Shown here: one piece after another, positions 1-64,000 of the stretch
Position numbering within the stretch: the first letter of the stretch is position 1
How the letters are laid out: each line of letters begins with the position of its first letter
From: an uncultured Chloroflexia bacterium
Lineage (GTDB): Bacteria; Chloroflexota; Limnocylindria; Limnocylindrales; CSP1-4
Reading direction: 5' to 3'
NCBI GenBank assembly: GCA_963711105.1
Contig: CAVQCV010000005.1
Span: forward strand, 262,415-326,414
DNA length: 64,000 nt
Notes under the pieces: model-generated
The model's database searches: none
What the model saw: the letters and a program-made list of their open reading frames with translations, nothing else
What the model was told of the DNA's origin: nothing
Made by a program: the position numbers and the translations under genes

Positions 1-1
1 G

Positions 2-676
2 CTCACCGCGATCGCAGTCGCCCTTCTCCTCTCAGCGCCGGTTTCGCGCTGGCTCCACGTGGCAGCCGTGCCGTTGCTCGTTGGTCTTGGCCTCGGCAAG
101 CTGGCGATGCTACTCGGCGGCGACGGCCAGGGCCACTTCTTCGATGGTTCCTGGGCCCTCGCCTTCACCGGGCCGGGTGAGTGGATGAGCCCGAACGCCG
201 ACGTGCCGGCTGTCGCGTCGCAGGTGTTCGAGGCCGCCCTCATCCTCTGGGCCGTAGTCGTGATCCTCGTTTTCCCCTTCGTCCTCCGTCTGCGGATGGG
301 GCAGCACGGACGACCGCATCTGGCGCCGCCGCTCCCGATCCTCATACTGACCGGCTATCGGCGCTTCATCACGGTCCTACTGCTCTGGGTCTCGGCCCGG
401 TTCGTGGCCGCCTTCACCTGGCGGGATGCGCAGGTCCTGGGCCCGTTCAATGCCGAGCAGCTGATCCTGATGGCTGTCTTCCTCGTCCTGCTGGCCGTCT
501 GCGTGGTGGCCTGGCGGTGGGAGGCTCGCGCCTCACAGGCGGCTGGTCGCAAGAAGCCGGGTCCGCCGCCGGGGGGATTGCCCGAACCGAGGTCCCTGCC
601 CGAACCGAGGTCCCTGCCCGAACCGAGGTCCCTACCGGAGCCCAGGTCGGGTCCGGGCCTGACCTCGCCCCGCTGA
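2..676 (+). CDS. Prolipoprotein diacylglyceryl transferase (Lgt)-like membrane protein, 5'-truncated
   Basis: Frame is open from base 2. Hydrophobic protein with 'GLGLGKLAMLLGGDGQG' (Lgt G-R/K-x-G..G-D-x-G-like), 'SQVFEA' and 'ARFVAAFTWRD' segments. Confidence 0.6.
   Translation, partial: LTAIAVALLLSAPVSRWLHVAAVPLLVGLGLGKLAMLLGGDGQGHFFDGSWALAFTGPGEWMSPNADVPAVASQVFEAALILWAVVVILVFPFVLRLRMGQHGRPHLAPPLPILILTGYRRFITVLLLWVSARFVAAFTWRDAQVLGPFNAEQLILMAVFLVLLAVCVVAWRWEARASQAAGRKKPGPPPGGLPEPRSLPEPRSLPEPRSLPEPRSGPGLTSPR
578..649 (+). repeat. 18-bp tandem repeat x4 encoding LPEPRS
   Basis: (c/t)tgcccgaaccgaggtcc three times plus one degenerate copy, in the C-terminal tail of the Lgt-like ORF. Confidence 0.95.
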
Positions 677-755
677 CGGCGGGCCCCGCGACCCGGCCCG
701 GCCGACCTTCCCGCCGCTCCGGAGTATGCTCGGCTCGTTCCATTCGGAGGCCCCC

Positions 756-1928
756 TTGTTCTTCGATCCGCCCGACGCGCAACGCCCGGTGAGCGGTCAC
801 GGCGCGTCCGCCGGCGGGGCCGGACGCCCGCCGGGCAGGCGCCCGGAACACTCCAGAACACCGCCCGTACTGGTGATACAGAAGCGCGGTCACACCGTCG
901 AGAGCCGCCACCGTGGATCGATCGTCCAGGTCGACGGGGAGGGCGTAACTCGCTGCACCATCGGCGACCCCGACGCGATCGTCGACCTGCGATCGGCGGT
1001 CAAGCCTTTCGGGCTCGTCGCGCTCGTGGAGGCTGGTGGAATCGAGGAGTTCAACCTGTCCGAGTCGGAACTGGCGGTCATGGCCGGCTCCCACTCCGGC
1101 GAGGACGCGCACGTCCGGACGATCCAGGCCGTTCTTCGCCGAGCCGGCATCCCGCAGCACTTGCTCGGCTGTGGCACGGACGGTGCTCCGCTCGACACGA
1201 CCACCGCCGCCCGTCTGGCCCGAGACGGCGAGAAGCCCGGCCAGATCCGCCACATGTGCTCCGGCCAGCACTCGTCGTTGTTGCTGCTGTGCAAGATCAA
1301 GGGCTGGCCGCCGGAGGAGTACTGGGCGCCGGACCACCCCCTCCAGCACCTGTACTCGGAGACGGTCGCTCGCGTCTTCCAGACCAGCTCGGCCCTGCTC
1401 ACGACAGCCACAGACTCGTGCGGTGTGCCGACGTACGCGTTTCCGCTGGTCGAGGTCGCGCGGGCGTTTGCCCTGCTGGCCGATCCGTCGGCCGTTCACC
1501 CGCCAGACTCGCGGGCCGACTTGGCCCCGGCCCTCACCCTTATCCGGGACGCCATCCTCGCCGCCCCCGAGATGATCGCCGGCAACAACAATCGGCTCGA
1601 CACCGCTGTCATGAAGGCCGCCCGGGGCCGCCTGGTCGCCAAAGGCGGCGCCGAGGGCCTGCGTGCCTACGCCATCCTCCCGGGCGCGGTTCGCCCCGGT
1701 TCAACGGCCTCGGGAGTGGTTGTGAAGATCGAGGACGGTGGCGGCTTCGATCGGGCCGCCAACGCCGCCTCTGTGGAGGCACTGCGCCAGCTCGGCGTCC
1801 TGGACGAACCGGCTCTGGCGGCGCTGTCGGCCTACCGGCAGCCCGTCGGCGTGGACCCGCGTGGCAATGCCGTGGCTCGGGCCGTAGCCGAGTTCACCAT
1901 GGCGCCGGTGGGCGAGCTGTTGGGCTGA
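756..1928 (+). CDS. Class 3 (Rhizobium-type, asparaginase II family) L-asparaginase-like protein
   Basis: Motifs RG..VES.HRG, RSAVKP, SHSGE..H, CSG(Q)H, DSCG.P and AKGGAEG. TTG at 756 follows GGAGG; the ORF is open from 726. Confidence 0.85.
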   Translation: MFFDPPDAQRPVSGHGASAGGAGRPPGRRPEHSRTPPVLVIQKRGHTVESRHRGSIVQVDGEGVTRCTIGDPDAIVDLRSAVKPFGLVALVEAGGIEEFNLSESELAVMAGSHSGEDAHVRTIQAVLRRAGIPQHLLGCGTDGAPLDTTTAARLARDGEKPGQIRHMCSGQHSSLLLLCKIKGWPPEEYWAPDHPLQHLYSETVARVFQTSSALLTTATDSCGVPTYAFPLVEVARAFALLADPSAVHPPDSRADLAPALTLIRDAILAAPEMIAGNNNRLDTAVMKAARGRLVAKGGAEGLRAYAILPGAVRPGSTASGVVVKIEDGGGFDRAANAASVEALRQLGVLDEPALAALSAYRQPVGVDPRGNAVARAVAEFTMAPVGELLG

Positions 1929-2018
1929 GCCTGGCTTTCCGGCAGGGCGCCCACGCGGCGCTGTGCGTGTCCCGACCGACCCGGCGCGGTCGGCGTGGTC
2001 GGCCCCTACACTTAGGCC

Positions 2019-3524
2019 ATGACCGACGTTCGAGTCCGAATCGCGCCCAGCCCCACCGGCCCGCTGCACCTCGGCACGGCCAGGACGGCCCTCTTCAACT
2101 TCCTGTTCGCCCGCCACATGGGCGGTACGTTCATCTTCCGGCTCGAGGATACGGACCAGGCCCGTTCCACGACCGAGTTCGAGCGCGACATCATCGACGG
2201 CATTCACTGGCTCGGGATGGAGTGGGACGAGGGGCCCGGGGTAGGGGACCAGCCGGAGCGCGGCGCCTACGGCCCGTACCGCCAGATGGCGCGCCTGCCG
2301 CGCTATGCGGAGGCGGCTGATCGGCTCCTGGCCGAGGATCGGGCCTACTACTGCTACTGCGCCCCGGCTGAGCTGGAGGCGGAGCGCAAGCGCCAGGAGG
2401 CCGCCCGGGAGACGGCCCGCTACAACGGCCGCTGCGCCCACCTGACCGCCGCTCAGCGGGCCGCCTTCGAGGCCGAGGGGCGTCGGCCCGTGATCCGGTT
2501 CCGCATACCGCCGGAACGGACCGTCGAGTTCGACGACATCGTGCGCGGCCACGTCGCCATCGACACGAGCGCCCTGGGTGGCGATCTCGTGATCGTCCGC
2601 GCGGACGGGACGCCTCTCTACCACTTCACCGTGGCCGTGGACGACGCCGCGATGGCGATCACACACGTCATCCGAGGCGAGGACCACCTCAGCAACACCC
2701 CCAAGCACATCCTGCTGTTCGAGGCCCTCGGCGCGTCCGTGCCCCTCTTCGCCCATTTGCCGCTCATCCTGAACCCGGACCGGACCAAGATGAGCAAGCG
2801 CAAAAGCCAGACGGCGGTCGACGCGTACCGGGCCCAGGGATTCATCCCCGAAGCCTTCGTCAACTACCTGGCGTTGCTCGGGTGGTCCACAGGAACGGAG
2901 GAGGAAGTCCTCTCGCTGGGCGAGTTGATCGAGCGGTTCGACCTTTCGACGGTGAACAAGGCGGGAGCCATCTTCGACCGGGCGCGCCTGGAGTGGCTCA
3001 ACGGCCAGTGGATCCGCCGCCTGGACGCGTCGGACATCGTGGCCAGGCTGCGCCCGTTCGTGGAGCGCGAACTGGCGGAGGGCCGGATCGATAGGATGCC
3101 CGCGGACGGCGAGCTGGCTGCCCTCCTGCCCATCCTCCAGGAGCGCCTGCCCACCCTCGCCGCGGTGGGCGAGGTCACGGGGTTCTTGTTCGTAGATTCG
3201 ATCGACCCGGATCCTGCTCTGCTCGTTCCGAAGAGATGGGACGCCGCAGCCACGGCCGACGCCCTCACGGAAGCCCGCCGGACGATCGCCGGAACCGGCG
3301 GCGGGGCCTGGGAGGCCGAGGCGATCGAGGCACCGCTTCGCCGTCTGGTGGAGGAGCGCGGCTGGAAGGCCGGCGACCTGTTCATGGCCGTCCGCGTCGC
3401 GGTCACGGGCCGCGCGGCGACGCCGCCCCTATTCGCTACCATGGTGGCGCTCGGCAAGGAACGGACGCTGGACCGCCTGGACCGGGCGATCGAACGTTTG
3501 CGAGCCGAACGCGCTCCCGCCTGA
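2019..3524 (+). CDS. gltX: Glutamate--tRNA ligase
   Basis: RIAPSPTG, HLGT (HIGH), RGEDHLSN, KMSKR and a C-terminal anticodon domain. Confidence 0.97.
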   Translation: MTDVRVRIAPSPTGPLHLGTARTALFNFLFARHMGGTFIFRLEDTDQARSTTEFERDIIDGIHWLGMEWDEGPGVGDQPERGAYGPYRQMARLPRYAEAADRLLAEDRAYYCYCAPAELEAERKRQEAARETARYNGRCAHLTAAQRAAFEAEGRRPVIRFRIPPERTVEFDDIVRGHVAIDTSALGGDLVIVRADGTPLYHFTVAVDDAAMAITHVIRGEDHLSNTPKHILLFEALGASVPLFAHLPLILNPDRTKMSKRKSQTAVDAYRAQGFIPEAFVNYLALLGWSTGTEEEVLSLGELIERFDLSTVNKAGAIFDRARLEWLNGQWIRRLDASDIVARLRPFVERELAEGRIDRMPADGELAALLPILQERLPTLAAVGEVTGFLFVDSIDPDPALLVPKRWDAAATADALTEARRTIAGTGGGAWEAEAIEAPLRRLVEERGWKAGDLFMAVRVAVTGRAATPPLFATMVALGKERTLDRLDRAIERLRAERAPA

Positions 3525-3547
3525 AGATCGAACTCTCGGAGGTCTCG

Positions 3548-4246
3548 ATGCCCCGCACGATCCTGGTCGTCGACGACGAGAAGACGCTGCGCGAGACGCT
3601 GGCCGAGAGCCTCGAGGGAGAGGGATTCGCCGTCATCCAGGCCGCCGACGGCCGTGAAGCTGTAGACAAGTTCCGCCGCCACCATCCGGACCTCGTGCTG
3701 CTGGATCTGATGCTGCCCGAGATCTCGGGCACCGAAGTCTGCCGGTTGATTCGGGCCGAGTCGGGCGTGCCGATCCTGATGCTGACGGCCAAGATCGCCG
3801 AGGTGGACAAGGTCGTCGGGCTGGAGCTCGGCGCGGACGACTATGTCACCAAGCCGTTCAGCTTCCGCGAGCTGCTGGCTCGAATTCGGGCCTTGCTGCG
3901 GCGGTCGGAGGCGCAGGCGTCGGCGCCGGAGCCGGAGACCGTCGACCTGGGGCAGGTCAGGGTGGACCTGTCGGGCAGGCGGCTGATCCGCGGCGGCGAG
4001 GTCCTGCCCATCAAGCCCAAGGCATTCGAGCTGCTCGCCTTCCTGATCCGCAACGCCGGCCACGTCTTCACCCGCGACCAGCTCCTGGAGAAGGTCTGGG
4101 GCTACGACTATGCCGGCGAGAGCAGGACCGTGGACGTCCACATCCACTGGTTGCGAGCCCAGATAGAGGCCGATCCGGCCAATCCCGCGTACCTGGAGAC
4201 GGTCCGTGGCGTGGGCTACGTCTTGAGGCGACCGGAAGCGACCTGA
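3548..4246 (+). CDS. OmpR/PhoB-family response regulator (probable PhoB/PhoP)
   Basis: Receiver domain (VDDE, DLMLP, KPF) and winged helix (SRTVDVHI, ETVRGVGY). ATG follows GGAGG; lies next to the pst cluster. Confidence 0.9.
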   Translation: MPRTILVVDDEKTLRETLAESLEGEGFAVIQAADGREAVDKFRRHHPDLVLLDLMLPEISGTEVCRLIRAESGVPILMLTAKIAEVDKVVGLELGADDYVTKPFSFRELLARIRALLRRSEAQASAPEPETVDLGQVRVDLSGRRLIRGGEVLPIKPKAFELLAFLIRNAGHVFTRDQLLEKVWGYDYAGESRTVDVHIHWLRAQIEADPANPAYLETVRGVGYVLRRPEAT

Positions 4247-4304
4247 GGACCGGCTCTCAATCGGATTCGGCCGGACCGGAGGCCCATACGCGCGGGCGGA
4301 TTCG

Positions 4305-5450
<1,146 letters not shown>

Positions 5451-5643
5451 GCGGAATGTGCCTCGCCTCTGAATGATGGGGATCGATGGCTGCGATTGAG
5501 AGGCTAGCAGGTCGAGCGGTCGCCTGACTTCGCCCGTCCGCACATTGACAACACGGCACGACCGAGGGTCCAGGGCGGCACCCCGGCGCAAAGCCCCGCG
5601 CGGGGAGTCGCTTCCGTCTGGGCGCCCACAGCCTCCATCGGAA

Positions 5644-6392
5644 TCAGGGGTTCAGATCCTCGACCTCGCCGGTGGCGAGAAAGACCACGTCCTCGGCGAT
5701 GTTCGTCACCCGGTCCCCGATCCGCTCGAGGTAGTGGGCGGCGAACAGGATGCGCGTGCCGGGGTCGACCTTGGCAGGGTCCGTCCGCATCTCCGCCAGA
5801 ACGTCGTCGAAGATGCGGTGGTACAGCCTGTCGATTTCGTCGTCTCGAGCCGCGACGGCGCGGGCCCGCTTCTCGTCGATGTCCACGAGTGCCATCACGA
5901 CATCGCGTACCTGCTGGCCGGCCAGGTTCGCCATCGGAGTCAGCTCGGCGTAGGTGAGCATGGCCGTGTCGCCGGCCAGCTTGCGGGCCTGCTTGGCCAC
6001 GCCGCAGGCGTGGTCGCCGATTCGCTCCAGCTCGTAAGTGACGCGATCGAGAGCCAGCAGGAAGCGCAGGTCGCGCGCCACGGGAGCCTGAGTGGCGATG
6101 GTCATGGCAACCATGGCCGTGACCGCGCGTTGGATCTCGTTGACCCGTCCGTCGGAGGCGATCACCCTGGCCGCGAGGGCGGCATCCCGGTGAACGATGG
6201 CGTCGAGGGCCGCGAGGATCTGATCCTCGACGTGGCTGCCCATCCGGAGGACGCCGTCCTTGACGTCGAGCATTTCCGTGTCGAGGCTCTCTCGGATCCT
6301 GGGCACGTGGGTCTCAAGCCCTGGGGCCGATCGCTCGCCGTCCGCGGCCGGCACTGCGGGTCGAGGCGGCGCCGCGGGTCCGCTGCCGACAT
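5644..6392 (-). CDS. phoU: Phosphate signalling protein PhoU (copy 1); probable 1-nt frameshift near 6377, intact frame 5644-6354
   Basis: QAPVARDLR, ELERIGDH and LERIGDRVTNIAE. The RBS-preceded ATG at 6392 is out of frame by one base. Confidence 0.9.
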
Positions 6393-6448
6393 CGCCGCAC
6401 CCTCCTGGCTCGCATCCATCTTCGATTCCTCGCCCTGTGACTGGAGGC

Positions 6449-7330
6449 TCATCCGAACCTCCCGGAGATGTAGTCCTCGGTCAGCTTCTCGTTGGGTCGG
6501 GTGAAGATGCGCCCGGTCGGGCCTACTTCGACGAGGTATCCGGCGCGATCCTCGCCCATGGTGAAGAAGGCGGTCACGTCGCTCACGCGGGCCGCCTGCT
6601 GCATGTTGTGAGTCACGATCACGATCGTGTAGGCCTCGCGCAGTTCCCGCATGAGCTCCTCGATCCGGAGAGTGGACACCGGGTCCAGGGCCGAGGCAGG
6701 CTCGTCCATCAGGATCACCTCTGGATCGGTCGCCAGCACGCGGGCGATACAGAGTCGCTGCTGCTGGCCCCCCGAGAGGGCCAGGCCGGACTTGCGGCGC
6801 AGGTCGTCCTTGACTTCGTCCCAGAGAGCCGCGCGCCGCAGGCTGGTCTCGACCAGCTCGTCGAGCTGGCGGCGGTTCTTCTGACCGCGGCGGCGAGGAC
6901 CGTAGGCCACGTTCTCGTAGATAGACATCGGGAACGGGTTGGGTCGCTGGAAGACCATGCCCACCCGACGCCGCAGCTCAACGACGCTGACGTCCGGGTC
7001 GGTGATGCACTCCCCGTCGAGGGTCACGTTGCCTTCGACTGTGGCACCCGGGATCAGGTCGTTCATCCGATTGAAGCAGCGCAAGAAGGTGCTCTTGCCG
7101 CTGCCGGACGGCCCGATCAGGGCCAGGATGGAGCGGTCCAGCACGTCGAGCGTCACGTCCCGAACGGCGACCCTGCCGCTGTAGGCGATGTTGACGTGCT
7201 CCGTCGAGATCTTGACCTCGGCCTCCTGGGCCGTGGGTTCGGCGCCGAGCCGGGCGGCGACCTCGACTCGCCTCAACGCGGGCTCGGTGAAGGTTGGGGC
7301 GGTGGCTTGCATGTCGTCTCCAGTGTTCAT
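6449..7330 (-). CDS. pstB: Phosphate ABC transporter ATP-binding protein
   Basis: [27 protein letters not shown] and [14 protein letters not shown] overlap with pstA. Confidence 0.96.
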
Positions 7331-8328
7331 GCGGCAGTCAGTCGCTTGGTGAGCAGGCGGCCGAGGCCGCGCGCTCCGAGGTTGAAGATCAGAACCATGG
7401 CGATCAGGATCGCCGCCGATCCATCCACGATCTGGCGGACGTAGGAGCCCAGGCCCTCCGAGTTCAACTTCCAGATGTAGACGGAGAGGGTGGTCGCCGG
7501 CCGCAGGGGGCTCCAGGGTGAGGAGTGCCACCAGCCGGCGTTGAAGTCCAGGCCGAAACCGGAGAAGTTGGTGAAGTCGTAGTGAGCCGGCGTGCCGATG
7601 CCGGACGTGAACAGGAGGACCGCGGCTTCGCCGAAGACCCGGCCCGCCGTGAGGATCACGCCCGTGATCAGGCCCGGAATGGCCAGCGGCAATACTACGT
7701 GGCGGATGGTCTGCCACTTTGTGGCGCCCAGGGCCAGGCTGGCGCTACGTTCATCGCGTGGAACGGCCCGCAGCGCTTGCTCGGCAAGCCGGGTCATCAG
7801 CGGCAGGTTGAAGAAGGTGAGGGCGAGGGCGCCGCCGAGAGCCGTGAAGCCCCACCGGAAGGTATCCACGAAGACGATCAGGCCGAAGAGCCCGACGACG
7901 ATCGACGGCACGGAGCTGATGGCTTCCTGGGCGAAGCGGATGACGCCCGTGACCGAGCCCAGCCAGCCAGTCTCGCGGGCGTACTCGGACATGTAGATGC
8001 CGCCGAGGATGCCGAGTGGCACGGCGATCAGCATCGTGAGGGTGAGCATGTATATGGAGTTCCAGAGGACCGGGAAGACCCCGCCCAGATCCGCGTCGCT
8101 CGGGTCCGCCAGGACGAAGCTGGGCGAAACCACGGTCCATGCGGCGATGGCGAAGTGGAGGATGATGGCCCCGAGAAGCACGAGTACGAAGGCGCCCGTG
8201 CCCCACAGGACGGTGGTCGCGACCCGGTCGGCCAGGATCGAGCGAGACCGTCCCCGCAGGCTGGCGCGAGGGTCCGGTGCGGCGCGGCGAGAGCCGCCGC
8301 CCGAGGCAGATGCGGATGTGGCGGTCAT
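7327..8328 (-). CDS. pstA: Phosphate ABC transporter permease PstA
   Basis: [23 protein letters not shown] and RVFGEAA. ATGA overlap with pstC. Confidence 0.95.
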
Positions 8329-9308
8329 GCTGCTGCCATCCTTCTCTTGTTGATGACCCTTACCAGGATCACCGACAGCACCGAGATGACCAGCAGGACC
8401 AGGCTCATCGTCCACAGGGCGTCCTGCCACGGCTCCCCGAACACCGTGTTGCCCATGTCCAGAGTGATCTGCGAGGTCAGCGTCGTCACCGGCTGGGTGA
8501 TCGCGGCCGGCATGGTCGGCGAGTTGCCGATGACCATCTGAACCGCCAGTGCCTCGCCGGCGGCCCGGGTCATGCCCAGCACGACGGCGGTCAGCACGCC
8601 CGGCAAGGCGGCCGGCACCAGGATGTGGCGGATGGTCTGCCAGCGTGTGGTGCCCAGGGCGAGGGAGCCGGTCCTGAGCTCCTGGGGGATTGCCCGGAAG
8701 GCGTCGTAGGAGACGCTGGTGATGGTCGGCAGGATCATCACCGACAGGACCAGCGAGCCGGCCAGCCATGAGAAGCCGGTCAGGAAGCCCGGCATGCTGA
8801 AGACCTGGCCGAAGATGGGCAGATCGAGGGCGATCTTGCCGTGGAACGTATCGGCCAGGAACGGCACCAGGATCGTGATGCCGAGCCAACCCCAGACAAC
8901 GCTTGGGATGCCGACGAAGATCTCCAGCGCGGGCTGGACGATTGCACGGGCCCAGTGGGGCGCTACTTCGGACAGGAACAGTGCCAGCCCTACGGACAAG
9001 GGGGTCGAGATCGCCAGGGCCACTCCGGTTACGAAGACGGTGCCGGCAATGAACGGCAACAGACCGAACTGCGGCCCGTTGTCCGCCAGGGGGTTCCACG
9101 TCGAGCCCAGGATCGTGGCCAGCGATGCGCCGTCCTTGAGGAAGAGCTGCAGGCCCTGCCAGGCGATGAAGACGAGGAGAAGCGCGACCAGGAAGATCAT
9201 CGACGCGGCCGCTGAGAAGACGGCGATCTGCGGGATGTCGATTCTGCCTGCCGGCCCGACGCGAGTGCGCAGGCTCGTCACTGGGTCCGTTGCGGCTAGT
9301 TGGGCCAT
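8325..9308 (-). CDS. pstC: Phosphate ABC transporter permease PstC
   Basis: GIPSVVWG, SLALGTTRWQTI and RAAGEALAV. Confidence 0.95.
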   Translation of the reverse strand: MAQLAATDPVTSLRTRVGPAGRIDIPQIAVFSAAASMIFLVALLLVFIAWQGLQLFLKDGASLATILGSTWNPLADNGPQFGLLPFIAGTVFVTGVALAISTPLSVGLALFLSEVAPHWARAIVQPALEIFVGIPSVVWGWLGITILVPFLADTFHGKIALDLPIFGQVFSMPGFLTGFSWLAGSLVLSVMILPTITSVSYDAFRAIPQELRTGSLALGTTRWQTIRHILVPAALPGVLTAVVLGMTRAAGEALAVQMVIGNSPTMPAAITQPVTTLTSQITLDMGNTVFGEPWQDALWTMSLVLLVISVLSVILVRVINKRRMAAA

Positions 9309-9348
9309 CGGCGGCTCCTCGGCTCCAAAGGCTTCCGGAAATGGCAAG

Positions 9349-9386
9349 GCTCCGGACCCCGCTGGTTGGCGTGCGGGGTCCGGAGC
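9349..9386 (-). terminator. Stem-loop between pstS and pstC (mRNA-stabilising or partial terminator)
   Basis: Perfect 14-bp inverted repeat gctccggaccccgc / gcggggtccggagc with a 10-nt loop. Confidence 0.7.
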
Positions 9387-9398
9387 GTGGGAGTGAGG

Positions 9399-10301
9399 CT
9401 ACTTGACCGGAGCGTAAGAGAGGCTGGGGATGAGGTCCTTCTGGACGGCATCGCTCAGCATGTAGTCGAGGAAGGCCTTGGTCAGGCCGGTGGCCTCGCC
9501 GAGGGTGTACATGTGGCCGTCGGCCGAAAGCTTGTAGGTGCCGGCGGTCATGTTGGCGATGGTCGGGTCGACTCCGTCCAGCTGAAGCGCGTTCAGAAGT
9601 GATTTGTTGGCGGGATCGTTGTAGTAGGCGAAGCCGATGACGCTGACCGCGCCGTCGGTCTTGGTGACGGCCTGCGTCACCGCGCCGTTGGAGTCTTCAG
9701 TCAGGGTCTGGCCGCCGGTGGCCTCGGTCGCGCCGCCGAGGACGATCTTCTTGAAGGTGGCGCGGGTGCCGGACGACTGCGGACGGAAGACCAGGACGAT
9801 CGGCATGTCAGGTCCGCCGACTTCTTTCCAGTTCGTCGTCTTGCCTGTCCAGATGTCGACTTCCTGCTGCGTCGTGAGGTTCGTCACGTCCGTCACGTCC
9901 GGGTTGGTGACCACGACCCAGCCCTGCTTGGCGACGACGTGGTCGACGAGCGAGTCGGCCGGCTGCGGGGTGGCCAGCTTGCTCTGCGCGGTAACGTCCG
10001 AGTTGCCGATCTGAGCGCCGCCCGAGGCGACCTGGCTCAGGCCGGTACCGGAGCCGCCGCCGTTGACGACGATCGTAGCGCCGGAGCAGGCGGCCATGTA
10101 CTTCTTGGCCGCCGCGTCGACGAGTGGCTGGAGGGCCGTGGAGCCAGAGGCGGTGATGCTGCCACTCTGACAGTCGACCGCGGGGGCCGAGGCCGCGGCC
10201 GAAGCGGGAGTCGGACTCGGCGTGGCCGAGCTCGAGCAGGCCGCGACAACGACGGTGGCCGCGATGGCCAGAACGCTGAGTCGTCGGATTCCGTTGAGCA
10301 A
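9399..10301 (-). CDS. pstS: Phosphate-binding lipoprotein PstS
   Basis: Lipobox VAAC, GSTALQP, GGGSGTG and R...SGTR. Confidence 0.95.
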   Translation of the reverse strand: MLNGIRRLSVLAIAATVVVAACSSSATPSPTPASAAASAPAVDCQSGSITASGSTALQPLVDAAAKKYMAACSGATIVVNGGGSGTGLSQVASGGAQIGNSDVTAQSKLATPQPADSLVDHVVAKQGWVVVTNPDVTDVTNLTTQQEVDIWTGKTTNWKEVGGPDMPIVLVFRPQSSGTRATFKKIVLGGATEATGGQTLTEDSNGAVTQAVTKTDGAVSVIGFAYYNDPANKSLLNALQLDGVDPTIANMTAGTYKLSADGHMYTLGEATGLTKAFLDYMLSDAVQKDLIPSLSYAPVK

Positions 10302-10380
10302 CGCAGTGACTCCTCTACAACGCTGGGCATTAGTCCGAGGGGTTCAGCCTCCTCCCAGGTTTCGAGGAGATGGTCAAAGC

Positions 10381-10413
10381 CGGCGCTTAACGCGGTGTTG
10401 GCGGTTCGTTAAC
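10381..10413 (-). promoter_or_regulatory. Putative PHO box (three 11-bp direct repeats) upstream of pstS
   Basis: Minus strand reads gttaacgaacc / gccaacaccgc / gttaagcgccg. Confidence 0.65.
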
Positions 10414-10609
10414 GTTGGCCACCGGACGATCGTCGACAACGCCACCCGGCCTCCGATCGAGAGCGCCCTACCGGTGCCGTCGGGTCGAGGCGACGTCGAT
10501 GGCGCTGTCGAAACCGAGTTCGCGCGCACGCGGATGCACGGCCATGAGGATTGCGAACGTTCGGCCCGGCCGGGATCGCACCACCGGCTCGGGGGTCAGT
10601 CGACCCCGA

Positions 10610-11236
10610 TCAGGCGTGCTTGACGACGATCCTCTCGATCATGTCCGCGACGTCCTCGCACTTGTCGATGGTTTCCTCGAGCAGCGTGTAGACGTCCTTC
10701 CAGCGCAGAACGTCCATCGTCTTGGCGCCGTCGTCAAACAGGCTGGCGATGGCCGACCGGGCGAGCCGGTCGCCTTCGTTCTCGATGCGATGGATCTCGG
10801 CGATGTACTTGTCCAGGCCCTTGAAGCCGCGCAGGTGGGACAGGGCCTCGTGGATGGTCTCGCAGCCCTGGACCACGAGAGCCGCCTGCTTCACGGAGGT
10901 CTTGGTGGGCGACTCGATCCGGTACAGCACGAAGACGTCGGCGACCTGTTCGATGAGGTCCAGGATGTCGTCAAGGCCGCTGATCAGGGCATGGATCTCC
11001 TCGCGGTCGAAGGGCGTGACGAACGTGGCCTCCAGCCGGCGGCCGATGTCGATGCTGATCTCGTCGCCGCGGTGCTCCGTCTCACGGATCTTCTTGGCCA
11101 TCTTGTCCGGGTTCTCGAACGTCCGGAGCATGCTCTCGAGTTGTCGGGCGCCGTCCAGGACGTTCGCGGCATCCTGTACGAAGAGATCGAAGAAACGCTC
11201 TTCGCGCGGGATCAGTCGAAACGATGGCACCTGCAC
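10610..11236 (-). CDS. DUF47 (PhoU-like Pit accessory) protein
   Basis: PREERFFDLF, EHRGD, TFVTPFDREEI, IENEGD and LEETIDKCEDVAD. Confidence 0.92.
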   Translation of the reverse strand: MQVPSFRLIPREERFFDLFVQDAANVLDGARQLESMLRTFENPDKMAKKIRETEHRGDEISIDIGRRLEATFVTPFDREEIHALISGLDDILDLIEQVADVFVLYRIESPTKTSVKQAALVVQGCETIHEALSHLRGFKGLDKYIAEIHRIENEGDRLARSAIASLFDDGAKTMDVLRWKDVYTLLEETIDKCEDVADMIERIVVKHA

Positions 11237-11381
11237 CTCCGGGAATTCGATCCGAGCCGGCGAACGGCGGCCCCGACCAGAACAGACTCGTGTCTCGGAC
11301 TAGCGTAGCGGCACGTGACCGCGACCGCCAGCCAGATGAGTCCGAGCGGCCGGGCTTGCCCGAGTGTGCGATCCTCGGCGC

Positions 11382-12647
11382 GTGGACCCTCTCGTACTTG
11401 TAATCGTCGCGGTGCTGGCGACCCTGCTCGGATGGGCCCTGGCCGTGGCCGTCGCCAGAGGCCGCACTCTGGAGATGCTGGCCGACGCCGCCGGTGCCGG
11501 TGAGATCGATGACATCGAGCGCCTCGTCCGGTCGGCTCTCGAGTCGGCGGACGACTCGCGCTGGCTGGCCGACCAGGCAACCCAGGACGCCAGCTACCTG
11601 ACCGAGCTGCTCTCGACGGGCATCGTGCGCTTGCGCGACGACCTCAGCGTCGAGTTCGCGAACGGCGCAGCCCACGTGATGCTCGAGCGCCGCCCGGGGT
11701 CCATGGTCGGGCGGTCGGCGCTGGAAGCCTTCGTGGACACGCGCATCGAGGCCATCGCCCGGACCGCCATGGAGTTCGGTTCGGCCAACGGGGAGCTGGC
11801 GGTCAGGACCGCCGAGGGGCCGACGCTGACCGTTCGGGCTCGCCGCTCTCCGGTCTCGGGCGTCTGGCTCGTCCTCGAGGACGTCTCGGAGCTGCGGCGG
11901 CTGCAGCGGATCAGGACGGAGTTCATCGACAACCTGTCGCACGAACTACGGACGCCGCTCTCGACGATCAGCCTGCTGGCCGAAACCGCGGCCAAGGATG
12001 CCGAAAACGCGCCGCCACGGTTGCGCGATCGCATTTCCAAGATCGAGGTGGAGACCGGCCATCTGACCCAGATGGTCAACGAGCTGCTGGACCTCTCTCG
12101 CATCGAGAGCGGTACGACCCAGCTCCTGCTCGACGACGTGGAACTGGTCCGGGTCATCAGGTCCAGCGCCGAGCGGCTCCGTTTGTTCGCCGAGCGCCAG
12201 GGCCTCAACATCGTGTTCGACCTGCCCGACAGGCTGCCTCCGGTTCGTGGCGACGAAGATCGATTGGGCCAGGTGCTCATCAACCTGCTCCATAACGCGG
12301 TCAAGTTCAGCCCATCGGGTGGCGAGATCTGCGTCGGCGCGGTCGCGGAGGACGGCTGCGTCCGAGTCTGGGTGGCCGACCCGGGGGTCGGCGTGCCCGA
12401 GTCCGACCAGACCCGCATCTTCGAGCGCTTCTACAAAGTGGACCGGGCCAGGGTGCGGGGTCGGGGCGGCACGGGCCTTGGCCTTTCGATCGCCCGGCAC
12501 GTCGTCGAGTCGCACGGAGGCAGGATCTGGGTCGATTCGGAGGAGGGAGCCGGATCTACGTTCAGCTTCACGGTGCCGGCGGCGCCACCGGAGCCAACGC
12601 CCGGCCCCAAGCGACCTGGGGAGCAGGTCGAAACGCAGAGTCAGTAG
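11382..12647 (+). CDS. PhoR-like sensor histidine kinase (TM-PAS-HisKA-HATPase)
   Basis: SHELRTPL, NLLHNAVKF, IFERFYKVDRAR and GTGLGLSI. Confidence 0.92.
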   Translation: MDPLVLVIVAVLATLLGWALAVAVARGRTLEMLADAAGAGEIDDIERLVRSALESADDSRWLADQATQDASYLTELLSTGIVRLRDDLSVEFANGAAHVMLERRPGSMVGRSALEAFVDTRIEAIARTAMEFGSANGELAVRTAEGPTLTVRARRSPVSGVWLVLEDVSELRRLQRIRTEFIDNLSHELRTPLSTISLLAETAAKDAENAPPRLRDRISKIEVETGHLTQMVNELLDLSRIESGTTQLLLDDVELVRVIRSSAERLRLFAERQGLNIVFDLPDRLPPVRGDEDRLGQVLINLLHNAVKFSPSGGEICVGAVAEDGCVRVWVADPGVGVPESDQTRIFERFYKVDRARVRGRGGTGLGLSIARHVVESHGGRIWVDSEEGAGSTFSFTVPAAPPEPTPGPKRPGEQVETQSQ

Positions 12648-12678
12648 GCCTGGGAGGGCAGACCGAACGGCCCGGGGC

Positions 12679-13362
12679 CTAGGGGTTCAGGTCTTCGACC
12701 TCGCCGGTCGCCAGGAAGACGACTTCCTCAGCGATGTTGGTCACGCGGTCTCCGATCCGCTCGAGGTCCTTCGCCGCGAACAGGAGATGCGTCCCGCTTT
12801 CCACGAGCGACGGGTCGGTGCGCATCCGGTCCAGTACCCGCGCGAAGTAGGCGTGATAAAGCCGGTCGACCTCGTCGTCTCCGGCGGCCACTTCCCGCGC
12901 CGCCTTCTGGTCGAGATCGGCCAGGGCGCGGAGGACGTTGTGGAGCAGCCCGCTCACGAGGTGGCCCATTCGAACGAGGTCCGAACCGCCCATGGTGTCG
13001 GCAAGGCCGAGCTTTATGGCGCGCCGGGCCACGCCGGCGGCATGGTCTCCAATTCTCTCGAGCTCGTAAGCCGCATGACCCAGGGCGAGGAGCATCCGGA
13101 GATCCCGCGCGACCGGCGCTTGAGTCGCAATCGTGGTCGTGATCATGGCGCTCAGCTCCTGCTGGGCGTCGTTGACCTTGCCGTCTGCGTCGACGAGGGC
13201 GCGTGCGGTCGCGACATCATGGCTCTGCAGCGAGGCAACCGCCTGGTCTATGGCCTCGGCTACGATCGAGCCCATCCGGACCACGCCCTCTTTGACCGCC
13301 TGCAGCTCACGGTCGAAGACCTCGCGGTGAAGGTGGGGACTGAACCCTTCGACGCTGGTCAC
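12679..13362 (-). CDS. phoU: PhoU (copy 2)
   Basis: Same motifs as copy 1; shares the C-terminus VVFLATGEVEDLNP. Confidence 0.92.
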   Translation of the reverse strand: MTSVEGFSPHLHREVFDRELQAVKEGVVRMGSIVAEAIDQAVASLQSHDVATARALVDADGKVNDAQQELSAMITTTIATQAPVARDLRMLLALGHAAYELERIGDHAAGVARRAIKLGLADTMGGSDLVRMGHLVSGLLHNVLRALADLDQKAAREVAAGDDEVDRLYHAYFARVLDRMRTDPSLVESGTHLLFAAKDLERIGDRVTNIAEEVVFLATGEVEDLNP

Positions 13363-13485
13363 GGACTCACCATCTTCGACGTCTGTTGCCGCTCCGCCCC
13401 GGCACCCTCTGCGGGGCAGGTTTGGGCGCTCGAGGCGGGACGTTTGGCCGCCGTTGGTGTCGCCAAGGATAGTCCCGGCGCAAAG

Positions 13486-13713
13486 TCAGTGGTTGCCGCC
13501 GTGGTTGCCGCCGGAGTGGGGGAGGTCGACTTCGGTAGCCCCGATCAGCGACAGAATCGCCCCGACAGGGAGGTTCGTCCGTCGCGAGATCACGGCCGCG
13601 ACCCGTCGAGGGTCGTATCGCAGGCGGGCGGAATGCGGGTGTCCGAGACGGGGCCAGAGGGCCAGGGCGCGGGCGTAGTAGTCGGGTGCTGTGCTCGGTG
13701 CCAGTTCAGCCAT
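13486..13713 (-). CDS. Small hypothetical protein (75 aa)
   Basis: ATG overlaps the end of the upstream ORF; plausible helical protein. Confidence 0.5.
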   Translation of the reverse strand: MAELAPSTAPDYYARALALWPRLGHPHSARLRYDPRRVAAVISRRTNLPVGAILSLIGATEVDLPHSGGNHGGNH

Positions 13714-13975
13714 CCAGGAACTCCCATGTTTCGCCTCCTTCCGCGACCGGCGAGCCCTCGAGCTCCGCCCAGCGGAGCGCGTAGGCGAGTTCGAGGACAT
13801 CGGCTGCCGAGTCGATGTCGCAGGGGGAGGAAAGCCGACAAATCGACTCGCGTCGATACGAGTCCAGCAGGGCCAGCCGGCTGGGTATGGGGGCCAGCTG
13901 TGCCCTGACCAGGGCCACGCGGCCGGCCAGATCCAGCCGAGCCGGAGAAGCGACGTTGAGCGGGGACATCGGCAA
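13706..13975 (-). CDS. Small hypothetical protein (~88 aa)
   Basis: AAGGAG RBS before TTG/ATG; coupled to the next ORF. Confidence 0.5.
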   Translation of the reverse strand: MPMSPLNVASPARLDLAGRVALVRAQLAPIPSRLALLDSYRRESICRLSSPCDIDSAADVLELAYALRWAELEGSPVAEGGETWEFLDG

Positions 13976-14122
13976 TAGGTCTCCTTCGCGATCGGGGCGA
14001 TACCCGAGGTCCCGCACTGGGGCCGTCGGGGCGGGAGACCTGCTGGCAGACCGGGCAGTCAGTGGCGAAGAGGTCGGTGGAATCTACCAGCATCGACCGC
14101 ATGTTCGCGGCCGATGATCATC

Positions 14123-14144
14123 GGCAGTTGAACGGGGAGTTAAC
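14123..14144 (-). promoter_or_regulatory. Putative PHO box (two 11-bp repeats)
   Basis: Minus strand reads gttaactcccc / gttcaactgcc, resembling the pstS box. Confidence 0.55.
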
Positions 14145-14150
14145 GGGCGC

Positions 14151-14624
14151 TCACGCCTCGGGTTCGACAGGCTTGGGTGCGGCGGCCGGCTTCGCTGCAG
14201 GCTTGGGCGCCGCGGCCGACTTCGCGGCCGGTCTTGCGGCGGCAGGCTTCGCTGCAGGCTTGGGCGCCGCGGCCGACTTCGCGGCCGGTCTTGCGGCGGC
14301 AGGCTTCGCTGCAGGCTTGGGCGCCGCGGCCGACCTGGGTTCGGGGGCCGCTGCGGGTACGCTCGAGGCTGGCGACTCCTGCCGAGCGTCCTTCATGGTG
14401 CGCTTGCCCGCGGCCGGTAGGGCCGCCGTCACGGCGCGGGCTTCGTCGATCGAGGCCTGGAGTTGCTGCCGGCGCCAGCGGGCCTTCTCCAGCTTGCGGA
14501 CCCTTCTGGCTTCGGCTTTGGTGGCATCGGCGAGCTGCTGCTCCAGCCGGCGGAGGTATTTGCGGAGGCCCTTCTTCTCCTTGGCCGCCTTCTTCTCCTT
14601 TTTCGGATCGCCGCCGCTGGCCAT
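14151..14624 (-). CDS. Basic coiled-coil protein with a histone H1/AlgP-like KPAA-repeat tail
   Basis: Lys/Arg-rich coiled coil followed by (SAAAPKPAAKPAAARPAAK)n. Confidence 0.8.
   Translation of the reverse strand: MASGGDPKKEKKAAKEKKGLRKYLRRLEQQLADATKAEARRVRKLEKARWRRQQLQASIDEARAVTAALPAAGKRTMKDARQESPASSVPAAAPEPRSAAAPKPAAKPAAARPAAKSAAAPKPAAKPAAARPAAKSAAAPKPAAKPAAAPKPVEPEA
14188..14334 (-). repeat. 57-bp tandem repeat x2.6
   Basis: Exact unit ggcttcgctgcaggcttgggcgccgcggccgacttcgcggccggtcttgcggcggca. Confidence 0.95.
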
Positions 14625-14767
14625 TTGTGTCGCACCCCTTTTGGCATCAGGCCGCCGCTCGGGCCGGCGGCCACTACGGCGGAAAGAGTAGCGCCGGCAG
14701 GTGGGGCGTCAAGGCCGGGCGGGGGATTGCCCTCGCGGCCGGCAGGCGGAAGCGGCTGTCGCGACCG

Positions 14768-15262
14768 CTACTCGCCGCCGGTCAGAAGGTCAGGCGTCAC
14801 GAGCCAGCGAAGGATCCCCGCGCCGGGACGGATCGGGCGATCCAGGTCGATTCGAACAAGCGCCCCCTTGCGCAGCGGCAGATCCTCGACCCCGACGAGG
14901 GTGGCCGCCAGCTCGCTGAAGTCCGGGTCGTGCCCGACCAGCAGCGGGCGGGCGGGATTGCCGCTCGCCGTGAGAAGCGTGGCCAGGGTCGACCAGTCGA
15001 GCGGTCCGGCCAGGACGTCGGACGTGGCGACGTCGAGCCCCAGCTCGGTCGCCACGAGCTGAGCCGTCTCGAGCGCCCGAAGCTTGGGCGACGTGACGAT
15101 GGCATTGGGCCGGGAGGATGCCTGGGCGAGCAGCCGTCCGATTCGCTGCGCCTGGAGTCGCCCTTTCTCGGACAGGGGCCGCGCGGAATCTGGTCCGCGC
15201 CATTTCATCGGGTCGCCGGCGTGGGCATGGCGGAGCAGGTGGAGCTGGATTTCATCGCTCAC
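14768..15262 (-). CDS. sixA: SixA-type phosphohistidine phosphatase
   Basis: LLRHAHA, D..RPLS..G, SPKLRALETA and VGHDP. Confidence 0.88.
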   Translation of the reverse strand: MSDEIQLHLLRHAHAGDPMKWRGPDSARPLSEKGRLQAQRIGRLLAQASSRPNAIVTSPKLRALETAQLVATELGLDVATSDVLAGPLDWSTLATLLTASGNPARPLLVGHDPDFSELAATLVGVEDLPLRKGALVRIDLDRPIRPGAGILRWLVTPDLLTGGE

Positions 15263-15272
15263 GGTCGTGGAC

Positions 15273-15638
15273 CTACGAGACCGGGCCGTCGTCGGCGTCC
15301 GCCGGCGGCGTGCCGCGGTAGGCGATCACCTCGACCTTCTCGAGGGTGATGAGCCCGTCGCCGACCATCTCGTCCAGGACCGGCAGAACCGCCCGGATTC
15401 GGGTCTCGTCGTCCACGACCTCGATCAGGACGGGCAGGTCCTGCGAGAGCCGCAGGATCCTGGTCGTGTGGAGATGGGACTTGGCCCCGAAACCCTCGAT
15501 GCCCCGCAGAACTGTTGCCCCGGCGACGTGCCGTTCGCGCAGCATCTCGACTATGGCCTGGTATAGCGGCCGGCCGTGCCAGTGGTCGCTTTCGCCGATG
15601 TAGATGCGGACCAGGAGCCCGGTCCCCTGGAGTCTCAT
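15273..15638 (-). CDS. DUF190 (PII-like fold) protein
   Basis: RIYIGESD, GATVLRGIEGFG and LS.DLPV. ATGA-coupled to crcB. Confidence 0.92.
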   Translation of the reverse strand: MRLQGTGLLVRIYIGESDHWHGRPLYQAIVEMLRERHVAGATVLRGIEGFGAKSHLHTTRILRLSQDLPVLIEVVDDETRIRAVLPVLDEMVGDGLITLEKVEVIAYRGTPPADADDGPVS

Positions 15639-16012
15639 GCCAGAGCCCTCCCGAGTGTCAGCCCGCCGAAGACGGCCGCCAGACCGAGGATCGACGACAG
15701 GGCGATGTTGATAAATGCGAGCCAGAGACTGCCGTCTTCGGCCAGGCGCCACGACTCCAGCATCAGCGTCGAAAACGTCGTGTAGGCACCCAGAAATCCG
15801 ATCATGACCGGGCCCCTGATGCGCGGGTCGATCGCCGCTTTCTCGAGCGTCAGCGCATACAGGAACCCCAGGACGAAGGCGCCGCTGAGGTTGACGACGA
15901 ACGTGCCGGCCGGAAAGGCGCCGAAACGGGTCGAGGCGCTGATCCAGCCGTCTACGGCGTAGCGGGCGATCGCGCCGAAGAAGCCGCCCACGCCGATGAG
16001 GATGTAGTCCAT
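15635..16012 (-). CDS. crcB: Fluoride efflux channel FluC/CrcB
   Basis: GGFFGAIARY, FPAGTFVVNLSG and GFLGAYTTFST. Confidence 0.95.
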   Translation of the reverse strand: MDYILIGVGGFFGAIARYAVDGWISASTRFGAFPAGTFVVNLSGAFVLGFLYALTLEKAAIDPRIRGPVMIGFLGAYTTFSTLMLESWRLAEDGSLWLAFINIALSSILGLAAVFGGLTLGRALA

Positions 16013-16069
16013 GCCATGAATCTACAGGCGCCGCGGTCTTGCGCGCTGGCGGCGCGGTGGGCGGGCGTC

Positions 16070-17869
16070 CTACAGTCTGGCTGTAGCCCGGCCCAGCGAC
16101 CGCCGGAAAGGTGCGCCGACCACCGCCCGCCAGACCGGACCGAGAGCTCGGCGCCGGCGCTCGACCTCCCGCTCGCGCAGGTGAAGGTAGGCGCCGATGG
16201 CATCTCGCTCGGCGCCGGTCAGTTCGCCGGCCCGGGCCACGAGAATGTCCCGGGCCAGCTTCGACGCGACGTCGGCGTCATGCAGGCAGCCCAGGAAGTC
16301 CTGCAGGCCGACGACCCTATCGGTCAGCCGCTCGGCTTCCGGGCCGAGCGTCTCGCCGAAGAACTCGAGGTCGTAGCGGAGCCACTTGGACGCGATGCGC
16401 AACTGGTGCAGCGTTTCGACGTCCGCCCAGGGCAGGACGAGTTCGTAGGCTCGCACGTCCTCGTAGGCGGCCCAGAGCTGCGAGGGCAGCCGGTCGCGCA
16501 CGCGGTGGGGCACGGTCGGGCTGCCGGCCGCCGCGGCCTCGTTGACACCCGCTTCGAGGAAGGCCTCCATCTCCCGCAGGAAATCGGCGTGGCGAGGCGA
16601 ATCCAGCTCGTCGAGCAGCTGCTGCCGGGCCGAGCGCCGCTGCCGGCTCCACAGGGAGTGGAGCGGATCGAGCCCGGATTGCTGCTCCGGATCAAGGCCG
16701 GCGCGATACAGCTCCAGCTCATCGATCAGGACGTCCAGGTCTCGAACGGCCCCGAGGCGGTCGGACAGGGTCCGAAGGCGGCGGCGAAGGCGGCGCGTCC
16801 GGGCGGGCTTGAAGGCGTCCTCGAAGACCTTCCAGGCGGCTCGCATCCGCCGGGCCGCCACGCGCATGTCATGCAGGTCCTCGGGATCGCCGCCGTTGCG
16901 GGCCCCCTTCTCCTTGGACCGGAGCCTGGCGAAGTGGTATGTCAGGACCTTGCGGGCGGCCTCGGGCAGGGTGTCGTCGGGCATCACGCCCAGGGTGCGA
17001 GGTCCGACGCGAACCTCCGTGTCGTTGCGAGCCGCGCCCGACAGGCGAGCGTCCGCATCGGCTGTCTCCGGGGCCGCCGTCTCGCCGGCGGTCTTGCGAC
17101 CGGCCGCGTCGCCTGCGGCCGCTTCGGCCCCCGTCGCTCTCTCGGCTCGCCCGCCGCGGCGCCCGGGTCGGGCTCGTTCTGGGCCCAACTGCGCGGGCGC
17201 GTTCGACCAGCGAGCTCGGGCTTCATCGCTCATCTCCGGCAGGGCGGCCCGGACGAGCCGGACGGCCCGTTCGAATTTGGAGCGCTTGAGGGCCCGCAGC
17301 CCGGCGTCGCGTTCGAACACCTCGACCAGGTCCGCCAGCGGCTCCTCCGGCCCGCCGGCCAGTTCGGCCTCGAGCTCCTCGAAACGGTCGAGGGTGTGGC
17401 TCCAGGCCCTGACTTCAACCCTGTCCACGCTCAGGTCTACCTTCGTGGCGCCGCACTGGAGACGGCGAACGCGCCGCACCTGGGCAATCGTGAGCAGCTC
17501 ATGGAGAGGCTCATCCCCACACAGTTCGAGAATCACCGAGCGGGCGGGCGAGGATGGCCACTGGGCCGGCGGCGTGGTGTCGTCGGCCGGGCCGGACAAC
17601 TCCTCGCGCCTGTGCAGCCGGCCCTCGGGCGTGGTCTGGCGCTTCAACTCGATGGCCAGGCCGCGGCTGGTTCGGCGCAGCCTGGCGGCGAAGCCGGCGC
17701 GGACCAGCGCCCAATCCGCGGTGTCGACGTAGCGGTCCTCGACATGGGTGGAGCGAACCGGTCCGGCGGGCGTGAACGGGCCCAGTTCGGGGGCGACCAG
17801 GTATCTGTCCCCTCCGCCATACGATCGAATCTGGTATTTGGCCTCGACTTCCATAGGGCCGTGGGCCAT
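16070..17869 (-). CDS. CYTH-CHAD fusion protein (triphosphate tunnel metalloenzyme plus polyP-binding CHAD)
   Basis: N-terminal EVEAK, YVDT and ELEAEL; C-terminal LHDMRVAARRMR, LGAVRDLDV, LHQLRIASKWLRY and QDFLGCLHD. Confidence 0.9.
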   Translation of the reverse strand: MAHGPMEVEAKYQIRSYGGGDRYLVAPELGPFTPAGPVRSTHVEDRYVDTADWALVRAGFAARLRRTSRGLAIELKRQTTPEGRLHRREELSGPADDTTPPAQWPSSPARSVILELCGDEPLHELLTIAQVRRVRRLQCGATKVDLSVDRVEVRAWSHTLDRFEELEAELAGGPEEPLADLVEVFERDAGLRALKRSKFERAVRLVRAALPEMSDEARARWSNAPAQLGPERARPGRRGGRAERATGAEAAAGDAAGRKTAGETAAPETADADARLSGAARNDTEVRVGPRTLGVMPDDTLPEAARKVLTYHFARLRSKEKGARNGGDPEDLHDMRVAARRMRAAWKVFEDAFKPARTRRLRRRLRTLSDRLGAVRDLDVLIDELELYRAGLDPEQQSGLDPLHSLWSRQRRSARQQLLDELDSPRHADFLREMEAFLEAGVNEAAAAGSPTVPHRVRDRLPSQLWAAYEDVRAYELVLPWADVETLHQLRIASKWLRYDLEFFGETLGPEAERLTDRVVGLQDFLGCLHDADVASKLARDILVARAGELTGAERDAIGAYLHLREREVERRRRALGPVWRAVVGAPFRRSLGRATARL

Positions 17870-17893
17870 GACCGCGGGTCCCCCTTCTTCGAG

Positions 17894-20059
17894 TTAAGCC
17901 CTGGGATCGAGTGAACCGGTTCCGGCGTGCGGCCGCCTTGGCTCCGACGTTTCGGCCAGAACGGAGGCCATCGCGCGAGCCTTGAGGATTTCGAACGTGT
18001 CGATCGTGCCCGGCACTCCGTTGAGATCCTCGGTCCGATGATATGTCCCGTCGGGCTGCATCTGCCAGGAGTGTCTGTCATCCGAGAGCATGACTTCGAG
18101 AACGGACTGGATCCGTTGCTGCGCCTCGAGGTCCTCGATCGGGGCGATAGCCTCGACCCGCCGGTCCAGGTTGCGCTCCATCAGGTCCGCCGAGCCGATG
18201 AACCATTCGGGCCGTCCGCCGTTCTCGAACTGGAAGACGCGGGAGTGCTCGAGATACTGGCCGACGATCGAGCGGACCTGGATGCCCTCGCTCAGGCCCG
18301 GGATGTTGGGAACGAGCGAGCAGATGCCTCGAATGAGGAGATCGATGCGCACGCCCGCCCGAGCGGCCTTGTACAGCGCATCTATGCACTCCGGGTCTAC
18401 CAGTGAGTTCAATTTCAGGATCATCGAGGCCGGCCGTCCGGCATTGGCGTGGCCGACCTCACGCTCGATCATGCTCAGGACCCAGTGGCGCAGGTTCATC
18501 GGCGCCACGATCAGCCGTCGGAAATCGCGCTGGCGGGACAGGCCGGTCAGGACATTGAACAGGTCGCTCACGTCCGCGCCCAGCTCCGGGCGGCAGGTGA
18601 GCAACCCGATATCCGTGTACAGCCGGGCGGTACCAGGGTTGTAGTTGCCGGTACCGATGTGGACGTAGCGGCGCAGGACCGACCCTTCGCGCCGGACGAC
18701 CAGGGCGGTCTTGGAGTGGGTCTTGAGGCCGACGAGGCCGTAGACGACGTGGGCGCCTGCCCGCTCCAGCTTCTTGGCCCATTCGATGTTGGCCTGCTCG
18801 TCGAAACGCGCCTTCAGCTCGACCAGGACGACCACCTGCTTGCCGCGTTCGGCGGCGGCGATCAGGTCGCGAACGATAGGCGAGTCGCCGCTGGTCCGAT
18901 AGAGGGTCATCTTGATGGAAAGGACCTCGGGGTCCGTGGCGGCCTGGGCGATGAAGCGTTGGGTCGAGGCGGCGAAGCTCTCGTAAGGGTGGTGGACCAG
19001 CAGGTCGCCGGCTCGGATCGCCGCGAACACGTCCGCGGGCTCGTCCTCGTCGGGCGGAATGAGACGCGCTGGGGTCACGGGCGTGTACGGCGCCAGCTTG
19101 AGGTCCGGGCGGTCGAGGGAGGCCAGCTGCATGAGGCCGGTTTGGTCGAGCATGCCGCCGATCTCGTAGCACTCATCCGCTCCGACTCCGACGCCGCGCT
19201 GCAGGATCTGGCGCATCGAGGCCGGCATGCCACGGTCGACCTCGAGCCGCACCGCTTCTCCGAACCGTCGCCTGCTCAGCTCCTCCTCAATGGCCAACAG
19301 CAGGTCGTCGGCCTCGTCCTCCTCGAGTTCCAGGTCCGCGTTGCGGGTCACGCGGAAGAGGTGGGTCTCGCGAATCAGCATGCCCGAGAAGAGCATGTCC
19401 AGATTGGCGGCGACGACTTCCTCCAGGCGGACGAACTTGGCCGGCTCTACTTCGACCAGCCGCCCCAGAACCTCCGGGACCTTGACCCGGGCGAACAGCT
19501 CCTCTCCGTCCTCGGGGTCCTCGATACGGATCGCGAGAGACAGGCTCAGGCTGCTGATGTACGGGAAGGGGTGGCCCGGGTCGACGGCGAGCGGCGTCAG
19601 GACGGGGTAGATCTCGTCGATGAAGCGCTGGCGCAACGCCTCGTGGTGTTCAGGAATCTCGCCGTAGCCGACGATGTAGATGCCGTTGTCCGCCAGGGCC
19701 GAGCAGACGCACTCGAGCGCTTCCTCCTGCACGGCCAGCAGCTCCCGGGCGAGGCTCTGGATGGCTGCCAGCTGCTCCGTCGGCGGCCTGTCCCAGGGGT
19801 TGACTTCCACGGCCTTGGCTCGGGCCTGCTCCATCAGGCCGGAGACCCGGATCTGGAAGAACTCGTCCATGTTGCTGGCGAAGATCGACAGGAACTTGAC
19901 CCGCTCGAGAACCGGGTTGCGTTCGTCGAGGGCCTCGTTCAGGACGCGGCGGTTGAACTGCAGCGAACTCAGTTCCCGGTTTATGTACGGGAACTCAGAG
20001 CTCGGTTCTCTTGAAGCCGGCTCCGGTCGAGCGGCGTTGCGTCGAACGATCGATGTCAT
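17894..20059 (-). CDS. ppk1: Polyphosphate kinase 1
   Basis: INRELS, HHPYESF, ELKARFDE, KTHSK, HIGTGNYN and SADLMERNLDRRVE. Confidence 0.97.
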   Translation of the reverse strand: MTSIVRRNAARPEPASREPSSEFPYINRELSSLQFNRRVLNEALDERNPVLERVKFLSIFASNMDEFFQIRVSGLMEQARAKAVEVNPWDRPPTEQLAAIQSLARELLAVQEEALECVCSALADNGIYIVGYGEIPEHHEALRQRFIDEIYPVLTPLAVDPGHPFPYISSLSLSLAIRIEDPEDGEELFARVKVPEVLGRLVEVEPAKFVRLEEVVAANLDMLFSGMLIRETHLFRVTRNADLELEEDEADDLLLAIEEELSRRRFGEAVRLEVDRGMPASMRQILQRGVGVGADECYEIGGMLDQTGLMQLASLDRPDLKLAPYTPVTPARLIPPDEDEPADVFAAIRAGDLLVHHPYESFAASTQRFIAQAATDPEVLSIKMTLYRTSGDSPIVRDLIAAAERGKQVVVLVELKARFDEQANIEWAKKLERAGAHVVYGLVGLKTHSKTALVVRREGSVLRRYVHIGTGNYNPGTARLYTDIGLLTCRPELGADVSDLFNVLTGLSRQRDFRRLIVAPMNLRHWVLSMIEREVGHANAGRPASMILKLNSLVDPECIDALYKAARAGVRIDLLIRGICSLVPNIPGLSEGIQVRSIVGQYLEHSRVFQFENGGRPEWFIGSADLMERNLDRRVEAIAPIEDLEAQQRIQSVLEVMLSDDRHSWQMQPDGTYHRTEDLNGVPGTIDTFEILKARAMASVLAETSEPRRPHAGTGSLDPRA

Positions 20060-20227
20060 TCCACTCCGGGGAGATGCTCCCCTGCGCGTCTGGCTGCCCG
20101 AAGCTTAGCCCCGGGCGGGTGTTCGGCACATTCTCCGCCGCTGAGCGAGACGTGCAATAGGCCCCGTCCCGCATCTCGCCCGACGTTCCGCCGCCGAGGT
20201 TCGGCGCTTCCTGGGCCGCGTGGCCCG

Positions 20228-20572
20228 TCAGGCCTCGGCGCGGTAACGGCGTTCCCCGGTCCTGGGGTCGACGAAGACGCGCATCAGCCGGCCGCTCGTC
20301 GGGTCGACGAATAGCTCGGTCGTCGCGAGGAAGCGCGGCTCGAGCGGTCCATCTTCGCCCCCGCCTGGTCCGGCCCGATCGCTGCCCCGCTCCGCGGCCG
20401 CCGAACGGTACCGGGGCTTCTGCAGAACCGCGACGACCATGGCCACTGCGCCGAGGATGACAGCCTCGACCGCGGCGCCAGTCTCGCCCGCACTGGCAGC
20501 CACGAGCCCGCCCAGGATCATCAGCCCGCCGACGAAGAAAGCTGCCCATCGGATCCAGTTGTGCAACGTCAC
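20228..20572 (-). CDS. Small 2-TM hypothetical protein (paralogue A)
   Basis: Two hydrophobic segments, then F..T.ELF.DP.....RVF.DPRTGERRY. Confidence 0.75.
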   Translation of the reverse strand: MTLHNWIRWAAFFVGGLMILGGLVAASAGETGAAVEAVILGAVAMVVAVLQKPRYRSAAAERGSDRAGPGGGEDGPLEPRFLATTELFVDPTSGRLMRVFVDPRTGERRYRAEA

Positions 20573-20639
20573 TCCTCTGCGCCGGAGAGCACGGGCGCTG
20601 TCGCCGCCGTGGCGGATCCCAACGTCCGGCGACCCCGGC

Positions 20640-20927
20640 TCAGTCTTCCGAGCGGTAGCGCCGCTCGCCGGTCCGCGGGTCCGTGAAGACGCGCGTGACC
20701 CTTTGGGTGGTCGGATCTCGGAACAGCTCCGCCGTGGCCTGGAATCGGTCGTCGGGCTTCGCCAGTGCCCGTCGGGCTCGCGCCCCGGCCATGACCCCGA
20801 CGGTCGTCAGGGCCAGGATAACCAGCACGACAACCAGCAACGCGCCGGCGACGCCGAAGACCTGGACGCCCAGGATGAGCGCCAGCCCCGCGATGGCCCA
20901 AGCGATCCACGTATAGACGTCAGGCAT
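20640..20927 (-). CDS. Small 2-TM hypothetical protein (paralogue B)
   Basis: Same C-terminal motif as 20228-20572. Confidence 0.75.
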   Translation of the reverse strand: MPDVYTWIAWAIAGLALILGVQVFGVAGALLVVVLVILALTTVGVMAGARARRALAKPDDRFQATAELFRDPTTQRVTRVFTDPRTGERRYRSED

Positions 20928-20987
20928 GAGTGCGGCTTGGGTGGCGCCACCGGCCAGCGACCTGCAGCGCCACCGTTCTGTGGCTAC

Positions 20988-21332
20988 CTACTCGTTGACG
21001 GGACCGGCGCTGGCGTCGGGGACGACGACCACGGCGGTGCCGTAGGCCACGATCTCGGACATGGTGGTGCCGATCTCCGAGGAGTCGAAGCGCATCGAGA
21101 TCACCGCATTTGCGCCCATCAGGGTGGCGTTCTGGACCATGCGATCCAGGGCCTGGCGGCGGGTGTCTTCGAGCAACTCGGTGTACTCGTGGATCTCGCC
21201 GCCGACGAGCGACCTGAGCCCGGCGGCGAAGTTGCCCGCGAAACCGCGGCTTCGGACTACCAGGCCGAAGGTCTGGCCCTTGATCTCGGCGACGCGATAT
21301 CCGGCCAGATAGGGTGTGGTCGCGACGATCAT
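20988..21332 (-). CDS. YbjQ/UPF0145 family protein
   Basis: LVGGEI.EYTELL..TR..A..RM...A...GANAV and AYGTAV. Confidence 0.92.
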   Translation of the reverse strand: MIVATTPYLAGYRVAEIKGQTFGLVVRSRGFAGNFAAGLRSLVGGEIHEYTELLEDTRRQALDRMVQNATLMGANAVISMRFDSSEIGTTMSEIVAYGTAVVVVPDASAGPVNE

Positions 21333-21378
21333 TCGCTCTCCTTGTCGGTAGGGATCGATGAACAGCTTCGACGCTAGC

Positions 21379-21729
21379 CTAGAGCGCGTCGCGCCGGCTG
21401 GCTAGGCAATCCGGGCACGGGCACATCCCGCGCAATGACTCGAACGTGTAGTAGCCCGTGTCGTGGCCATCCGCCCATGTGGGCGCGATGGCGTAGGCGC
21501 CCACGAGCCGGAGGTCTACCAGTCGGCGCTGGGGCTCGGTCAGCTCGGGATGAGTATCGAGCCAGCCGGGCCGGCCGGCTTCGCCTGAGCAGAACGCACA
21601 CGGGCACGAGAGGCGCAGCGGCTCGGCCTCGTAGACGCTCGTGTGGCCGTCGGCCCACTCAATCGTGAGACGACCTTCTTCCCGGTTGGCGTTGATGTTG
21701 ACCGGCTGGTTCATGGGGCTTTGAAACAT
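21379..21729 (-). CDS. DUF971 / GBBH-like N-terminal domain protein
   Basis: W.DGH, LR..CPCA.C, VG.YAI, W.DGHDTGYY and a second CPC..C. Confidence 0.9.
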   Translation of the reverse strand: MFQSPMNQPVNINANREEGRLTIEWADGHTSVYEAEPLRLSCPCAFCSGEAGRPGWLDTHPELTEPQRRLVDLRLVGAYAIAPTWADGHDTGYYTFESLRGMCPCPDCLASRRDAL

Positions 21730-21810
21730 GCCTCATTGTATGGGCGGCGTGGGGATGGACGCCCTGGGGGCCTGAATCGCCTTGCGGCCCGCGCATGGCT
21801 CGACCAGGCC

Positions 21811-21856
21811 TGTCAAGGACACTTGACACACGCGACCCTGTCAAGCTAACTTGACA
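21811..21856 (+). promoter_or_regulatory. Two palindromic operators TGTCAAG-N4-CTTGACA overlapping the XRE promoter
   Basis: tgtcaaggacacttgaca (21811-21828) and tgtcaagctaacttgaca (21839-21856); contains TTGACA. Confidence 0.85.
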
Positions 21857-21859
21857 GAT

Positions 21860-22057
21860 ATGACGAACGACGTCCGGACACTCCGAGAGGAGCGAGCGTT
21901 GAGTCAGGGAGATCTGGCCAGGCATTTGGGCGTCTCCAGGCAGACGGTCAACGCCATCGAGACGGGCAAGTACCTGCCCTCGCTGCCGCTGGCTTTCGCC
22001 ATCGGGCGGTTCTTTGGTCGCGCGGTAGAGGAGGTCTTCCATGACGAGCCGAAGTAA
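21860..22057 (+). CDS. XRE-family HTH transcriptional regulator
   Basis: LSQ.DLA..LGVSRQTVNAIETGKYLPSLPLAF. Confidence 0.92.
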   Translation: MTNDVRTLREERALSQGDLARHLGVSRQTVNAIETGKYLPSLPLAFAIGRFFGRAVEEVFHDEPK

Positions 22058-22427
22058 GTGGGTGACTCCCGTCTTCGGGTTGTGCCTGGCCGCGGTCATG
22101 GGTCTCGTCGAACTGAAACGCAGTGGCTCCACGCTGAGCGCCGGTCTCGCCGCCGCGGTCGTCGCCGGCTATGCGATCGCGCTGCTGATATTGCGGTCTA
22201 GGAGCGAGACGGTCGGTGCGCTGTCGGGGCTGCCGGTGGACGAGCGTTGGATCTCGATCAACCAGCGAGCCCTTGCCTTCGCCGCCCAGATCGTGGCCGT
22301 CTTCCTGGTGGCCGCGTTCCTGATCACCGAGTTTGCGGGCGGCGCCGCTCTGCCCTACGCCTGGTCGGCGGTCGCCCTGACGGCCGCCTATCTCGGCGGC
22401 GTCCTCTGGTATCGGTGGCGGTCATGA
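22041..22427 (+). CDS. DUF2178-like membrane protein
   Basis: Four TM segments with DER...I..RA; follows an XRE gene as is typical. Confidence 0.75.
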   Translation: MTSRSKWVTPVFGLCLAAVMGLVELKRSGSTLSAGLAAAVVAGYAIALLILRSRSETVGALSGLPVDERWISINQRALAFAAQIVAVFLVAAFLITEFAGGAALPYAWSAVALTAAYLGGVLWYRWRS

Positions 22428-22498
22428 GCGCGTGACCGTCGAACCATTCAGCCGGCGCAGCGGTCAGAATGTTGTGTGTGTGCCTCAACGGAGGAGAG

Positions 22499-23443
22499 AT
22501 GAGCCTCGTAATCGATTCGGTCACAAAGAGCTTCGGCGACGTCCGGGCCCTGGACGACGTATCCCTCGAGATCAGGCCGGGCGAGGTCTTCGGCTTCCTG
22601 GGCGCCAACGGAGCCGGCAAGACGACCGCCATGCGAGTCGTCCTGGACATCCTGCGGCCGGACTCGGGAACGGTCACCTGGAACGGCCTGCCCAACACCG
22701 AAGTCCCACGAGCCACATGGGGCTATCTGCCCGAAGAGCGCGGCCTTTACGCCAAGATGAACGTTCTGGATCAACTGGTCTTCTTTGCCAGGCTCCACGG
22801 CTGCAGTCGCCGGGATGCCGAACGGGACGCCCGCGACTGGCTCGAGCGGTTCAGGATTCCGGAGTACGCCGACCGCCGGGCGGAGCAGCTCTCCAAGGGC
22901 AATCAGCAGAAGATCCAGTTCATCGCCGCCATCCTGCACGACCCGCAGGTGCTCCTGATGGACGAGCCGTTCACGGGCCTCGACCCCGTCAACGCGGCAC
23001 TCCTGAAGGAGGCCTTCCTCGAGATGCGCGACCACGGCAAGACCCTGGTCTTCTCCACCCACCAGATGGAGCAGGTGGAGGAACTGTGCGAGTCCATCGT
23101 CATCCTGGATCGCGGCCGCATCGTCGTCGGCGGTCCGGTGAGGCAGGTCCGCCGTTCGACGGGCCGCCAGGTCGTGCGGCTGGCCGTCGAGGGCGACGAC
23201 GAGGTGGCGTGGCTGGATGAGCTCCCCGGCGTGCACGTCAAGCGCCGCGGACAGGATTACGCGGAAGCAGAGGTGGAGCGAGGCGTCGATCCGGAGAGCG
23301 TGCTTCAGGCGGCTCTCGGCCGAGGCTGCCGTGTCCGCCATTTCGAGATCACTGACCCGTCACTCGAGCAGATCTTCATCGAACGCGTGGGTGGGATAGA
23401 CACCAGCGAGCGGACGCTCGCCCCGAAGGCGGTGCTTGCATGA
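22499..23443 (+). CDS. ABC-2 exporter ATP-binding protein (YhaQ/NatA-like)
   Basis: GANGAGKTT, GYLPEERGLY, LSKGNQQK and DEPFTGLDP. Confidence 0.92.
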   Translation: MSLVIDSVTKSFGDVRALDDVSLEIRPGEVFGFLGANGAGKTTAMRVVLDILRPDSGTVTWNGLPNTEVPRATWGYLPEERGLYAKMNVLDQLVFFARLHGCSRRDAERDARDWLERFRIPEYADRRAEQLSKGNQQKIQFIAAILHDPQVLLMDEPFTGLDPVNAALLKEAFLEMRDHGKTLVFSTHQMEQVEELCESIVILDRGRIVVGGPVRQVRRSTGRQVVRLAVEGDDEVAWLDELPGVHVKRRGQDYAEAEVERGVDPESVLQAALGRGCRVRHFEITDPSLEQIFIERVGGIDTSERTLAPKAVLA

Positions 23444-24732
23444 GCGGCTGGCGAACCTTGATGCCGAATGCCTGGTACGTGGCCGTCCGGGAATTCAAGG
23501 GCCGGGTGCGAACCCGCAGCTTCATGGCCGGCACGATCCTGCTGGCAGTGATCGCCTTCGCCGTCACCGAAAGCCCAGTTGCCATCGATGCCGTCGTGGG
23601 TACCAGCCAGACGAAGCTGGCAGTCGTGACCGTGGCCGCCGATCTGCCGGCCGACGCCCAGACGGTAGTCGTGGGCACGCTCAACAGCGTCGCCTCCTCC
23701 AGCGCGCCCTTCGTCGTGACCTGGCTCCCTGGCAGCGACGTCGCCGCCGCCCAGGCGGACCTCGAGAAGGGCAAGTTCGACGCGGTACTCGTCGTGGCCA
23801 GGGTCAACGGCGATCTGGCCTTCACGTTGCATACGGACATGGCGTCCGACGGCCGGCCGGTCCAGAGTATCGCCGCGGCGGCCCAAACCCTGGTTATCGA
23901 GGACAGCCTGGCCAAGGTAGGCAAATCGATCAGCTCGATCAGCCACGTCACCCTCGACGTAGTCCCGGTGAAGCCCGGCTCGGCCGCGCCCAACAGCTTG
24001 TCGCGAGAGGTCTCGAGCAGCCTGTTGTCGACGGGCCTCATCGTCCTGATCTTCATGGCCATCGTGACCTACGGCACCTGGGTCGCGATGAGCGTGGCCG
24101 AGGAGAAGGGCAGTCGGGTCATGGAGTTGATGCTCAACGCGACCACTCCGCTGCAGATGCTGTGCGGCAAGGTCCTGGGCAACGGTGCCGCCGGTCTGAC
24201 CCAGTACGGGCTCATCCTCGCCGCCGTCGTGGCCGGCATGGTGGCTCAGGGACCGATCAGAGCCAGAGTCCTGGGATCGTCCGGAGCCGGCGTGGAGTTC
24301 GGTGGCCTGACTCCGGCGGTTCTCGTGGCCTTCATCGTCCTGTTCGTGTGCGGCTTCACGCTCTACTCCCTCCTGTATGCCGCCCTCGGTTCGCTTGTGA
24401 GCCGTCAGGAGGATGTCCAGAGCGCGACCTCGCCAATGATGATGATCGTCTTCATCGGGTACTTCGCCTCGATCTTCGCGCTCCAGTCGATCGAGGAGCC
24501 GTGGGTCAAGATCATGTCGTTCGTCCCGTTCTTCAGCCCGTACTTGATGCTGGCGCGCGTCTCTGTGGGCCATGTCGAGTTGTGGGAGTTTGTCCTGGCG
24601 ATCGCGCTGCTTCTGGTTACCATCGGTATCGCCCTGGTCGTCGCGGCCCGGATATACAGCGCCGGCGTGTTGCTGTATGGCCAGCGGGTCGGGCTGCGGC
24701 AGATCCTCAAGGCGACCAGGGTCTCGCGCTAG
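23440..24732 (+). CDS. ABC-2 exporter permease (YhaP/NatB-like)
   Basis: VAEEKGSRVMEL, GKVLG and PFFSP.LML.R. Confidence 0.9.
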   Translation: MSGWRTLMPNAWYVAVREFKGRVRTRSFMAGTILLAVIAFAVTESPVAIDAVVGTSQTKLAVVTVAADLPADAQTVVVGTLNSVASSSAPFVVTWLPGSDVAAAQADLEKGKFDAVLVVARVNGDLAFTLHTDMASDGRPVQSIAAAAQTLVIEDSLAKVGKSISSISHVTLDVVPVKPGSAAPNSLSREVSSSLLSTGLIVLIFMAIVTYGTWVAMSVAEEKGSRVMELMLNATTPLQMLCGKVLGNGAAGLTQYGLILAAVVAGMVAQGPIRARVLGSSGAGVEFGGLTPAVLVAFIVLFVCGFTLYSLLYAALGSLVSRQEDVQSATSPMMMIVFIGYFASIFALQSIEEPWVKIMSFVPFFSPYLMLARVSVGHVELWEFVLAIALLLVTIGIALVVAARIYSAGVLLYGQRVGLRQILKATRVSR

Positions 24733-24774
24733 ACGCGTCCGGTAGCGGCGCCGCCGGCGACTCGCGCGGCCCGG

Positions 24775-25503
24775 CTAGTCGTCGAGCGGCAGCTTCTGGA
24801 TCAGGGCCAGGACCGGGCGCGCCGGCGCGGGAGCCGGGTCGGGCACGGCATGGAGCGGCACCTCTCCGGGCTGGGTCGGGATCCAGCGCCACAGATCGCT
24901 GTGGCGACCGGGCAGGTACGGGCTGCGCACGTGGCGAGCCATCACTCCCGCCAGGCCCTGCTGCGCGACCGCGAAATGGAGCTCTCGGCCGTCTCCGACG
25001 ACGCCCGGCACGATGACCAGTTCCGGGCTCGGCGTGACCAGCTTTGCGAGCCGCTCGCGGCGCTTGACGAGCGGTTGAGCGACCAGCGGCCGCCCGGCCG
25101 TCCAGAGCAGGTCGAAGACCAGGTAAACCGGCCCCTGTCCGCCGGTCGCCTCGCCGTCCAAGCGCCGCTGCATGGCCGCGTGATCGGTCCGCCCCGCTTT
25201 GTCCGGCACGACCAGTTCGCCGTCCAGGACGGCCGGCAGATCGGCCACCAGGGCGGCGACATACGCGAGCTCCGGCACGAGGGCAGTGATGTCCCGGCCA
25301 GTGACGTCCAGGAAACGAATGGCCGGCTCGCCGTTGGGTCCGGGCTCGACGAAAGCGAGGGCGCGGCGGCCGCCCCAACTCGGTTCGAAGACATGCTCCA
25401 TCGAATCGAACGGCGCCTCGGCCGAGCGGGGCATCATCGGCCGGAGCGTGGCCGGCAGGCCGGGAACGTCGCCGCTCAGGCTGAGGTCGAGCTGATCTGG
25501 CAC
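24775..25503 (-). CDS. ATP-dependent DNA ligase adenylation-domain homologue, apparently catalytically inactive
   Basis: LigD-like LRPM, LDGELVV, VFDLL and SPY.PG are present. Motif I reads EPSWGGRRA instead of E.KWDG.RA. No OB domain. Confidence 0.75.
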   Translation of the reverse strand: MPDQLDLSLSGDVPGLPATLRPMMPRSAEAPFDSMEHVFEPSWGGRRALAFVEPGPNGEPAIRFLDVTGRDITALVPELAYVAALVADLPAVLDGELVVPDKAGRTDHAAMQRRLDGEATGGQGPVYLVFDLLWTAGRPLVAQPLVKRRERLAKLVTPSPELVIVPGVVGDGRELHFAVAQQGLAGVMARHVRSPYLPGRHSDLWRWIPTQPGEVPLHAVPDPAPAPARPVLALIQKLPLDD

Positions 25504-25597
25504 GTCGCGATGGTAGCCGCCGTGGGGCCGTTGCGGAGCGAGGGTTGCGGACTTCGTCCGCCGTGGCCCGAACGGCCCAACACATCCACCGCCGGCC

Positions 25598-26578
25598 TCA
25601 GTACTCCTGAGGCACGAAGTTCTGGCTGCCGAGGGGCGGCCGGATGTAGGTCTCGTCTTCCTGGCGGGGCGGCAGCTGGATGGCCGGACCGGCGACCTTC
25701 TCGTACGGGATCACGCTGAGCAGATGGCGGATGGTGTTGAGGCGGGCCCGCTTCTTGTCGTCGGCTTCGACGACCCACCAGGGCGCCTCGGGGATGTCCG
25801 TGGCGGCGAACATGGCGTCCTTCGCCCTTGAGTACTCGACCCACTTCGCGCGCGACATAACGTCCATCGGCGAGAGCTTCCAGTGCTTCGTCGGGTCGGC
25901 CAGGCGTGCTTGAAAGCGCCGCTCCTGTTCCGTGTCGCCCACTGAGAACCAGTACTTGATCAGGACGATGCCGGACCTTATCAGCATCCGCTCGAACTCG
26001 GGGCAGGAGCGCAGGAAGTCGCGGTACTCGTCGTCGTTGCAGAAGCCCATGACGCGCTCTACTCCGGCGCGGTTGTACCAGCTGCGGTCGAACAGGACCA
26101 TCTCTCCGGCGGCGGGCAGCTGGGCCACGTAGCGCTGGAAGTACCACTGGCTCTTCTCGCGGTCGGTGGGCGTGCCGAGGGCCACGACGCGGCAGACGCG
26201 GGGATTGAGGGGCGCGGCGATGGTCTTGATCGCGCCGCCTTTGCCGGCGGCGTCCCGGCCCTCGAACAGGACCACGACCTTGAGGCCGCGGGCCTTGATC
26301 CACTCCTGGAGCTTGACCAGCTCCACGTTGAGCCGCGCCAGCTCGGATTCGTAGTACTTGGTGTCGAGCTTCCTGCCGGGCCGCTGGACGTAGTCGGTGT
26401 CCGGGCCGGTTGGGGGTGGGGGAGTGGCGGCGTGGCGGCGAACCTCACGCGCCAGCATCCGCTCCCGGGCGACGACGGCCGCGGCTGCGGCGACCGCGAC
26501 CCGGTTCGGGTCGGCGGAGGGCGGCAGCGCGCCTCTCGTGCTGGCGTAGCTCAGTCGATTGCGAACAACCCTGGACAT
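25598..26578 (-). CDS. ppk2: Polyphosphate kinase 2 (class I-like); start uncertain (alternative ~26458)
   Basis: FEGRDAAGKGG, QWYFQRY, FDRSWYNRAGVERVMGF, WKLSPMD and DDKKRARLN. Confidence 0.95.
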   Translation of the reverse strand: MSRVVRNRLSYASTRGALPPSADPNRVAVAAAAAVVARERMLAREVRRHAATPPPPTGPDTDYVQRPGRKLDTKYYESELARLNVELVKLQEWIKARGLKVVVLFEGRDAAGKGGAIKTIAAPLNPRVCRVVALGTPTDREKSQWYFQRYVAQLPAAGEMVLFDRSWYNRAGVERVMGFCNDDEYRDFLRSCPEFERMLIRSGIVLIKYWFSVGDTEQERRFQARLADPTKHWKLSPMDVMSRAKWVEYSRAKDAMFAATDIPEAPWWVVEADDKKRARLNTIRHLLSVIPYEKVAGPAIQLPPRQEDETYIRPPLGSQNFVPQEY

Positions 26579-26689
26579 GAGGCACTCCTTGACACGAGGG
26601 AGTGGTCGGCGCGGAGGGGCCGCAGAGTTAGGCGGGGCCGCCGCCCCGGACCCGCTACCATGCCTGCAACGGCACGACGGAGGAGGACC

Positions 26690-28105
26690 ATGAGGCTCTG
26701 GGGCGGTCGATTCGAAGGTTCGACGGACGCGCGGGTGGCGGATTTCACCCGTTCGGTCGAGCTTGATTCCGCCCTGGCGATCGACGACATCGCCGGCTCG
26801 ATCGCCCACGTCCACGGTTTGGGCCGCGCCGGGCTGCTGGCCGAAGACGAGGTCGAGACTCTCGTACGCGGGCTCGAGGGCCTGCGGGCCGAGATCGAGG
26901 CCGGCACGCTGCGCTGGGACCCGGCGCTCGAAGACGTCCACATGAACCTCGAATCGGCCCTGCGGGAACGGATCGGGCCTCTGGCCGGGCGCCTGCACAC
27001 GGGCCGGTCGCGCAACGACCAGGTCGCCACGGATTTGCGCTTGTGGCTGCGCCGGACGATAGACGTGCTGGACGTCTCGATCCTGGACATGGAGCGCGCG
27101 CTGGTAGGGCTGGCCGACCGCGAGGGCTCGGCCGTGCTCCCGGGCACGACCCACATCCAGCCGGCTCAGCCGGTCCTGCTGGCCCACCACCTGCTGGCCT
27201 ACGTCGAAATGCTCGAGCGAGACCGGGGCCGGCTGGCCGACTGCAGGCGGCGGGCCAACGTCAGCCCGCTCGGTTCGGGCGCTCTGGCCGGGGCCGGCTA
27301 CCCGTTCGACCGCGAGGCGACGGCTCGCGAACTCGGTTTCGACGGCGTGACCGCAAACTCGCTCGACGCGGTCAGCGACCGCGACTTCGTGGCCGAGGCG
27401 CTGGCGGCGTTCGCCCTGTGCATGGTCCACCTCTCTCGGTTGGCCGAGGAGATCACGTGGTGGTCGAACCCGCGCTTCGGTTTCGTCCGGGCGGCCGACT
27501 CGTTCTCGACCGGCTCCTCGATGATGCCGAACAAGAAGAACCCCGATCCGGCCGAACTCGTGCGGGGCCGGGCGGCGCGCGTCATCGGTTCGCTCACGGG
27601 TCTGCTGGCCCTGCTCAAGGGACTGCCGCTGGCGTACCAGCGCGATCTGCAGGAGGATAAGCCGCCGCTGTTCGAGGCTGCCGCGACGCTCGAGGCGTCC
27701 TTGGGCGTCATGGCCGGCATGGTGGAGACGCTGAGCGTGGACGCGGCGCGCATGCGGGAGGCCGCGGGCGAGGGCTACACGACTGCCACGGCCGTGGCCG
27801 ACGCACTGGTCCGGCGGGGCGTTCCTTTCCGGGCCGCTCACCACATCGTCGGGACGCTGGTCGCCGAAGCGGAGCGGGCCGGGCTGGCCCTCGAGGCGCT
27901 GGACGACGCCACTCTCGCGGCGGCCCTGGCCGGTTCGGAGGACACCGTGGCCCAGGCGCTCGTCGGCGACGCTGATATCTCGGGGCATCTGCGCGCGGCG
28001 GCCGGGCTCGACGGTGCACTGGCGAGCTGCGACGTGATCGGCGGAACGGCCCCGCGCCGCGTCGAGTCAGCGCTGAAGGCAGCGAAGGCCCGGCTGCGCC
28101 CGTAG
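26690..28105 (+). CDS. argH: Argininosuccinate lyase
   Basis: LWGGRF, HTGRSRNDQ, GSSMMPNKKNPD and YQRDLQEDK; GGAGG RBS. Confidence 0.97.
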   Translation: MRLWGGRFEGSTDARVADFTRSVELDSALAIDDIAGSIAHVHGLGRAGLLAEDEVETLVRGLEGLRAEIEAGTLRWDPALEDVHMNLESALRERIGPLAGRLHTGRSRNDQVATDLRLWLRRTIDVLDVSILDMERALVGLADREGSAVLPGTTHIQPAQPVLLAHHLLAYVEMLERDRGRLADCRRRANVSPLGSGALAGAGYPFDREATARELGFDGVTANSLDAVSDRDFVAEALAAFALCMVHLSRLAEEITWWSNPRFGFVRAADSFSTGSSMMPNKKNPDPAELVRGRAARVIGSLTGLLALLKGLPLAYQRDLQEDKPPLFEAAATLEASLGVMAGMVETLSVDAARMREAAGEGYTTATAVADALVRRGVPFRAAHHIVGTLVAEAERAGLALEALDDATLAAALAGSEDTVAQALVGDADISGHLRAAAGLDGALASCDVIGGTAPRRVESALKAAKARLRP

Positions 28106-28117
28106 GGACCTGCCCCG

Positions 28118-28183
28118 CGTACCCTTCCGAAACCCAACCGATACGCCTCGGGACGGATTCCGGCCCTGCCGCGGGCGTAGGTT
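28118..28183 (+). promoter_or_regulatory. Phased nnnAC repeats and -10 (TAGGTT) upstream of the Cys-rich small ORF
   Basis: CGTAC 28118, GAAAC 28129, GATAC 28140 (11-bp period), GGGAC 28150. Confidence 0.45.
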
Positions 28184-28260
28184 CGACCCATGAAGCTGCA
28201 CGAGTTCGAACCGGTAGGGGAGGAGTCCCGGCCGCGGGCCTTCCATCGGAAGGCTCGGCC

Positions 28261-28449
28261 GTGCTCACCTGCGACCGTTGCGGCTGCCGGCTGACGGCCA
28301 GAGAGTCGATCGGCGACGGCGCCATGCACGGGCCGGATGCCGCCTGGCGTCACTATCCCGGCGCAACGTTCGGTACGGATGCGCGGGGCTGCCGTGTCGA
28401 TTGTGTCGATCGGCCCCATCGCACAACCCTCGAACCCGAAACGGCCTGA
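28261..28449 (+). CDS. Small Cys/His-rich hypothetical protein (62 aa; possible zinc ribbon)
   Basis: C-x2-C near the N-terminus, then H...C-x3-C...H; GGAAGG upstream of GTG. Confidence 0.55.
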   Translation: MLTCDRCGCRLTARESIGDGAMHGPDAAWRHYPGATFGTDARGCRVDCVDRPHRTTLEPETA

Positions 28450-28503
28450 TTCCGTGGGCCAGAAATGGCCCGCCGACCGGCCGGAGAGACGCCGTCCTGA
28501 ACG

Positions 28504-28580
28504 GCAACCCTGGCGCCACCGCCGCGACACCAACCGTCCACTCAGCCGGTACTGACTCGCCGCGTGGCCGTCCCTACTGT
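28504..28580 (+). promoter_or_regulatory. amtB1 promoter: five 11-bp-phased (G)nnAC repeats and -10 TACTGT
   Basis: GCAAC 28504, GCCAC 28515, GACAC 28526, TCCAC 28537, GGTAC 28548; -10 at 28575. Confidence 0.65.
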
Positions 28581-28639
28581 TTCGGCAAGCCGCATCGACC
28601 CAGCCGTCGGTGCGGCTCCTGATGAGAAGGGAGCCCCGC

Positions 28640-29902
28640 TTGAATCCTGCCGCCACGCCCATCGATACGGGCGACACCGCCTGGATGCTGATGTCCACTG
28701 CCCTGGTCATGCTCATGACACCGGGTCTGGCCCTGTTCTACGGCGGTCTGGTCCGCCGCAAGAACGTGCTCAGCACCATCATGCAGAGCATGTTCATCCT
28801 CGGTCTTGTCAGCGTGACCTGGGTGCTTTACGGCTACTCCCTCGCGTTCGGCAAGGACGCCCTCAGCTTCGACACGCCGTTCGGGCACGTCAGTGGGCTC
28901 ATCGGCGGGCTGGATTATCTGGGCCTGCACGGCGTGGGCAAGGACCCCGGCCCGTACGCGGCGACCATCCCCCACAGTGTCTTCATGGCCTTCCAGATGA
29001 TGTTCGCGATCATCACGCCGGCCCTGATCACGGGCGCCTTTGCCGAGCGCAAGAAGTTCAAGGCCTTCGTGGTGTTCACCCTTCTGTGGACGCTCCTGGT
29101 CTACTCGCCGATCGCCCACTGGGTTTGGGGCGACAACGGCTGGCTCCTCAAGCTCGGCGCGATCGACTTCGCCGGCGGCACCGTCGTCCACATCAGCTCC
29201 GGCGTCGCGGCCTTGGTTGCGGCCCTCGTCCTCGGGCCCCGGGTCAAGCGCGAGTCTGAGCGTTTCGAGCCGCATGACGTCCGCCTGGTGGTCCTCGGCG
29301 CCGGCCTCCTGTGGTTCGGCTGGTTCGGCTTCAACGCCGGTTCGGCCCTGGCCGCAAACGGCCTGGCGGCGAACGCGCTCGTCGTTACCAACACGGCCGC
29401 CGGCATGGCCGCCATCACCTGGGTCACGATGAGCTGGCTGCACAAGGGTTCGCCCAGCGTCGTCGGGGCGGCTGCCGGATGCGTCGCCGGCCTGGTCGCC
29501 ATCACGCCGGCCTCGGGCTACGTCGACGCCAGCGCCGCGATCGTCATCGGCTTCCTCGCCGGCTCGGTCTGCTACGGAGCGATCCTGCTGCGCGAGCGCC
29601 TCAAGGTCGACGACGCGCTCGACGTCTGGGCGGTCCACGGCGTCGGCGGTACGATCGGTGCCCTCCTGACCGGCGTCTTCGCGGTCGCCGCGGTGAACGG
29701 CGTGAGCGGTTGGGCCGACGGCAACGCCAGCCAGGTCGGCAAGCAGTTTGTGGCCGTCGCCGCCACCTGGATCTACAGCGGCGTGGTGACCTTCCTGATC
29801 CTCAAGGTCGTCGACAGGGTCATCGGCCTGCGCGTCGACGAGGACGAAGAAGAGGCCGGCCTCGACTCCTCGCAGCACGGCGAGGTCGCCTGGCAGTCCT
29901 AG
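28640..29902 (+). CDS. amtB: Ammonium transporter (copy 1)
   Basis: MTPGLALFYGG, FQMMFA, DFAGGTVVH, WFGWFGFN and DDALDVWAVHG. Confidence 0.96.
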   Translation: MNPAATPIDTGDTAWMLMSTALVMLMTPGLALFYGGLVRRKNVLSTIMQSMFILGLVSVTWVLYGYSLAFGKDALSFDTPFGHVSGLIGGLDYLGLHGVGKDPGPYAATIPHSVFMAFQMMFAIITPALITGAFAERKKFKAFVVFTLLWTLLVYSPIAHWVWGDNGWLLKLGAIDFAGGTVVHISSGVAALVAALVLGPRVKRESERFEPHDVRLVVLGAGLLWFGWFGFNAGSALAANGLAANALVVTNTAAGMAAITWVTMSWLHKGSPSVVGAAAGCVAGLVAITPASGYVDASAAIVIGFLAGSVCYGAILLRERLKVDDALDVWAVHGVGGTIGALLTGVFAVAAVNGVSGWADGNASQVGKQFVAVAATWIYSGVVTFLILKVVDRVIGLRVDEDEEEAGLDSSQHGEVAWQS

Positions 29903-29984
29903 CGGCAGCCGAACGGTCGACCGAACCCCTGAGGCCGAAAGGGCCGACGCGCCCGGCCGGCCGAATCAACCTGCGGATCATCAC

Positions 29985-30017
29985 TCGGGGGCCCGGCCGA
30001 ACGGGCCCCCGATTTCT
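29985..30017 (+). terminator. Intrinsic terminator after amtB1
   Basis: 11-bp stem tcgggggcccg / cgggcccccga followed by tttct. Confidence 0.7.
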
Positions 30018-30099
30018 ATGCCCGGGATCGCGCCCAGGTTCCGTGCCTGCTGAGCAGATGGCACCGCCGCGGCACGTCCGGTGATATGCGTCCCGAACC

Positions 30100-30176
30100 G
30101 GAACCGCGGCGTCACCAGACCGCCACGTTGAGGACACCTTCTCGCTACCGACCGTAACGCGTTCGCTACTTACGCT
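30100..30176 (+). promoter_or_regulatory. amtB2 promoter: five 11-bp-phased GnnAC repeats and -10 TACGCT
   Basis: GGAAC 30100, GTCAC 30111, GCCAC 30122, GACAC 30133, GCTAC 30144; -10 at 30171. Confidence 0.65.
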
Positions 30177-30238
30177 TGCCCGCGGCCCCGTTTCGGAATG
30201 CGGCGGCCGTCGGCTGGGGCAAGAAGGGAGTCTCCAAC

Positions 30239-31462
30239 GTGGGTATCGGTGCGGGCGACACCGGCTGGGTTCTAACGTCAACTGCGCTCGTCATGCTGAT
30301 GACGCCCGGGCTGGCCCTGTTCTACGGTGGCCTCGTCCGCCGCAAGAACGTGCTCAGCATCCTCATGCAGTGCATGTTCGTTCTGGCGCTGGTGAGCGTG
30401 ACCTGGGTTCTGGTCGGCTATACGCTTGCCTTTGGCACGGACCTCAACGGCTGGGGCTTGATCGGCAACCTGGACAACCTCGGCCTGCGCGACATCGGCG
30501 TCGATCCCGGCCCGTATGCCGCGACGATCCCATCCGCAGCGTTCGCGCTGTTCCAGATGATGTTCGCCATCATCACCCCCGCCCTGATCATCGGCGCCTT
30601 CGCCGAGCGCAAGAAGTTCAAGGCGTTCGTGCTGTTCGCGCTGGTGTGGAGCCTGGTCGTCTATTCGCCGATCTGCCATTGGGTCTGGGGCGACAACGGC
30701 TGGCTTCGCAACATGGGCGTCCTTGACTTCGCGGGCGGCACCGTCGTCCATATCAGCTCCGGCGTGGCGGCCCTGGTGGCGGCGCTCGTACTGGGTCCTC
30801 GAGTCCGGGTCGAGTCGGAGCGCTTCGAGCCGCACGACGTCCGGCTGACCGTCATCGGCGCCGGCATCCTGTGGTTCGGCTGGTTCGGCTTCAACGGCGG
30901 ATCGGCTTTGGCCGCCGACGGGCTGGCCGTCAACGCCGTTCTGGTGACCAACACCGCCGCCGGCATGGGCGCTCTGACGTGGATGACCATGAGCTGGCTG
31001 CACAAGGGTTCGCCCAGCGTCATCGGCGCGGTCTCGGGCGCGATCGCAGGTGAGGTCGGCATCACCCCGGCTTCGGGCTTCGTCGATCCGATGTCGGCCA
31101 TCGTCATCGGCTTCCTCGCCGGTGCCATCTGCTACGGCGCGATCCTGCTGCGGGAACGGCTCTCGATCGACGACGCCCTCGACGTCTGGGCCGTCCACGG
31201 CGTCGGCGGCACGCTCGGCATCCTCCTGACCGGCGTACTGGCCACGACCGCCGTCAATAGCGTCGGCCATGGTTGGATCGACGGCAACTTCGGCCAGGTC
31301 GGCACGCAGATCGTGGCCATCGTGGCAGTCTGGGTCTACAGCGCCGTCGCGACCTTCGCGATCCTCAAGCTGATCGACGCCACCGTCGGGCTTCGAGTGG
31401 ACGCGGACGAGGAAGAAGCCGGCCTCGACGCGACGCAGCACGGCGAGACCGTTGCGGCCTGA
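30239..31462 (+). CDS. amtB: Ammonium transporter (copy 2)
   Basis: Same Amt motifs; close paralogue of copy 1; GTG follows AAGGGAG. Confidence 0.96.
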   Translation: MGIGAGDTGWVLTSTALVMLMTPGLALFYGGLVRRKNVLSILMQCMFVLALVSVTWVLVGYTLAFGTDLNGWGLIGNLDNLGLRDIGVDPGPYAATIPSAAFALFQMMFAIITPALIIGAFAERKKFKAFVLFALVWSLVVYSPICHWVWGDNGWLRNMGVLDFAGGTVVHISSGVAALVAALVLGPRVRVESERFEPHDVRLTVIGAGILWFGWFGFNGGSALAADGLAVNAVLVTNTAAGMGALTWMTMSWLHKGSPSVIGAVSGAIAGEVGITPASGFVDPMSAIVIGFLAGAICYGAILLRERLSIDDALDVWAVHGVGGTLGILLTGVLATTAVNSVGHGWIDGNFGQVGTQIVAIVAVWVYSAVATFAILKLIDATVGLRVDADEEEAGLDATQHGETVAA

Positions 31463-31637
31463 AGCCGAACAGGGGCGGCCCGTGGGCGCGAAACGGTTGC
31501 TGGCCCGGACGCCCGGCGTCACCTCGCAAGGAATAGAGCCCGGCAAGCCTTCTGCCGGGCCCATTTCCCGCCCGGAGCGCCATTGCGACGCTCGTCCCGG
31601 CGCGATTGACGGGGGCGGAGCCGGCTAAAAGGCCGCC

Positions 31638-31725
31638 GCAACCAATTGGCAACCGTCGCAGAACCGGACCGCTACCCAACGTCCACTGTTCGGGTACTGA
31701 ATACCGCCGAAGCCTTTCCTAGACT
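31638..31725 (+). promoter_or_regulatory. Promoter with six 11-bp-phased nnnAC repeats and -10 TAGACT
   Basis: GCAAC 31638, GCAAC 31649, AGAAC 31660, GCTAC 31671, TCCAC 31682, GGTAC 31693; -10 at 31720. Confidence 0.65.
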
Positions 31726-31779
31726 GACCGCAGTTGATCGGAAAGCCGATCCAAGAGCTCAGCCGAAGGAGCAAATGAC

Positions 31780-31863
31780 ATGATCGCCGCCGCAGCCTTC
31801 CTCAGCTTCGCAGTCCTGGTCGTTGCCTGGTTCATCGCCCCGTCCCGCGCAGAGGTCAAGTAG
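31780..31863 (+). CDS. 27-aa single-TM small protein MIAAAAFLSFAVLVVAWFIAPSRAEVK (not in the ORF track)
   Basis: AAGGAG RBS, own promoter array, GC3-rich codons, one hydrophobic helix. Confidence 0.65.
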   Translation: MIAAAAFLSFAVLVVAWFIAPSRAEVK

Positions 31864-32010
31864 CTACGGCGGACACTTCCGCCGGCCGGTAGGCCGGCGC
31901 GCCCGGGCCGGATTATCGGCTCCGGGCCGGGAGCCTCCTCTCAACAGGTCGACTACGCCAACTGAACACGCAGGCCCGCGGACCTTTCGGCAGGTTGCGC
32001 GGGCTTCGTG

Positions 32011-33705
32011 TTATCTGGGGTCTAAACGTCCCGGGGGCGGCGGCGCGAGGTCGACGCGAACATCCCAATCGACCGCGCCCATCAACTCGGGCCGGTGCGT
32101 GATCACGACGACCGTCCGGCCTGCCGTTGCCTGGAGCAGGTCGCACGCCAGCGCGGCCGCCGTGGGCTCGTCCAGGTGTTCCGTCGGCTCGTCGAACACG
32201 ATCAGAGGCGCCCCCGACAGCAGTGCGCGGGCCAGGGACAGCCGCTGTCGCTGGCCCGCCGAGATGAACGTGCCGCGTTCGCCGGCCAGCGTAGCCGGCC
32301 CCTGCGGGAGCGTCTCGATCCAGGCACTCAGCTGGGCGGCGGCCAGAGCCGCTCGGACCTCGTCGTCGCCGGCGTCCGGACGCGCCAGGCGGACGTTCTC
32401 CAGGATCGAAGTGTCGAAGATGTGGGGCTCCTGCTCGCACAGGCAGATGACCGTCCTGACGTCGGCTCCGGCCAGGGCGGCCAGCTCGACGGACCGCTCG
32501 GTGCCGACCAGCTCGACCGAACCGGCGGACGGGTCGAGGAAGCGAACCAGCACGGCGGCGAACGTGCTCTTGCCCGAGCCGCTGGGACCGGTGACCAGGA
32601 GCCGGCGGCCGGCCTCGAGCCGGAAGTCGGGCATCGCCAGGGCTTCGGGGAGGTCGCGGCCGTAACGCGCCCGCAAACCGCGGCAGGACAGCCCGTAGGG
32701 TCCGCCCGGAAGCGTTTCTGGCGCCTCCGGTTCGTGGACCGGGTCGGGGCGGGACGTCACGTCCGCCACGCGATTGGCCATGGCCGCCAGGCCCGGCAGG
32801 TGCTGGGCCGCGGGCACGAGGCCCGAGATGGCCTCGTGGACGGCGATGGGCGTCAGAACGACAACGGCCAGCAGGTGTCCCTCCAGGGTGCCGGCCATGA
32901 CGGCGGCAATGCCGGCCACCAGGCACAGCCACACGGCGGCGCCGCCGGCGAGGGTCGAAAGCAGGGCCGAGACGCCCGCTCCGGCGGCCGTGCGGCCTTC
33001 GGCGGTCGCCAGGCGCCGGTCGAGCCGTCCCAGGTCGGCCAGCCTCGTTTCCGTTGCGCCGGCCACTGCCAGTTCGGGCGCGCCGGTCAGTACCTCTAGG
33101 GTCGCGGCCGCCAGATCTCCCCGGGCTCCGGCGGTCTCGCTCTCGCCGCGCCGGGCGACGAAGGCGGCCACGGTCGGAACGGCGAACGCGGCCACGGCCA
33201 CGCTGATTCCCAGGGCGAGCCCCGCGGCCGGCGCGAGGTAGGCGATGCCGGCGACCGCAACGGAGGCCACCACGGCGGCCGACAGGTAGGGGAGGAGCAA
33301 CCGCAGCCAGAGGTCGGCCAGACCGTCGATGTCGTCCACCAGACGTGCCAGGAGGTCGCCCGAGCGCAGCTCGGACAGGCCGGCCGGCGCCAGCCGGACG
33401 AGGCGGGCGTAGGCGTGGGAGCGCAGCCGGGCCAGGACCCGGAACGCGGCGTCGTGAGCGCCGAGGCGTTCGAGGTAGCGGAAGGCGCCCCGGCTGACGC
33501 CGAAGAAGCGGACCATGGTGACCGCGACCATCAAGTCCAGGACCGGCGGTTGCTGGGCCGCCCGCGAGATCAGCCAGGCGGCGGTCGCGGTCAGACCGAT
33601 CGAGGCCCCGGAGGCCGCCGCTCCGGCGATGACGGCCAGGGCCAGGCGACCGGCCACGGGCCGTCCCTGGCGGGTGGTTCGGAGCAGGACGGAGACGCCG
33701 CTCAT
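32011..33705 (-). CDS. cydC: Thiol reductant/heme ABC exporter CydC
   Basis: [28 protein letters not shown] and DEPTEHLD. Confidence 0.93.
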   Translation of the reverse strand: MSGVSVLLRTTRQGRPVAGRLALAVIAGAAASGASIGLTATAAWLISRAAQQPPVLDLMVAVTMVRFFGVSRGAFRYLERLGAHDAAFRVLARLRSHAYARLVRLAPAGLSELRSGDLLARLVDDIDGLADLWLRLLLPYLSAAVVASVAVAGIAYLAPAAGLALGISVAVAAFAVPTVAAFVARRGESETAGARGDLAAATLEVLTGAPELAVAGATETRLADLGRLDRRLATAEGRTAAGAGVSALLSTLAGGAAVWLCLVAGIAAVMAGTLEGHLLAVVVLTPIAVHEAISGLVPAAQHLPGLAAMANRVADVTSRPDPVHEPEAPETLPGGPYGLSCRGLRARYGRDLPEALAMPDFRLEAGRRLLVTGPSGSGKSTFAAVLVRFLDPSAGSVELVGTERSVELAALAGADVRTVICLCEQEPHIFDTSILENVRLARPDAGDDEVRAALAAAQLSAWIETLPQGPATLAGERGTFISAGQRQRLSLARALLSGAPLIVFDEPTEHLDEPTAAALACDLLQATAGRTVVVITHRPELMGAVDWDVRVDLAPPPPGRLDPR

Positions 33706-35435
33706 GGCCGGTCCTCGCCCGCGATCGAATGCGTGTCGACCGGCCGGGCCGGGCCCGCCGCGCCACCTCGAACACCGCCCCGGGCGCCTTCCCGAGACGC
33801 CACGGTCACGACCAGATCGGCGATCGCCAGCGCGGCCGGCCTGTGCGCCACCAGCACGACCGTGCGCCTGCTGGCGTGAGCCTCGGCCCGGACGGCATTC
33901 AAGACGGTGGCTTCGGACGCTTCGTCCAACCCAGCCGTGGGCTCGTCGAGCAGGATGATCTCGCTGCGCCGCAGCAAGGCCCGGGCGACGCCGATCCGGC
34001 GCCGCTGGCCGGCCGAGACCCCCACGCCGCCCTCGCCGAGCATCGTGCCCGGGTCCATGCCGGCCAACCCCACGACCGCCAGAGCCGCGGCCACGTCCTT
34101 GTCAGTTGCGTCGGGCGCGGCCAGGCGAACGTTGTCGGCCACCGTGCCGGGGAAGCAGAACGGATGCTGGGGCACCCAGGCTACATGGCGGTGCCACTCC
34201 TCGCGGTCGAGAGCCGCAATCTCGACGCATGGTCCGGTTGCCGGGGCCAGCTCGACGCGGCCCTCATCGGCCGGCCGCAGGCCCAGCAGCACGTCGAGGA
34301 GCGTGCTCTTGCCGGCGCCGCTCGGTCCCGACAGGGCCACGATCTCGCCGGGCTTGATCACGGCGGAGGTCAGGTGCGGGGCCTCCAGGTCGCGGCCGGG
34401 CTGGCTGACGCTCACGCCCGTCAAGCGTATCTCGGCGCCGCGCAGGTCGGGGACGGCGACGTCGCCGCCGGGCCCGGGAGCCGGCCGCTCGATGATCCGG
34501 AAGGCGGCCTCCGCGGCGGCCAGGCCCTCCTCCGAGGCGTGGAAGCGCGCCCCGAGCTGGCGCATCGGCAGGTACGCCTCGGGCGCGAGCACCAGTGCGA
34601 ACAGGCCCGTCCGCAAGTCGAGCGAGCCGTTGTCGAGGCGAAGGCCGATCCCGACGGCCACCAGGGCGACCGAGAGGGTTGCGGCCAATTCCAGGGCGAA
34701 CGCGGACAGGAAGGCGACGGTTAGTGTGGCCATGCTTTCGCGGCGGTAGTCGTCCGTGACCCGCTCGAGACGGGCGACCTGGGCTTCGGCTCGACCGAAG
34801 ACCCGCAGCGTCGGCAGGCCGCCGACGACGTCCAGGAAGTGGTGGGACAGGCGCGTCAGGGCGTCCCAGCGCCGCTTCCGCCGCCGTACCGTGGCCGAGC
34901 CGATCAGGGCCATGAATATCGGGATGAGAGGCAGCGTCAGGAGGACGGTCAATCCGGCTACGAAGTCGATGCTGACCAGGCAGGCGATCACCACCAGCGG
35001 CACGATGGCCGACAGGGCGACCTGGGGCAAGTAGCGGCCGAAGTAGGCATCCAGAGAGTCCAGGCCGCGCGTGGCCAGGATCACGATCTCGCCGCTCCCG
35101 GCAGCATCGGGATTGCCGGGCGAAGGGGTGGCGGCCGCCCGCAGCAGCTTCATGCGCAGGGTGGACTTGACGGACGCCGAGCAGCGCAGCGCCACCCACT
35201 CCTGGCCCCACGCGACCGCACTGCGCAGCAGCAGGACCGCGGCCAGGCCGGTGAGGGCTCCGCCCAGGGTCGCGAAACCGGCGCCTTCGAGGAAGGCGCC
35301 GGAGATGGCGGTCGCGAGCAGCGCGGCCTGGCCGATCGCCAGGAGAGCCGTGACACAACCGAGCGCGACCGCGGCCACCAGGGCGATCGCGGTCGCGCGC
35401 GCGTAACGAATGAGCCGAGGGTCGATGGCCCTCAG
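33702..35435 (-). CDS. cydD: Thiol reductant/heme ABC exporter CydD (CTG start inferred)
   Basis: IDPRL.RY, YFGRYLPQ, TLPLIPIFMALIG, LAPEAYLPMR.LG..FHAS and GPSGAGKST. Confidence 0.92.
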   Translation of the reverse strand: MRAIDPRLIRYARATAIALVAAVALGCVTALLAIGQAALLATAISGAFLEGAGFATLGGALTGLAAVLLLRSAVAWGQEWVALRCSASVKSTLRMKLLRAAATPSPGNPDAAGSGEIVILATRGLDSLDAYFGRYLPQVALSAIVPLVVIACLVSIDFVAGLTVLLTLPLIPIFMALIGSATVRRRKRRWDALTRLSHHFLDVVGGLPTLRVFGRAEAQVARLERVTDDYRRESMATLTVAFLSAFALELAATLSVALVAVGIGLRLDNGSLDLRTGLFALVLAPEAYLPMRQLGARFHASEEGLAAAEAAFRIIERPAPGPGGDVAVPDLRGAEIRLTGVSVSQPGRDLEAPHLTSAVIKPGEIVALSGPSGAGKSTLLDVLLGLRPADEGRVELAPATGPCVEIAALDREEWHRHVAWVPQHPFCFPGTVADNVRLAAPDATDKDVAAALAVVGLAGMDPGTMLGEGGVGVSAGQRRRIGVARALLRRSEIILLDEPTAGLDEASEATVLNAVRAEAHASRRTVVLVAHRPAALAIADLVVTVASREGARGGVRGGAAGPARPVDTHSIAGEDRP

Positions 35436-35473
35436 TGGGTTCTCTCCAGTTCCAGCTCGGGCGCGGGCGGGGC

Positions 35474-36484
35474 TCAGGCCCTGCCGGCGGATCCTTCGGC
35501 GACCCGGGGCGAGGTGACTCGCTTGCGGAACACCCAGTAGGTCCAACCCTGGTAGATCAGGACGATCGGGGTGAAGATCACGGCGACCACGGTCATGATC
35601 TGCAGGGTCAGGTCGGTTGAAGATGCGTTCGTCACCGTCAGGCTGAAGGCCGGGTCGGTCGAGGACGGCATCACGTTCGGGTAGAGGTTGGCGAACAGGG
35701 CGGCCACCGCGACCACGAGCGTGATGCCCGTGGCGATGAAGGCCCAGCCTTCGCGCTTGATCCGGTTCGCCCCCAGGGCGGCGAGGAGCGCCACGGCCGC
35801 GACGGCCGCCAGGGCGACGGACCCGGTCACGGTACGCGTGGCCTCGGTCCAGCCCAGGAAGGCGACGGCCGCCACCGCTGCGACCAGGCCGATCGGTAGC
35901 ATGATCGCGTTGGCTCTGGCCCGCAGCTCGCCTTCGGTCTTGAGGGCCAGGTAGGCCGCGCCGTGGGTCATGAAGAGCGTCAGCGTCACCACCCCGCCGA
36001 GTAGCCCGAAGGGGTTGAGCAGCGTCAGCAGGTTGCCGGTAAAGTTGCCGTCCTTGTCGATCGGCACGCCGGCGACGATGTTGGCGAAGGCCACGCCCCA
36101 CAGCAGAGCGGGCACGGCCGAACCGAGGAAAATGAGCCCGTCCCAGGTCCGTCGCCAGGTTGCGCCATCGCGCTTGCTCCTGTACTCGAAGCCGGCGATG
36201 CGGACGATGAGCGCCACCAGGATCAGGAACAGGGCCAGGTAGAAGCCGCTGAACAGCGTCGCGTACCAGTAAGGGAACGCGGCGAAGGTCGCTCCACCGG
36301 CTACGAGCAGCCAGACCTCGTTGCCGTCCCACACGGGACCGATGGTGCTGAGGAGCGCCCGTCGCTCGGAGTCGTTGCGGCCGAGCAGCGGCGCCAGAAT
36401 GCCGACCCCGAAGTCGAAGCCCTCGAGGACGAAGTAGCCCATCCAGAGGACGGCGATGAGCAGGAACCAGATGTCGTGCAACAT
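35474..36484 (-). CDS. cydB: Cytochrome bd oxidase subunit II
   Basis: LEGFDFGVG, IGPVWDGNEVW and YQGWTYWVFRKR. Confidence 0.96.
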   Translation of the reverse strand: MLHDIWFLLIAVLWMGYFVLEGFDFGVGILAPLLGRNDSERRALLSTIGPVWDGNEVWLLVAGGATFAAFPYWYATLFSGFYLALFLILVALIVRIAGFEYRSKRDGATWRRTWDGLIFLGSAVPALLWGVAFANIVAGVPIDKDGNFTGNLLTLLNPFGLLGGVVTLTLFMTHGAAYLALKTEGELRARANAIMLPIGLVAAVAAVAFLGWTEATRTVTGSVALAAVAAVALLAALGANRIKREGWAFIATGITLVVAVAALFANLYPNVMPSSTDPAFSLTVTNASSTDLTLQIMTVVAVIFTPIVLIYQGWTYWVFRKRVTSPRVAEGSAGRA

Positions 36485-36493
36485 GGCCGCCTC

Positions 36494-37897
36494 CTAGTAG
36501 GAAAACGCTGCGGGCATTTCGGCCGACAACTCACCTTCGCCGGCGCCGGTCTCGGGCAGTCCGGCCCGGATCCGCTTGGTCAGCAGGCCGACCTCGACGA
36601 CCGCCAGAACGCCGTAGAGCAGCGTGAACGAGATGAGCGTGATGGCTACCTCGAGCACTCCCACGTTCGGCGAGACTCCCTGCGAGGTCAGTTGTTGACC
36701 GGTCACGATCCAGGGCTGGCGGCCCATCTCGGTGAAGATCCAGGCGAACGAGTTGGCGGCGAGGGGCAGGAGCGGCAGTGACGCCGCGATCCAGACCGCG
36801 CCGCGTTTGGGCATCCTGCCCTTGCGCATCTTGAACAGGAACCAGAGGGCCGCAAGGGCGGCCAGGCCGCCGGCTCCAATCATGAACCGGAAGCCCCAGA
36901 AGGTGACCGGCACGATGGGCGAGTAGTCGACGTTGCCGTACTGCGGGTACATCGCCTGGTACTGGGCCTGCAGGTCGTTGATGCCCTGGACCTTACCGTT
37001 GAGGTCGCCCGTGGCGAGGAACGACAGCATGTTCGGGACCTTGATCGAGATCAGCTCCTTGCCGTCCGTGCCCCAGATCGTGAAGAGCGAAAGGGGCGCC
37101 GGCTGGCTGGTGTCGTACAGGCCTTCCATCGAGGCCAGCTTCATCGGCTGATCGACGGCCAGGCCCTTGCCGAGCTGGTCGCCGGTCCCGAGAACGCCCA
37201 GGCCGCCGATGAGGAGGACGACCGCACCGACCTTCGCGGCCGTGCGGAAGGGGGCCACGTCCTGGTCGGGACGGCGCACCAGGCGCCACATCGCGACGCC
37301 CATGACGAAGGCGCCGCCGGTCATGAGGGCGCCGGCCAGCACGTGCTGGAAGGCCCAGATCACTGTCGGATTGGTCAGAACCGCAATGAAGTCCGTGAGT
37401 TCGGCCCGGCCGCTCGTCGGGTTGATCTTGAATCCGACAGGGTGCTGCATCCAGGAGTTGGCGGCCAGGATGAAGTACGCGGACAGGACCGTGCCTATGG
37501 CCGCGATCCATATCGTGGCCAGATGAGCGAGCTTCGGTAACCGGCCCCAGCCGAATATCCAGAGGCCCAGGAAGGTCGACTCGAGGAAGAACGCGAGCAG
37601 GCCCTCGATGGCCAGGGGCGCCCCGAAGATGTCGCCCACGAACCGGCTGTAGTTGCCCCAGTTCATGCCGAACTGGAACTCCTGCACGATGCCGGTAGCC
37701 ACGCCCATGGCGAAGTTGATCAGGAACAGCTCGCCGAAGAACCGCGTCAGCTTCAGGTACTTCTCGTTGCCGCCCCGGACCCAGGCGGTCTGAAAACCCG
37801 CCACGAAGAAGGCCAGCGAGATTGTCAGCGGGACGAACAGGAAGTGGTAGACCGTCGTGATCCCAAACTGCCACCGCGCCAGATCAAGTGGGCTCAT
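36494..37897 (-). CDS. cydA: Cytochrome bd oxidase subunit I
   Basis: ARWQF....YHFLF, QEFQFG, QPMKLASMEG and EMGRQPW. Confidence 0.97.
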   Translation of the reverse strand: MSPLDLARWQFGITTVYHFLFVPLTISLAFFVAGFQTAWVRGGNEKYLKLTRFFGELFLINFAMGVATGIVQEFQFGMNWGNYSRFVGDIFGAPLAIEGLLAFFLESTFLGLWIFGWGRLPKLAHLATIWIAAIGTVLSAYFILAANSWMQHPVGFKINPTSGRAELTDFIAVLTNPTVIWAFQHVLAGALMTGGAFVMGVAMWRLVRRPDQDVAPFRTAAKVGAVVLLIGGLGVLGTGDQLGKGLAVDQPMKLASMEGLYDTSQPAPLSLFTIWGTDGKELISIKVPNMLSFLATGDLNGKVQGINDLQAQYQAMYPQYGNVDYSPIVPVTFWGFRFMIGAGGLAALAALWFLFKMRKGRMPKRGAVWIAASLPLLPLAANSFAWIFTEMGRQPWIVTGQQLTSQGVSPNVGVLEVAITLISFTLLYGVLAVVEVGLLTKRIRAGLPETGAGEGELSAEMPAAFSY

Positions 37898-38094
37898 GGA
37901 CGCCTCCCATCTGTACTCCTTGTGCCTCCTGCCGATGCTCAGCCCGGGCGGGCCCCGTGCGGACCGCGATCCCGGTCTCCCAAACTGCCGGCCACCCCGC
38001 CGGCAGCGCCGTGTCGATTGAGACTAGCGCGGATACGCGCCCGATCATGGTGACGATTTACCAGTCCAGCCGCACGAGAGGACCGACTGGCGAG

Positions 38095-38811
38095 TCAGAC
38101 CAGCCCCCGGCGCATGCCTTCCAGGACCATCGCAAGTCTGTTTCGGGCGCCGAGTTTGTGCTGGATCGTGGTGCTGTGATTGCGCACCGTGAACGGGCTT
38201 ATGCGCAGCTCGGCGGCGATCGCATCCGGCTCTTCGCCGCGCGCGAACAGGCGCAAGACTTCGAGTTCACGGCGGGTCAGGGCCTCGGCGGTCGGGGCGT
38301 CTTCGTCCCGCTCCACCTCGGAAGGGCGGCAGGGTGGGCGTTCGTCCGATTCGCGCAGCATGTGGATGACCCTGAAGGCGCCGCGGGGGCCCTTGACGAC
38401 GAGGACGTTGCTGGTCAGGTAGCGCGGTTCGCCGTCGCTGGCCTGGGCCAGGACGTCGTACGCGGCCGTGCCCCGGCCGCGGCGGGCATTCCGGGTCACC
38501 GGGCAGCTGGTGGTGCATACGGGGTGCCCCTCGGGGTGGCGGCCCAGGACGACCTCGTAGCACAGCTGTCCGATGGCCTGATCGGCCGTATAGCCGAGCA
38601 GGCGTTGGGCGGCCGGCGACCAGGCCCTGATGCGCTGGCGCTCATCGGTGACGAAGAGCCCGTCGCGGGAAGCGATCTGCCCCAGCCAATCCGTGTCGAT
38701 GAAGGCCGTGTCGTCGGCCGGCTCGGTGCCGCCCGGGTTGAGGCGGCCCTCCCGCTCCGGCGGTGCGGCGGTCCCGGATGCCCTGGATGGGTCTGCGGTT
38801 GCTTCGGTCAT
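38095..38811 (-). CDS. PAS-LuxR (HTH) transcriptional regulator with a Cys-rich PAS domain
   Basis: PAS segment WSPAAQRLLGY..QAIG.LCY...C..SCP; LTRRELEVL...IAAEL.IS..TVRNH. Confidence 0.85.
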   Translation of the reverse strand: MTEATADPSRASGTAAPPEREGRLNPGGTEPADDTAFIDTDWLGQIASRDGLFVTDERQRIRAWSPAAQRLLGYTADQAIGQLCYEVVLGRHPEGHPVCTTSCPVTRNARRGRGTAAYDVLAQASDGEPRYLTSNVLVVKGPRGAFRVIHMLRESDERPPCRPSEVERDEDAPTAEALTRRELEVLRLFARGEEPDAIAAELRISPFTVRNHSTTIQHKLGARNRLAMVLEGMRRGLV

Positions 38812-38855
38812 GGGCTCAGGCTCCGCAGCGGACTCCAGCTGGTGAGCGCCGGTGC

Positions 38856-39566
38856 TTAGGGTGCTTCTTCCAGCCGGTAGCCGACGCCGCGTACGGACTC
38901 GGGAACCGGCGCGCCGGATTCTTCGAGCTTGGAGCGCAAGCGGGCCAGATGGGGCTTGAGCCACTGGGGGTCCGGGTTCGGCTCGCCGGGCCAGCCGGCA
39001 GCCAGAAGCGAGCTGTGCGAAACCACGTGACCGGCCGCCGCGACCAGGGACGCGAGCAGGCTGTACTCCGTCCGCGTCAGGATCAGGTCCTTGTCGGCGG
39101 CCGTGGCCGTGTGCCGCCCGCGGTCCAGGACGATGGTGCCCCAGCGCAGCTCCCCGGCGCCTCGCGGCTCGAGGTCGGCCCCGCGCCGGCGCATCACGGC
39201 CCTGATCCGGGCCAGCAGCTCCTGCTTGCCGAAAGGCTTGACGACGTAGTCGTCAGCTCCGGTGTCGAGGGCCTCGACCTTGGCACGCTCGTCGGCCTCG
39301 CCGGTGAGAACGATGATCGGCGTCTGCGACATCCGGCGGATCGCGCGGCAGACCTCGACGCCATCCAGCCCTGGCATGGCGAGATCCAGCAGGACGAGAT
39401 CCGGACGCTCCTCACTGAAGCGGCGAAGCGCCGAGTTCCCGTCATAGGCCGTCACCACCCGGTGCCCGGCCCGACCCACCAGCGCCGATACCGCCCCAAC
39501 CATCGCCGGCTCGTCATCCACCACGAGTATCAGCAGGCTTTCCTGGGATTCGGGTGTCGCGCTCAA
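38856..39566 (-). CDS. OmpR/KdpE-family response regulator
   Basis: VVDDE, DLAMP, GADDYVVKPF and SVRGVGY. Confidence 0.9.
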   Translation of the reverse strand: MSATPESQESLLILVVDDEPAMVGAVSALVGRAGHRVVTAYDGNSALRRFSEERPDLVLLDLAMPGLDGVEVCRAIRRMSQTPIIVLTGEADERAKVEALDTGADDYVVKPFGKQELLARIRAVMRRRGADLEPRGAGELRWGTIVLDRGRHTATAADKDLILTRTEYSLLASLVAAAGHVVSHSSLLAAGWPGEPNPDPQWLKPHLARLRSKLEESGAPVPESVRGVGYRLEEAP

Positions 39567-39687
39567 CCTGTCGTCTCCGTTTGCGTGGCCGCGGCTGCTA
39601 CCTCGAGGACGTGGACTGGATCCCCGGCCGGGCCGCGTCAAGTGTGGCGCATCCTGGACCGGAAGGCCACCTCGCCGTGCACCTCGC

Positions 39688-41079
39688 TCAGCCTTCCGGG
39701 CCCGCCTCCGACATCACGCCGGCCTCTCGCTGGGGCTGGTCTCCACGATCGGGCGGAACCTCCGGCACGCCGACCATGAATTGGCTGCCGCCGTAGCCGT
39801 TCGACTCCAGCCACACGCGGCCTCCCATGGCGTCCATGAGGCGCCGGGCGGCATACAGGCCGATGCCTGAACCGCGCGGGCGGGTGCCGGTCCGAACGTA
39901 GGCGTCGAACACCGCCGTCCACTCCGACTCGGGGATGCCGGGTCCGTCGTCGGTCACGTAGACCTGGATCTCGCCCTTTCGGCGCCATGCCCCGATGCTC
40001 ACCGGGCCGCCTTCCGGCGAGTACTTGACCTCGTTCTCGAGCAAGTGCTCCATGACCTGCCGGAACCGGCCTTCGTCGCCGAGGCCGCACAACGGTTCCC
40101 ACGTTCCATCGCGCCGGAGTGGATGCTCGCGCAGCAGCGGCGTCATTTCGGCGATCGTGTCGTTGACGGCTTTGGCGACGTCAAAGGGGGCTCGGGCCAG
40201 ACCGGCCGCCAGCCCTTCGCCGCGAACGCTGGCCAGGATCGAGTCGACCAGCCGGTCCAGCCGCGTGACCTGGCCGATGGCCTGGTCGCGCCACTCACCG
40301 ATCTGGGTGGCGCTGGCGTGCGGCACCGCCGCATCGATCGCGTCGGACGCGGCGTCGGCAAGGAGATCCAGATAGGCTCGCACGACCGCCAGGGGCGTGC
40401 GCAGCTCGTGCGTGACCACCGCCAGCAACTCGGCCCGAGCGGAGTCGAGCGCGGTGAGCGTCTCGACCTGCTCCTCGGCCTCGGCGGCCAGGCGGCCCTT
40501 CTCGACGATGCCGCCCAGGAGCGCCCCGATCGTGACCAGGAACTCGATCTCCTCCGTCGAGAAGACGCGGGTCTCGATCGCCTGGACGTTGATGACGCCG
40601 ATGACCCGGTCGTTCCATGGCAGCGGCACCGACAGCATCGACACGAACTGCGATTCGTCGAATCCGGGCACCCACTTGAACCGTGGGTCTGTGCGGACGT
40701 CGGGCGACTCGACGGGCCGGCCGATGAGAGCGGCGCGGCCGGTCAGGCCCTCGCCCAGGCTCATGGTGACCTTGCCGATCTGGTCGCGGTCCAGGCCGTT
40801 GGTGGCCGCCAGCCTCAAGCTCGAGCCGTCGCGGTCCATCAGGTAGACCGAGCACACCTCGACGTCCAGGGCGGTCGTCGTCCGGTCGACGATGGTCCGC
40901 ATCAGCTCGTCCCAGTCGCGCGCCGTCGTCAGGAGCTTGGCGAACTCGTGCAGGAACTCGAGCTCCCGAAGCTTCCGAGCCGCGTCGAAAGGCGCGGAGT
41001 CGCCATCGGCCAGAGCCGAGCCCGGGGGTCCCTCCGGCTCGAGCGCTTTGTCGTCGGGCGCGATCTCAGGTTCTGGCAT
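39688..41079 (-). CDS. Soluble GAF-domain sensor histidine kinase
   Basis: PtsP-like GAF (LAATNGL..GEGLTG), THELRTPL, KYSP, DDGPGIP and GSGIGL. Confidence 0.88.
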   Translation of the reverse strand: MPEPEIAPDDKALEPEGPPGSALADGDSAPFDAARKLRELEFLHEFAKLLTTARDWDELMRTIVDRTTTALDVEVCSVYLMDRDGSSLRLAATNGLDRDQIGKVTMSLGEGLTGRAALIGRPVESPDVRTDPRFKWVPGFDESQFVSMLSVPLPWNDRVIGVINVQAIETRVFSTEEIEFLVTIGALLGGIVEKGRLAAEAEEQVETLTALDSARAELLAVVTHELRTPLAVVRAYLDLLADAASDAIDAAVPHASATQIGEWRDQAIGQVTRLDRLVDSILASVRGEGLAAGLARAPFDVAKAVNDTIAEMTPLLREHPLRRDGTWEPLCGLGDEGRFRQVMEHLLENEVKYSPEGGPVSIGAWRRKGEIQVYVTDDGPGIPESEWTAVFDAYVRTGTRPRGSGIGLYAARRLMDAMGGRVWLESNGYGGSQFMVGVPEVPPDRGDQPQREAGVMSEAGPEG

Positions 41080-41139
41080 CGCGGGCGGCTGCCTCTAGCT
41101 CTTCCGGCCGGCGGGTCGCATCGACATGCTGCGACCGGG

Positions 41140-42423
41140 CTACCGGGCCACGGCCGGGGCGTCGTAGACCTTGGTCGGAAGCTCTTCGAGGAGCGGATCC
41201 GTCCAGGTCCAGGCCGCGCCGTGATGGCGTCCGACGGCGCCGTGGCGGGCAGCCTCGGTGCGCAGCGGCAGGCCGAAGATCTCGATGAAGCCGACGGCGG
41301 CGGCGTGGTCGTAGGCGTCGTCGGCCTCGTAGGTGGCCAGGGACTTGTCGTAGAGCGAGAGCGGGCTGCGCCGCCCGACGACGTTCGCGTTGCCGTGGTC
41401 GAGCCTGACTCTGACGTCGCCGCTGACGACCCGCTGGCTGCTGGCGGCATAGGCCCGCAAATCGCGGTGCAGGGCGCTGAACCAGAGACCGTCGTAAGTC
41501 AGCTGGGCTAGCTCGTCGGCCACGATCCGATTGAAGCGGAGCGTGTCCTTGGTGAGCGTCAGGCCCTCCAGGGCGCGGTGGGCCCGGTGAATGACGGTGG
41601 CCGCGGGCGCCTCGTAGATTTCGCGGCTCTTTATGCCGACGAGTCGATCTTCGACGTGATCCACGCGGCCGATGCCGTGCGCTCCCGCCAGGTCGTGGAG
41701 CTTCTCCACCAGCACGACCGGATCCAGCCGTTCGCCGTCGAGGGAGACCGGCACGCCGCCCTCGAAGCCGATCACGATCTCGACCGCGGCGGGCGCCTTG
41801 TCGGGATCGACCGTCCAGCGGTAGACGTCGGCCCGCGGCGCGGTCCACGGGTCCTCCAGGATGCCGGCTTCGATGGAGCGGCCCCACAGGTTCACGTCGA
41901 TCGAGTAGATCGACTCCTTGGAGATCGTGATCTCGATGTTGCGCGCCCTGGCGTACTCGATCTCCTCCTCGCGCGACAGGCCCATCCCGACTCGCATGGG
42001 GGCGATGACCGCCAGAGATGGATCGAGGGCGTGGGTCGCGACATCGAAGCGGACCTGGTCGTTGCCCTTGCCGGTGCAGCCGTGAGCGACGGCGTCGGCG
42101 CCTTCCTTGTGCGCGACCTCGACCAGGAGCTGGGCGATGAGCGGCCGGGCCATGGCCGTCGCGAGGGGGTAGACACCCTGGTAGAGCGCCCCGGCCTGGA
42201 CATGCGGCCAGCAGAAGTCGCGCACGAAACGCTCGCGGCCGTCGACGACATAGGCCCTGGAGGCGCCCGCGCTGATGGCGCGCCGATCCACGTCCTCCTT
42301 GAGAACGCCGCCGCCGAGGTCGACGGTCAGGGTGACGACTTCGACGTTGTACTGCTCGCGTAGCCAGGCTACGGCGACCGAGGTGTCGAGGCCACCGGAA
42401 TACGCGAGCACCACCTTGTTCAT
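41140..42423 (-). CDS. argG: Argininosuccinate synthase
   Basis: LAYSGGLDTS, HGCTGKGNDQVRF, SIDVNLWGRSIE and GIKSREIYEAP. Confidence 0.97.
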   Translation of the reverse strand: MNKVVLAYSGGLDTSVAVAWLREQYNVEVVTLTVDLGGGVLKEDVDRRAISAGASRAYVVDGRERFVRDFCWPHVQAGALYQGVYPLATAMARPLIAQLLVEVAHKEGADAVAHGCTGKGNDQVRFDVATHALDPSLAVIAPMRVGMGLSREEEIEYARARNIEITISKESIYSIDVNLWGRSIEAGILEDPWTAPRADVYRWTVDPDKAPAAVEIVIGFEGGVPVSLDGERLDPVVLVEKLHDLAGAHGIGRVDHVEDRLVGIKSREIYEAPAATVIHRAHRALEGLTLTKDTLRFNRIVADELAQLTYDGLWFSALHRDLRAYAASSQRVVSGDVRVRLDHGNANVVGRRSPLSLYDKSLATYEADDAYDHAAAVGFIEIFGLPLRTEAARHGAVGRHHGAAWTWTDPLLEELPTKVYDAPAVAR

Positions 42424-42980
42424 CGAGGAGCCTCCGAATGAGCGACCCGGCCGCCGGCCGGGCTAGGTCGTCCAATCGGCATCGCCGACTCGTCCGACGG
42501 TTGGAATGTCTGGAAGCGGACCAGCCACCGCTTGAGGGCGGCCTCGGTCTCGAAAAGAACCAGCAGGGTGTTGTCACCGGCCAGCGTCCCGACCTGCTCT
42601 TCCATGCTCGACTGGTCGATGGCCTGGGCGATTGCGCCGGCCGATCCCGGAGTCGCCAGCAGGACCAGGCTGAGCCCGCTGCGGCCCACGCGGACGGGGA
42701 TGTCCTCCAGCAGCCGGCGCAGGCGGGCGTCGTAGGCGTTGCCCCCGGCTGCCGATTCCGGGAGGACGTAGCGGTGGCCGTCGCTGCGGGGCGCCTTGAC
42801 CAGGCCCAGCTCCGTGATGTCGCGGCTGACCGTCGCCTGGGTCACCTCGAAGCCACGATCCCGCAGCAGCTCCGCCAGCTCCTCCTGGCTGCCGATCGGC
42901 GACCGGGCGATCAGATCCAGGATGGTCCGCTGCCGGCGCTGTTTGGTATTCGTCGGCCCGCCGTTCATGACCATGGCCAC
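42420..42980 (-). CDS. argR: Arginine repressor
   Basis: SQEELA, VTQATVSRDI.EL and GTLAGDNT. Confidence 0.95.
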   Translation of the reverse strand: MAMVMNGGPTNTKQRRQRTILDLIARSPIGSQEELAELLRDRGFEVTQATVSRDITELGLVKAPRSDGHRYVLPESAAGGNAYDARLRRLLEDIPVRVGRSGLSLVLLATPGSAGAIAQAIDQSSMEEQVGTLAGDNTLLVLFETEAALKRWLVRFQTFQPSDESAMPIGRPSPAGGRVAHSEAPR

Positions 42981-42984
42981 GTTC

Positions 42985-43809
42985 CTAGCCCCGTCCGGCC
43001 GGACCGGAGCCGGTGCCCCGGCCGGCGGCAGCGGTCTCGGTGTCCCGGGCCGAGGTGATCCTGGTGCCGAACGTCGGGTCGTCCAGGGCCCGGCTCAGGG
43101 CATGCGGATCCTTCGAATCGCAGATGACGGCTTCGGCGCCCTGCCAGTTCACCGCTTGCAGGGCGGCCCTGATCTTGGGCACCATGCCGCCCTTGATGAC
43201 GCCGTCGGCGATCAGGGCCTCGGCCCCGTCGGCGCTGATGGTGTCGATCTTCGCGCCGTCCGCTCCGCGCAACCCGTCCACGTCGGTCATGAGGACCAGC
43301 TGGCGGGCGCCGAGCCCGGCGGCTATCCCGGCCGCCGCGTCGTCGGCGTTGACGTTGCAGACGATGCCCTCTTCGTCGCGGGCGAGGGGCGCCACCACGG
43401 CGATCTGTCCGGCCACGAGCAGGGAGTCGAGGAAGTCGCGGCGGACGCCGACGACGTGGGCCACAAGCCCGAGGCCGGGCACCCGCTCGGCGATCATGAA
43501 ACCGCCGTCCACGCCCGAGAGGCCCACCGCGTCGACACCGCGGTCTCGCAGGTCGGAGACCAGTTCCGAGTTCACCACGCCGCGAAGAACCGCTGCGGCC
43601 ACTTCCAGCGCGGCCTGATCGGTGACCCGCAGGCCGCCTTCGAACTTGCTCGGCACGCCGAGCCGCTCCAGCCACTCCGTGATGCGCTTGCCGCCGCCGT
43701 GGACAAGGATCACCGGGCGCTTTCGTGCCACGGCCGCCACCTCGTCAAGGACGTGGGCCTGGTCGGCGAGCGTCGTACCGCCGAGCTTGAGGACGAGGAC
43801 TTCGCTCAC
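42985..43809 (-). CDS. argB: Acetylglutamate kinase
   Basis: VLKLGG, VHGGG, GLRVTD, NVNAD and GGMVPKI. GTGA overlap with argJ. Confidence 0.95.
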   Translation of the reverse strand: MSEVLVLKLGGTTLADQAHVLDEVAAVARKRPVILVHGGGKRITEWLERLGVPSKFEGGLRVTDQAALEVAAAVLRGVVNSELVSDLRDRGVDAVGLSGVDGGFMIAERVPGLGLVAHVVGVRRDFLDSLLVAGQIAVVAPLARDEEGIVCNVNADDAAAGIAAGLGARQLVLMTDVDGLRGADGAKIDTISADGAEALIADGVIKGGMVPKIRAALQAVNWQGAEAVICDSKDPHALSRALDDPTFGTRITSARDTETAAAGRGTGSGPAGRG

Positions 43810-45167
43810 GTGGTGTACTCCGCGTTCTCGATGACGTATTGCTCGGTCAGGTCGCAGCCGAAAGCCTCGCCGCTGCCGTTGCCCAGGCCCAGGTCGAGGC
43901 GGATCAGCACTTCGGGCGAGTCCATGGCCCGGCGGGTCGCATCGCGGTCGAACTCGATCGGGTGGCCGGCGAAGACGAGTGTCCCGGCGATGGCGATCCG
44001 CAGCCGCTCGAGGTCCAGTTCCGGCCGCCGGCCGGCCCTCGGCATGGCCTCGGTGTGATGAAGACCGGCCGCTTCGAGCAGCTCCTCGTCCGGGAGCCGA
44101 GTGTTGCCGGCGGCGCTGGCCACGCGGCCCCAGTTGGGGTCGCGGCCGTGGACCGCGGCCTTGAGCAGGCTGCTGGTGATCACGGAGCGGGCGATGGCCC
44201 GAGCGTCGTGGTCGTCGGCCGCGCCGCTCACCTGGCAGGCGATGAGCGTGGACGCGCCCTCTCCGTCGGCGGCTTGCTGGCGGGCCAGCGACCGAGCCAC
44301 GGCCTCTATCGCGCCGCCGAGCAATGTCGCCTCCAGGCTGGCCGCAGCGACCTTCGCCCCGGAGGCCCCGGAGGCGAGCAGGAAGACCGTGTCGTTGGTG
44401 CTGGTATCGCCGTCGACGCTGAGCTGGTTCCAGGTCCGCTGCACGATCGGGGCGAGGAGTGCATTCAGCGTCTGAGGTGCCACGGCGGCATCGGTCAGGA
44501 CGACGCTCAGCATCGTGGCCATGCGCGGATGGATCATGCCCACGCCCTTGGCGATGCCGGACACGGTGACCTCGACCGGGGCGCCATCCGCGCCGGGCAG
44601 CTCCACGGTCGCGGTGGCGAGCTTGATCTTCGTGTCGGTCGTCATCATCGCCCCGGCCACCGCCGCGAGTCCGTCGTCGGCCGTGACCAGCTGCGCTGCC
44701 AGGCCGGCGATGCCGGCACGAACCCTGTCGACGGGGAGGCGCACGCCGATGACCCCGGTGGAGAGGGCCAGAGTCCGCTCGGCCGTGGTACCGAGCGCGC
44801 TCGCGAGGGCCTTGCAGATGTCGCGCTGGTCGATGTCGCCTTCCGAACCGGTGGCCGCGTTCGCGGAACCGGCGGTAACGATGATGGCGTCCGCCCAACC
44901 GTAGCGCCCGCCCCCGCCGATCTCGGTGGCGTTGAGATGGGCCTGGGAAACGCGGATCGGCGCGGCCACGACCTGGTTTCGGGTGAACACGGCCGCCACG
45001 GCCGCCGAGTTGCCGGTGACGGCCACGATGCCAAGGTCCGGCCGGCCGGACGGTTTGATGCCGGCGGTGGTGCCGCCCGCCTTGAACCCCGCCGGCATGG
45101 CCGCGCGTGGCGTGACCGCCGGCAGCGTGCTCGGCAGCGCCTGGAGTTCTGTGGTGCCGGACGCCAT
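43806..45167 (-). CDS. argJ: Ornithine acetyltransferase ArgJ
   Basis: MTTDT, KGVGMIHPRMATML, DGDTSTND, DGEGAS and DPNWGR. Confidence 0.96.
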   Translation of the reverse strand: MASGTTELQALPSTLPAVTPRAAMPAGFKAGGTTAGIKPSGRPDLGIVAVTGNSAAVAAVFTRNQVVAAPIRVSQAHLNATEIGGGGRYGWADAIIVTAGSANAATGSEGDIDQRDICKALASALGTTAERTLALSTGVIGVRLPVDRVRAGIAGLAAQLVTADDGLAAVAGAMMTTDTKIKLATATVELPGADGAPVEVTVSGIAKGVGMIHPRMATMLSVVLTDAAVAPQTLNALLAPIVQRTWNQLSVDGDTSTNDTVFLLASGASGAKVAAASLEATLLGGAIEAVARSLARQQAADGEGASTLIACQVSGAADDHDARAIARSVITSSLLKAAVHGRDPNWGRVASAAGNTRLPDEELLEAAGLHHTEAMPRAGRRPELDLERLRIAIAGTLVFAGHPIEFDRDATRRAMDSPEVLIRLDLGLGNGSGEAFGCDLTEQYVIENAEYTT

Positions 45168-45182
45168 CGAAACCTCCGAGAG

Positions 45183-46337
45183 CTAGGGGGCGACCGGATA
45201 CTGCTCGAGACCGGCGGTCTCAGGCAGGCCGAAGAGCACGTTCAGCGCCTGAACCGCCTGGCCGGCCGCCCCTTTGACCAGGTTGTCGATCACACCCAGA
45301 GCCAGGATGCGGCCGGTGCGCTGGTCGACACGGCACCACACACGGCAGGTATTGCTGCCGTACACGTGCCTGGTCCAGGGCGGATCGGATACGACCTGGA
45401 CGAAGGGTTCGTCGCGATAGGCCTCGGCATACAGCGCGTCCAGCTCGGCCTGGGCGACTGGCCTGGTGGGCCGGACGTGACAGCTCGACAGGATGCCGCG
45501 TGTCATGGGAATGAGGTGCGGCAGGAACTCTACGGCGGCTACTCCGGGGTTGGCCTCTCGGCTGCCCATCGCGCCTCGCTCCCCCAGCTGTTGGAGCTCC
45601 TGCTCCATTTCGGCCGTGTGGCGGTGGTTGAACACCCCGTAGGCTTTGACGTTCTCGTTGACCTCGGCGAAGAGCATGCCCGGCTTGGGCTCGCGGCCGG
45701 CTCCGGAGACGCCGCTCTTGGCGTCCACGACCAGATCGCCTATGAGTCCGGCTCGGGCCAGCGGCGCCAGGGTCAGGATCGCCGCGGTGGGGTAGCAGCC
45801 GGGCAGGCCGATCACGGTCGCGGCCTTGTCCGCCGCGGCCCGGATCTCGTCGCGATGAAGCTCCGGCAGGCCGTACACGGCCTGGGCGAGAAGATCCGGC
45901 GCGGGATGGTCGAACTTGTACCAGCGCGGGTAGTCGGCCGGATCGTGGAGCCGAAAATCCGGGCCGACGTCGAGCAGCGCGGTTCCGGCGGCCACGATCT
46001 CGGCGGCCATGGAGGCGGCCACGCCGTGAGGCAGGGCGGTGAAGATGGCGTCGGCCCGAGGCATGGCCTGGTCGATGGCCAGTCCGCTGGCCGCGAGGTG
46101 GGGGTGCGATTCGGCGATCGGCACGCTGTCCCGATTGCGTCCCCACAGGCCGGCCAGGCGGACGTTCGGATGACCCAGCAGGAGGCGGACGAGCTCGCCG
46201 CCCGCGTAGCCGGTCGCGCCGACCACGCCGACGCTGACGGTCGGCTTGCCGCCGCGAGCCCGGGCGGCCTTCGGGCCCAGGGCAGCCTGAGTAGAGGACG
46301 TGGCCGTGCCGTCGGAGCGCGAATCTGTAGTGGTCAT
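45183..46337 (-). CDS. argC: N-acetyl-gamma-glutamyl-phosphate reductase
   Basis: GATGYAG, YGLPEL, PGCYPT, SGVSGAGR and DNLVKGAAGQAVQ. Confidence 0.96.
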   Translation of the reverse strand: MTTTDSRSDGTATSSTQAALGPKAARARGGKPTVSVGVVGATGYAGGELVRLLLGHPNVRLAGLWGRNRDSVPIAESHPHLAASGLAIDQAMPRADAIFTALPHGVAASMAAEIVAAGTALLDVGPDFRLHDPADYPRWYKFDHPAPDLLAQAVYGLPELHRDEIRAAADKAATVIGLPGCYPTAAILTLAPLARAGLIGDLVVDAKSGVSGAGREPKPGMLFAEVNENVKAYGVFNHRHTAEMEQELQQLGERGAMGSREANPGVAAVEFLPHLIPMTRGILSSCHVRPTRPVAQAELDALYAEAYRDEPFVQVVSDPPWTRHVYGSNTCRVWCRVDQRTGRILALGVIDNLVKGAAGQAVQALNVLFGLPETAGLEQYPVAP

Positions 46338-46345
46338 GGCCGCAG

Positions 46346-46375
46346 ATTATACGATGCAATGAATAGTCATGCAAG
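46346..46375 (-). promoter_or_regulatory. argC promoter (-35 TTGCAT, 17 nt, -10 TATAAT) overlapped by an ARG box
   Basis: atgaatagtcatgcaa (46359-46374) matches TGAATA-N3-ATGCA; AT-rich island in GC-rich DNA. Confidence 0.85.
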
Positions 46376-46424
46376 AACCTTGGCGCTGGTCGGGGACCCG
46401 GCAATGCCGTGGCCGGTCGGCCGG

Positions 46425-47135
46425 CTACACGTACCGGGCCGCCACCAGGAGGACCCACGAAACCATGAACCAGTGAAGCAGGAAGCCCCATATGAAGGAC
46501 CTGGTCCGCCAGGCGAGGATGCCGAAGAAGGCGCCCCCTAGAATCGTCGAGAGTTGCTCCAGCTCCGGCTTCCAGAGGTGCATGAGCACGAAGGGGATGG
46601 TCTGGAGCCAGATGGCGTCCGAGCCGTACTTGCGGCCGAACGTCCACAGCAGCCAGCCTCGGAAGAAGAACTCCCAGGCGAACATGTCCAGGCCGGACTC
46701 GAGGACGAGCTGCCAGGCAGGGCGGCCCAGGATCAGGGGTTCGTAGTAGACGCGAAAGTCGGATTGCTGGCCCAGGATCCAGATGACCGGGGCCAGGATC
46801 GCGATCCCGGCGATCGTTACCGGCAGGCCCAGCCGCCAGTCGCCGAGCGTCAGGCCGTATTCGCGTGGGCTCTCGCGCCAGATGAAGACCACCACCGCGA
46901 ACGGCAGCAGGAACTCCAGGAGGAAGCGCTCGTACTCGCCCTGGGCGAAGTGGTTGTTGAAGGCGACGAGCAGGATGAGCAGCGCCAGGGCGACCGTCCC
47001 GGCGAGGCGCGCGTCGAAGTCGACGCCCCAAAGGCGCAACTGGCGGGCGCCCGGCGGCGTGACGCTTCCACTTGACTCGGTCGATTCGGCCCGCACGGCC
47101 ACGCGCCTCCTTGATCGATTCCGCTTGAACGGCAA
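46425..47135 (-). CDS. CPBP (CAAX protease/Abi) family membrane metalloprotease
   Basis: WEFFFRG, F.LMH..K and G..LHW. Confidence 0.85.
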   Translation of the reverse strand: MPFKRNRSRRRVAVRAESTESSGSVTPPGARQLRLWGVDFDARLAGTVALALLILLVAFNNHFAQGEYERFLLEFLLPFAVVVFIWRESPREYGLTLGDWRLGLPVTIAGIAILAPVIWILGQQSDFRVYYEPLILGRPAWQLVLESGLDMFAWEFFFRGWLLWTFGRKYGSDAIWLQTIPFVLMHLWKPELEQLSTILGGAFFGILAWRTRSFIWGFLLHWFMVSWVLLVAARYV

Positions 47136-47256
47136 TGTCGAGGCCCGTCGAGGACGGGGCGGTTGCGATCGGCGGCCGAATCATACCGGGCAGCCGCCGG
47201 GCGGCGCGGGCAGCGCGACGAGTTGCACGCCGGTGGAGTAGTCGCCGGCCCGAGCC

Positions 47257-49407
47257 TTACCTCGCCGACAGGGCCGCCCGGTCGGCTTGCTGCGGCTCCC
47301 GGAACTGCTCGTGATACAGCCTGGCGTAGAGCCCGCCGATGTTGAGCAGCTCACTATGGCTGCCGCGCTCCACGATCCGGCCGCGGTCGAAGACCAGGAT
47401 CAGGTCGGCGCGCAGGATCGTGGAAAGCCGGTGCGCCACGGCGATCGTGGTCCGTCCGGCTTCGAGGCCTTCGAGGGCCTGCTGGATCAGCCGCTCGGAC
47501 GTGGTGTCGAGCGCGGACGTGGCTTCGTCAAGGATCAGAATCCGTGGATCCTTGAGCAGAACGCGGGCGATGGCGATGCGCTGCTTCTCACCGCCCGACA
47601 GCTTGTAGCCCCGCTCTCCGACGACCGTGTCGTAGCCGTCTGGCAACTCCATGATGCGCTCATGGATCGCGGCCGCCCGCGCCGCCGCCTCGATCTCGGG
47701 ATCGCTGGCCAGCGGCCTGGCGTAGCGCAGGTTCTCCTTGATGGTGGTGTGGAAGAGGTATGTCTCCTGGGTCACGAAGCCCACGACGTCCGTCAGGGAG
47801 CACATCTTGACCCGGCGGACGTCCACGCCGTCGATCTCGACGGAGCCGCGCCCGACGTCGTACAGGCGGGCGATGAGATACGTCGTCGTTGTCTTGCCGG
47901 ACCCGGACGGACCCACCAGCGCGACCAGCTGGCCAGCTTCCGCGGCGAAATCGATGCCGTGCAAGGCGAATGCATGGGGCGCACCGGCCGATCCGGCGCT
48001 CCCGCCGGCCGGGTTGCCGACGGCCGGGCCTTCGGCTCCAGGCGCGACTTCGACCCCGTCCGAATCCGGAGACGCCATCGGCGCATCGACGCCTGGCCCG
48101 GTCTCGGCGCCTCCCGCCGCGTGCTTCTCGCCCTGATGTCGGGCGTGCCAGCTCGTCCGCACGGATGGGCTGGAGCGGACCGGCTCGTCCGTTTCGTCGG
48201 CGAAGCTATCCTCGCCCGCGACTGCCTCCCCGCGGGACGGGTATCGGAACGAGACGTCTCGGAATCGGATGCTGCCGTTGGCTGCACCTTTGTACAGGGC
48301 CACCGCGTCGGGCGCATCCTTGATCTCGGGCTCCATCTCGAGGTACTCGAAGATCCGATCGAACAGCGCCAGCGCCCCCTGGAGCTCCACCTGGACGTTG
48401 AGCAGCTGGCCGAGAGGGAAGAAGAGCCGGCTCTGGAGGGTGGTGAAGGCGACGATGTCGCCGATGGTGGGCGGGTGGGGATCGTGGTTGATGGCCAGGT
48501 AGCCGGCCAGCCAGTACACGAAGGCGGGGATGATCGACATGATCGTCCCGATCAGCGCGAAGAACCAGCGGCCGACCATGGCCTGGCGAACCTGGTTCGC
48601 GGCCAGGCGCTTGTTCAGCTCATCGAAGTGCTCGAGCGAGGCCTGCTGGGCGCCGAAGGTCTTGGACAGCAGGATGCCGCTGACGCTGAGCGTCTCCTCG
48701 GTTGCGGCAGACATTTCGGCGAGAGACTTCTGGACTTCAGTGGAGGCCGCCCGCCGGACCTTGCCGACGCGGTTGGCGACGAAGGCGAATATGGGCAGCA
48801 TCGCCAGGGACAGCGCCGTCAGGCGCCAGTCGATGAACAGCATGGCCACGATCGTGCTCACGACCACGGCCACGTTGCTGGTGATGCTGGCCGCCGTATC
48901 CGTTACGACCGACTGGATGCCGCCCACGTCGTTGGTCAGCCGGCTCTGGATTTCGCCGGTCCGCGTATCGGTGAAGAAGCGCAGCGGCATGGCCTGGAGG
49001 TGCCGGTACAGGGCGCTCCGCAGATCCCTCATCACGCTCTGCCCGACGACGTTGTTGACATAGCTCTGGGCGACGCCGATCAAGCTGCTGACGATCGGAA
49101 TCACGATCATCAGGGCCACGAACGTGTTCAGCAGAAGCCAGTCGCGGTGGCCGATGGCGACGTCGATGAGCAGCTTGAGCAGGATGGGGTTGATGACGCC
49201 CAGGAAGCTGGTTGCCAGGATGGCGACCAGCACGAACAGGATCTTGGACCTGTATGGAGCGAAGAACGGCAGGACCTTGCGCGCGGTCCGGCGGCGCGGC
49301 ACGCCCGCCGTCGTGGGTGGATCGGGACGCAGCGTGGAAGTGGAGAAGCGGCGGAAGCCGCCTCCGCCGCCTCCGCCGACGCGGCCGGCCCCGCTTGGGA
49401 AGCTCAT
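47257..49407 (-). CDS. MsbA-like fused ABC transporter (TMD+NBD)
   Basis: TGEIQSRL, GPSGSGKTT, LSGGEKQR, DEATSALD and AHRLST; low-complexity insertion in the NBD. Confidence 0.93.
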   Translation of the reverse strand: MSFPSGAGRVGGGGGGGFRRFSTSTLRPDPPTTAGVPRRRTARKVLPFFAPYRSKILFVLVAILATSFLGVINPILLKLLIDVAIGHRDWLLLNTFVALMIVIPIVSSLIGVAQSYVNNVVGQSVMRDLRSALYRHLQAMPLRFFTDTRTGEIQSRLTNDVGGIQSVVTDTAASITSNVAVVVSTIVAMLFIDWRLTALSLAMLPIFAFVANRVGKVRRAASTEVQKSLAEMSAATEETLSVSGILLSKTFGAQQASLEHFDELNKRLAANQVRQAMVGRWFFALIGTIMSIIPAFVYWLAGYLAINHDPHPPTIGDIVAFTTLQSRLFFPLGQLLNVQVELQGALALFDRIFEYLEMEPEIKDAPDAVALYKGAANGSIRFRDVSFRYPSRGEAVAGEDSFADETDEPVRSSPSVRTSWHARHQGEKHAAGGAETGPGVDAPMASPDSDGVEVAPGAEGPAVGNPAGGSAGSAGAPHAFALHGIDFAAEAGQLVALVGPSGSGKTTTTYLIARLYDVGRGSVEIDGVDVRRVKMCSLTDVVGFVTQETYLFHTTIKENLRYARPLASDPEIEAAARAAAIHERIMELPDGYDTVVGERGYKLSGGEKQRIAIARVLLKDPRILILDEATSALDTTSERLIQQALEGLEAGRTTIAVAHRLSTILRADLILVFDRGRIVERGSHSELLNIGGLYARLYHEQFREPQQADRAALSAR

Positions 49408-49532
49408 TCACCCAGGCTAGCAGGGGGCGTTCCGCGCCGCTGAGCACGGAGTCCGCGAGCCGCGCCATGCCACCGAGCGCGAGCCGCGGCAGGCGCCGAG
49501 CGCGGGCGGCGGCAGGCCGCCGAAGGCTGAGA

Positions 49533-50857
49533 TCAGGAGCCGGCGAAACCGGACCTGGCCAGGTCGACCGCGAACGCGACCGTGTAGCGGCCGTCGCGGT
49601 CGGTGGAGACCAGGATCAGCGTGCTGCCCTGGAGGGCGATCCACTCGGGCGCGGGAACGGCGGAGATGACCGCTCCGGCCGACAGGGAGCGATCCCTGAA
49701 GGCGGGATAGACGATGCCGCCGGCCACGGTGGCGTACCAGGCCACGATCGGTCCGCCGGGGGTGGCGGAGACCGCCGGGCTCAGCGCGCTCGCCGCACCC
49801 GCACCGGACGGCGTCGCGGTCGAGATGGGATCGCGGGCTCCGGAGGGCAGCACGACCGTCATGACGCCCGGCCGGCCTCCGTTGGGCGGGTCGGCGGCCA
49901 CGTCCCATGAAAGGTAGCGACCGTCCGCCGATAGAGCCGCGCCGGAGGCGGGCCGGCCGATCGGAAAGAGGGCCGGGTTGACCGCGTCGGCAACGTCGAG
50001 TTCGAGGCCGTTCTCCTCTTCGAGGACCGCGACGGTGTCGCCGCCGAGCAGCAGATCCTTGACCCGGCCCGAGGTGCGGACCGTCCACAGCAAGCGGGCC
50101 GTGGCGATGCTCCTGACCTCGACCGTCTCGCCGAGGGCGAAGACGCCCGGCGAGTTGTGCCGGTTGAAGGCGACGAGGTCCGGCGTCATTGCGATCAGGA
50201 CCGGATGAACACGCGTCTCGGCCGAGTCGACGACGCGCTGCCCGCTCGCGATCACGCGGTTGTGCGCGCCGACGAGATCGCTCAGATGGATCGTCCACGA
50301 CACGTCGGCCGGGGTTGCCGCAGCCGGTGACGCCGGGCGCTACGGCCAGCTGGTTCGACCACCACGTAGGCCAGCGACTTCCCGGCGGCGGCGACGTTCG
50401 TGATGGCCTGGCAGCGGCCGACCGCGGCCACGGTCCGGGCGGTGGACGTCGAGCCGATGATGGTGGTCTGCAGCCGGTTGGAGTCGACGACGAAGAAGAG
50501 GCGCGTGCCGACGGCGGCCAGGGTGCCGCTCGAAATGTTGGGAGGAAGCCAGGACGTGCGCAAGTCCGAGCCGGCGGGCTGGTAGCGGGCCAGCAGGCCC
50601 AGGCCCTCGGGATCCGGCGGCAGCGTCGCGGCCGGTGCGATCGGCGCAATCGTGGGCGCGGCCGGGACGGATGCGCTCGGGGCCGGTGTCTCGCCCTTGC
50701 CGCCGGAGACGTGCGGGCCGAGGACTCCGATCGAGAATATCGAAGCCGCCAGAACGGCCACGATGCCTATCTGCAGGTAGGGGAGTCGGAACCGGCCGAA
50801 ACCTTCGATCGGCGCGCGCTGGTCTTCCGTGGCGGCCTCACTTCCGGGCGCCGCCAA
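49533..50857 (-). pseudogene. Membrane-anchored beta-rich secreted protein split by an apparent 1-nt frameshift (50282-50857 and 49533-50303)
   Basis: N-terminal TM anchor and Pro/Ala linker; two overlapping same-strand ORFs of similar composition. Confidence 0.55.
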
Positions 50858-50876
50858 CTATGGCGCCCGGACTGGG

Positions 50877-51962
50877 TCAGGTCGCGGATGCCACCTCGCC
50901 GGCCCGCACGGCGGTCCCGGCTCTCGCTTCCTGCGCCTCGAGCCAGCGTTCGGCGTCGATGGCCGCCCGGCAACCCTCGCCCGCGGCGCTCACGGCCTGA
51001 CGGTAGCGAGGGTCGTCCACGTCGCCGGCAATGAAGACACCGTCCACGTTGGAGGCGGTGGTGGCGCCGGTCAGCTTCAGGTAGCCGTGATCGTCCAGGT
51101 CCAGCCAGCCCTTGAAGGCAGCGACGTTGGGGCTGTGACCGATGGCGATGAACAGTCCGTCCAGGGGCAGCGTCTCCTCGCCCTCTGCGTCCGTCCGTCG
51201 CAGCCGGACCGACTCGACCTTGTCGTGGCCGACCACCTCCTCGACCCCCCGGCTCAGATGGAGCTGGATCTTCGGGTGAGAGGCGACGCGGTCGCGCATG
51301 ATCTTGCTGCCGCGGAACTCGCCCCGGCGATGGATGACGTGGACTCTGCTGGCGAAGCGCGTCAGGTACAGCGCTTCCTCGAGCGCCGTGTCGCCGCCGC
51401 CGACGACCCCGACTTCCTTGTCCCGGAAGAAGAAGCCGTCGCAGGTCGCGCAGGCGCTCACCCCCCGGCCGCGCAACCTCGTCTCGCTGTCGATGCCCAG
51501 CCAGTTGGCCTGGGCGCCGGTGGCGACGATCACGCTCTCAGCGCGGTATTCGACCCCGCCCGCCCACAGGCGGAACGGCCGGCCGCCGAAGTCCACCCGC
51601 TCGACGTCGACGTCGTAGATGCGAGCCCCGAATTGCTCCGCCTGCTTGCGGAAGAGCCCCATCAGCTCCGGGCCCTGGACGCCGTCCGGGAAGCCGGGGT
51701 AGTTCTCGACGTCGCTCGTGGTCATGAGCTGGCCGCCGGCTTCGAGGCCGCCGATGACGACGGGCTCGAGGTTCGCCCGGGCCGCGTAGATGGCAGCCGT
51801 AAGACCGGCGGGGCCGGATCCGACGATGACCACCCGGGCCTCGACCGACTCGGTCGACTCGGGGGCGACGGAGGACGCCTCGGCCGCTTCCGCTGCGGGG
51901 CTGACGAAATTGAGGCTGAGCCCGCCGAACGACGGCTTGGGCTTGGGGGTCGTGTCGCTCAT
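50877..51962 (-). CDS. trxB: Thioredoxin-disulfide reductase
   Basis: GSGPAG, VENYPGF, SACATCDG, GGGDTALEEA and YRQAVSAAG.GC. Confidence 0.96.
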   Translation of the reverse strand: MSDTTPKPKPSFGGLSLNFVSPAAEAAEASSVAPESTESVEARVVIVGSGPAGLTAAIYAARANLEPVVIGGLEAGGQLMTTSDVENYPGFPDGVQGPELMGLFRKQAEQFGARIYDVDVERVDFGGRPFRLWAGGVEYRAESVIVATGAQANWLGIDSETRLRGRGVSACATCDGFFFRDKEVGVVGGGDTALEEALYLTRFASRVHVIHRRGEFRGSKIMRDRVASHPKIQLHLSRGVEEVVGHDKVESVRLRRTDAEGEETLPLDGLFIAIGHSPNVAAFKGWLDLDDHGYLKLTGATTASNVDGVFIAGDVDDPRYRQAVSAAGEGCRAAIDAERWLEAQEARAGTAVRAGEVASAT

Positions 51963-51985
51963 GACTCCATCCTAGCACTGCCTGG

Positions 51986-52002
51986 ATACTCCCGGGGAGT
52001 AT
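51986..52002. promoter_or_regulatory. CsoR/RcnR-type operator-like palindrome at the trxB promoter
   Basis: ATACT-CCCGGGG-AGTAT. Confidence 0.55.
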
Positions 52003-52047
52003 AGCCCCGACGGGCGGCACGGCGTTCGCGCCCGGACCGCCGAGAGC

Positions 52048-52942
52048 CTAGATCGAGGCGGGATTCAAGGCGTGCACGGCAGGAACGACATCGCGGCCGA
52101 GGGTCTCGATGTGGCGGAGGTCCCAGACGTCGGCCAGGTTGAAGATGACGTGCTGGACGCCAACTTCGGCCAGGGTACCGAAGCGATCGACGACGGCCGA
52201 AGGAGCCTCGGCGCCGAGATCCACCCGCTGGAGGTTCGTCCGTTCGATCTCCTCGAAGGCCCGGCCTTCCTCCTCGCAGCGCTGCCGCAGGATGTCGAAC
52301 TTGTGCTTGAGCTGGTCCGGCCCGCCGAAGATGTTGGACGCGTCGGCGTAGCGAGCCACGAGCCGCAGTGTCTTCTGCTCACCACCGCCGCCGATGAGGA
52401 TGCGCGGGTGGGGCCTGCTGATGGACTGGGGCGAGTTGAGCAGGCGGGCCGGCTGGTAGTGGCTGCCATCGAAGCTGCCCTCCGAGCCGCGCTCGCCCTG
52501 CCACATTGCCAGGCAGATCCGGAGACACTCCTCGAGCATCTCGAACCGCGTACCCAGGGGCGGCATCGGGAAGCCCAGGCCGCGGCTTTCCTCCTCGTTC
52601 CAGGCCGCGCCGATGCCGAAGACGGCCCGGCCGCCGCTCAGGACGTCCAGCGTCGTGGCCGCCTTGGCCCACAGCCCTGCCTCGCGGTAGTGAATCCCGC
52701 CGACCATGAGCCCGAGCGTGGCGTTCCTGGAGTGTGCGGCCATGTAGCCCAGGGCGGTGAAACCTTCCAGCATGGGCTGCTCGGCCGGGCCGACGCCGCG
52801 GATCTGGAAGAAGTGGTCCATGACCCAGAGCGAGTCGAAGCCGGCCGCGTCCGCGGCCTCGACGATCCGGCCGAGGGTCGGGCCGATGGCGGTTGTGCCG
52901 CCGGGCCAGGTGAACGTAGGGAATCTGCAGGCCGATCTTCAT
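52048..52942 (-). CDS. LLM-class F420-dependent oxidoreductase, with a frameshift after codon ~8 (~52918)
   Basis: MKIGLQIP, then in another frame TFTWPGG...GFDSLWVMDHFFQI, LDVLSGGR and ILIGGGGE.KTL. Confidence 0.85.
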
Positions 52943-53125
52943 GGGGCGAACTCCAGGCGAAGGAAAGGCCGGGTACGCTCGCCGGCCGCTCGCAAGATAG
53001 CACCGGCGAGCCTCGGCGCCGGCCGGAGACGTCTCTCGTACCGCCCTGTCGCCGCCGGTGCCTCCGCGCGCCCCCAGCGTGGGGGCCGGAGGGCCCGCCG
53101 GCCGCGGGCTGACCGAGGTCAGCCT

Positions 53126-54046
53126 TCAGATGCGCCCGATCCTCCGGGGTGCGAACCGGGGTCCGAATTGCGGGATCTTGATCCCTGAGACTTCGAGTAG
53201 CAGGACGACTCGAGCGCGATGACCGGCATACGGTTCAAGGAGCTCCAGCATGCGGCCGTCGTCAGCGCGTGGCTCGCGGGCCAGCGCCCACGACACCAGG
53301 TCCGGCAGATGGGCGTCGCCGACCGTCACGGTGTCGGGGTCGCCGAAAGCGACGCGGACCGCTTCGGCGGCTGTCCAGGGACCGATTCCCTGGATCTCCT
53401 GGAGACGCGTGGCGGCCTCGGCCGGAGGCAGGACCGTCCACGACTCGATGCGTCCCGCCAGGCTGCCGATGCGGCGCAGAAGCTCGGCGCGGCGTCGTTC
53501 CAGGCCGAGAGGGTGAAACTCGAAGTAGGGGAGGGCGGCCAGGCGTTCGCCGGTCGGCGGCAGGCGCAGGCCGGGCGGTCCCGGTGCCGGCTCGCCGAAC
53601 CTCTCGACGATGCCGGAGTAGGCGGCCAGGGCTTCGGTCGCCGTCACCTTCTGGCCGCAGACGGCCGGGATCAGCGCCGGCAGCAGCTGGCCGGTGCGGG
53701 CCATCCTCAGGCCGGCGAACCGGCGGATCAGGTCGGCGATGAGCGGATGGTGGGGGATGAGGGGGCCGGGATCGTCCAGCAGTCCGGCCAGCCCGGGCGC
53801 GGCCTCGATCGCCTGGCGGGCGCCCGGGCCCCAGGCCTCGGCGACTATCTCGCCCGGCGCGGCCGCCAGCCGCAGAGTGGCGGGTCCATCGGCCGTGGCC
53901 CGTGCGATCCAGAACCCGTCGGCGTCGAATCGGATCGTCGGGTCGGCGGAGCCGTGGCGCAGCGGCCCGAGGGTCAACCGCAGGTCGATGGGCGAGGGCG
54001 CCTGCAGGCGGGCCGTCACAGGATCGCCCCTGCGCCCGGCTGTCAC
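53126..54046 (-). CDS. AlkA/HhH-GPD family DNA-3-methyladenine glycosylase-like protein
   Basis: GQKVT, HhH GIGPWTA and GD.HLP. Confidence 0.85.
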   Translation of the reverse strand: MTAGRRGDPVTARLQAPSPIDLRLTLGPLRHGSADPTIRFDADGFWIARATADGPATLRLAAAPGEIVAEAWGPGARQAIEAAPGLAGLLDDPGPLIPHHPLIADLIRRFAGLRMARTGQLLPALIPAVCGQKVTATEALAAYSGIVERFGEPAPGPPGLRLPPTGERLAALPYFEFHPLGLERRRAELLRRIGSLAGRIESWTVLPPAEAATRLQEIQGIGPWTAAEAVRVAFGDPDTVTVGDAHLPDLVSWALAREPRADDGRMLELLEPYAGHRARVVLLLEVSGIKIPQFGPRFAPRRIGRI

Positions 54047-54837
54047 CGGAAGAGGTCGAACTCCGCCGGCATGAGCGAGTCGGCGATCCGGCCCTCACCC
54101 CGCGTGGGGTCGGCGCCGCGAACGATGGCCGCGGGCCGGCGGGCGATCTTGCCGAAGGCCAGTTCGGCGGCCGTGGCGATCTCGTCGGCCGTGGCCCGGA
54201 TCGTGCTCTTCATGACGCGGCCGTCGGCGTCGGGACTGCCGCGCAGATCGTCGATCGGCTTCATGCCGCTCACGCCGATGGCTACATCCACGATGCCCCA
54301 ACGCCACGGCCGGCCGAAGCTGTCCGAGATCAGGACCGGCAGGTCGACGCCAAACGCGTCAAGCACGGCAGCCCGAATGCGACCCGCCGAGGCGTCGGGA
54401 TCGGCCGGCAGCAGAGTCACGATGGTGCCGCTTCCCGGCCCGACGTTAGAAGCGTCGACGCCGCCATTGGCGCACACGAAGCCGTGGGCCGTTTCTGTGA
54501 TCAGCACGCCGTTCTGCCAGCGGACCACGCGCCGGGCCTCGCGCAGCACGATCTCGATCTGGCGCGGATCGCGGTCCCACTCTCGGGCGAACTCGACTGC
54601 CTCCGGCCTCGGCTCGACCGTGGTCAGGTCGACTATCGCGCCTTCGGCTTTGGAGACGATCTTCTGGGTGACGACAAGGACGTCGTCGACTCGCAAAGGC
54701 TGGACGTCGGGCGTGCCGCCGAGGGCGTCGACCAGCAGCTGCGGCAGATCGTCACCCGGGCGGATTTCCGGAATGCCGGCCAGCGCCAGGACCTCGACGC
54801 GGCCGGTGCGGGAACCGGCGCCCCCTTCGCCGCTCAC
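54043..54837 (-). CDS. cofE: Coenzyme F420-0:L-glutamate ligase
   Basis: GIPEIRPGDDL, KIVSKAEG, ANGGVDASN, SDSFGRPWR and DLFR. Confidence 0.94.
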   Translation of the reverse strand: MSGEGGAGSRTGRVEVLALAGIPEIRPGDDLPQLLVDALGGTPDVQPLRVDDVLVVTQKIVSKAEGAIVDLTTVEPRPEAVEFAREWDRDPRQIEIVLREARRVVRWQNGVLITETAHGFVCANGGVDASNVGPGSGTIVTLLPADPDASAGRIRAAVLDAFGVDLPVLISDSFGRPWRWGIVDVAIGVSGMKPIDDLRGSPDADGRVMKSTIRATADEIATAAELAFGKIARRPAAIVRGADPTRGEGRIADSLMPAEFDLFR

Positions 54838-55481
54838 CGGCCGGCCTCGTGGCCCAGGCCGCTGGCATCGGCCTCGAGGAGGTCGTCCGGCGTGTCCAGA
54901 TCGAAAGCCAGGGGTCCTCCGACCTCGACGTACGTCGCGCTGGAAGAGGAAGCAGCCGCCGCATGGGCGGCCCGGCTGCCCTCGCCGAAGAGGAACGGGA
55001 TTGCCCCCGGTGGGCTCACCAGCAACGCGTTCGTTCCACTGCCGCGGCGGTCCGGAACGACGACCACCAGGGGTTGCCCGGGTGCTTGCTCGCAGGCGCG
55101 GGTCGCCGCCTCGACAACATCATCGACGGCGCAGGCTGTGATGGCCGGTAGATCGCCGGGCAGGACCAGGACGGCTGTCGCGATCGGGTGAAGGCTCGCC
55201 ACGGCCTCGTCCAGAGCTTCGTTCAACCCGTCAGACCGTTGCAGGATTGTGCCGGCGCCGGCCAGCCGCGCCGCGCCGAGCAATTCCCGATCCCTGGAGA
55301 CGACTTCCACGGCGGCGACCTGCGGGCAACCCATGGCTGCGCGGATGGTCTGCCTCGCCAGCCCCACGATCAGGGCCGCGCGTTCCTCGGGATCCAGGGG
55401 CTCGGCCAGTCGCGTCTTGGCGCCGCTGAGCGAGCGGACCGGCACCAGGGCGACAATCCGCGACAGGTCGGCGGCGCTCAT
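54834..55481 (-). CDS. cofC: Phospholactate/PEP guanylyltransferase
   Basis: LVPV....AKTRL, GLN.AL, DLP, GTNAL, FG..S...H and DLDTPDDL. Confidence 0.93.
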   Translation of the reverse strand: MSAADLSRIVALVPVRSLSGAKTRLAEPLDPEERAALIVGLARQTIRAAMGCPQVAAVEVVSRDRELLGAARLAGAGTILQRSDGLNEALDEAVASLHPIATAVLVLPGDLPAITACAVDDVVEAATRACEQAPGQPLVVVVPDRRGSGTNALLVSPPGAIPFLFGEGSRAAHAAAASSSSATYVEVGGPLAFDLDTPDDLLEADASGLGHEAGR

Positions 55482-56425
55482 GCCGGTTCGCCAACCCGGG
55501 CCGCAACCTCGCGCGCCAGCCTGACGCGTGAGGCAATGTCCGTCATGACTGTGTCCGTCACGACAACCTCGAGCCCCAGGCCGCGAATGGGCTCGGCGAG
55601 AGAGGCGTCGGCGGTGTCGATCACGAAGGTGTCGATCAGCCCGGCCGAGGCGTAGCGTCGTGCCACGCCCAGAGCCGAGGGCTCGTCGCCCAGGCTGGCC
55701 AGCATCCGGTCCGCCGGTCCCCGCAGCGCCCGCCCGCCCACGATGCCGGACACTCCCACGGCCCTGACGCCGCGCTTCCTGGCCGCGTCCAGTTCGCTCG
55801 CCAGCCCAGGCACGGCCACTATCGGGCCGATCGAGACGACGGGGTTCGACGGCCCGATGACGATGGCTTCGGCGCTCCGGATTGCGTCCCTCACCTCCGC
55901 CGTCAGAGACGCCTGCTCTATGCCCTCGAATACGACCTCGCGGACTTCGGGCGCCTGATGGAGCCGCACGAAGTAGTCCTGGAAAGCCAGCCAGCCGTCA
56001 TCCGTACGGACGCGGGTCCGGACCGGGTCGTCGGTCATCGGCAGGATGGTCGACGGAATGCCGAAGGCCCGACCGAGCTCGGCCGTTACCGTCGTCAGCC
56101 GGTCGCCACGGCGGAGCCGTTCGGTCCGAAATAGGTGGGTGGCGATGTCTCGATCGCCCAACCGGAACCACGTGCCCTCGCCCAGGCGGGTCAGGCCGGT
56201 CATTACGTTCCAGGTCTCGCCGGAAAGACCCCAGCCCTCCGCTCCGGCCACACCGGCCAGGGTGTACATGACCGTGTCGAGATCGGGGCAGATCGCCAGG
56301 GAGTGGCGCTCGAGGTCGTCGCCGGTGTTGACGACCATCGTCAGGCTGCCCGGCGCGAGAGCGACCTGCAGGCCCTCGGCGAGCTTGGCGCCACCGACGC
56401 CACCGGCCAGGCAAACGATGCGCAT
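55478..56425 (-). CDS. cofD: LPPG:FO 2-phospho-L-lactate transferase
   Basis: LAGGVGGAK, VNTGDD, PDLDTVMY, LGDRD, FQDYFV and PSNPVVSI. Confidence 0.95.
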   Translation of the reverse strand: MRIVCLAGGVGGAKLAEGLQVALAPGSLTMVVNTGDDLERHSLAICPDLDTVMYTLAGVAGAEGWGLSGETWNVMTGLTRLGEGTWFRLGDRDIATHLFRTERLRRGDRLTTVTAELGRAFGIPSTILPMTDDPVRTRVRTDDGWLAFQDYFVRLHQAPEVREVVFEGIEQASLTAEVRDAIRSAEAIVIGPSNPVVSIGPIVAVPGLASELDAARKRGVRAVGVSGIVGGRALRGPADRMLASLGDEPSALGVARRYASAGLIDTFVIDTADASLAEPIRGLGLEVVVTDTVMTDIASRVRLAREVAARVGEPA

Positions 56426-56760
56426 CCAGATCCCTCGGGCGAATTCCTGGTCGGAAGCTTAGCCCGAGCCCGGGCCGGTGTCTTTGCTCCGCCCGTCGGG
56501 ACCTTGCCGGGCAAACGGAACGAACTGCGCACATAGGTGCGTTCTGGTGCGCTTTGGCGGGACGGAAGTACCCAGGCAGGTACCTATGGCTTACTGACGC
56601 GGGCCAACGGCCGGGCCTAGCATCGATGGACGCCGTGGTAGCCGCGGTCTTCCATAGTGCGCGTCCCCGCGCGAGGCCCGGAGGCGGTCATCCTGGTTGT
56701 CTGTTTCGATCGCCGTTGTATGAGGCGGCAGACGTGCCGTCGATATAGGAGGGTCGCCCC

Positions 56761-59700
56761 ATGCGCGTCGTCCGGAGTCTCCTGATTGCCACCGCCGTGG
56801 CGGCTCTGATCCTGGCCAACGTCTCGGTCGCGTTAGCCGCCGACCTGACGATCTCCGTCGGCGACCCGATCGATTCCGCTCACGTCACTTCGATCCACAT
56901 TAGCGGCGTGGCGGACACCGGCGCGACCGTCCAGGTGACGATGACGGACGTGAACCTCCACACCAAAGTGGACTCGACCACGGCCGGTCCGGGTGACAGC
57001 TGGTCCCTGACTGAGGATCTGACCCTGCTGGACGACGGCATGATTCAGTTCGATGCCCTGTGCACCGCCGGCTGCACCGGGGCAACGACCAACAGCACGT
57101 CCGCCTTCAAGGACACGGTCACGACGGTAACCATCCAGGATTGGCCGTTGTCCGGCATCGATCCGGACCACGGCAGCGCCGCGACCCCTGCCGTCATCAG
57201 CGGTATCGCCGAAATGCTTGACACCGTAAACATCGACGTCTCGGACGGCACCCACCACGTTACGGACGGGACGACGGCCTCAGACGGAAGCTGGTCTTTC
57301 TCGCTGGACCTGAGCGGCCTGGACAACGGTGCGGACAACATCACCATCCGGGTGGACGTGACCGACTCGTATGGCAACGCGGCCTCCGATGAGAAGACCG
57401 TGGGCAAGAGCTGGTTGCCCGACCAGCCTGCCAAGCCGACCACCGAATTCGGCAACGGCCAGGTAACGGTCACGTGGGTCGCCCCGTACGACGGTTTCTC
57501 GGCGATCACGGGCTTCGACGTCTCTACGTATCAGGGCGGCTCCCCGGTCTCGGGCAAGACTTGCACGGGCGGCGCGACCGACACCAGCTGTGCCGTGACG
57601 GGCCTGACCAACGGTACCGCCTATACGTTCAGAGTCACCGCATCCAACGTGAACGGGTCCAGCCCGGAATCGGTCGACTCGGTTGAGACGACGCCGTCCA
57701 CGACCCCAGCCAAGCCGGCCAAGCCCACGACGTCTCACGCCGATCAGAAGATCACCGTCGGTTGGGTGGCCCCTGACGACGGCGGTGCGGCCCTCACCGG
57801 CTATGACGTGGCGATGTATGAGGGCGCAAGCCTCGTTTCGGCGACCGAATGCTCGGTCGACGGCTCTACTACGACTTGCGATGCCACGGGCTTGACCAAC
57901 GGCACTGCGTACACGTTCACGGTCACGGCCAGCAACGCCAACGGCGCAGGCCCCGTATCCGATCCCTCGGACCCGGCCACTCCATCCACTAACCCGGCCA
58001 AGCCGTCCCAGCCGATGACCAGCAAGGGCGACGCCAGGGTCGCGGTCAGCTGGATAGCGCCCACGGATGACGGCGGCGCCGCGATCGACACCTACGATGT
58101 TGCGACCTACGACGCCGGAACGCTGGTGCCGGCGGCCGTTTGCTCTGCTACCGCGCCGGCGGTTACCTGTGATGTCACGGGCCTGACCAACGGCACGGCC
58201 TATACGTTCACGGTCACGGCGCATAACCTCAACGGCTGGAGCGACCTGTCGGATCCGTCGGATCCGGTCACGCCGTCGACCACGCCGGCCAAGCCGGACC
58301 GGCCGACCACGACCCACCACAACACCACGGTTGACGTCCGCTGGGCGGTCCCGGACGACGGCGGTTCGGCCATCGTCGCTTTCCACGTAGCCACCTACGA
58401 GGGCGGCGCGCTCGTCGCGGGCTGCGACGGCGGATCGTCTGCCACCGAGTGCACGGTTTCCGGCCTGATCAACGGCGCCGCGTACACGTTCACCGTGACC
58501 GCCGAAAACGCCAACGGCCTCGGCTCTGAGTCCGATCCGTCCGATCCGGCGACTCCCTCGACTACGCCCGGCAAGCCCGCCAAGCCAACGGCCGCCCGCG
58601 GCAACAACCTGGTCACCGTCCAGTGGGTCGCGCCGGCTAACAACGGCGCGCCGATCACCGGCTACCAGGTTGCCACGTATCAGGGCGGCAGCCTCGTCGT
58701 CGGCGCGGTCTGCTCAGGCGGCCCGTCGGGTACGAGCTGCGACGTGACGGGCCTGACCAACGGCACGGCCTACACGTTCACGGTCACGGCCAGCAACATC
58801 GACGGCCCTGGCGCCGCGTCGGACCCGTCCGACCCGATGATCCCGAGTGACGGGCCAATGCACCCCGGCGCGCCGACCGGCGTCACCGCGACCAAGGGCA
58901 GGGTTTCTGCGACCGTGTCGTGGACGGCCCCACTCGACGACGGCGGTGCGGCCATCGACAGGTACACGGCGACCGCCGTTCAGGACGGGACCAAGAGCTG
59001 CACGACGGCCAATGGCTCCACCACCAGTTGTGTCATCGGCAGCCTCAGCTCGAGTATCTCGTACACCTTCCAGGTGAGGGCCCACAACAGCCAGGGCGAC
59101 AGCGATCCGTCAACGGCCTCTTCACCCGCGATCCAGCCCGATCCGGCCACCGTGCCGGGCGCGCCAACGATCGGAAGCGCCGTCGGCCTCGACGCGTCTG
59201 CCCGGGTCACCTGGACCGCGCCGACCGACGACGGCGGTGCCGGCATCGACTCCTACACGGTAACCAGCTCGTCTGGCCAGATTTGCACCCTGAACATGCC
59301 CGCCGCGGCCCTGGCCTGCACCTTCGCCAAGAACCAGCTGGCCAACCACAACTCGTACACGTTCACCGTCAAGGCCCACAACGCCGCCGGGGCGTCTCCG
59401 GCATCCACGGCCTCGAGTTCGGTTGTCCCGCGCATGGGTGACAGCTACGTGGCCGTCACGCCGAGCCGTGTCCTGAATCAGGCGACCCTCCAGGCTGGCC
59501 AGGGCAATACGATGCACCCTCTGACCTTCCAAGTCACGGACAAAGCGCCGGGCGACAGCGCCACCAACATCCCGCCCGACGCGGTGGCCGTGACCGGCGT
59601 TCTGTCGGTCGCCTCGCCGTCCTCCTTGGGGTACCTGGCACTCACACCGGCCCCGCCGACCGGAGCTCCAAGCACCAGCACGTTGAACTTCCCGGCGGCC

Positions 59701-60621
59701 GACGCCCGGGCGACCGGTGTGACCGTCCCACTCAGCCCGCTCCAGAACGGCTTCAAGTCCCTGAGCGTTACATATGTCGCGAACAGCGGCACGGCAAAGG
59801 TCAACTTCGACGTCAGCGGCTACTTCATCGAAGGAACGGGCGGCACTACCTACGTCAGTCTGACCCCAACCCGCATCCTGGACACCCGCTACGGCCTGGG
59901 TGGAACCACTCTCCGCACGGGCAGTCCGAACTGGTTCCAGGTGACCGGCCGGGGAGGAGTGCCGTCGTGGGCCGTAGCGGTGACCGGGACTGTAACCCTG
60001 ACGACGCAGTCGTCGAACGGGTTCGTGAGCGTCGGGCCGGTCTCAGTGGCGTCGCCAACCACGGCCACGATCTTCTCGCCGAGGTACACGAGGACCAACC
60101 ACGACAACCGGGCTACTGGGGTGACCATCAAGCTCGATGGCAGCGGCCGATTGAGCGCCACGTGGGTCGGCACTGCCGGGTCGACGGCCGACCTAATCTT
60201 CGACGTCAACGGCTACTTCGTGCAGGGTCCAGCCGGGGCGATGTACGTGCCGGTGACTCCGAACCGGCTTCTTGACACCCGCAGTACGGCGAACGGTGGC
60301 CTCGGCCATCTCGTGGCCAGCAGAGCCGTGTCGTTCAAGGTCGTGAACCGGACCTCGGACCCGACCAAGCTGGTGCCTGCCGATGCGACTGCCGTCACGG
60401 GCATTCTCACCGTCACCCGCCAGAAGCAGCTCGGCTACTTCACGCTGGACACGCGTCTCAACAACTACCCCACGACTTCGACGCTGAACTTCATGCGTGA
60501 CAACCGGGCGACGGGAGTGACGGTGCCGCTCAGCGGCGGCAACTTGTACCTCGTCTACAAGGCCAACAACCGCATGACGGCCGACGGAATCTTCGACGTC
60601 AGCGGCTATTTCATCTACTAG
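56761..60621 (+). CDS. Large secreted surface protein: signal peptide, two Ig-like domains, seven fibronectin type III domains, three C-terminal Y..TP.R.LDTR repeats
   Basis: VALA signal; repeated P.KP...V.W..P.D.G..I..Y...C.V.GL.NG..Y.F.V.A.N; GGAGG RBS. Confidence 0.9.
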   Translation: MRVVRSLLIATAVAALILANVSVALAADLTISVGDPIDSAHVTSIHISGVADTGATVQVTMTDVNLHTKVDSTTAGPGDSWSLTEDLTLLDDGMIQFDALCTAGCTGATTNSTSAFKDTVTTVTIQDWPLSGIDPDHGSAATPAVISGIAEMLDTVNIDVSDGTHHVTDGTTASDGSWSFSLDLSGLDNGADNITIRVDVTDSYGNAASDEKTVGKSWLPDQPAKPTTEFGNGQVTVTWVAPYDGFSAITGFDVSTYQGGSPVSGKTCTGGATDTSCAVTGLTNGTAYTFRVTASNVNGSSPESVDSVETTPSTTPAKPAKPTTSHADQKITVGWVAPDDGGAALTGYDVAMYEGASLVSATECSVDGSTTTCDATGLTNGTAYTFTVTASNANGAGPVSDPSDPATPSTNPAKPSQPMTSKGDARVAVSWIAPTDDGGAAIDTYDVATYDAGTLVPAAVCSATAPAVTCDVTGLTNGTAYTFTVTAHNLNGWSDLSDPSDPVTPSTTPAKPDRPTTTHHNTTVDVRWAVPDDGGSAIVAFHVATYEGGALVAGCDGGSSATECTVSGLINGAAYTFTVTAENANGLGSESDPSDPATPSTTPGKPAKPTAARGNNLVTVQWVAPANNGAPITGYQVATYQGGSLVVGAVCSGGPSGTSCDVTGLTNGTAYTFTVTASNIDGPGAASDPSDPMIPSDGPMHPGAPTGVTATKGRVSATVSWTAPLDDGGAAIDRYTATAVQDGTKSCTTANGSTTSCVIGSLSSSISYTFQVRAHNSQGDSDPSTASSPAIQPDPATVPGAPTIGSAVGLDASARVTWTAPTDDGGAGIDSYTVTSSSGQICTLNMPAAALACTFAKNQLANHNSYTFTVKAHNAAGASPASTASSSVVPRMGDSYVAVTPSRVLNQATLQAGQGNTMHPLTFQVTDKAPGDSATNIPPDAVAVTGVLSVASPSSLGYLALTPAPPTGAPSTSTLNFPAADARATGVTVPLSPLQNGFKSLSVTYVANSGTAKVNFDVSGYFIEGTGGTTYVSLTPTRILDTRYGLGGTTLRTGSPNWFQVTGRGGVPSWAVAVTGTVTLTTQSSNGFVSVGPVSVASPTTATIFSPRYTRTNHDNRATGVTIKLDGSGRLSATWVGTAGSTADLIFDVNGYFVQGPAGAMYVPVTPNRLLDTRSTANGGLGHLVASRAVSFKVVNRTSDPTKLVPADATAVTGILTVTRQKQLGYFTLDTRLNNYPTTSTLNFMRDNRATGVTVPLSGGNLYLVYKANNRMTADGIFDVSGYFIY

Positions 60622-60638
60622 CCCGGCGTCGTTGCCAG

Positions 60639-60668
60639 AGAGCCCGGCCTCGTGCCGGGCTCTTCCCT
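60639..60668 (+). terminator. Hairpin between convergent genes
   Basis: agagcccggc-ctcgt-gccgggctct followed by pyrimidines. Confidence 0.6.
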
Positions 60669-60719
60669 GTCCCGCCCGCCGCCCGAGGCCCGACGCGCCG
60701 CCCGCGACCAAACTGACCG

Positions 60720-61709
60720 CTACGCGGTGAGCTTGGGCAAGACCTCGCGCCCGAAGACGTCAATCCAGGCCACCTGGTTCCGGCCGACGTTATGCAGGTA
60801 GATCTGGTCGAAGCCCATGTTCAGGAACTTCTGGATCTCCCGGCGGTGAACCTCCGGATCGGCCGACATCAGCATCCGGCCGGTGAAGTCCTCGGGCCGG
60901 ACCAGGGTTGCCATCTGCTCGAAATCCTTCGGCGAGCGGATGTCCTGCTTGGGGAAGCGCATGCCTCCGTTGGGCCATTCGGTCATCGCGTTGGACACCG
61001 CCTCGGCGTCGGTCTCCGCCCATGAGAGGTGGAGCTGCAGGATCTTCGGCATCGTGTCCGGGTCCTTGCCGGCCGCGCGCGCGCCTTCCGCGAATTTGGC
61101 GAAGATGCCCTCGATCTTCTCCTCCGGCGCACCGACGGTGATGATTCCGTCGGCGAACTGACCGGTTCGTTTGGCGGTCACCGGACCGGCGGTGGCGACG
61201 TAGATGGGCGGCGCCTTCTCGGGCAGCGTCCATAGGCGGAGGGTCTCCATCTTGAAGAAGGGGCCGTCGTGCTTGACGTCCTTGCCGCCGAACAAGCGAG
61301 AAATGATCTCTATGGCCTCGAACATGCGGTTGATCCGCTCCGGCGCCTCCGGCCAGTAGCCGGCCACGACGTGTTCGTTGACCGCTTCGCCGGAGCCGAG
61401 GCCGAGCCAGCTTCGGCCCGGATACATGACCTCCAGCGTCGCGGCGGCCTGGGCCACGATTGCCGGGTGCATCCGGAACGACGGGCAGGTGACGCCCGGT
61501 CCGAGGTCGCCGCGCGTTCTTGCGCCGGCAACGGCCAGAACCTCCCACACGAACGAGGCCTGGCCCTGGCTTGGAACCCACGGCGCAAGGTGGTCCGCGG
61601 CCATCACGCCCGTGAAGCCCGCCGCCTCGGCGTGAGCGCACAGATCCAGCACCTCGCTCGGGCCGAATTGCTCGAGCATCGCGGCGTAGCCGATCTTCGC
61701 GGTTGCCAT
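60720..61709 (-). CDS. F420-dependent LLM oxidoreductase (G6PDH/Fgd-like family)
   Basis: EQFGP, ADH..PW...QG, GVTCP, AQAAATL and LGSGEAVNEH. Confidence 0.9.
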   Translation of the reverse strand: MATAKIGYAAMLEQFGPSEVLDLCAHAEAAGFTGVMAADHLAPWVPSQGQASFVWEVLAVAGARTRGDLGPGVTCPSFRMHPAIVAQAAATLEVMYPGRSWLGLGSGEAVNEHVVAGYWPEAPERINRMFEAIEIISRLFGGKDVKHDGPFFKMETLRLWTLPEKAPPIYVATAGPVTAKRTGQFADGIITVGAPEEKIEGIFAKFAEGARAAGKDPDTMPKILQLHLSWAETDAEAVSNAMTEWPNGGMRFPKQDIRSPKDFEQMATLVRPEDFTGRMLMSADPEVHRREIQKFLNMGFDQIYLHNVGRNQVAWIDVFGREVLPKLTA

Positions 61710-61828
61710 GGCACCTCCTTGGTCGAGTCCGGTTCGATGGTAGCGCCGGACGTGACAGCCCGTCCGGGATCGAGAGGCGATCAGAGGAAGTCGCCCGTGA
61801 CCGCGTCAGAATGAGGCTGCGGTCTCCA

Positions 61829-62986
61829 TCAGCGGCCGGAAGCGACCCTCGGTCGAATTGCCGCGTCCCACCCACCCGCGGACGGCACAACCAGCGTCAG
61901 ATCCTGGCCTTCGGCCGTCTGGCGTGGCTGCTGCGGGCTCATGGCGGACCGGCCGAGCAGGTAACCCTGCCCGAAGTCCACGTCGCGTTCCTGCAACGCC
62001 ACCAGGTCGCGGCGGTGCTCGATGCCCTCAGCCACGACTTTCGCGCCGATCCGGCGGCTGAACGACACGAACGCCTCGACCAACGCCTTCTTCGCGTCGG
62101 CGTCCTTGTTGCCGACCCCGCACACGATTTCCTTGTCGATCTTGATTATCGACGGCTCGAGCGCGGCGATGACGGTGAAGCTGGCGTAGCCGGCGCCGGC
62201 GTCATCTACGGCGAACCCGAAGCCGAGGCGGCGTAGCGCCCGCACCTGCTTGCGCAGCCGGGGGACGTCGTGGATGGCCTGCTGCTCCGTGCACTCGATC
62301 ACCAGCTGGTGCGGCGCAAGGCCGAAGGCGCGGACTCGATCGGCGAAAGCCTCGGCCTCGAAAGCGGGGGACAGAAGGCTGGCCGGGAGCAGGTTGATGC
62401 CGAATCTCATCCGCAGACCGGCCGGGCTCGTCCCGATTACCTGCGCGACCCGCGCCAGAGTCGCGTCGACGACGAAGTTGTCCAGCTCGAGAGGCCGGTT
62501 GGAGCGGATGGCCGCATCGACGACGGCGGAGATCGACTGGTGTGGCACCGTGGGGCCGGGCCGGAACAGGCACTCCCACTCACCGGCGCGAAGAGTAGTC
62601 AGATCCACGATCGGCTGGAACTCGACGTGGTGCCCCGCGCCGGAGAAGAAGGTGGACAGCAGCTTGCGGCTGGCGATCTCAGGCGGCTCGCCCAGCCCGA
62701 TTCGGTCGCCCAGTCCGTGGACGGCCTGGCCCAGAGCGGCAATGTAGCGCTGGCTGGGCGGGAGCGACGAATCGACGTCCGCGAGTCCGAACGTGGCGTC
62801 CTTGGAGATGGTGCCGACGAAATGGTCGCTGAGGTCCGAGGCCGCGGCGATCACGCACCAACCGGACTCGGCAAGCTCCAGTACGCGAGCCTCCGGAAGG
62901 CGTTGCGTGACCCTGTTCACGACTCGAATGTCGCGGGTCCAGAGAAGTCGCTCGGCCACCCCCTGCCGAATCCTGACGAACCGCAC
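61829..62986 (-). CDS. EAL-domain (c-di-GMP phosphodiesterase-like) protein; start inferred
   Basis: FQPI, ECLFR, IN, ECTE, DDAGAGYAS, IKID, AEGIE and QGY; GAGGA before GTG. Confidence 0.85.
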   Translation of the reverse strand: MRFVRIRQGVAERLLWTRDIRVVNRVTQRLPEARVLELAESGWCVIAAASDLSDHFVGTISKDATFGLADVDSSLPPSQRYIAALGQAVHGLGDRIGLGEPPEIASRKLLSTFFSGAGHHVEFQPIVDLTTLRAGEWECLFRPGPTVPHQSISAVVDAAIRSNRPLELDNFVVDATLARVAQVIGTSPAGLRMRFGINLLPASLLSPAFEAEAFADRVRAFGLAPHQLVIECTEQQAIHDVPRLRKQVRALRRLGFGFAVDDAGAGYASFTVIAALEPSIIKIDKEIVCGVGNKDADAKKALVEAFVSFSRRIGAKVVAEGIEHRRDLVALQERDVDFGQGYLLGRSAMSPQQPRQTAEGQDLTLVVPSAGGWDAAIRPRVASGR

Positions 62987-63505
62987 GGTGGTTCCTCGCC
63001 TGACGGAACCCCCGGGCGGGCACCCTTCGACCGGGAGACGGGCCGGCCAAAACGAGGGTTCGATGTCTCTTTGTGTCGCGAGACTGTCTGGGACCTTTGA
63101 TCCAGAGGTACCAGTGCACCACTGGTTCATCAGTACCATACGACGAACCGCTCGGACCACGCAAGAACAGAGTGTGCGTATGTGCCCTGACTTTTCCACA
63201 TTCTGTCCACACCAGACCGCACCAAGAATCACTCAAACGCCCTAAACCGCCCTGTCGGCGCCGTCGAAATCGGTGCATGGCAGCGCCGGATATGGCGTTG
63301 TCAATAGGTGGGTAATCGGGTTGGGACATTCACGCGCGTGCGCTCAACCGAGTGATCTCGGCACAACGGCTAGATTCTCGAAGGACGAGCGCGCCGTTGC
63401 AGGCGAGGACGCCCCTGCCGGCTGCCCGTAGAATCAACCGGACCCGCCCGGGAAACGCCGGCACAAGCCGGCGCCCGCAACCATGCGCCGACCTGGAGCC
63501 GCCCG

Positions 63506-64000
63506 ATGCCTCAGATTCACTTGCGAGCCGAACCGGAGGACTACGCGCCGACAGTCCTGATCCCCGGCGACCCCAACCGGGCCACCTGGATAGCCGAGAA
63601 ATTCGACGGCGGCCCCGGTGCCGCCCGCCTCGTGACGTCGCATCGCGGCATGCTCGGCTACACCGGCTCGTACCGGGGCATCCCGGTCAGCGTGCAGACC
63701 AGCGGCATGGGCGCCCCGAGCATGTCGATCGTCGTCGAGGAACTGCTGCGGCTGGGCGTGAAGCGTTTGGTGCGCGTGGGTACATGCGGCGGTATCGGGC
63801 GGGGCATCAAGACGGGAGACATCGTCATCGCCTCCGCCGCCGCGCCCGTTGACGGCGCGACGGCGACATACCTGCACGGCGATCCGTACGCCCCGGCCGC
63901 CGACTTCGCGCTCACGCGCTCGCTGGCCGACGCAGCCGCGGCCAGTGGTTTGACCGCCCACGTGGGCCCTGTGGCCACGGTGGACGTGTTCTACAACCCT
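63506..64000 (+). CDS. deoD: Purine nucleoside phosphorylase (DeoD type), 3'-truncated
   Basis: MPQIHL.....YAPTVLIPGDPNRA, RGMLGYTG, SVQTSGMG.PS and RVGTCGG. Absent from the ORF track because it has no stop in the window. Confidence 0.9.
   Translation, partial: MPQIHLRAEPEDYAPTVLIPGDPNRATWIAEKFDGGPGAARLVTSHRGMLGYTGSYRGIPVSVQTSGMGAPSMSIVVEELLRLGVKRLVRVGTCGGIGRGIKTGDIVIASAAAPVDGATATYLHGDPYAPAADFALTRSLADAAAASGLTAHVGPVATVDVFYNP

Follow-up and report, generated by a model that had tools for sequence, protein, structure and literature searches.

We identified a protein with the shape of a DNA ligase domain which, judged from its sequence, is a pseudoenzyme: a LigD-type nucleotidyltransferase (NTase) domain without the nucleophilic lysine, without the other lysines that contact phosphate and without the OB domain. 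Since all of these elements are lost, the pseudo-ligase is expected to be unable to adenylate itself or to seal DNA. On balance, we favour a role for it as a non-catalytic accessory, scaffold or regulator in Ku-dependent end joining (NHEJ). The gene lies within a window of 64 000 nucleotides (C5:262415-326414 in genome numbering), which is the whole stretch of DNA that was analysed, and its features are collected in Table 1.

Table 1. Features of the pseudo-ligase gene and its product (positions in the window).
Feature	Position	Strand	Residues	Basis or remark
Pseudo-ligase CDS, 242 aa	24775..25503	minus		GTG start 25501-25503, stop 24775-24777; ORF list
Putative N-terminal docking peptide, DQLDLSLSGD	25468..25497	minus	3-12	core QLxLxL at residues 4-9
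Degenerate LigD-type nucleotidyltransferase (adenylation) domain	24880..25413	minus	31-208	AF2 model and Foldseek
Dead motif I, FEPSWGGRR	25363..25389	minus	39-47	aligned with 1vs0 and with the LigD of the genome
Retained motif III, VLDGELV	25210..25230	minus	92-98	D94 and E96 invariant in 121/121
Retained motif IIIa, LVFDLLW	25102..25122	minus	128-134	F130, D131 and W134 invariant in 121/121
Dead motif IV, AGVMAR	24934..24951	minus	185-190	EGxxxK, with A in place of E and R in place of K
Dead motif V, LWRWIP	24877..24894	minus	204-209	the genome's own LigD reads AWLKVK
Putative C-terminal docking peptide, RPVLALIQKLPLDD	24778..24819	minus	229-242	conservation
Probable -10 hexamer, TACCAT	25510-25515	minus		6 nt 5' of GTG, that is -12 to -7

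The reading frame runs from the GTG codon without an internal stop (ORF list), so the preliminary description was correct in calling it intact. PF01068 matches the protein with an E value of 1.3e-12 (48.3 bits against a cut-off of 26.2; Pfam), and in the PDB, in NCBIfam and among the paralogues within the genome it is the LigD LIG domain that matches best by sequence. The ligase domain of M. tuberculosis LigD (1vs0) aligns with the pseudo-ligase at E 3e-16, and the genome's own LigD shares 35% identity with it over 192 residues. The score with TIGR02779, the NCBIfam LigD/NHEJ-ligase model, is 98.6 bits, far under the cut-off of 227.75, and that with PRK09632 is 101.8 bits against a cut-off of 989. 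In the AF2 model the NTase core reaches pLDDT values of 74-95 in blocks. The top Foldseek matches are the NTase domains of ATP-dependent DNA ligases (TMq 0.61-0.66), and the LigD structures 6nhx and 1vs0 are among the matches, with 31-32% identity, a TMq of 0.61 and an E value of ~5e-12. The OB domain, which had been reported as missing, is indeed absent: PF04679 is not matched (Pfam) and the chain stops 33 residues past motif V. Residues 209-242 form a variable linker and a short tail, and residues 212-242 have pLDDT values below 50 (AF2). The databases name the family 'ATP-dependent DNA ligase' or 'bifunctional NHEJ protein LigD' on the basis of homology, and an Atlas search with cluster look-up returned automatic ligase names only, with no taxa. 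Our literature searches found no relevant description of a bacterial pseudo-ligase of this kind or of a link between Ku and the clamp.

To describe the catalytic site, we read the motif changes residue by residue against 1vs0 and the genome's own LigD, and the alignments bear out the degeneration of motifs I, Ia, IV and V given in the preliminary description. Motif I changes from EGKWDGYR to EPSWGGRR, with Lys replaced by Ser and Asp by Gly. Motif Ia changes from SRSG to DVTG, motif IV from EGVIAK to AGVMAR and motif V from WLKVK to WRWIP. The structural motifs LDGE, FDLL and SPYLPG are retained, also as first described. Loss of the motif I lysine is family-wide, with K in none of the 121 homologues, which contradicts a strain-specific decay. 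Position 42, the site of this lysine, is occupied by R (68), S (36), N (10), C (3), I (2) or V (1) in the 120 sequences tallied and never by K; W43, G44, G45 and R47 are invariant in 121/121. The lysine site of motif IV is occupied by R190 in all 121 sequences, and position 185 is R in 53 and A in 43 of them and never E. No lysine is conserved elsewhere, K being present in at most 59 of the 121 homologues in any alignment column. A drift from K to R driven by G+C content was rejected as the origin of the loss, because the four other ATP ligases of the genome retain K in motifs I, IV and V.

The 120 homologues share 62-95% identity and are about 242-245 residues long, and 44 columns are invariant across 121 sequences, the tails included. 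The median dN/dS is 0.30 (63 coding sequences, 1953 pairs), in agreement with purifying selection. By region, the value is 0.27 for the core, 0.21 for the C tail and about 2 for the linker (residues 209-228). Orthologues scoring at least 190 bits are present in 44 of the 61 sampled genomes of the family and in all nine of the own genus. Selection maintains three things: the fold, the N-terminal peptide M-x-DQLxLxL and the C-terminal peptide RPxLALIxRLPL.

The preliminary description had reported no Ku or LigD polymerase nearby. This holds for the window, since the genome's Ku (C6:114102-115025) and its 889-residue LigD (C5:755578-758247) both lie outside it, and the genome also keeps LigC; however, it had been missed that the family is ku-linked in sister lineages. 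In a diverged subfamily characterised by FEPWWPGxR, ku is located immediately upstream on the same strand in 15/15 fetched loci and in 50/50 pattern-found loci with enough upstream DNA, two sets that overlap in some genomes. The gap from ku to the pseudo-ligase gene ranges from -4 to +25 nt in the five pairs with both ORFs delimited. In the window's clade, ku is found within 6 kb in 0/66 loci. The two types never co-occur in one genome in the surveyed sets, and only the ku-adjacent type is present in g3 and g16, two genera of the same family. Ku itself is encoded in 187 of the 201 genomes of the class. The ku-adjacent subfamily lacks both the Glu of motif III (T in 42/43; LDGTLLV) and the adenine-stacking Phe. 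The same C tail is found on active ligases of 354 residues whose genes directly follow ku in other Limnocylindria families (loci L095-L104). A 326-residue ligase in one further genome (G125) was discarded as a relative, being an unrelated active stand-alone ligase with no tails or Ku. The maximum-likelihood tree does not separate one inactivation event from two, one each in the window's clade and the ku-adjacent dead clade (support 72). We conclude that the family is part of a lineage of small Chloroflexota ligase genes that directly follow ku, and that in the window's lineage the gene left ku for a new locus, where it has a leaderless-type promoter of its own. Because ku is near none of the 66 loci of the clade, the Ku link of the window's gene is drawn from its relatives, and it may have been lost upon relocation.

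The genes around the new locus were assessed by targeted tblastn and Pfam. A convergent ABC transporter neighbours the gene in 53-56 of the 66 loci, and a polyphosphate kinase 2 (PPK2) gene lies upstream in 32/66, at times just 13-18 nt away. Both were set aside as synteny and not taken as functional partners, the transporter for its convergent orientation and PPK2 because the distant half of the clade lacks it.

At the new locus, the motif TANNNT occurs at -12/-13 in 42 and at -14/-15 in 10 of 66 related loci, compared with 22 of 13 200 random positions. This conservation of the -10 box supports the leaderless-type promoter first proposed from TACCAT. The start codon is placed two codons ahead of DQL in 58/66 loci. 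An SD-like tetramer is present in just three of the 66, and the window's gene has no Shine-Dalgarno sequence; since the hexamer ends 6 nt before the GTG, the mRNA is probably leaderless or near-leaderless. The arrangement of TACCATCG followed by ATG recurs elsewhere in the genome. As the start codons of other genes are also preceded by TACCATCG, the promoter word GCGTACCATCG was rejected as a special regulon signal. A LexA-type box (GAAC-N4-GTTC) was not seen by eye upstream of the pseudo-ligase gene.

The two termini of the protein had both been likened to clamp-binding motifs, and this comparison holds for the N-terminus and fails for the C-terminus. The family consensus of the N-terminal peptide is DQLSLSLTGD. 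D3, Q4, L7, L9, G11 and D12 are each found in all 115 sequences that have an N-terminus, and L5 in 114; the pattern QL[SND]L[SDR]L is likewise present in 114/115, the remaining sequence reading QM. The motif persists down to 46% identity, and residues 1-30, in which it lies, are modelled as disordered with pLDDT values of 36-42 (AF2). Residues 4-9, QLDLSL, fit the hexameric beta-clamp-binding consensus QLxLxL (PMC4564189), and PMC5397184 gives 6-QLSLPL-11 as the N-terminal clamp-binding motif of E. coli Hda. QLxLxL occurs 89 times in the 3.27 million residues of the genome's ORFs of at least 80 aa, and within the first 15 residues it is present in only 3 of 14 613 ORFs. The DnaN of the genome was identified and aligned, and the genome's own ImuB-like ORF carries a canonical QLTLF. 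Among the ku-adjacent members, the QLxLxL hexamer is present in 4/15 and QLxL in 13/15, with many reading QLPLP-x. A larger set has QLxL in 41/43, and some members read exactly QLSLPL. An N-terminal DQLSIEL is also found on an apparently active ku-adjacent ligase from another class, which suggests that the N tail could be a docking peptide for Ku or another NHEJ partner and not a clamp motif.

At the other end of the chain, QKLPL (residues 236-240) does not qualify as a clamp motif, as its Q is not conserved: more distant members have R, A, L or S in its place. The conserved C-terminal unit is RPxLALIxRLPL, or more broadly RPxLALxxRLPL, in which P230, L232, L234 and P239 are invariant; the pLDDT of the tail is below 50 (AF2). 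This unit is shared with active ligases: the C-tail motif occurs in 15/15 ku-adjacent pseudo-ligases and in 9/10 ku-adjacent active ligases. The strict pattern is unique within the genome, and one further C-terminal match, in an ABC ATPase, was judged to be due to chance.

The preliminary description had proposed a non-catalytic DNA-repair adaptor. Its non-catalytic part agrees with the family-wide loss of motifs, and the ku linkage favours end joining over a general scaffold of the ImuB type. In the accessory role that we favour, the ligase-shaped body, the C tail or both would dock on Ku or on DNA ends carrying Ku, in the manner of the LigD ligase domain. The N-terminal peptide would link this complex to another partner, for which the beta sliding clamp is the most plausible candidate. 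PMC13717202 places the contacts of the Ku C-terminus with the LigD ligase domain at D522, K579 and L580; in the 1vs0 alignment, the pseudo-ligase equivalents of LigD contact positions are D/E88 (115/121) and E150 (117/121). The data show the homology, the missing catalytic residues, the purifying selection, the conservation of the tails and of the promoter element, and the position of relatives next to ku; that the protein is inactive, that it binds Ku and the clamp, and whether it promotes or hinders repair are points that we infer. A bolder and rather unlikely version is that the protein is a third, non-enzymatic part of NHEJ, in which a Ku-docking dead ligase with an Hda-like peptide tether to the clamp couples end joining to the replication state. 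LigD might then be kept off Ku at clamp-marked (replicating) DNA, or Ku-bound ends might be delivered to clamp-loaded DNA.

The same docking could have the opposite effect. As a decoy or inhibitor, the dead domain would fill the LigD site on Ku and block end joining, for example at forks if it is clamp-tethered. The evidence for the accessory reading serves this one equally, because the data give no sign of the effect, and the full LigD and the LigC of the genome could be competed with. Furthermore, the position equivalent to LigD K579 is Glu in 117/121, and according to PMC13717202 the change K579E raised the Ku affinity of M. tuberculosis LigD. However, this analogy spans phyla, and Ku C-termini vary by species. 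Co-transcription with ku in the sister lineages would also imply a constitutive inhibitor of a co-expressed protein, which is less economical than a helper, and we regard inhibition as unlikely.

A nucleotide or adenylate sensor, for which Ku would be optional, appears distinctly improbable. Its dead pocket would bind an adenine nucleotide, NAD, or a 5'-adenylated or 5'-phosphorylated DNA end, and would signal or protect. In the window's clade, R47 (the motif I Arg), D94/E96, F130 (the stacking Phe) and R190 are invariant in 121/121, and R47, E96 and F130 are ribose- or adenine-contacting residues of the pocket. The gene is also away from ku and follows PPK2 in 32/66 loci, sometimes by 13-18 nt. 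However, the more distant half of the clade has no PPK2, and the phosphate-contacting lysines are all gone. The ku-adjacent members have lost the Glu (T in 42/43) and the Phe yet retain both tails; thus, the pocket is not what the whole family conserves. This loss weakens the nucleotide-binding alternative of the preliminary description, although the window's clade keeps R47, E96 and F130.

Some ligases mutated at the motif I lysine are still able to seal pre-adenylated nicks, and the motif III and IIIa residues are kept in the window's clade. A residual or non-canonical catalysis could thus consist of sealing or processing pre-adenylated nicks without self-adenylation, or could use another nucleophile. 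We consider this very improbable, as no Lys is conserved anywhere, position 42 can be R, S, N, C, I or V, and the Asp of motif I, the Glu and Lys of motif IV, both Lys residues of motif V and the OB domain with motif VI are missing. Least credible of all is a functionless, decaying remnant or annotation artefact, as the ruined catalytic motifs and the purely homology-based database labels might suggest, given an intact frame in 63 coding sequences at a dN/dS of 0.30, 44 invariant columns in 121 sequences with the tails among them, a conserved promoter element and a family that spans several genera.

Bacterial NHEJ is taught as a two-protein system composed of Ku and LigD. If the accessory reading is true, a dead ligase domain with docking peptides adds an accessory or regulatory layer to it. 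This domain is encoded in ku operons across one Chloroflexota class and was retained after leaving ku. A true clamp tether would provide the first candidate link from Ku-dependent repair to the sliding clamp, and the clamp-tethered dead ligase would be a bacterial counterpart of the eukaryotic NHEJ regulators with Ku-binding motifs. In addition, the ligase labels in the databases overstate the ligase complement of these genomes.

Among the closest known systems is the LIG domain of LigD (M. tuberculosis Rv0938; PDB entries 1vs0, 6nhx and 6nhz), which shares the NTase fold, motifs III and IIIa and the SPYxPG segment with the pseudo-ligase. Compared with this domain, the pseudo-ligase lacks Lys and Asp in motif I, Glu and Lys in motif IV and Lys in motif V; compared with LigD as a whole, it lacks the OB, PE and POL domains and adds the conserved N- and C-terminal peptides. 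The small active ku-adjacent ligases of ~354 residues share the LigD-type NTase domain and the C-terminal peptide, which in them reads ERPRLxVLxSLPF, and they adjoin ku like the dead FEPWWPGxR subfamily. However, KWDGxR, GIVAK and a weak OB domain are all retained in these ligases, which have no QLxLxL N-terminus, whereas the window's protein is dead, OB-less and not ku-adjacent.

Three further proteins resemble the pseudo-ligase in part. ImuB, of the ImuA'-ImuB-DnaE2 mutasome, is an inactive member of its enzyme family and carries a clamp-binding-type peptide. It differs from the pseudo-ligase in its Y-family polymerase fold, its pathway and its context, and no link between the pseudo-ligase gene and imuB or dnaE2 was seen. 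Hda has the hexameric QLxLxL at its extreme N-terminus in a flexible segment, as does the pseudo-ligase; however, it is an AAA+ replication-control protein, unrelated in fold and function. Lastly, catalytically inactive DNA ligase IV has a structural role in vertebrate Ku-dependent NHEJ (PMC9638927, PMC11754673). The inactive forms of ligase IV are engineered point mutants of the full enzyme, whereas the pseudo-ligase is a natural, truncated and separately encoded bacterial protein, and a role shared between the two would be one of analogy.

The window's pseudo-ligase matches the ATP-dependent DNA ligase adenylation domain (PF01068, E 1.3e-12), and its nearest NCBIfam models are of the LigD/NHEJ-ligase type, where it scores far below the cut-off (TIGR02779, 98.6 bits against 227.75). 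The best solved relative is the Mycobacterium tuberculosis LigD ligase domain (1vs0, E 3e-16), and the best paralogue in the window's own genome, G000, is an 889-aa LigD with 35% identity across 192 residues. We compared the adenylation motifs in alignments to both proteins. Motif I reads EPSWGGRR against EGKWDGYR in LigD, motif Ia DVTG against SRSG, motif IV AGVMAR against EGVIAK and motif V WRWIP against WLKVK, with LDGE, FDLL and SPYLPG retained; all of the motif substitutions listed in the preliminary description are thereby borne out. The AlphaFold2 model (121 homologues) is confident at about residues 31–198, with pLDDT below 50 at residues 1–30 and 212–242. In Foldseek, the core groups with ligase NTase domains, LigD (6nhx/1vs0) matching at 31–32% identity with a TMq of 0.61, and the 242 residues contain no OB domain. 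Because the lysines and the OB domain are missing and the profile score falls short, the sequence identifies a homologue of the LigD ligase domain and not a functional member of it. Motifs I, IV and V all retain their lysine in the four other PF01068 genes of G000, which comprise two LigB-like genes, one LigD and one LigC-like gene. Both LigB-type genes carry EDKYDGIR, EGLMVK and WLKMK; they lie on separate contigs and may reflect either recent gene duplication or a duplicate in the assembly.

A word-indexed search with the pseudo-ligase gave 801 matches, of which the best 120 (62–95% identity, about 242–245 aa; Limnocylindrales (Chloroflexota) MAGs where a name is given) were taken for comparison. 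Among the 121 rows of the alignment from these best 120 of 801 matches, the motif I position is never lysine; it is R in 68 rows, S in 36 and N in 10, plus others. W43, G44, G45 and R47 show no variation, and R190 stands in place of the lysine of motif IV in 121/121 rows. Lysine reaches at most 59 of the 121 rows in any one column; therefore, no alternative lysine nucleophile is conserved in this alignment. We also fetched 66 related loci, labelled Chloroflexota or Limnocylindria and including two 'Anaerolineaceae' and one 'Sulfomarinibacteraceae'. Nei–Gojobori comparison of 1953 pairs among 63 coding sequences (4 of the 66 loci yielded no complete ORF and were dropped) gives a median dN/dS of 0.30 overall and 0.27 for the core, with 0.33 for residues 1–21 and 0.21 for the C tail; the linker (209–228) gives about 2 in a poorly alignable region. 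Purifying selection thus acts on the fold and on both terminal peptides, which are modelled as disordered. Full-length orthologues (at least 190 bits) occur in 44 of the 61 genomes of the window's family in a 201-genome class sample, a count containing no unpublished genomes, and in 9/9 genomes of its genus. The family-wide lysine loss and the dN/dS below 1 that the preliminary description had proposed as checks are both found, and the alignments mark the loss of catalytic residues as a family trait, not decay.

The N-terminal consensus of the window clade (this pseudo-ligase and its close homologues away from ku) is M-x-D-Q-L-x-L-x-L-[TS]-G-D. All 115 sequences possessing an N-terminus carry D3, Q4, L7, L9, G11 and D12, whereas position 5 shows L in 114 of them and M in the other one. 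A start codon lies two codons upstream of DQL in 58/66 loci. This stretch is a predicted clamp motif that matches the hexameric consensus for clamp binding, QLxLxL (PMC4564189); it resembles 6-QLSLPL-11 of Hda, located in a flexible N-terminal loop (PMC5397184). QLxLxL is rare in G000, with 89 occurrences among its 3.27 million ORF residues, and falls within the first 15 residues of 3 of its 14,613 ORFs. In the same genome, the ImuB-like ORF contains the canonical clamp motif QLTLF and the DinB ORF QIGMF, and the DnaE2-like and ImuB-like pair looks like a mutasome cassette. The C-terminal consensus is RPVLALIQ[RK]LP[LF][DE]D, and its strict pattern has a single occurrence in G000, within the pseudo-ligase gene. 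The C tail is ruled out as a Q-based clamp motif because more distant members have R, A, L or S in place of its Q and yet retain P-x-L-A-L...R-L-P-L. Of the two clamp-like termini proposed earlier, the N-terminal one remains a candidate and the C-terminal one is not supported.

Features at the pseudo-ligase locus, at two ku-adjacent loci and elsewhere in G000
Feature	Location	Strand	Remarks
XRE-type HTH gene, small membrane protein (weak DUF3796 match), DrrA-like ABC ATPase, ABC-2 permease	window 21851-24732	+	four genes co-directional, convergent to pseudo-ligase
Pseudo-ligase ORF	window 24775-25503	minus	242 codons, GTG start, uninterrupted
Polyphosphate kinase 2 (PPK2) gene	window 25598-26500	minus	PF03976, E 8e-105; directly upstream of pseudo-ligase
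DnaE2-like polymerase next to ImuB-like Y-family gene	G000 C6:397633-406506
Two LigB-type ATP ligase genes	G000 C1:188587-190098 and C2:5653-7572		nearly identical
DUF6812 protein	L080 6531-7136	-	just upstream of ku + pseudo-ligase
DUF6812 protein	L082 3986-4582	+	just upstream of ku + pseudo-ligase

Regarding the neighbourhood, a downstream, convergent ABC ATPase and ABC-2 permease are found in 53–56 of the 66 loci and stay beside the pseudo-ligase even for members only 47–50% identical. A same-strand upstream PPK2 is present in 32/66; more distant members have a divergent S9 peptidase or alpha/beta hydrolase in its place. Co-transcription with PPK2 is possible at some loci, since the PPK2 match ends only 13–18 nt before the pseudo-ligase match begins. 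No repair gene adjoins the pseudo-ligase in the 66 loci, and Ku is found within 6 kb in 0/66. A TA[CGA]NAT hexamer, chiefly TACCAT or TAGTAT, lies at −12/−13 of the start in 42/66 loci and at −14/−15 in 10/66, against 22/13,200 in a random-position control, and an SD-like tetramer is seen in 3/66 only, which supports the suggested leaderless-type promoter. The TACCATCG-then-ATG arrangement also occurs at other genes, which marks it as a general promoter form.

Class-wide matches to the family profile were compared with Ku matches in the 201-genome sample, and weaker full-length matches (105–129 bits, about 230–240 aa) adjoin Ku. We fetched fifteen such loci: a sister family accounts for 14 of them, and the remaining one belongs to genus g16 within the window's family. 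Their proteins have the window-type architecture, further degenerated: motif I is FEPWWPGxR, motif III LDGTLLV with Glu lost, motif IIIa xDLLW with Phe lost and motif IV GLSAR. The N-terminus is [DE]QL[SP]LP, exactly QLSLPL in some, and the C-terminus RP[TL]LAL[IL]xRLPL. In 15/15 loci ku is immediately upstream on the same strand, with a gap of −4 to +25 nt in the five pairs with both ORFs delimited. When 185,579 species genomes were scanned by pattern, 53 loci of this subfamily emerged, with ku directly upstream in all 50 that have enough upstream DNA, some genomes being common to these 50 and the 15 fetched loci. The patterns missed 10 of the 53 ORFs; the 43 recognised carry W at the lysine site (43/43), T at the motif III Glu (42/43) and N-terminal QLxL (41/43). 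The gene in the window encodes a genuine and conserved pseudo-ligase, and its family is tied to Ku. One sister-family genus has, just upstream of ku and the pseudo-ligase on the same strand, genes for a DUF6812 protein and for a large protein with a methyltransferase domain. Six ku-adjacent members (L110, L118, L123, L142, L157, L158) come from MAGs labelled Methylomirabilota, Pleomorphomonadaceae, Zixiibacteriota or Steroidobacteraceae, outside Chloroflexota. Most share 67–72% identity with Limnocylindria members, and L157 and L158, both short fragments, share 78–82%; mis-binning is more likely than transfer. The genomes compared are MAGs.

A further family of the class carries behind ku a 354-aa ligase that looks active (FELKWDGIR, GIVAK, weak OB match) and, in 9/10 loci, ends in the pseudo-ligase-type C tail ERPRLxVLxSLPF. 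Genus g3 belongs to the window's family and carries no window-type gene; there, ku is followed by a dead ligase and then by LigD. No genome in the 201-genome class or 301-genome phylum samples showed both the window type and the ku-adjacent type, and in the phylum sample the OB-less tailed form occurs only inside the class; the class-wide and phylum-wide tallies (orthologue, Ku and 301-genome samples) rest partly on unpublished genomes (G151, G112, G067, G096, G091, G106, G123, G087, G159, G235, G356, G443), and no locus was fetched from any of these twelve. Other classes have ku followed by 344–385-aa ligase-like genes. Some look active (FEVKWDGLR, N-terminal DQLSIEL, C-terminal LTRFPF), and others lack K (FEVRWDGLR, FEVAWGGVR, FEVAWDGVR; C-terminal LPRLPL). 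Three loci from other classes (L166, L168, L169) have 352–385-aa genes behind ku that retain the lysine of motif IV and a C-terminal part of OB size, and these could be further, independent dead ligases. In the maximum-likelihood tree, the window clade has support of 100/100 and the ku-adjacent dead clade 100/99; the order of the two relative to active ku-adjacent ligases and LigD ligase domains has a support of 72, which is compatible with either one inactivation event or two.

LigD is recruited by Ku. For the M. tuberculosis proteins, contacts of the C-terminus of Ku with the LigD ligase domain lie at D522, K579 and L580 of that domain (PMC13717202); in the 1vs0 alignment these correspond to position 88, E150 and R151 of the pseudo-ligase. 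Position 88 is D/E in 115/121 rows and E150 is kept in 117/121. A ligand-binding role may apply to the window clade because R47, E96 and F130, which contact ribose and adenine, are kept there and lost in the ku-adjacent clade. We favour a non-catalytic accessory of Ku-dependent end joining, as the nearest relatives lie in ku operons and the C tail is common to active ku-operon ligases. As such an accessory, the body and/or C tail would dock on Ku or Ku-bound ends, and the N-terminal peptide would bind another partner, for which the beta clamp is the most plausible candidate. The effect could be either helping (scaffold, end protection, synapsis) or hindering (decoy for LigD). The original observation of a dead ligase is confirmed, and its reading as a clamp-binding repair adaptor is supported in part.

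A literature search, with subscription journals mostly uncovered, found no bacterial dead ATP-ligase domain, Ku-operon pseudo-ligase or Ku–clamp adaptor. ImuB is a dead enzyme carrying a clamp motif, and the pseudo-ligase may parallel it as a dead enzyme with a clamp-type motif. Lastly, catalytically inactive ligase IV supports NHEJ structurally (PMC9638927 and PMC11754673), and the pseudo-ligase might, at most by analogy, work likewise.

Follow-up and report, generated by a model that had tools for sequence, protein, structure and literature searches.

A putative phased operator at ammonium channel genes and a predicted membrane partner of the channel in a Chloroflexota lineage

The DNA analysed here (the window, 64,000 nucleotides) carries two neighbouring ammonium channel genes, amtB1 and amtB2, followed by a reading frame of only 27 codons, orf27, and each of the three is preceded by a series of pentamers that end in AC and recur every 11 bp. 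This raises the question of what the arrays are, what would act through them, and why a tiny peptide should be equipped with the same promoter as the channels. The locus lacks glnK, as had been proposed from its sequence, and so does the whole genome: no match to PII, GlnD or GlnE was found in its 3.38 Mb, and an amtB-glnK-glnD operon is absent. A search for PII gave no match in 41 relatives; across the phylum, 37 of 121 genomes have it. WhiB is present in just one of 61 genomes of the order, which indicates that the host is not actinobacterial.

Architecture and conservation of the phased arrays

The three arrays comprise five, five and six units (Table 1), with a period of exactly 11 bp in each. 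The last pentamers start at 28548, 30144 and 31693, in every case exactly 27 nt before a -10 hexamer of the form TAnnnT, and the amtB1 and orf27 promoters have GTCCACT-N5-GGTACTGA in common. These unit numbers, positions, the fixed distance and the common motif, all described in the initial annotation, were confirmed. Two further elements are conserved, i.e., an out-of-phase GAAC 6 nt ahead of the first unit and TGATTC after the last.

Table 1. Coordinates of the features discussed (window positions)
Feature	Position	Strand	Remarks
Three-unit box CGTAC-n6-GAAAC-n6-GATAC	28118..28144	+	upstream of the 86-aa gene; units at 28118, 28129, 28140
-10-like hexamer TAGGTT	28178..28183	+	38 nt past last-unit start, 7 nt before ATG 28190
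Gene for ~86-aa Cys4/His small protein	28190..28449	+	ATG 28190; earlier 62-aa ORF = 28261-28449
amtB1 operator	28498..28557	+	out-of-phase TGAAC, five 11-bp-phased units (28504-28552), TGACT overlapping -35 position
amtB1 units	from 28504	+	GCAAC/GCCAC/GACAC/TCCAC/GGTAC
amtB1 -10 hexamer TACTGT	28575..28580	+	TAnnCT in same column in relatives
amtB1, ammonium channel	28640..29902	+	Pfam PF00909, E 1.4e-130; TTG start after AAGGGAG; alternative in-frame GTG at 28610
Terminator-like GC-rich hairpin, then T run	29985..30012	+	3' of amtB1
amtB2 operator	30094..30153	+	CGAAC, five phased units (30100-30148), CGACC
amtB2 units	from 30100	+	GGAAC/GTCAC/GCCAC/GACAC/GCTAC
amtB2 -10 hexamer TACGCT	30171..30176	+	CATACGCTTCC kept in relatives
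amtB2, ammonium channel	30239..31462	+	Pfam PF00909, E 2.6e-129; GTG start after AAGGGAG
Hairpin between amtB2 and orf27 promoter	31536..31562	.	reported on -; inverted repeat can form on + too
orf27 operator	31638..31702	+	six phased units (31638-31697), then TGAAT
orf27 units	from 31638	+	GCAAC/GCAAC/AGAAC/GCTAC/TCCAC/GGTAC
orf27 -10 hexamer TAGACT	31720..31725	+	ATAGACTTCC kept in relatives
orf27 5'-leader hairpin GATCGG-AAAG-CCGATC	31736..31751	+	relatives: GGGAC..GTCCC or GGGAT..ATCCC, same place
orf27, 27-aa single-helix membrane peptide MIAAAAFLSFAVLVVAWFIAPSRAEVK	31780..31863	+	GAAGGAG precedes start

On both strands of the genome, at least five AC dinucleotides at an 11-bp period occur only four times: three of these arrays are those of amtB1, amtB2 and orf27, and the remaining one is a tandem repeat of 22 bp. 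Arrays of exactly four units are no commoner at period 11 (31) than at control periods of 8, 10, 13 and 14 (29-36); thus, short arrays alone are uninformative. A 60-nt matrix trained on 45 sites of relatives, with the window's own sites excluded, gave 61.7 bits for amtB1, 42.6 bits for orf27 and 38.3 bits for amtB2, against -12.7 for the runner-up in the genome and -12.2 for the top site on reversed sequence, so that a gap of approx. 50 bits separates the three promoters from all else. The strict pattern CAAC-N9-AC-N9-AC-N9-AC-N9-ACTGA was matched 25 times among 151 genomes of the order, in 11 of them and always in one genus, g1 (10 of 12 relatives plus the genome itself), with one to three per genome, within 3.4 kb and on the same strand; none was found in the 138 other genomes or in a backward control.

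The arrays are conserved upstream of amt and orf27 across the genus. Phase, unit number and the 27-nt distance are retained in approx. 20 species: amtB1 has five units in 18 of 19 loci, amtB2 at least five in 13 of 15 (one mis-assigned row dropped), and orf27 at least five in 17 of 19, with four units in the remaining two. The full architecture and orf27 are restricted to this genus, and Amt promoters in four other genera have related hexamers in a different arrangement. That the arrays reflect chance, or a tandem-repeat artefact of GC-rich DNA, is refuted by the genome uniqueness of arrays of at least five units, the matrix separation and the empty strict-pattern controls, despite the background frequency of four-unit arrays, and by the constancy of AC phasing and unit number alongside spacers that vary from unit to unit and from species to species. 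The claim that such arrays are not a background phenomenon therefore stands, and it is highly probable that they form a protein-binding operator common to these genes, i.e., one conserved cis-element of activator type at amtB1, amtB2 and orf27, which would make the three co-regulated.

A weaker form of the element stands further upstream. It had been placed before a 62-aa Cys-rich reading frame; the box is indeed conserved, whereas the frame proved to be the C-terminal part of a gene of approx. 86 codons that has a 1-nt frame break near 28247-28250 in this assembly. At this corrected length it is, like orf27, a real conserved gene, as had been suggested for both small proteins. Its homologs (82-90 aa) have invariant C28, C31, C68, C72, H55, H77 and W53, and no Pfam family matched. 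A box of at least three AC units was found in none of 14 relatives; theirs is a two-unit GnCACC-n5-GnCACC in the same place, which at 9 of 15 loci outscores all but ~1-2% of background windows. From the start of its second pentamer to a downstream TAnnnT the distance is 37-39 nt at 12 of the 15 loci, eight of which show exactly 38 (= 27+11); at two of the 15 it is 27 nt. The -10-like hexamer is conserved in position (TAGGCT, TAGTCT or TAGCCT in relatives) and would direct a transcription start. On sequence grounds, this box is a conserved one of two to three units placed one helical turn farther upstream.

orf27 and its predicted association with Amt

That orf27 is a gene is indicated by its substitutions, which are distributed over the codon positions as 268/200/692 with a dN/dS of 0.16, as expected of a peptide under purifying selection, and by a conserved ribosome-binding site. 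The stems of its leader hairpin differ among relatives and still pair, i.e., both arms change together. All 20 fetched loci (17 obtained by tblastn, three more by pattern) have orf27 directly after an amt gene, and in two species (G002 and G024) a second copy lies approx. 50 nt past amtB1 with no array between, in an operonic arrangement. No gene follows orf27 on the same strand; cydC converges on it.

A complex model placed an orf27 paralog at the interface between Amt subunits, within the membrane, with a score of 0.65 against 0.00 for the best control, the controls being natural, unrelated 32-mers of uncertain membrane-helix character; hydrophobic helices dock easily on membrane proteins. 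Of 80 solved complexes 58 attain the mark applied, as do 2 of 110 mismatched pairs. The partner had a pLDDT of at least 69 and contacts agreed by at least 89% between runs, the input being two copies of Amt, rather than the trimer, with the 32-aa paralog of G002 in place of the window's 27-mer. Within the genus, the 28 predicted Amt contact positions are conserved at 0.89, versus 0.87 elsewhere, and four genera that lack orf27 match the genus consensus at 0.34 for contact positions and 0.71 elsewhere. Among positions that have diverged between genera, within-genus conservation is 0.89 for contacts versus 0.75 (permutation P ~0.003), in a test that shares the alignment used as model input and whose samples, being kin, are not independent.

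The main competing explanation, which is less probable and yet deserves serious consideration, is that orf27 is no partner of Amt and rather an independent small membrane protein, such as a stress or type-I-toxin-like peptide, or a functionless upstream or leader ORF, that has no more than the promoter type in common with amt. Such a role would fit with a promoter of its own, which orf27 has in most species along with terminator-like flanks, and with its occurrence in a single genus, and Amt binding is at present a property of the model. However, selection acts on the protein itself and a leader would have no same-strand gene to lead, given the convergent cydC; moreover, an independent gene would not be expected to stand always right behind an amt gene, to be duplicated along with amt and joined operonically to amtB1 in two species, or to face a predicted contact patch that is genus-specific yet conserved. 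The predicted binding of orf27 to Amt is, in our estimate, slightly favoured over its absence. That the two small proteins might replace PII, as had been suggested, is a separate conjecture.

This arrangement resembles that of AmtB and GlnK, in which a small gene likewise comes right after amt and shares its regulation, as orf27 would (the two share an operon in two species). However, GlnK is a 112-aa soluble PII trimer that contacts AmtB at the cytoplasmic pore exits, whereas orf27 is a 27-aa membrane helix whose predicted contact lies in the membrane, at the subunit interface. KdpF, a stabilising subunit, is among the very small proteins that act on transporters, as proposed for orf27; sP36 and AcrZ are others. 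AcrZ attaches to AcrB at its transmembrane part (PMC7267776), and sP36 (61 aa, Methanosarcina mazei) binds AmtB1 and is needed for its inhibition on ammonium upshift (PMC10714827). Unlike orf27, a membrane helix with predicted binding, sP36 is cytoplasmic and works with GlnK1. In so far as this can be tested, the sequence of orf27 is unrelated to those of all three.

Regulon, signal and candidate regulators

The closest parallel to the arrays is provided by actinobacterial GlnR, an OmpR-type activator under nitrogen limitation, whose sites are described as 5-nt units 6 nt apart (AC-n9-AC; gTnAc/GaAAc; Gn2AC-n6-GnAAC), with as many as six in tandem ahead of amtB, which exceeds the number at other targets (PMC5826061, PMC3662644). 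In unit form the arrays match these boxes exactly, and they are also like them in position at amtB (e.g., the triple-box amtB promoter of Streptomyces coelicolor). The parallel drawn earlier thus holds for the sites and is not supported for the host or the protein: a GlnR ortholog was not recognised, the 16 OmpR-type regulators all falling short of a curated NCBIfam cut-off, and the locus differs in the missing glnK-glnD operon, in the lack of glnA-type targets, and in the extra GAAC and trailing TGATTC. MtrA sites, which are similar to GlnR boxes and likewise present at amtB (PMC9151340), and the pho boxes of PhoB/PhoP, which are direct repeat units (PMC2691820), are also 11-bp direct repeats that replace or abut a weak -35. 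Compared with pho boxes, five to six units is unusually long, and the pstS promoter of the window has a different repeat word.

Of the regulators suggested as binders of the arrays, that at 3548-4246 has the pit-phoU-pstBACS cluster on one side and a histidine kinase on the other and is thus more likely a phosphate regulator, and that at 38856-39566 stands with its own kinase upstream of cydABDC; neither context favours the proposal. Three regulators lack a neighbouring kinase, and none of them is beside nitrogen genes. The binder is nonetheless likely to be an OmpR-family activator. It is improbable that the arrays are repressor operators or sites of another family (SARP-type or other winged-helix), although, besides the missing NCBIfam matches and the fact that no regulator gene has a site, Streptomyces MtrA represses through the same boxes from which GlnR activates (PMC9151340), and the genome encodes a P-loop/TPR protein of 1112-1149 aa with a C-terminal winged helix and a BTAD-like end (domain names read from the sequence and a weak Trans_reg_C match). 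A last unit that abuts a weak -35, with the -10 at a fixed 27 nt, is the geometry of an activator-dependent promoter, and the SARP-like protein, matched in 88 family genomes (including unpublished G322, on which nothing rests), gave no match in either G016 or G010, genomes with three full arrays apiece.

A degenerate fifth array lies outside the window, on the same contig, upstream of an amino-acid permease gene that adjoins a third amt gene; in 16 of 16 relatives this promoter has in-phase GCAAC, the last unit with TGATTC, and a hexamer at +27. The 86-aa gene and the permease gene are probable further members of the regulon. The site scan found none at the third amt gene, upstream of any regulator gene or, contrary to what had been anticipated for nitrogen genes, at any of three glutamine synthetase genes, and a generic three-unit matrix gave no genome-wide excess (105 matches, 109 in the reversed control). 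Since glutamine synthetase and regulator genes have no site, this looks like a small ammonium-uptake regulon rather than a global nitrogen regulon.

To judge by the kind of genes targeted, nitrogen limitation is a reasonably likely signal. Another signal, e.g., phosphate via a Pho regulator (as for PhoP at Streptomyces amtB), pH or growth phase, seems doubtful. In its favour, the Pho-type regulator, its kinase (11364-12647) and pit-phoU-pstBACS are found within the window itself, 18-25 kb upstream; the pstS promoter, too, contains xxAAC repeats with an 11-bp phase; competition between PhoP and GlnR is described for amtB of Streptomyces (PMC3561978, PMC5826061); and the glutamine synthetase genes have no site. 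However, the word repeated at pstS (GTTAAC/GCCAAC/GTTAAG) is another one, missed by both the full and the three-unit matrices, and the strong targets are all ammonium channels, with the additional candidate permease beside a third amt gene.

Taken together, we consider the following scheme, as a whole, moderately probable. Each gene would have its own sigma-70-type promoter, in which a TAnnCT -10 is combined with a poor -35 (cTGAtt) and transcription depends on a factor, most likely an OmpR/PhoB-type winged-helix response regulator. This factor would bind along one helix face, in head-to-tail order, to the (G)nnAC(C) units at their 11-bp period, which span approx. -85 to -37 and end directly at the -35 position. 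Under nitrogen shortage, the factor would turn on ammonium scavenging, with amtB1, amtB2 and orf27 at full strength and, more weakly, the 86-aa zinc-type protein (box one turn farther upstream) and the permease elsewhere on the contig. The orf27 helix may lodge at the interface of Amt subunits and, as a small accessory subunit, stabilise or gate the channel. If this is true, orf27 would be a new partner of the ammonium channel, in a lineage without the usual channel regulator.

Phased arrays at the ammonium channel promoters

The arrays of (G)nnAC pentamers that precede amtB1, amtB2 and the 27-aa ORF (hereafter orf27) constitute a cis-element that is real, unusually clean and conserved. On rereading of the window, the pentamers, their 11-bp period and the distance of 27 nt from the start of the last pentamer to a TAnnnT hexamer were found exactly as the initial annotation had described them.

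Coordinates of the features discussed (window positions unless a contig of the same assembly, C4 or C5, or a relative's locus, L, is named; C5 is the contig that carries the window)
Feature	Position	Strand	Detail
amtB1 array	from 28504		GCAAC, GCCAC, GACAC, TCCAC, GGTAC; 11-bp period
amtB2 array	from 30100		GGAAC, GTCAC, GCCAC, GACAC, GCTAC; 11-bp period
orf27 array	from 31638		GCAAC, GCAAC, AGAAC, GCTAC, TCCAC, GGTAC; 11-bp period
TAnnnT hexamers	28575, 30171, 31720		TACTGT, TACGCT, TAGACT; 27 nt after last-pentamer start
Units before Cys-rich ORF	28118, 28129, 28140
orf27 leader hairpin	31736-31751		same place in L121-L140
Second orf27-like copy, G002	L136 2999-3094		~50 nt after amtB1
Second orf27-like copy, G024	L201 ~3277-3336		~50 nt after amtB1
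OmpR-type regulator, phosphate cluster	3548-4246	+	cluster spans 3548-12647
PHO4 transporter	4305-5591	-
PhoU	5644-6354	-
ABC ATPase (PstB)	6449 onward	-
Two permease genes	7327-9347	-
PstS	9399-10301	-
pstS promoter repeats	~10383-10418	-	GTTAAC / GCCAAC / GTTAAG
Histidine kinase, phosphate cluster	11364-12647	+	far side of cluster
cydC, cydD, cydB, cydA	32011-41079	-	preceded by the next two features
Response regulator before cyd genes	38856-39641
Histidine kinase before cyd genes	39688-41079
Fourth array of at least five units	C5:984438-984486		outside window
Glutamine synthetase to third amt	C5:83238-92995		outside window
SARP-like protein	C4:355164-358499		outside window
Orphan OmpR-type regulator	C4:165150-165836
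Orphan OmpR-type regulator	C5:329498-330481

Across the host assembly (3.38 Mb in 7 contigs, 68.5% G+C, 94% completeness), four arrays of at least five AC dinucleotides at an 11-bp period were found on both strands together, and three of them are those of the window; a 22-bp tandem repeat (CGGACCCCAGCGCAACTCGGGG...) accounts for the remaining one. Four-unit arrays number 31 at 11 bp vs. 29-36 at control periods of 8, 10, 13 and 14 bp, and because the control periods give equal counts they carry no weight alone. The initial annotation had named an equal frequency in random DNA as evidence against its reading; the window arrays lie far beyond chance. A 60-nt matrix built from 45 sites of relatives, with the window's own sites left out, gives the window promoters 61.7, 42.6 and 38.3 bits, compared with -12.7 for the runner-up genome-wide and -12.2 for the best site on the reversed sequence. 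Likewise, when the strict pattern CAAC-N9-AC-N9-AC-N9-AC-N9-ACTGA was run on 151 genomes of the order, it matched at 25 places in 11 genomes, all of this genus (10 of 12 relatives and the host itself), each genome having one to three matches that share a strand and fall within 3.4 kb of one another; it was absent from the other 138 genomes, and a backward control gave 0 matches.

DNA of the orf27 region occurs in 21 of the 24 other genomes of the genus, with two weak matches among 16 genomes of the sister family. In 10-kb stretches fetched from 20 genus genomes for locus comparison, the gene order is kept (argH, the Cys-rich ORF, amtB1, amtB2 where present, orf27, then convergent cydCD), which answers in the affirmative the question of synteny raised by the initial annotation. 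Both amt genes are present at 15 of the 20 loci and one at the remaining five, and the Cys-rich ORF is present at 14. The five-unit array stands before amtB1 at 18 of 19 loci; amtB2 has at least five units at 13 of 15 loci and three units at two (one mis-assigned row left out), and orf27 has at least five at 17 of 19 and four, after a one-base slip, at two. Spacer bases vary among units and species, while AC phasing, unit number and distance to the -10 element are constant.

The consensus of 48 aligned sites reads yGAACnGCAACC-n3-GCGyCACC-nGA-GCGynACC-n7-yCACy-n4-CGCTACTGATT, followed after 17 nt by TAcGCT or TAGACT. It contains two features additional to those of the initial annotation, i.e., an out-of-phase GAAC six bases 5' of the first unit and a near-invariant TGATTC directly after the last unit. 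The CTGATT of this conserved stretch occupies the place of the -35 hexamer, 17 nt from the -10. A simple sigma-70 consensus scan recovered none of these promoters, in which the consensus -35 is absent. The layout has the predicted geometry of OmpR/PhoB-type activation, with direct repeats spaced by about a helical turn and a proximal repeat that abuts or replaces the -35; cTGAtt occupies the -35 place, and the start of the last unit precedes the -10 by 27 nt. In four other genera of the family, amt promoters carry the related hexamers GCAACC, GTCACC and GACACC, which are arranged differently and stepped by 6 and 11 bp, and the five-unit array is thus a genus-level elaboration of something older. 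No RNA runs containing the stretch were found, and four DNA metagenome runs carry only 0.05 of the sampled words; the transcription starts, the induction and the inducing signal of the arrays are accordingly inferred.

The leaders have features of their own. An Rfam scan of 27500-32500 at E<=1 returned two chance-level matches only. The orf27 leader carries a conserved hairpin without an Rfam family, the arms of which covary among species (GGGAC..GTCCC, GGGAT..ATCCC, GATCGG..CCGATC), and amtB2 leaders carry a CGAAAC..GTTTCG hairpin, also without an Rfam family.

Small proteins encoded beside the channels

AmtB1 and AmtB2 are full-length members of PF00909 (E 1e-130 and 2e-129, covering model positions 1-398 and 2-397 of 399); a search with AmtB1 returned distant AmtB matches only, at no more than 64-67% identity and from mixed phyla. 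Together with the composition of the phylum sample described below, these relatives point to Chloroflexota as the probable phylum of the host. The orf27 product, MIAAAAFLSFAVLVVAWFIAPSRAEVK, consists of one hydrophobic helix and a short polar tail, has no Pfam match, and is preceded by a conserved GAAGGAG. Sixteen sequences share nine invariant positions, and the residues F7, F10, W17 and P21 are invariant; in the 17-codon core of 15 sequences, differences by codon position number 268/200/692, with a dN/dS of 0.16. As the initial annotation had suggested, orf27 is therefore an unannotated protein-coding gene, and it is under purifying selection. It was present at all 20 fetched loci (17 by tblastn, three more by pattern), and its profile matched 11 of 12 genus genomes. 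Outside the genus, the profile gave a single weak match (E 0.006) among 96 genomes representing 27 further genera of the family, and no match in 42 sister-family genomes. In a collection of 15 billion predicted proteins, four of six exact orf27 sequences are missing and the other two are unnamed or 'hypothetical'; the gene has mostly been missed by gene callers.

The position of orf27 is always directly 3' of an amt gene. In two relatives, G002 and G024, a second orf27-like copy follows amtB1 with its own ribosome-binding site and no intervening array, and thus lies in one operon with amtB1; no array of at least four AC units was found before amtB1 within the fetched stretch of either genome. 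Considering the shared operator together with this operon structure in two species, orf27 and the amt genes would be co-expressed. Like subunits of the KdpF or AcrZ kind, orf27 encodes fewer than 50 aa, forms one hydrophobic helix and adjoins a transporter gene.

A predicted complex supports the putative binding of the orf27 product to the channel. Its input consisted of two copies of G002 AmtB1 and the adjacent 32-aa orf27 paralog, instead of the window 27-mer, both chains being supplied with alignments of genus sequences. The complex scored 0.65 (runs 0.66, 0.65 and 0.64) vs. 0.00 for the best control, the controls being natural 32-mers without relation to the peptide, which are not necessarily membrane helices. 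In a calibration on other alignments, 58 of 80 solved complexes attained this mark, as did 2 of 110 mismatched pairs. Partner pLDDT was at least 69 and contact agreement between runs at least 89%. The model, of an Amt dimer and not a trimer, places the peptide between the two copies, with its conserved residues forming the contacts. At the 28 predicted Amt contact positions, within-genus conservation is 0.89 vs. 0.87 for the rest, and in four genera that lack orf27 the match to the genus consensus is 0.34 at contact positions vs. 0.71 elsewhere. Among positions that have diverged between genera, those in contact are more conserved within the genus (0.89 vs. 0.75; permutation P ~0.003, in a test that shares the model's input alignment and treats kin that are not independent samples). 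This pattern is consistent with a binding surface specific to the genus.

The second small protein is larger than was first described. Homologs of the Cys-rich protein are 82-90 aa long and begin with MKLHEFEPVGE; in the window this N-terminus (ATG 28190) and the 62-aa ORF (GTG 28261) lie in different frames, with the break within 28240-28262. A G run near 28247-28250 seems to be short by one base; the break could reflect either a homopolymer error in the assembly or a genuine frameshift. The initial annotation was thus correct in pointing to a small protein here, but not in its 62-aa extent. The invariant residues C28, C31, C68, C72, H55, H77 and W53 suggest a small zinc-binding fold. A profile search of 1.84 billion proteins yielded 104 representative clusters, nearly all of 60-110 aa. 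The protein matched no Pfam family, the 86-aa AF2 model (pLDDT 67) gave no Foldseek match in the PDB at E<=0.001, and its ESM Atlas neighbours were 'hypothetical protein' clusters only.

The weaker array that had been claimed before this ORF holds in part. No array of at least three AC units precedes the gene in 14 relatives, but alignment of the real upstream regions overturns the reading of an unconserved box. These regions contain a conserved CGTCCCGAT-GnCACC-n5-GnCACC box, i.e., one of two units, which ranks in the top 1-2% of background windows at 9 of 15 loci. At 12 of 15 loci a TAnnnT follows the second pentamer of this box at a distance of 37-39 nt (38 nt in eight), and at two the distance is 27 nt; 38 nt is one helical turn more than at the amt promoters.

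Extent of the regulon and candidate regulators

The regulon appears to be small and centred on ammonium uptake. Beyond the window, a short matrix finds its best genomic match in front of the gene for a 513-aa amino-acid permease (Pfam AA_permease), which has a third amt gene directly upstream. In all 16 relatives with the permease, its promoter has an in-phase GCAAC at -33, degenerate middle units, TGATTC after the last unit and a GAnnnT hexamer at +27. The initial annotation had looked to glutamine synthetase genes for further sites; the matrix scan gave background scores only at the three glutamine synthetase-type (Gln-synt_C) genes. No site precedes the third amt gene or, in a test for autoregulation, any of the 17 winged-helix regulator genes. 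Further short sites with high scores were dismissed on account of their location, either within long ORFs or opposite a stretch resembling a tRNA. A generic three-unit matrix showed no excess genome-wide (105 matches vs. 109 in the control), and a 'proximal element plus -10' pattern was mildly enriched (220 vs. 143) and is uninformative.

Several known regulators bind repeats of this kind. In the cited passages of PMC3662644, the Mycobacterium smegmatis GlnR site is AC-n9-AC (Gn2AC-n6-GnAAC), and binding is abolished by mutation of the AC or by altered spacing. The Streptomyces coelicolor amtB promoter, as described in the cited part of PMC5826061, has three 22-bp GlnR boxes, i.e., six sites, the most known at one promoter, in a layout conserved among Streptomyces; MtrA binds the same boxes as GlnR (PMC9151340, in the portion cited). 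The window arrays resemble these boxes in being 5-nt direct repeats with 6-nt spacers before amtB (compare the same portions of PMC3662644 and PMC5826061). However, the host is not an actinobacterium and is without a recognised GlnR ortholog, its glnA/glnII-type genes have no site, and there is no amtB-glnK-glnD operon. Thus, as judged from sequence, the element would work like a GlnR/PhoB-type activator site but would not belong to an actinobacterial GlnR regulon. WhiB, a marker of Actinomycetota, is missing from the host genome and was found in only 1 of 61 genomes of the order, which indicates that the lineage is not actinobacterial. It is possible that the grammar of the GlnR box (AC-n9-AC, with most sites at amtB) arose here, outside Actinomycetota and without a recognisable GlnR, by convergence.

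The genome has 17 Trans_reg_C matches, namely 16 standard OmpR-type response regulators, all with a standard acidic pocket as judged by eye, and one large P-loop/TPR protein. Sites, presence and neighbourhood gave no basis for linking any of these 17 to the arrays. None of the 16 reaches a curated NCBIfam cut-off, with no GlnR model among the returns, and phmmer against the PDB with two orphans among them returned RegX3, KdpE, RpaA, MtrA and PhoP and no GlnR. Three regulators are without a nearby histidine kinase (those at 3548-4246, C4:165150 and C5:329498), with orthologs in five, five and four, respectively, of five array-bearing genomes. The C4 regulator adjoins genes that, as judged by eye from the sequence, resemble those of a DNA glycosylase and a Tad pilus.

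Both regulators that the initial annotation had put forward are better placed elsewhere. That at 3548-4246 adjoins the PHO4-PhoU-PstB-PstS genes, and the different repeats of the pstS promoter also speak against it; it is probably a phosphate (Pho) regulator rather than the amt regulator. These pstS repeats are themselves 11-bp-phased and interleaved with a second set, and the amt matrices give no match there. The other candidate (38856-39566) lies with its own kinase just upstream of cydABDC and is unlikely to act on the arrays; the two are likely a cytochrome bd regulator pair, the cyd locus being named from cydC-like ABC genes found by tblastn and otherwise from position and length.

SARP-type activation involves heptamer repeats at an 11-bp period. 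The large P-loop/TPR protein is SARP-like, has 1112-1149 aa with an N-terminal P-loop and TPR-like repeats, and ends in a winged helix and a BTAD-like segment, which is the reverse of the SARP-type domain order. It was found in 88 of 101 genomes of the family, one of which (G322) is unpublished and carries no weight in any conclusion; as an array binder it is unlikely because it was not found in G016 and G010, relatives that each have three arrays.

Ammonium uptake in a lineage without PII

The textbook control of ammonium channels is that exerted by PII/GlnK. As the initial annotation had claimed for this glnK-less locus, no match to PII (PF00543) was obtained in the host genome, nor in a set of 41 from the order that comprised 25 genus genomes, the host among them, and 16 from the sister family; GlnE and GlnD were not found. 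In a sample of the phylum, PII is present in 37 of 121 genomes, 35 of them over the curated cut-off, and in none of nine genomes of a sister family of the same class. Loss of PII is thus common in the phylum and not special to the genus.

On contig C5, downstream of a glutamine synthetase gene and in the same orientation, lie ORFs that by eye resemble a Ser/Thr protein kinase and a PP2C phosphatase. After them come the array-bearing permease and the third Amt, which has a long N-terminal extension. These genes could represent a phosphorylation-based route of nitrogen signalling in a PII-less genome.

Taken together, the data allow a reading in which orf27 would be a new Amt subunit that sits at the interface, controls stability or gating and takes over part of the job of GlnK in a lineage without PII, GlnD and GlnE, being induced with the channel by an OmpR-type nitrogen regulator whose GlnR-like boxes arose outside Actinomycetota. 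We regard this combination as rather unlikely to be correct as a whole. The complete system occurs in a single genus, the members of which are known from assemblies alone, and its functional steps are deduced from genomes and models. Within this context, the arrays, an exceptionally clean putative operator of five to six sites that is unique in the genome, provide a handle for finding the regulator. If the modelled complex is correct, the Amt channels of this PII-less lineage may have a new membrane partner in the orf27 product, and the locus bears on how ammonium uptake is controlled in bacteria that lack PII.
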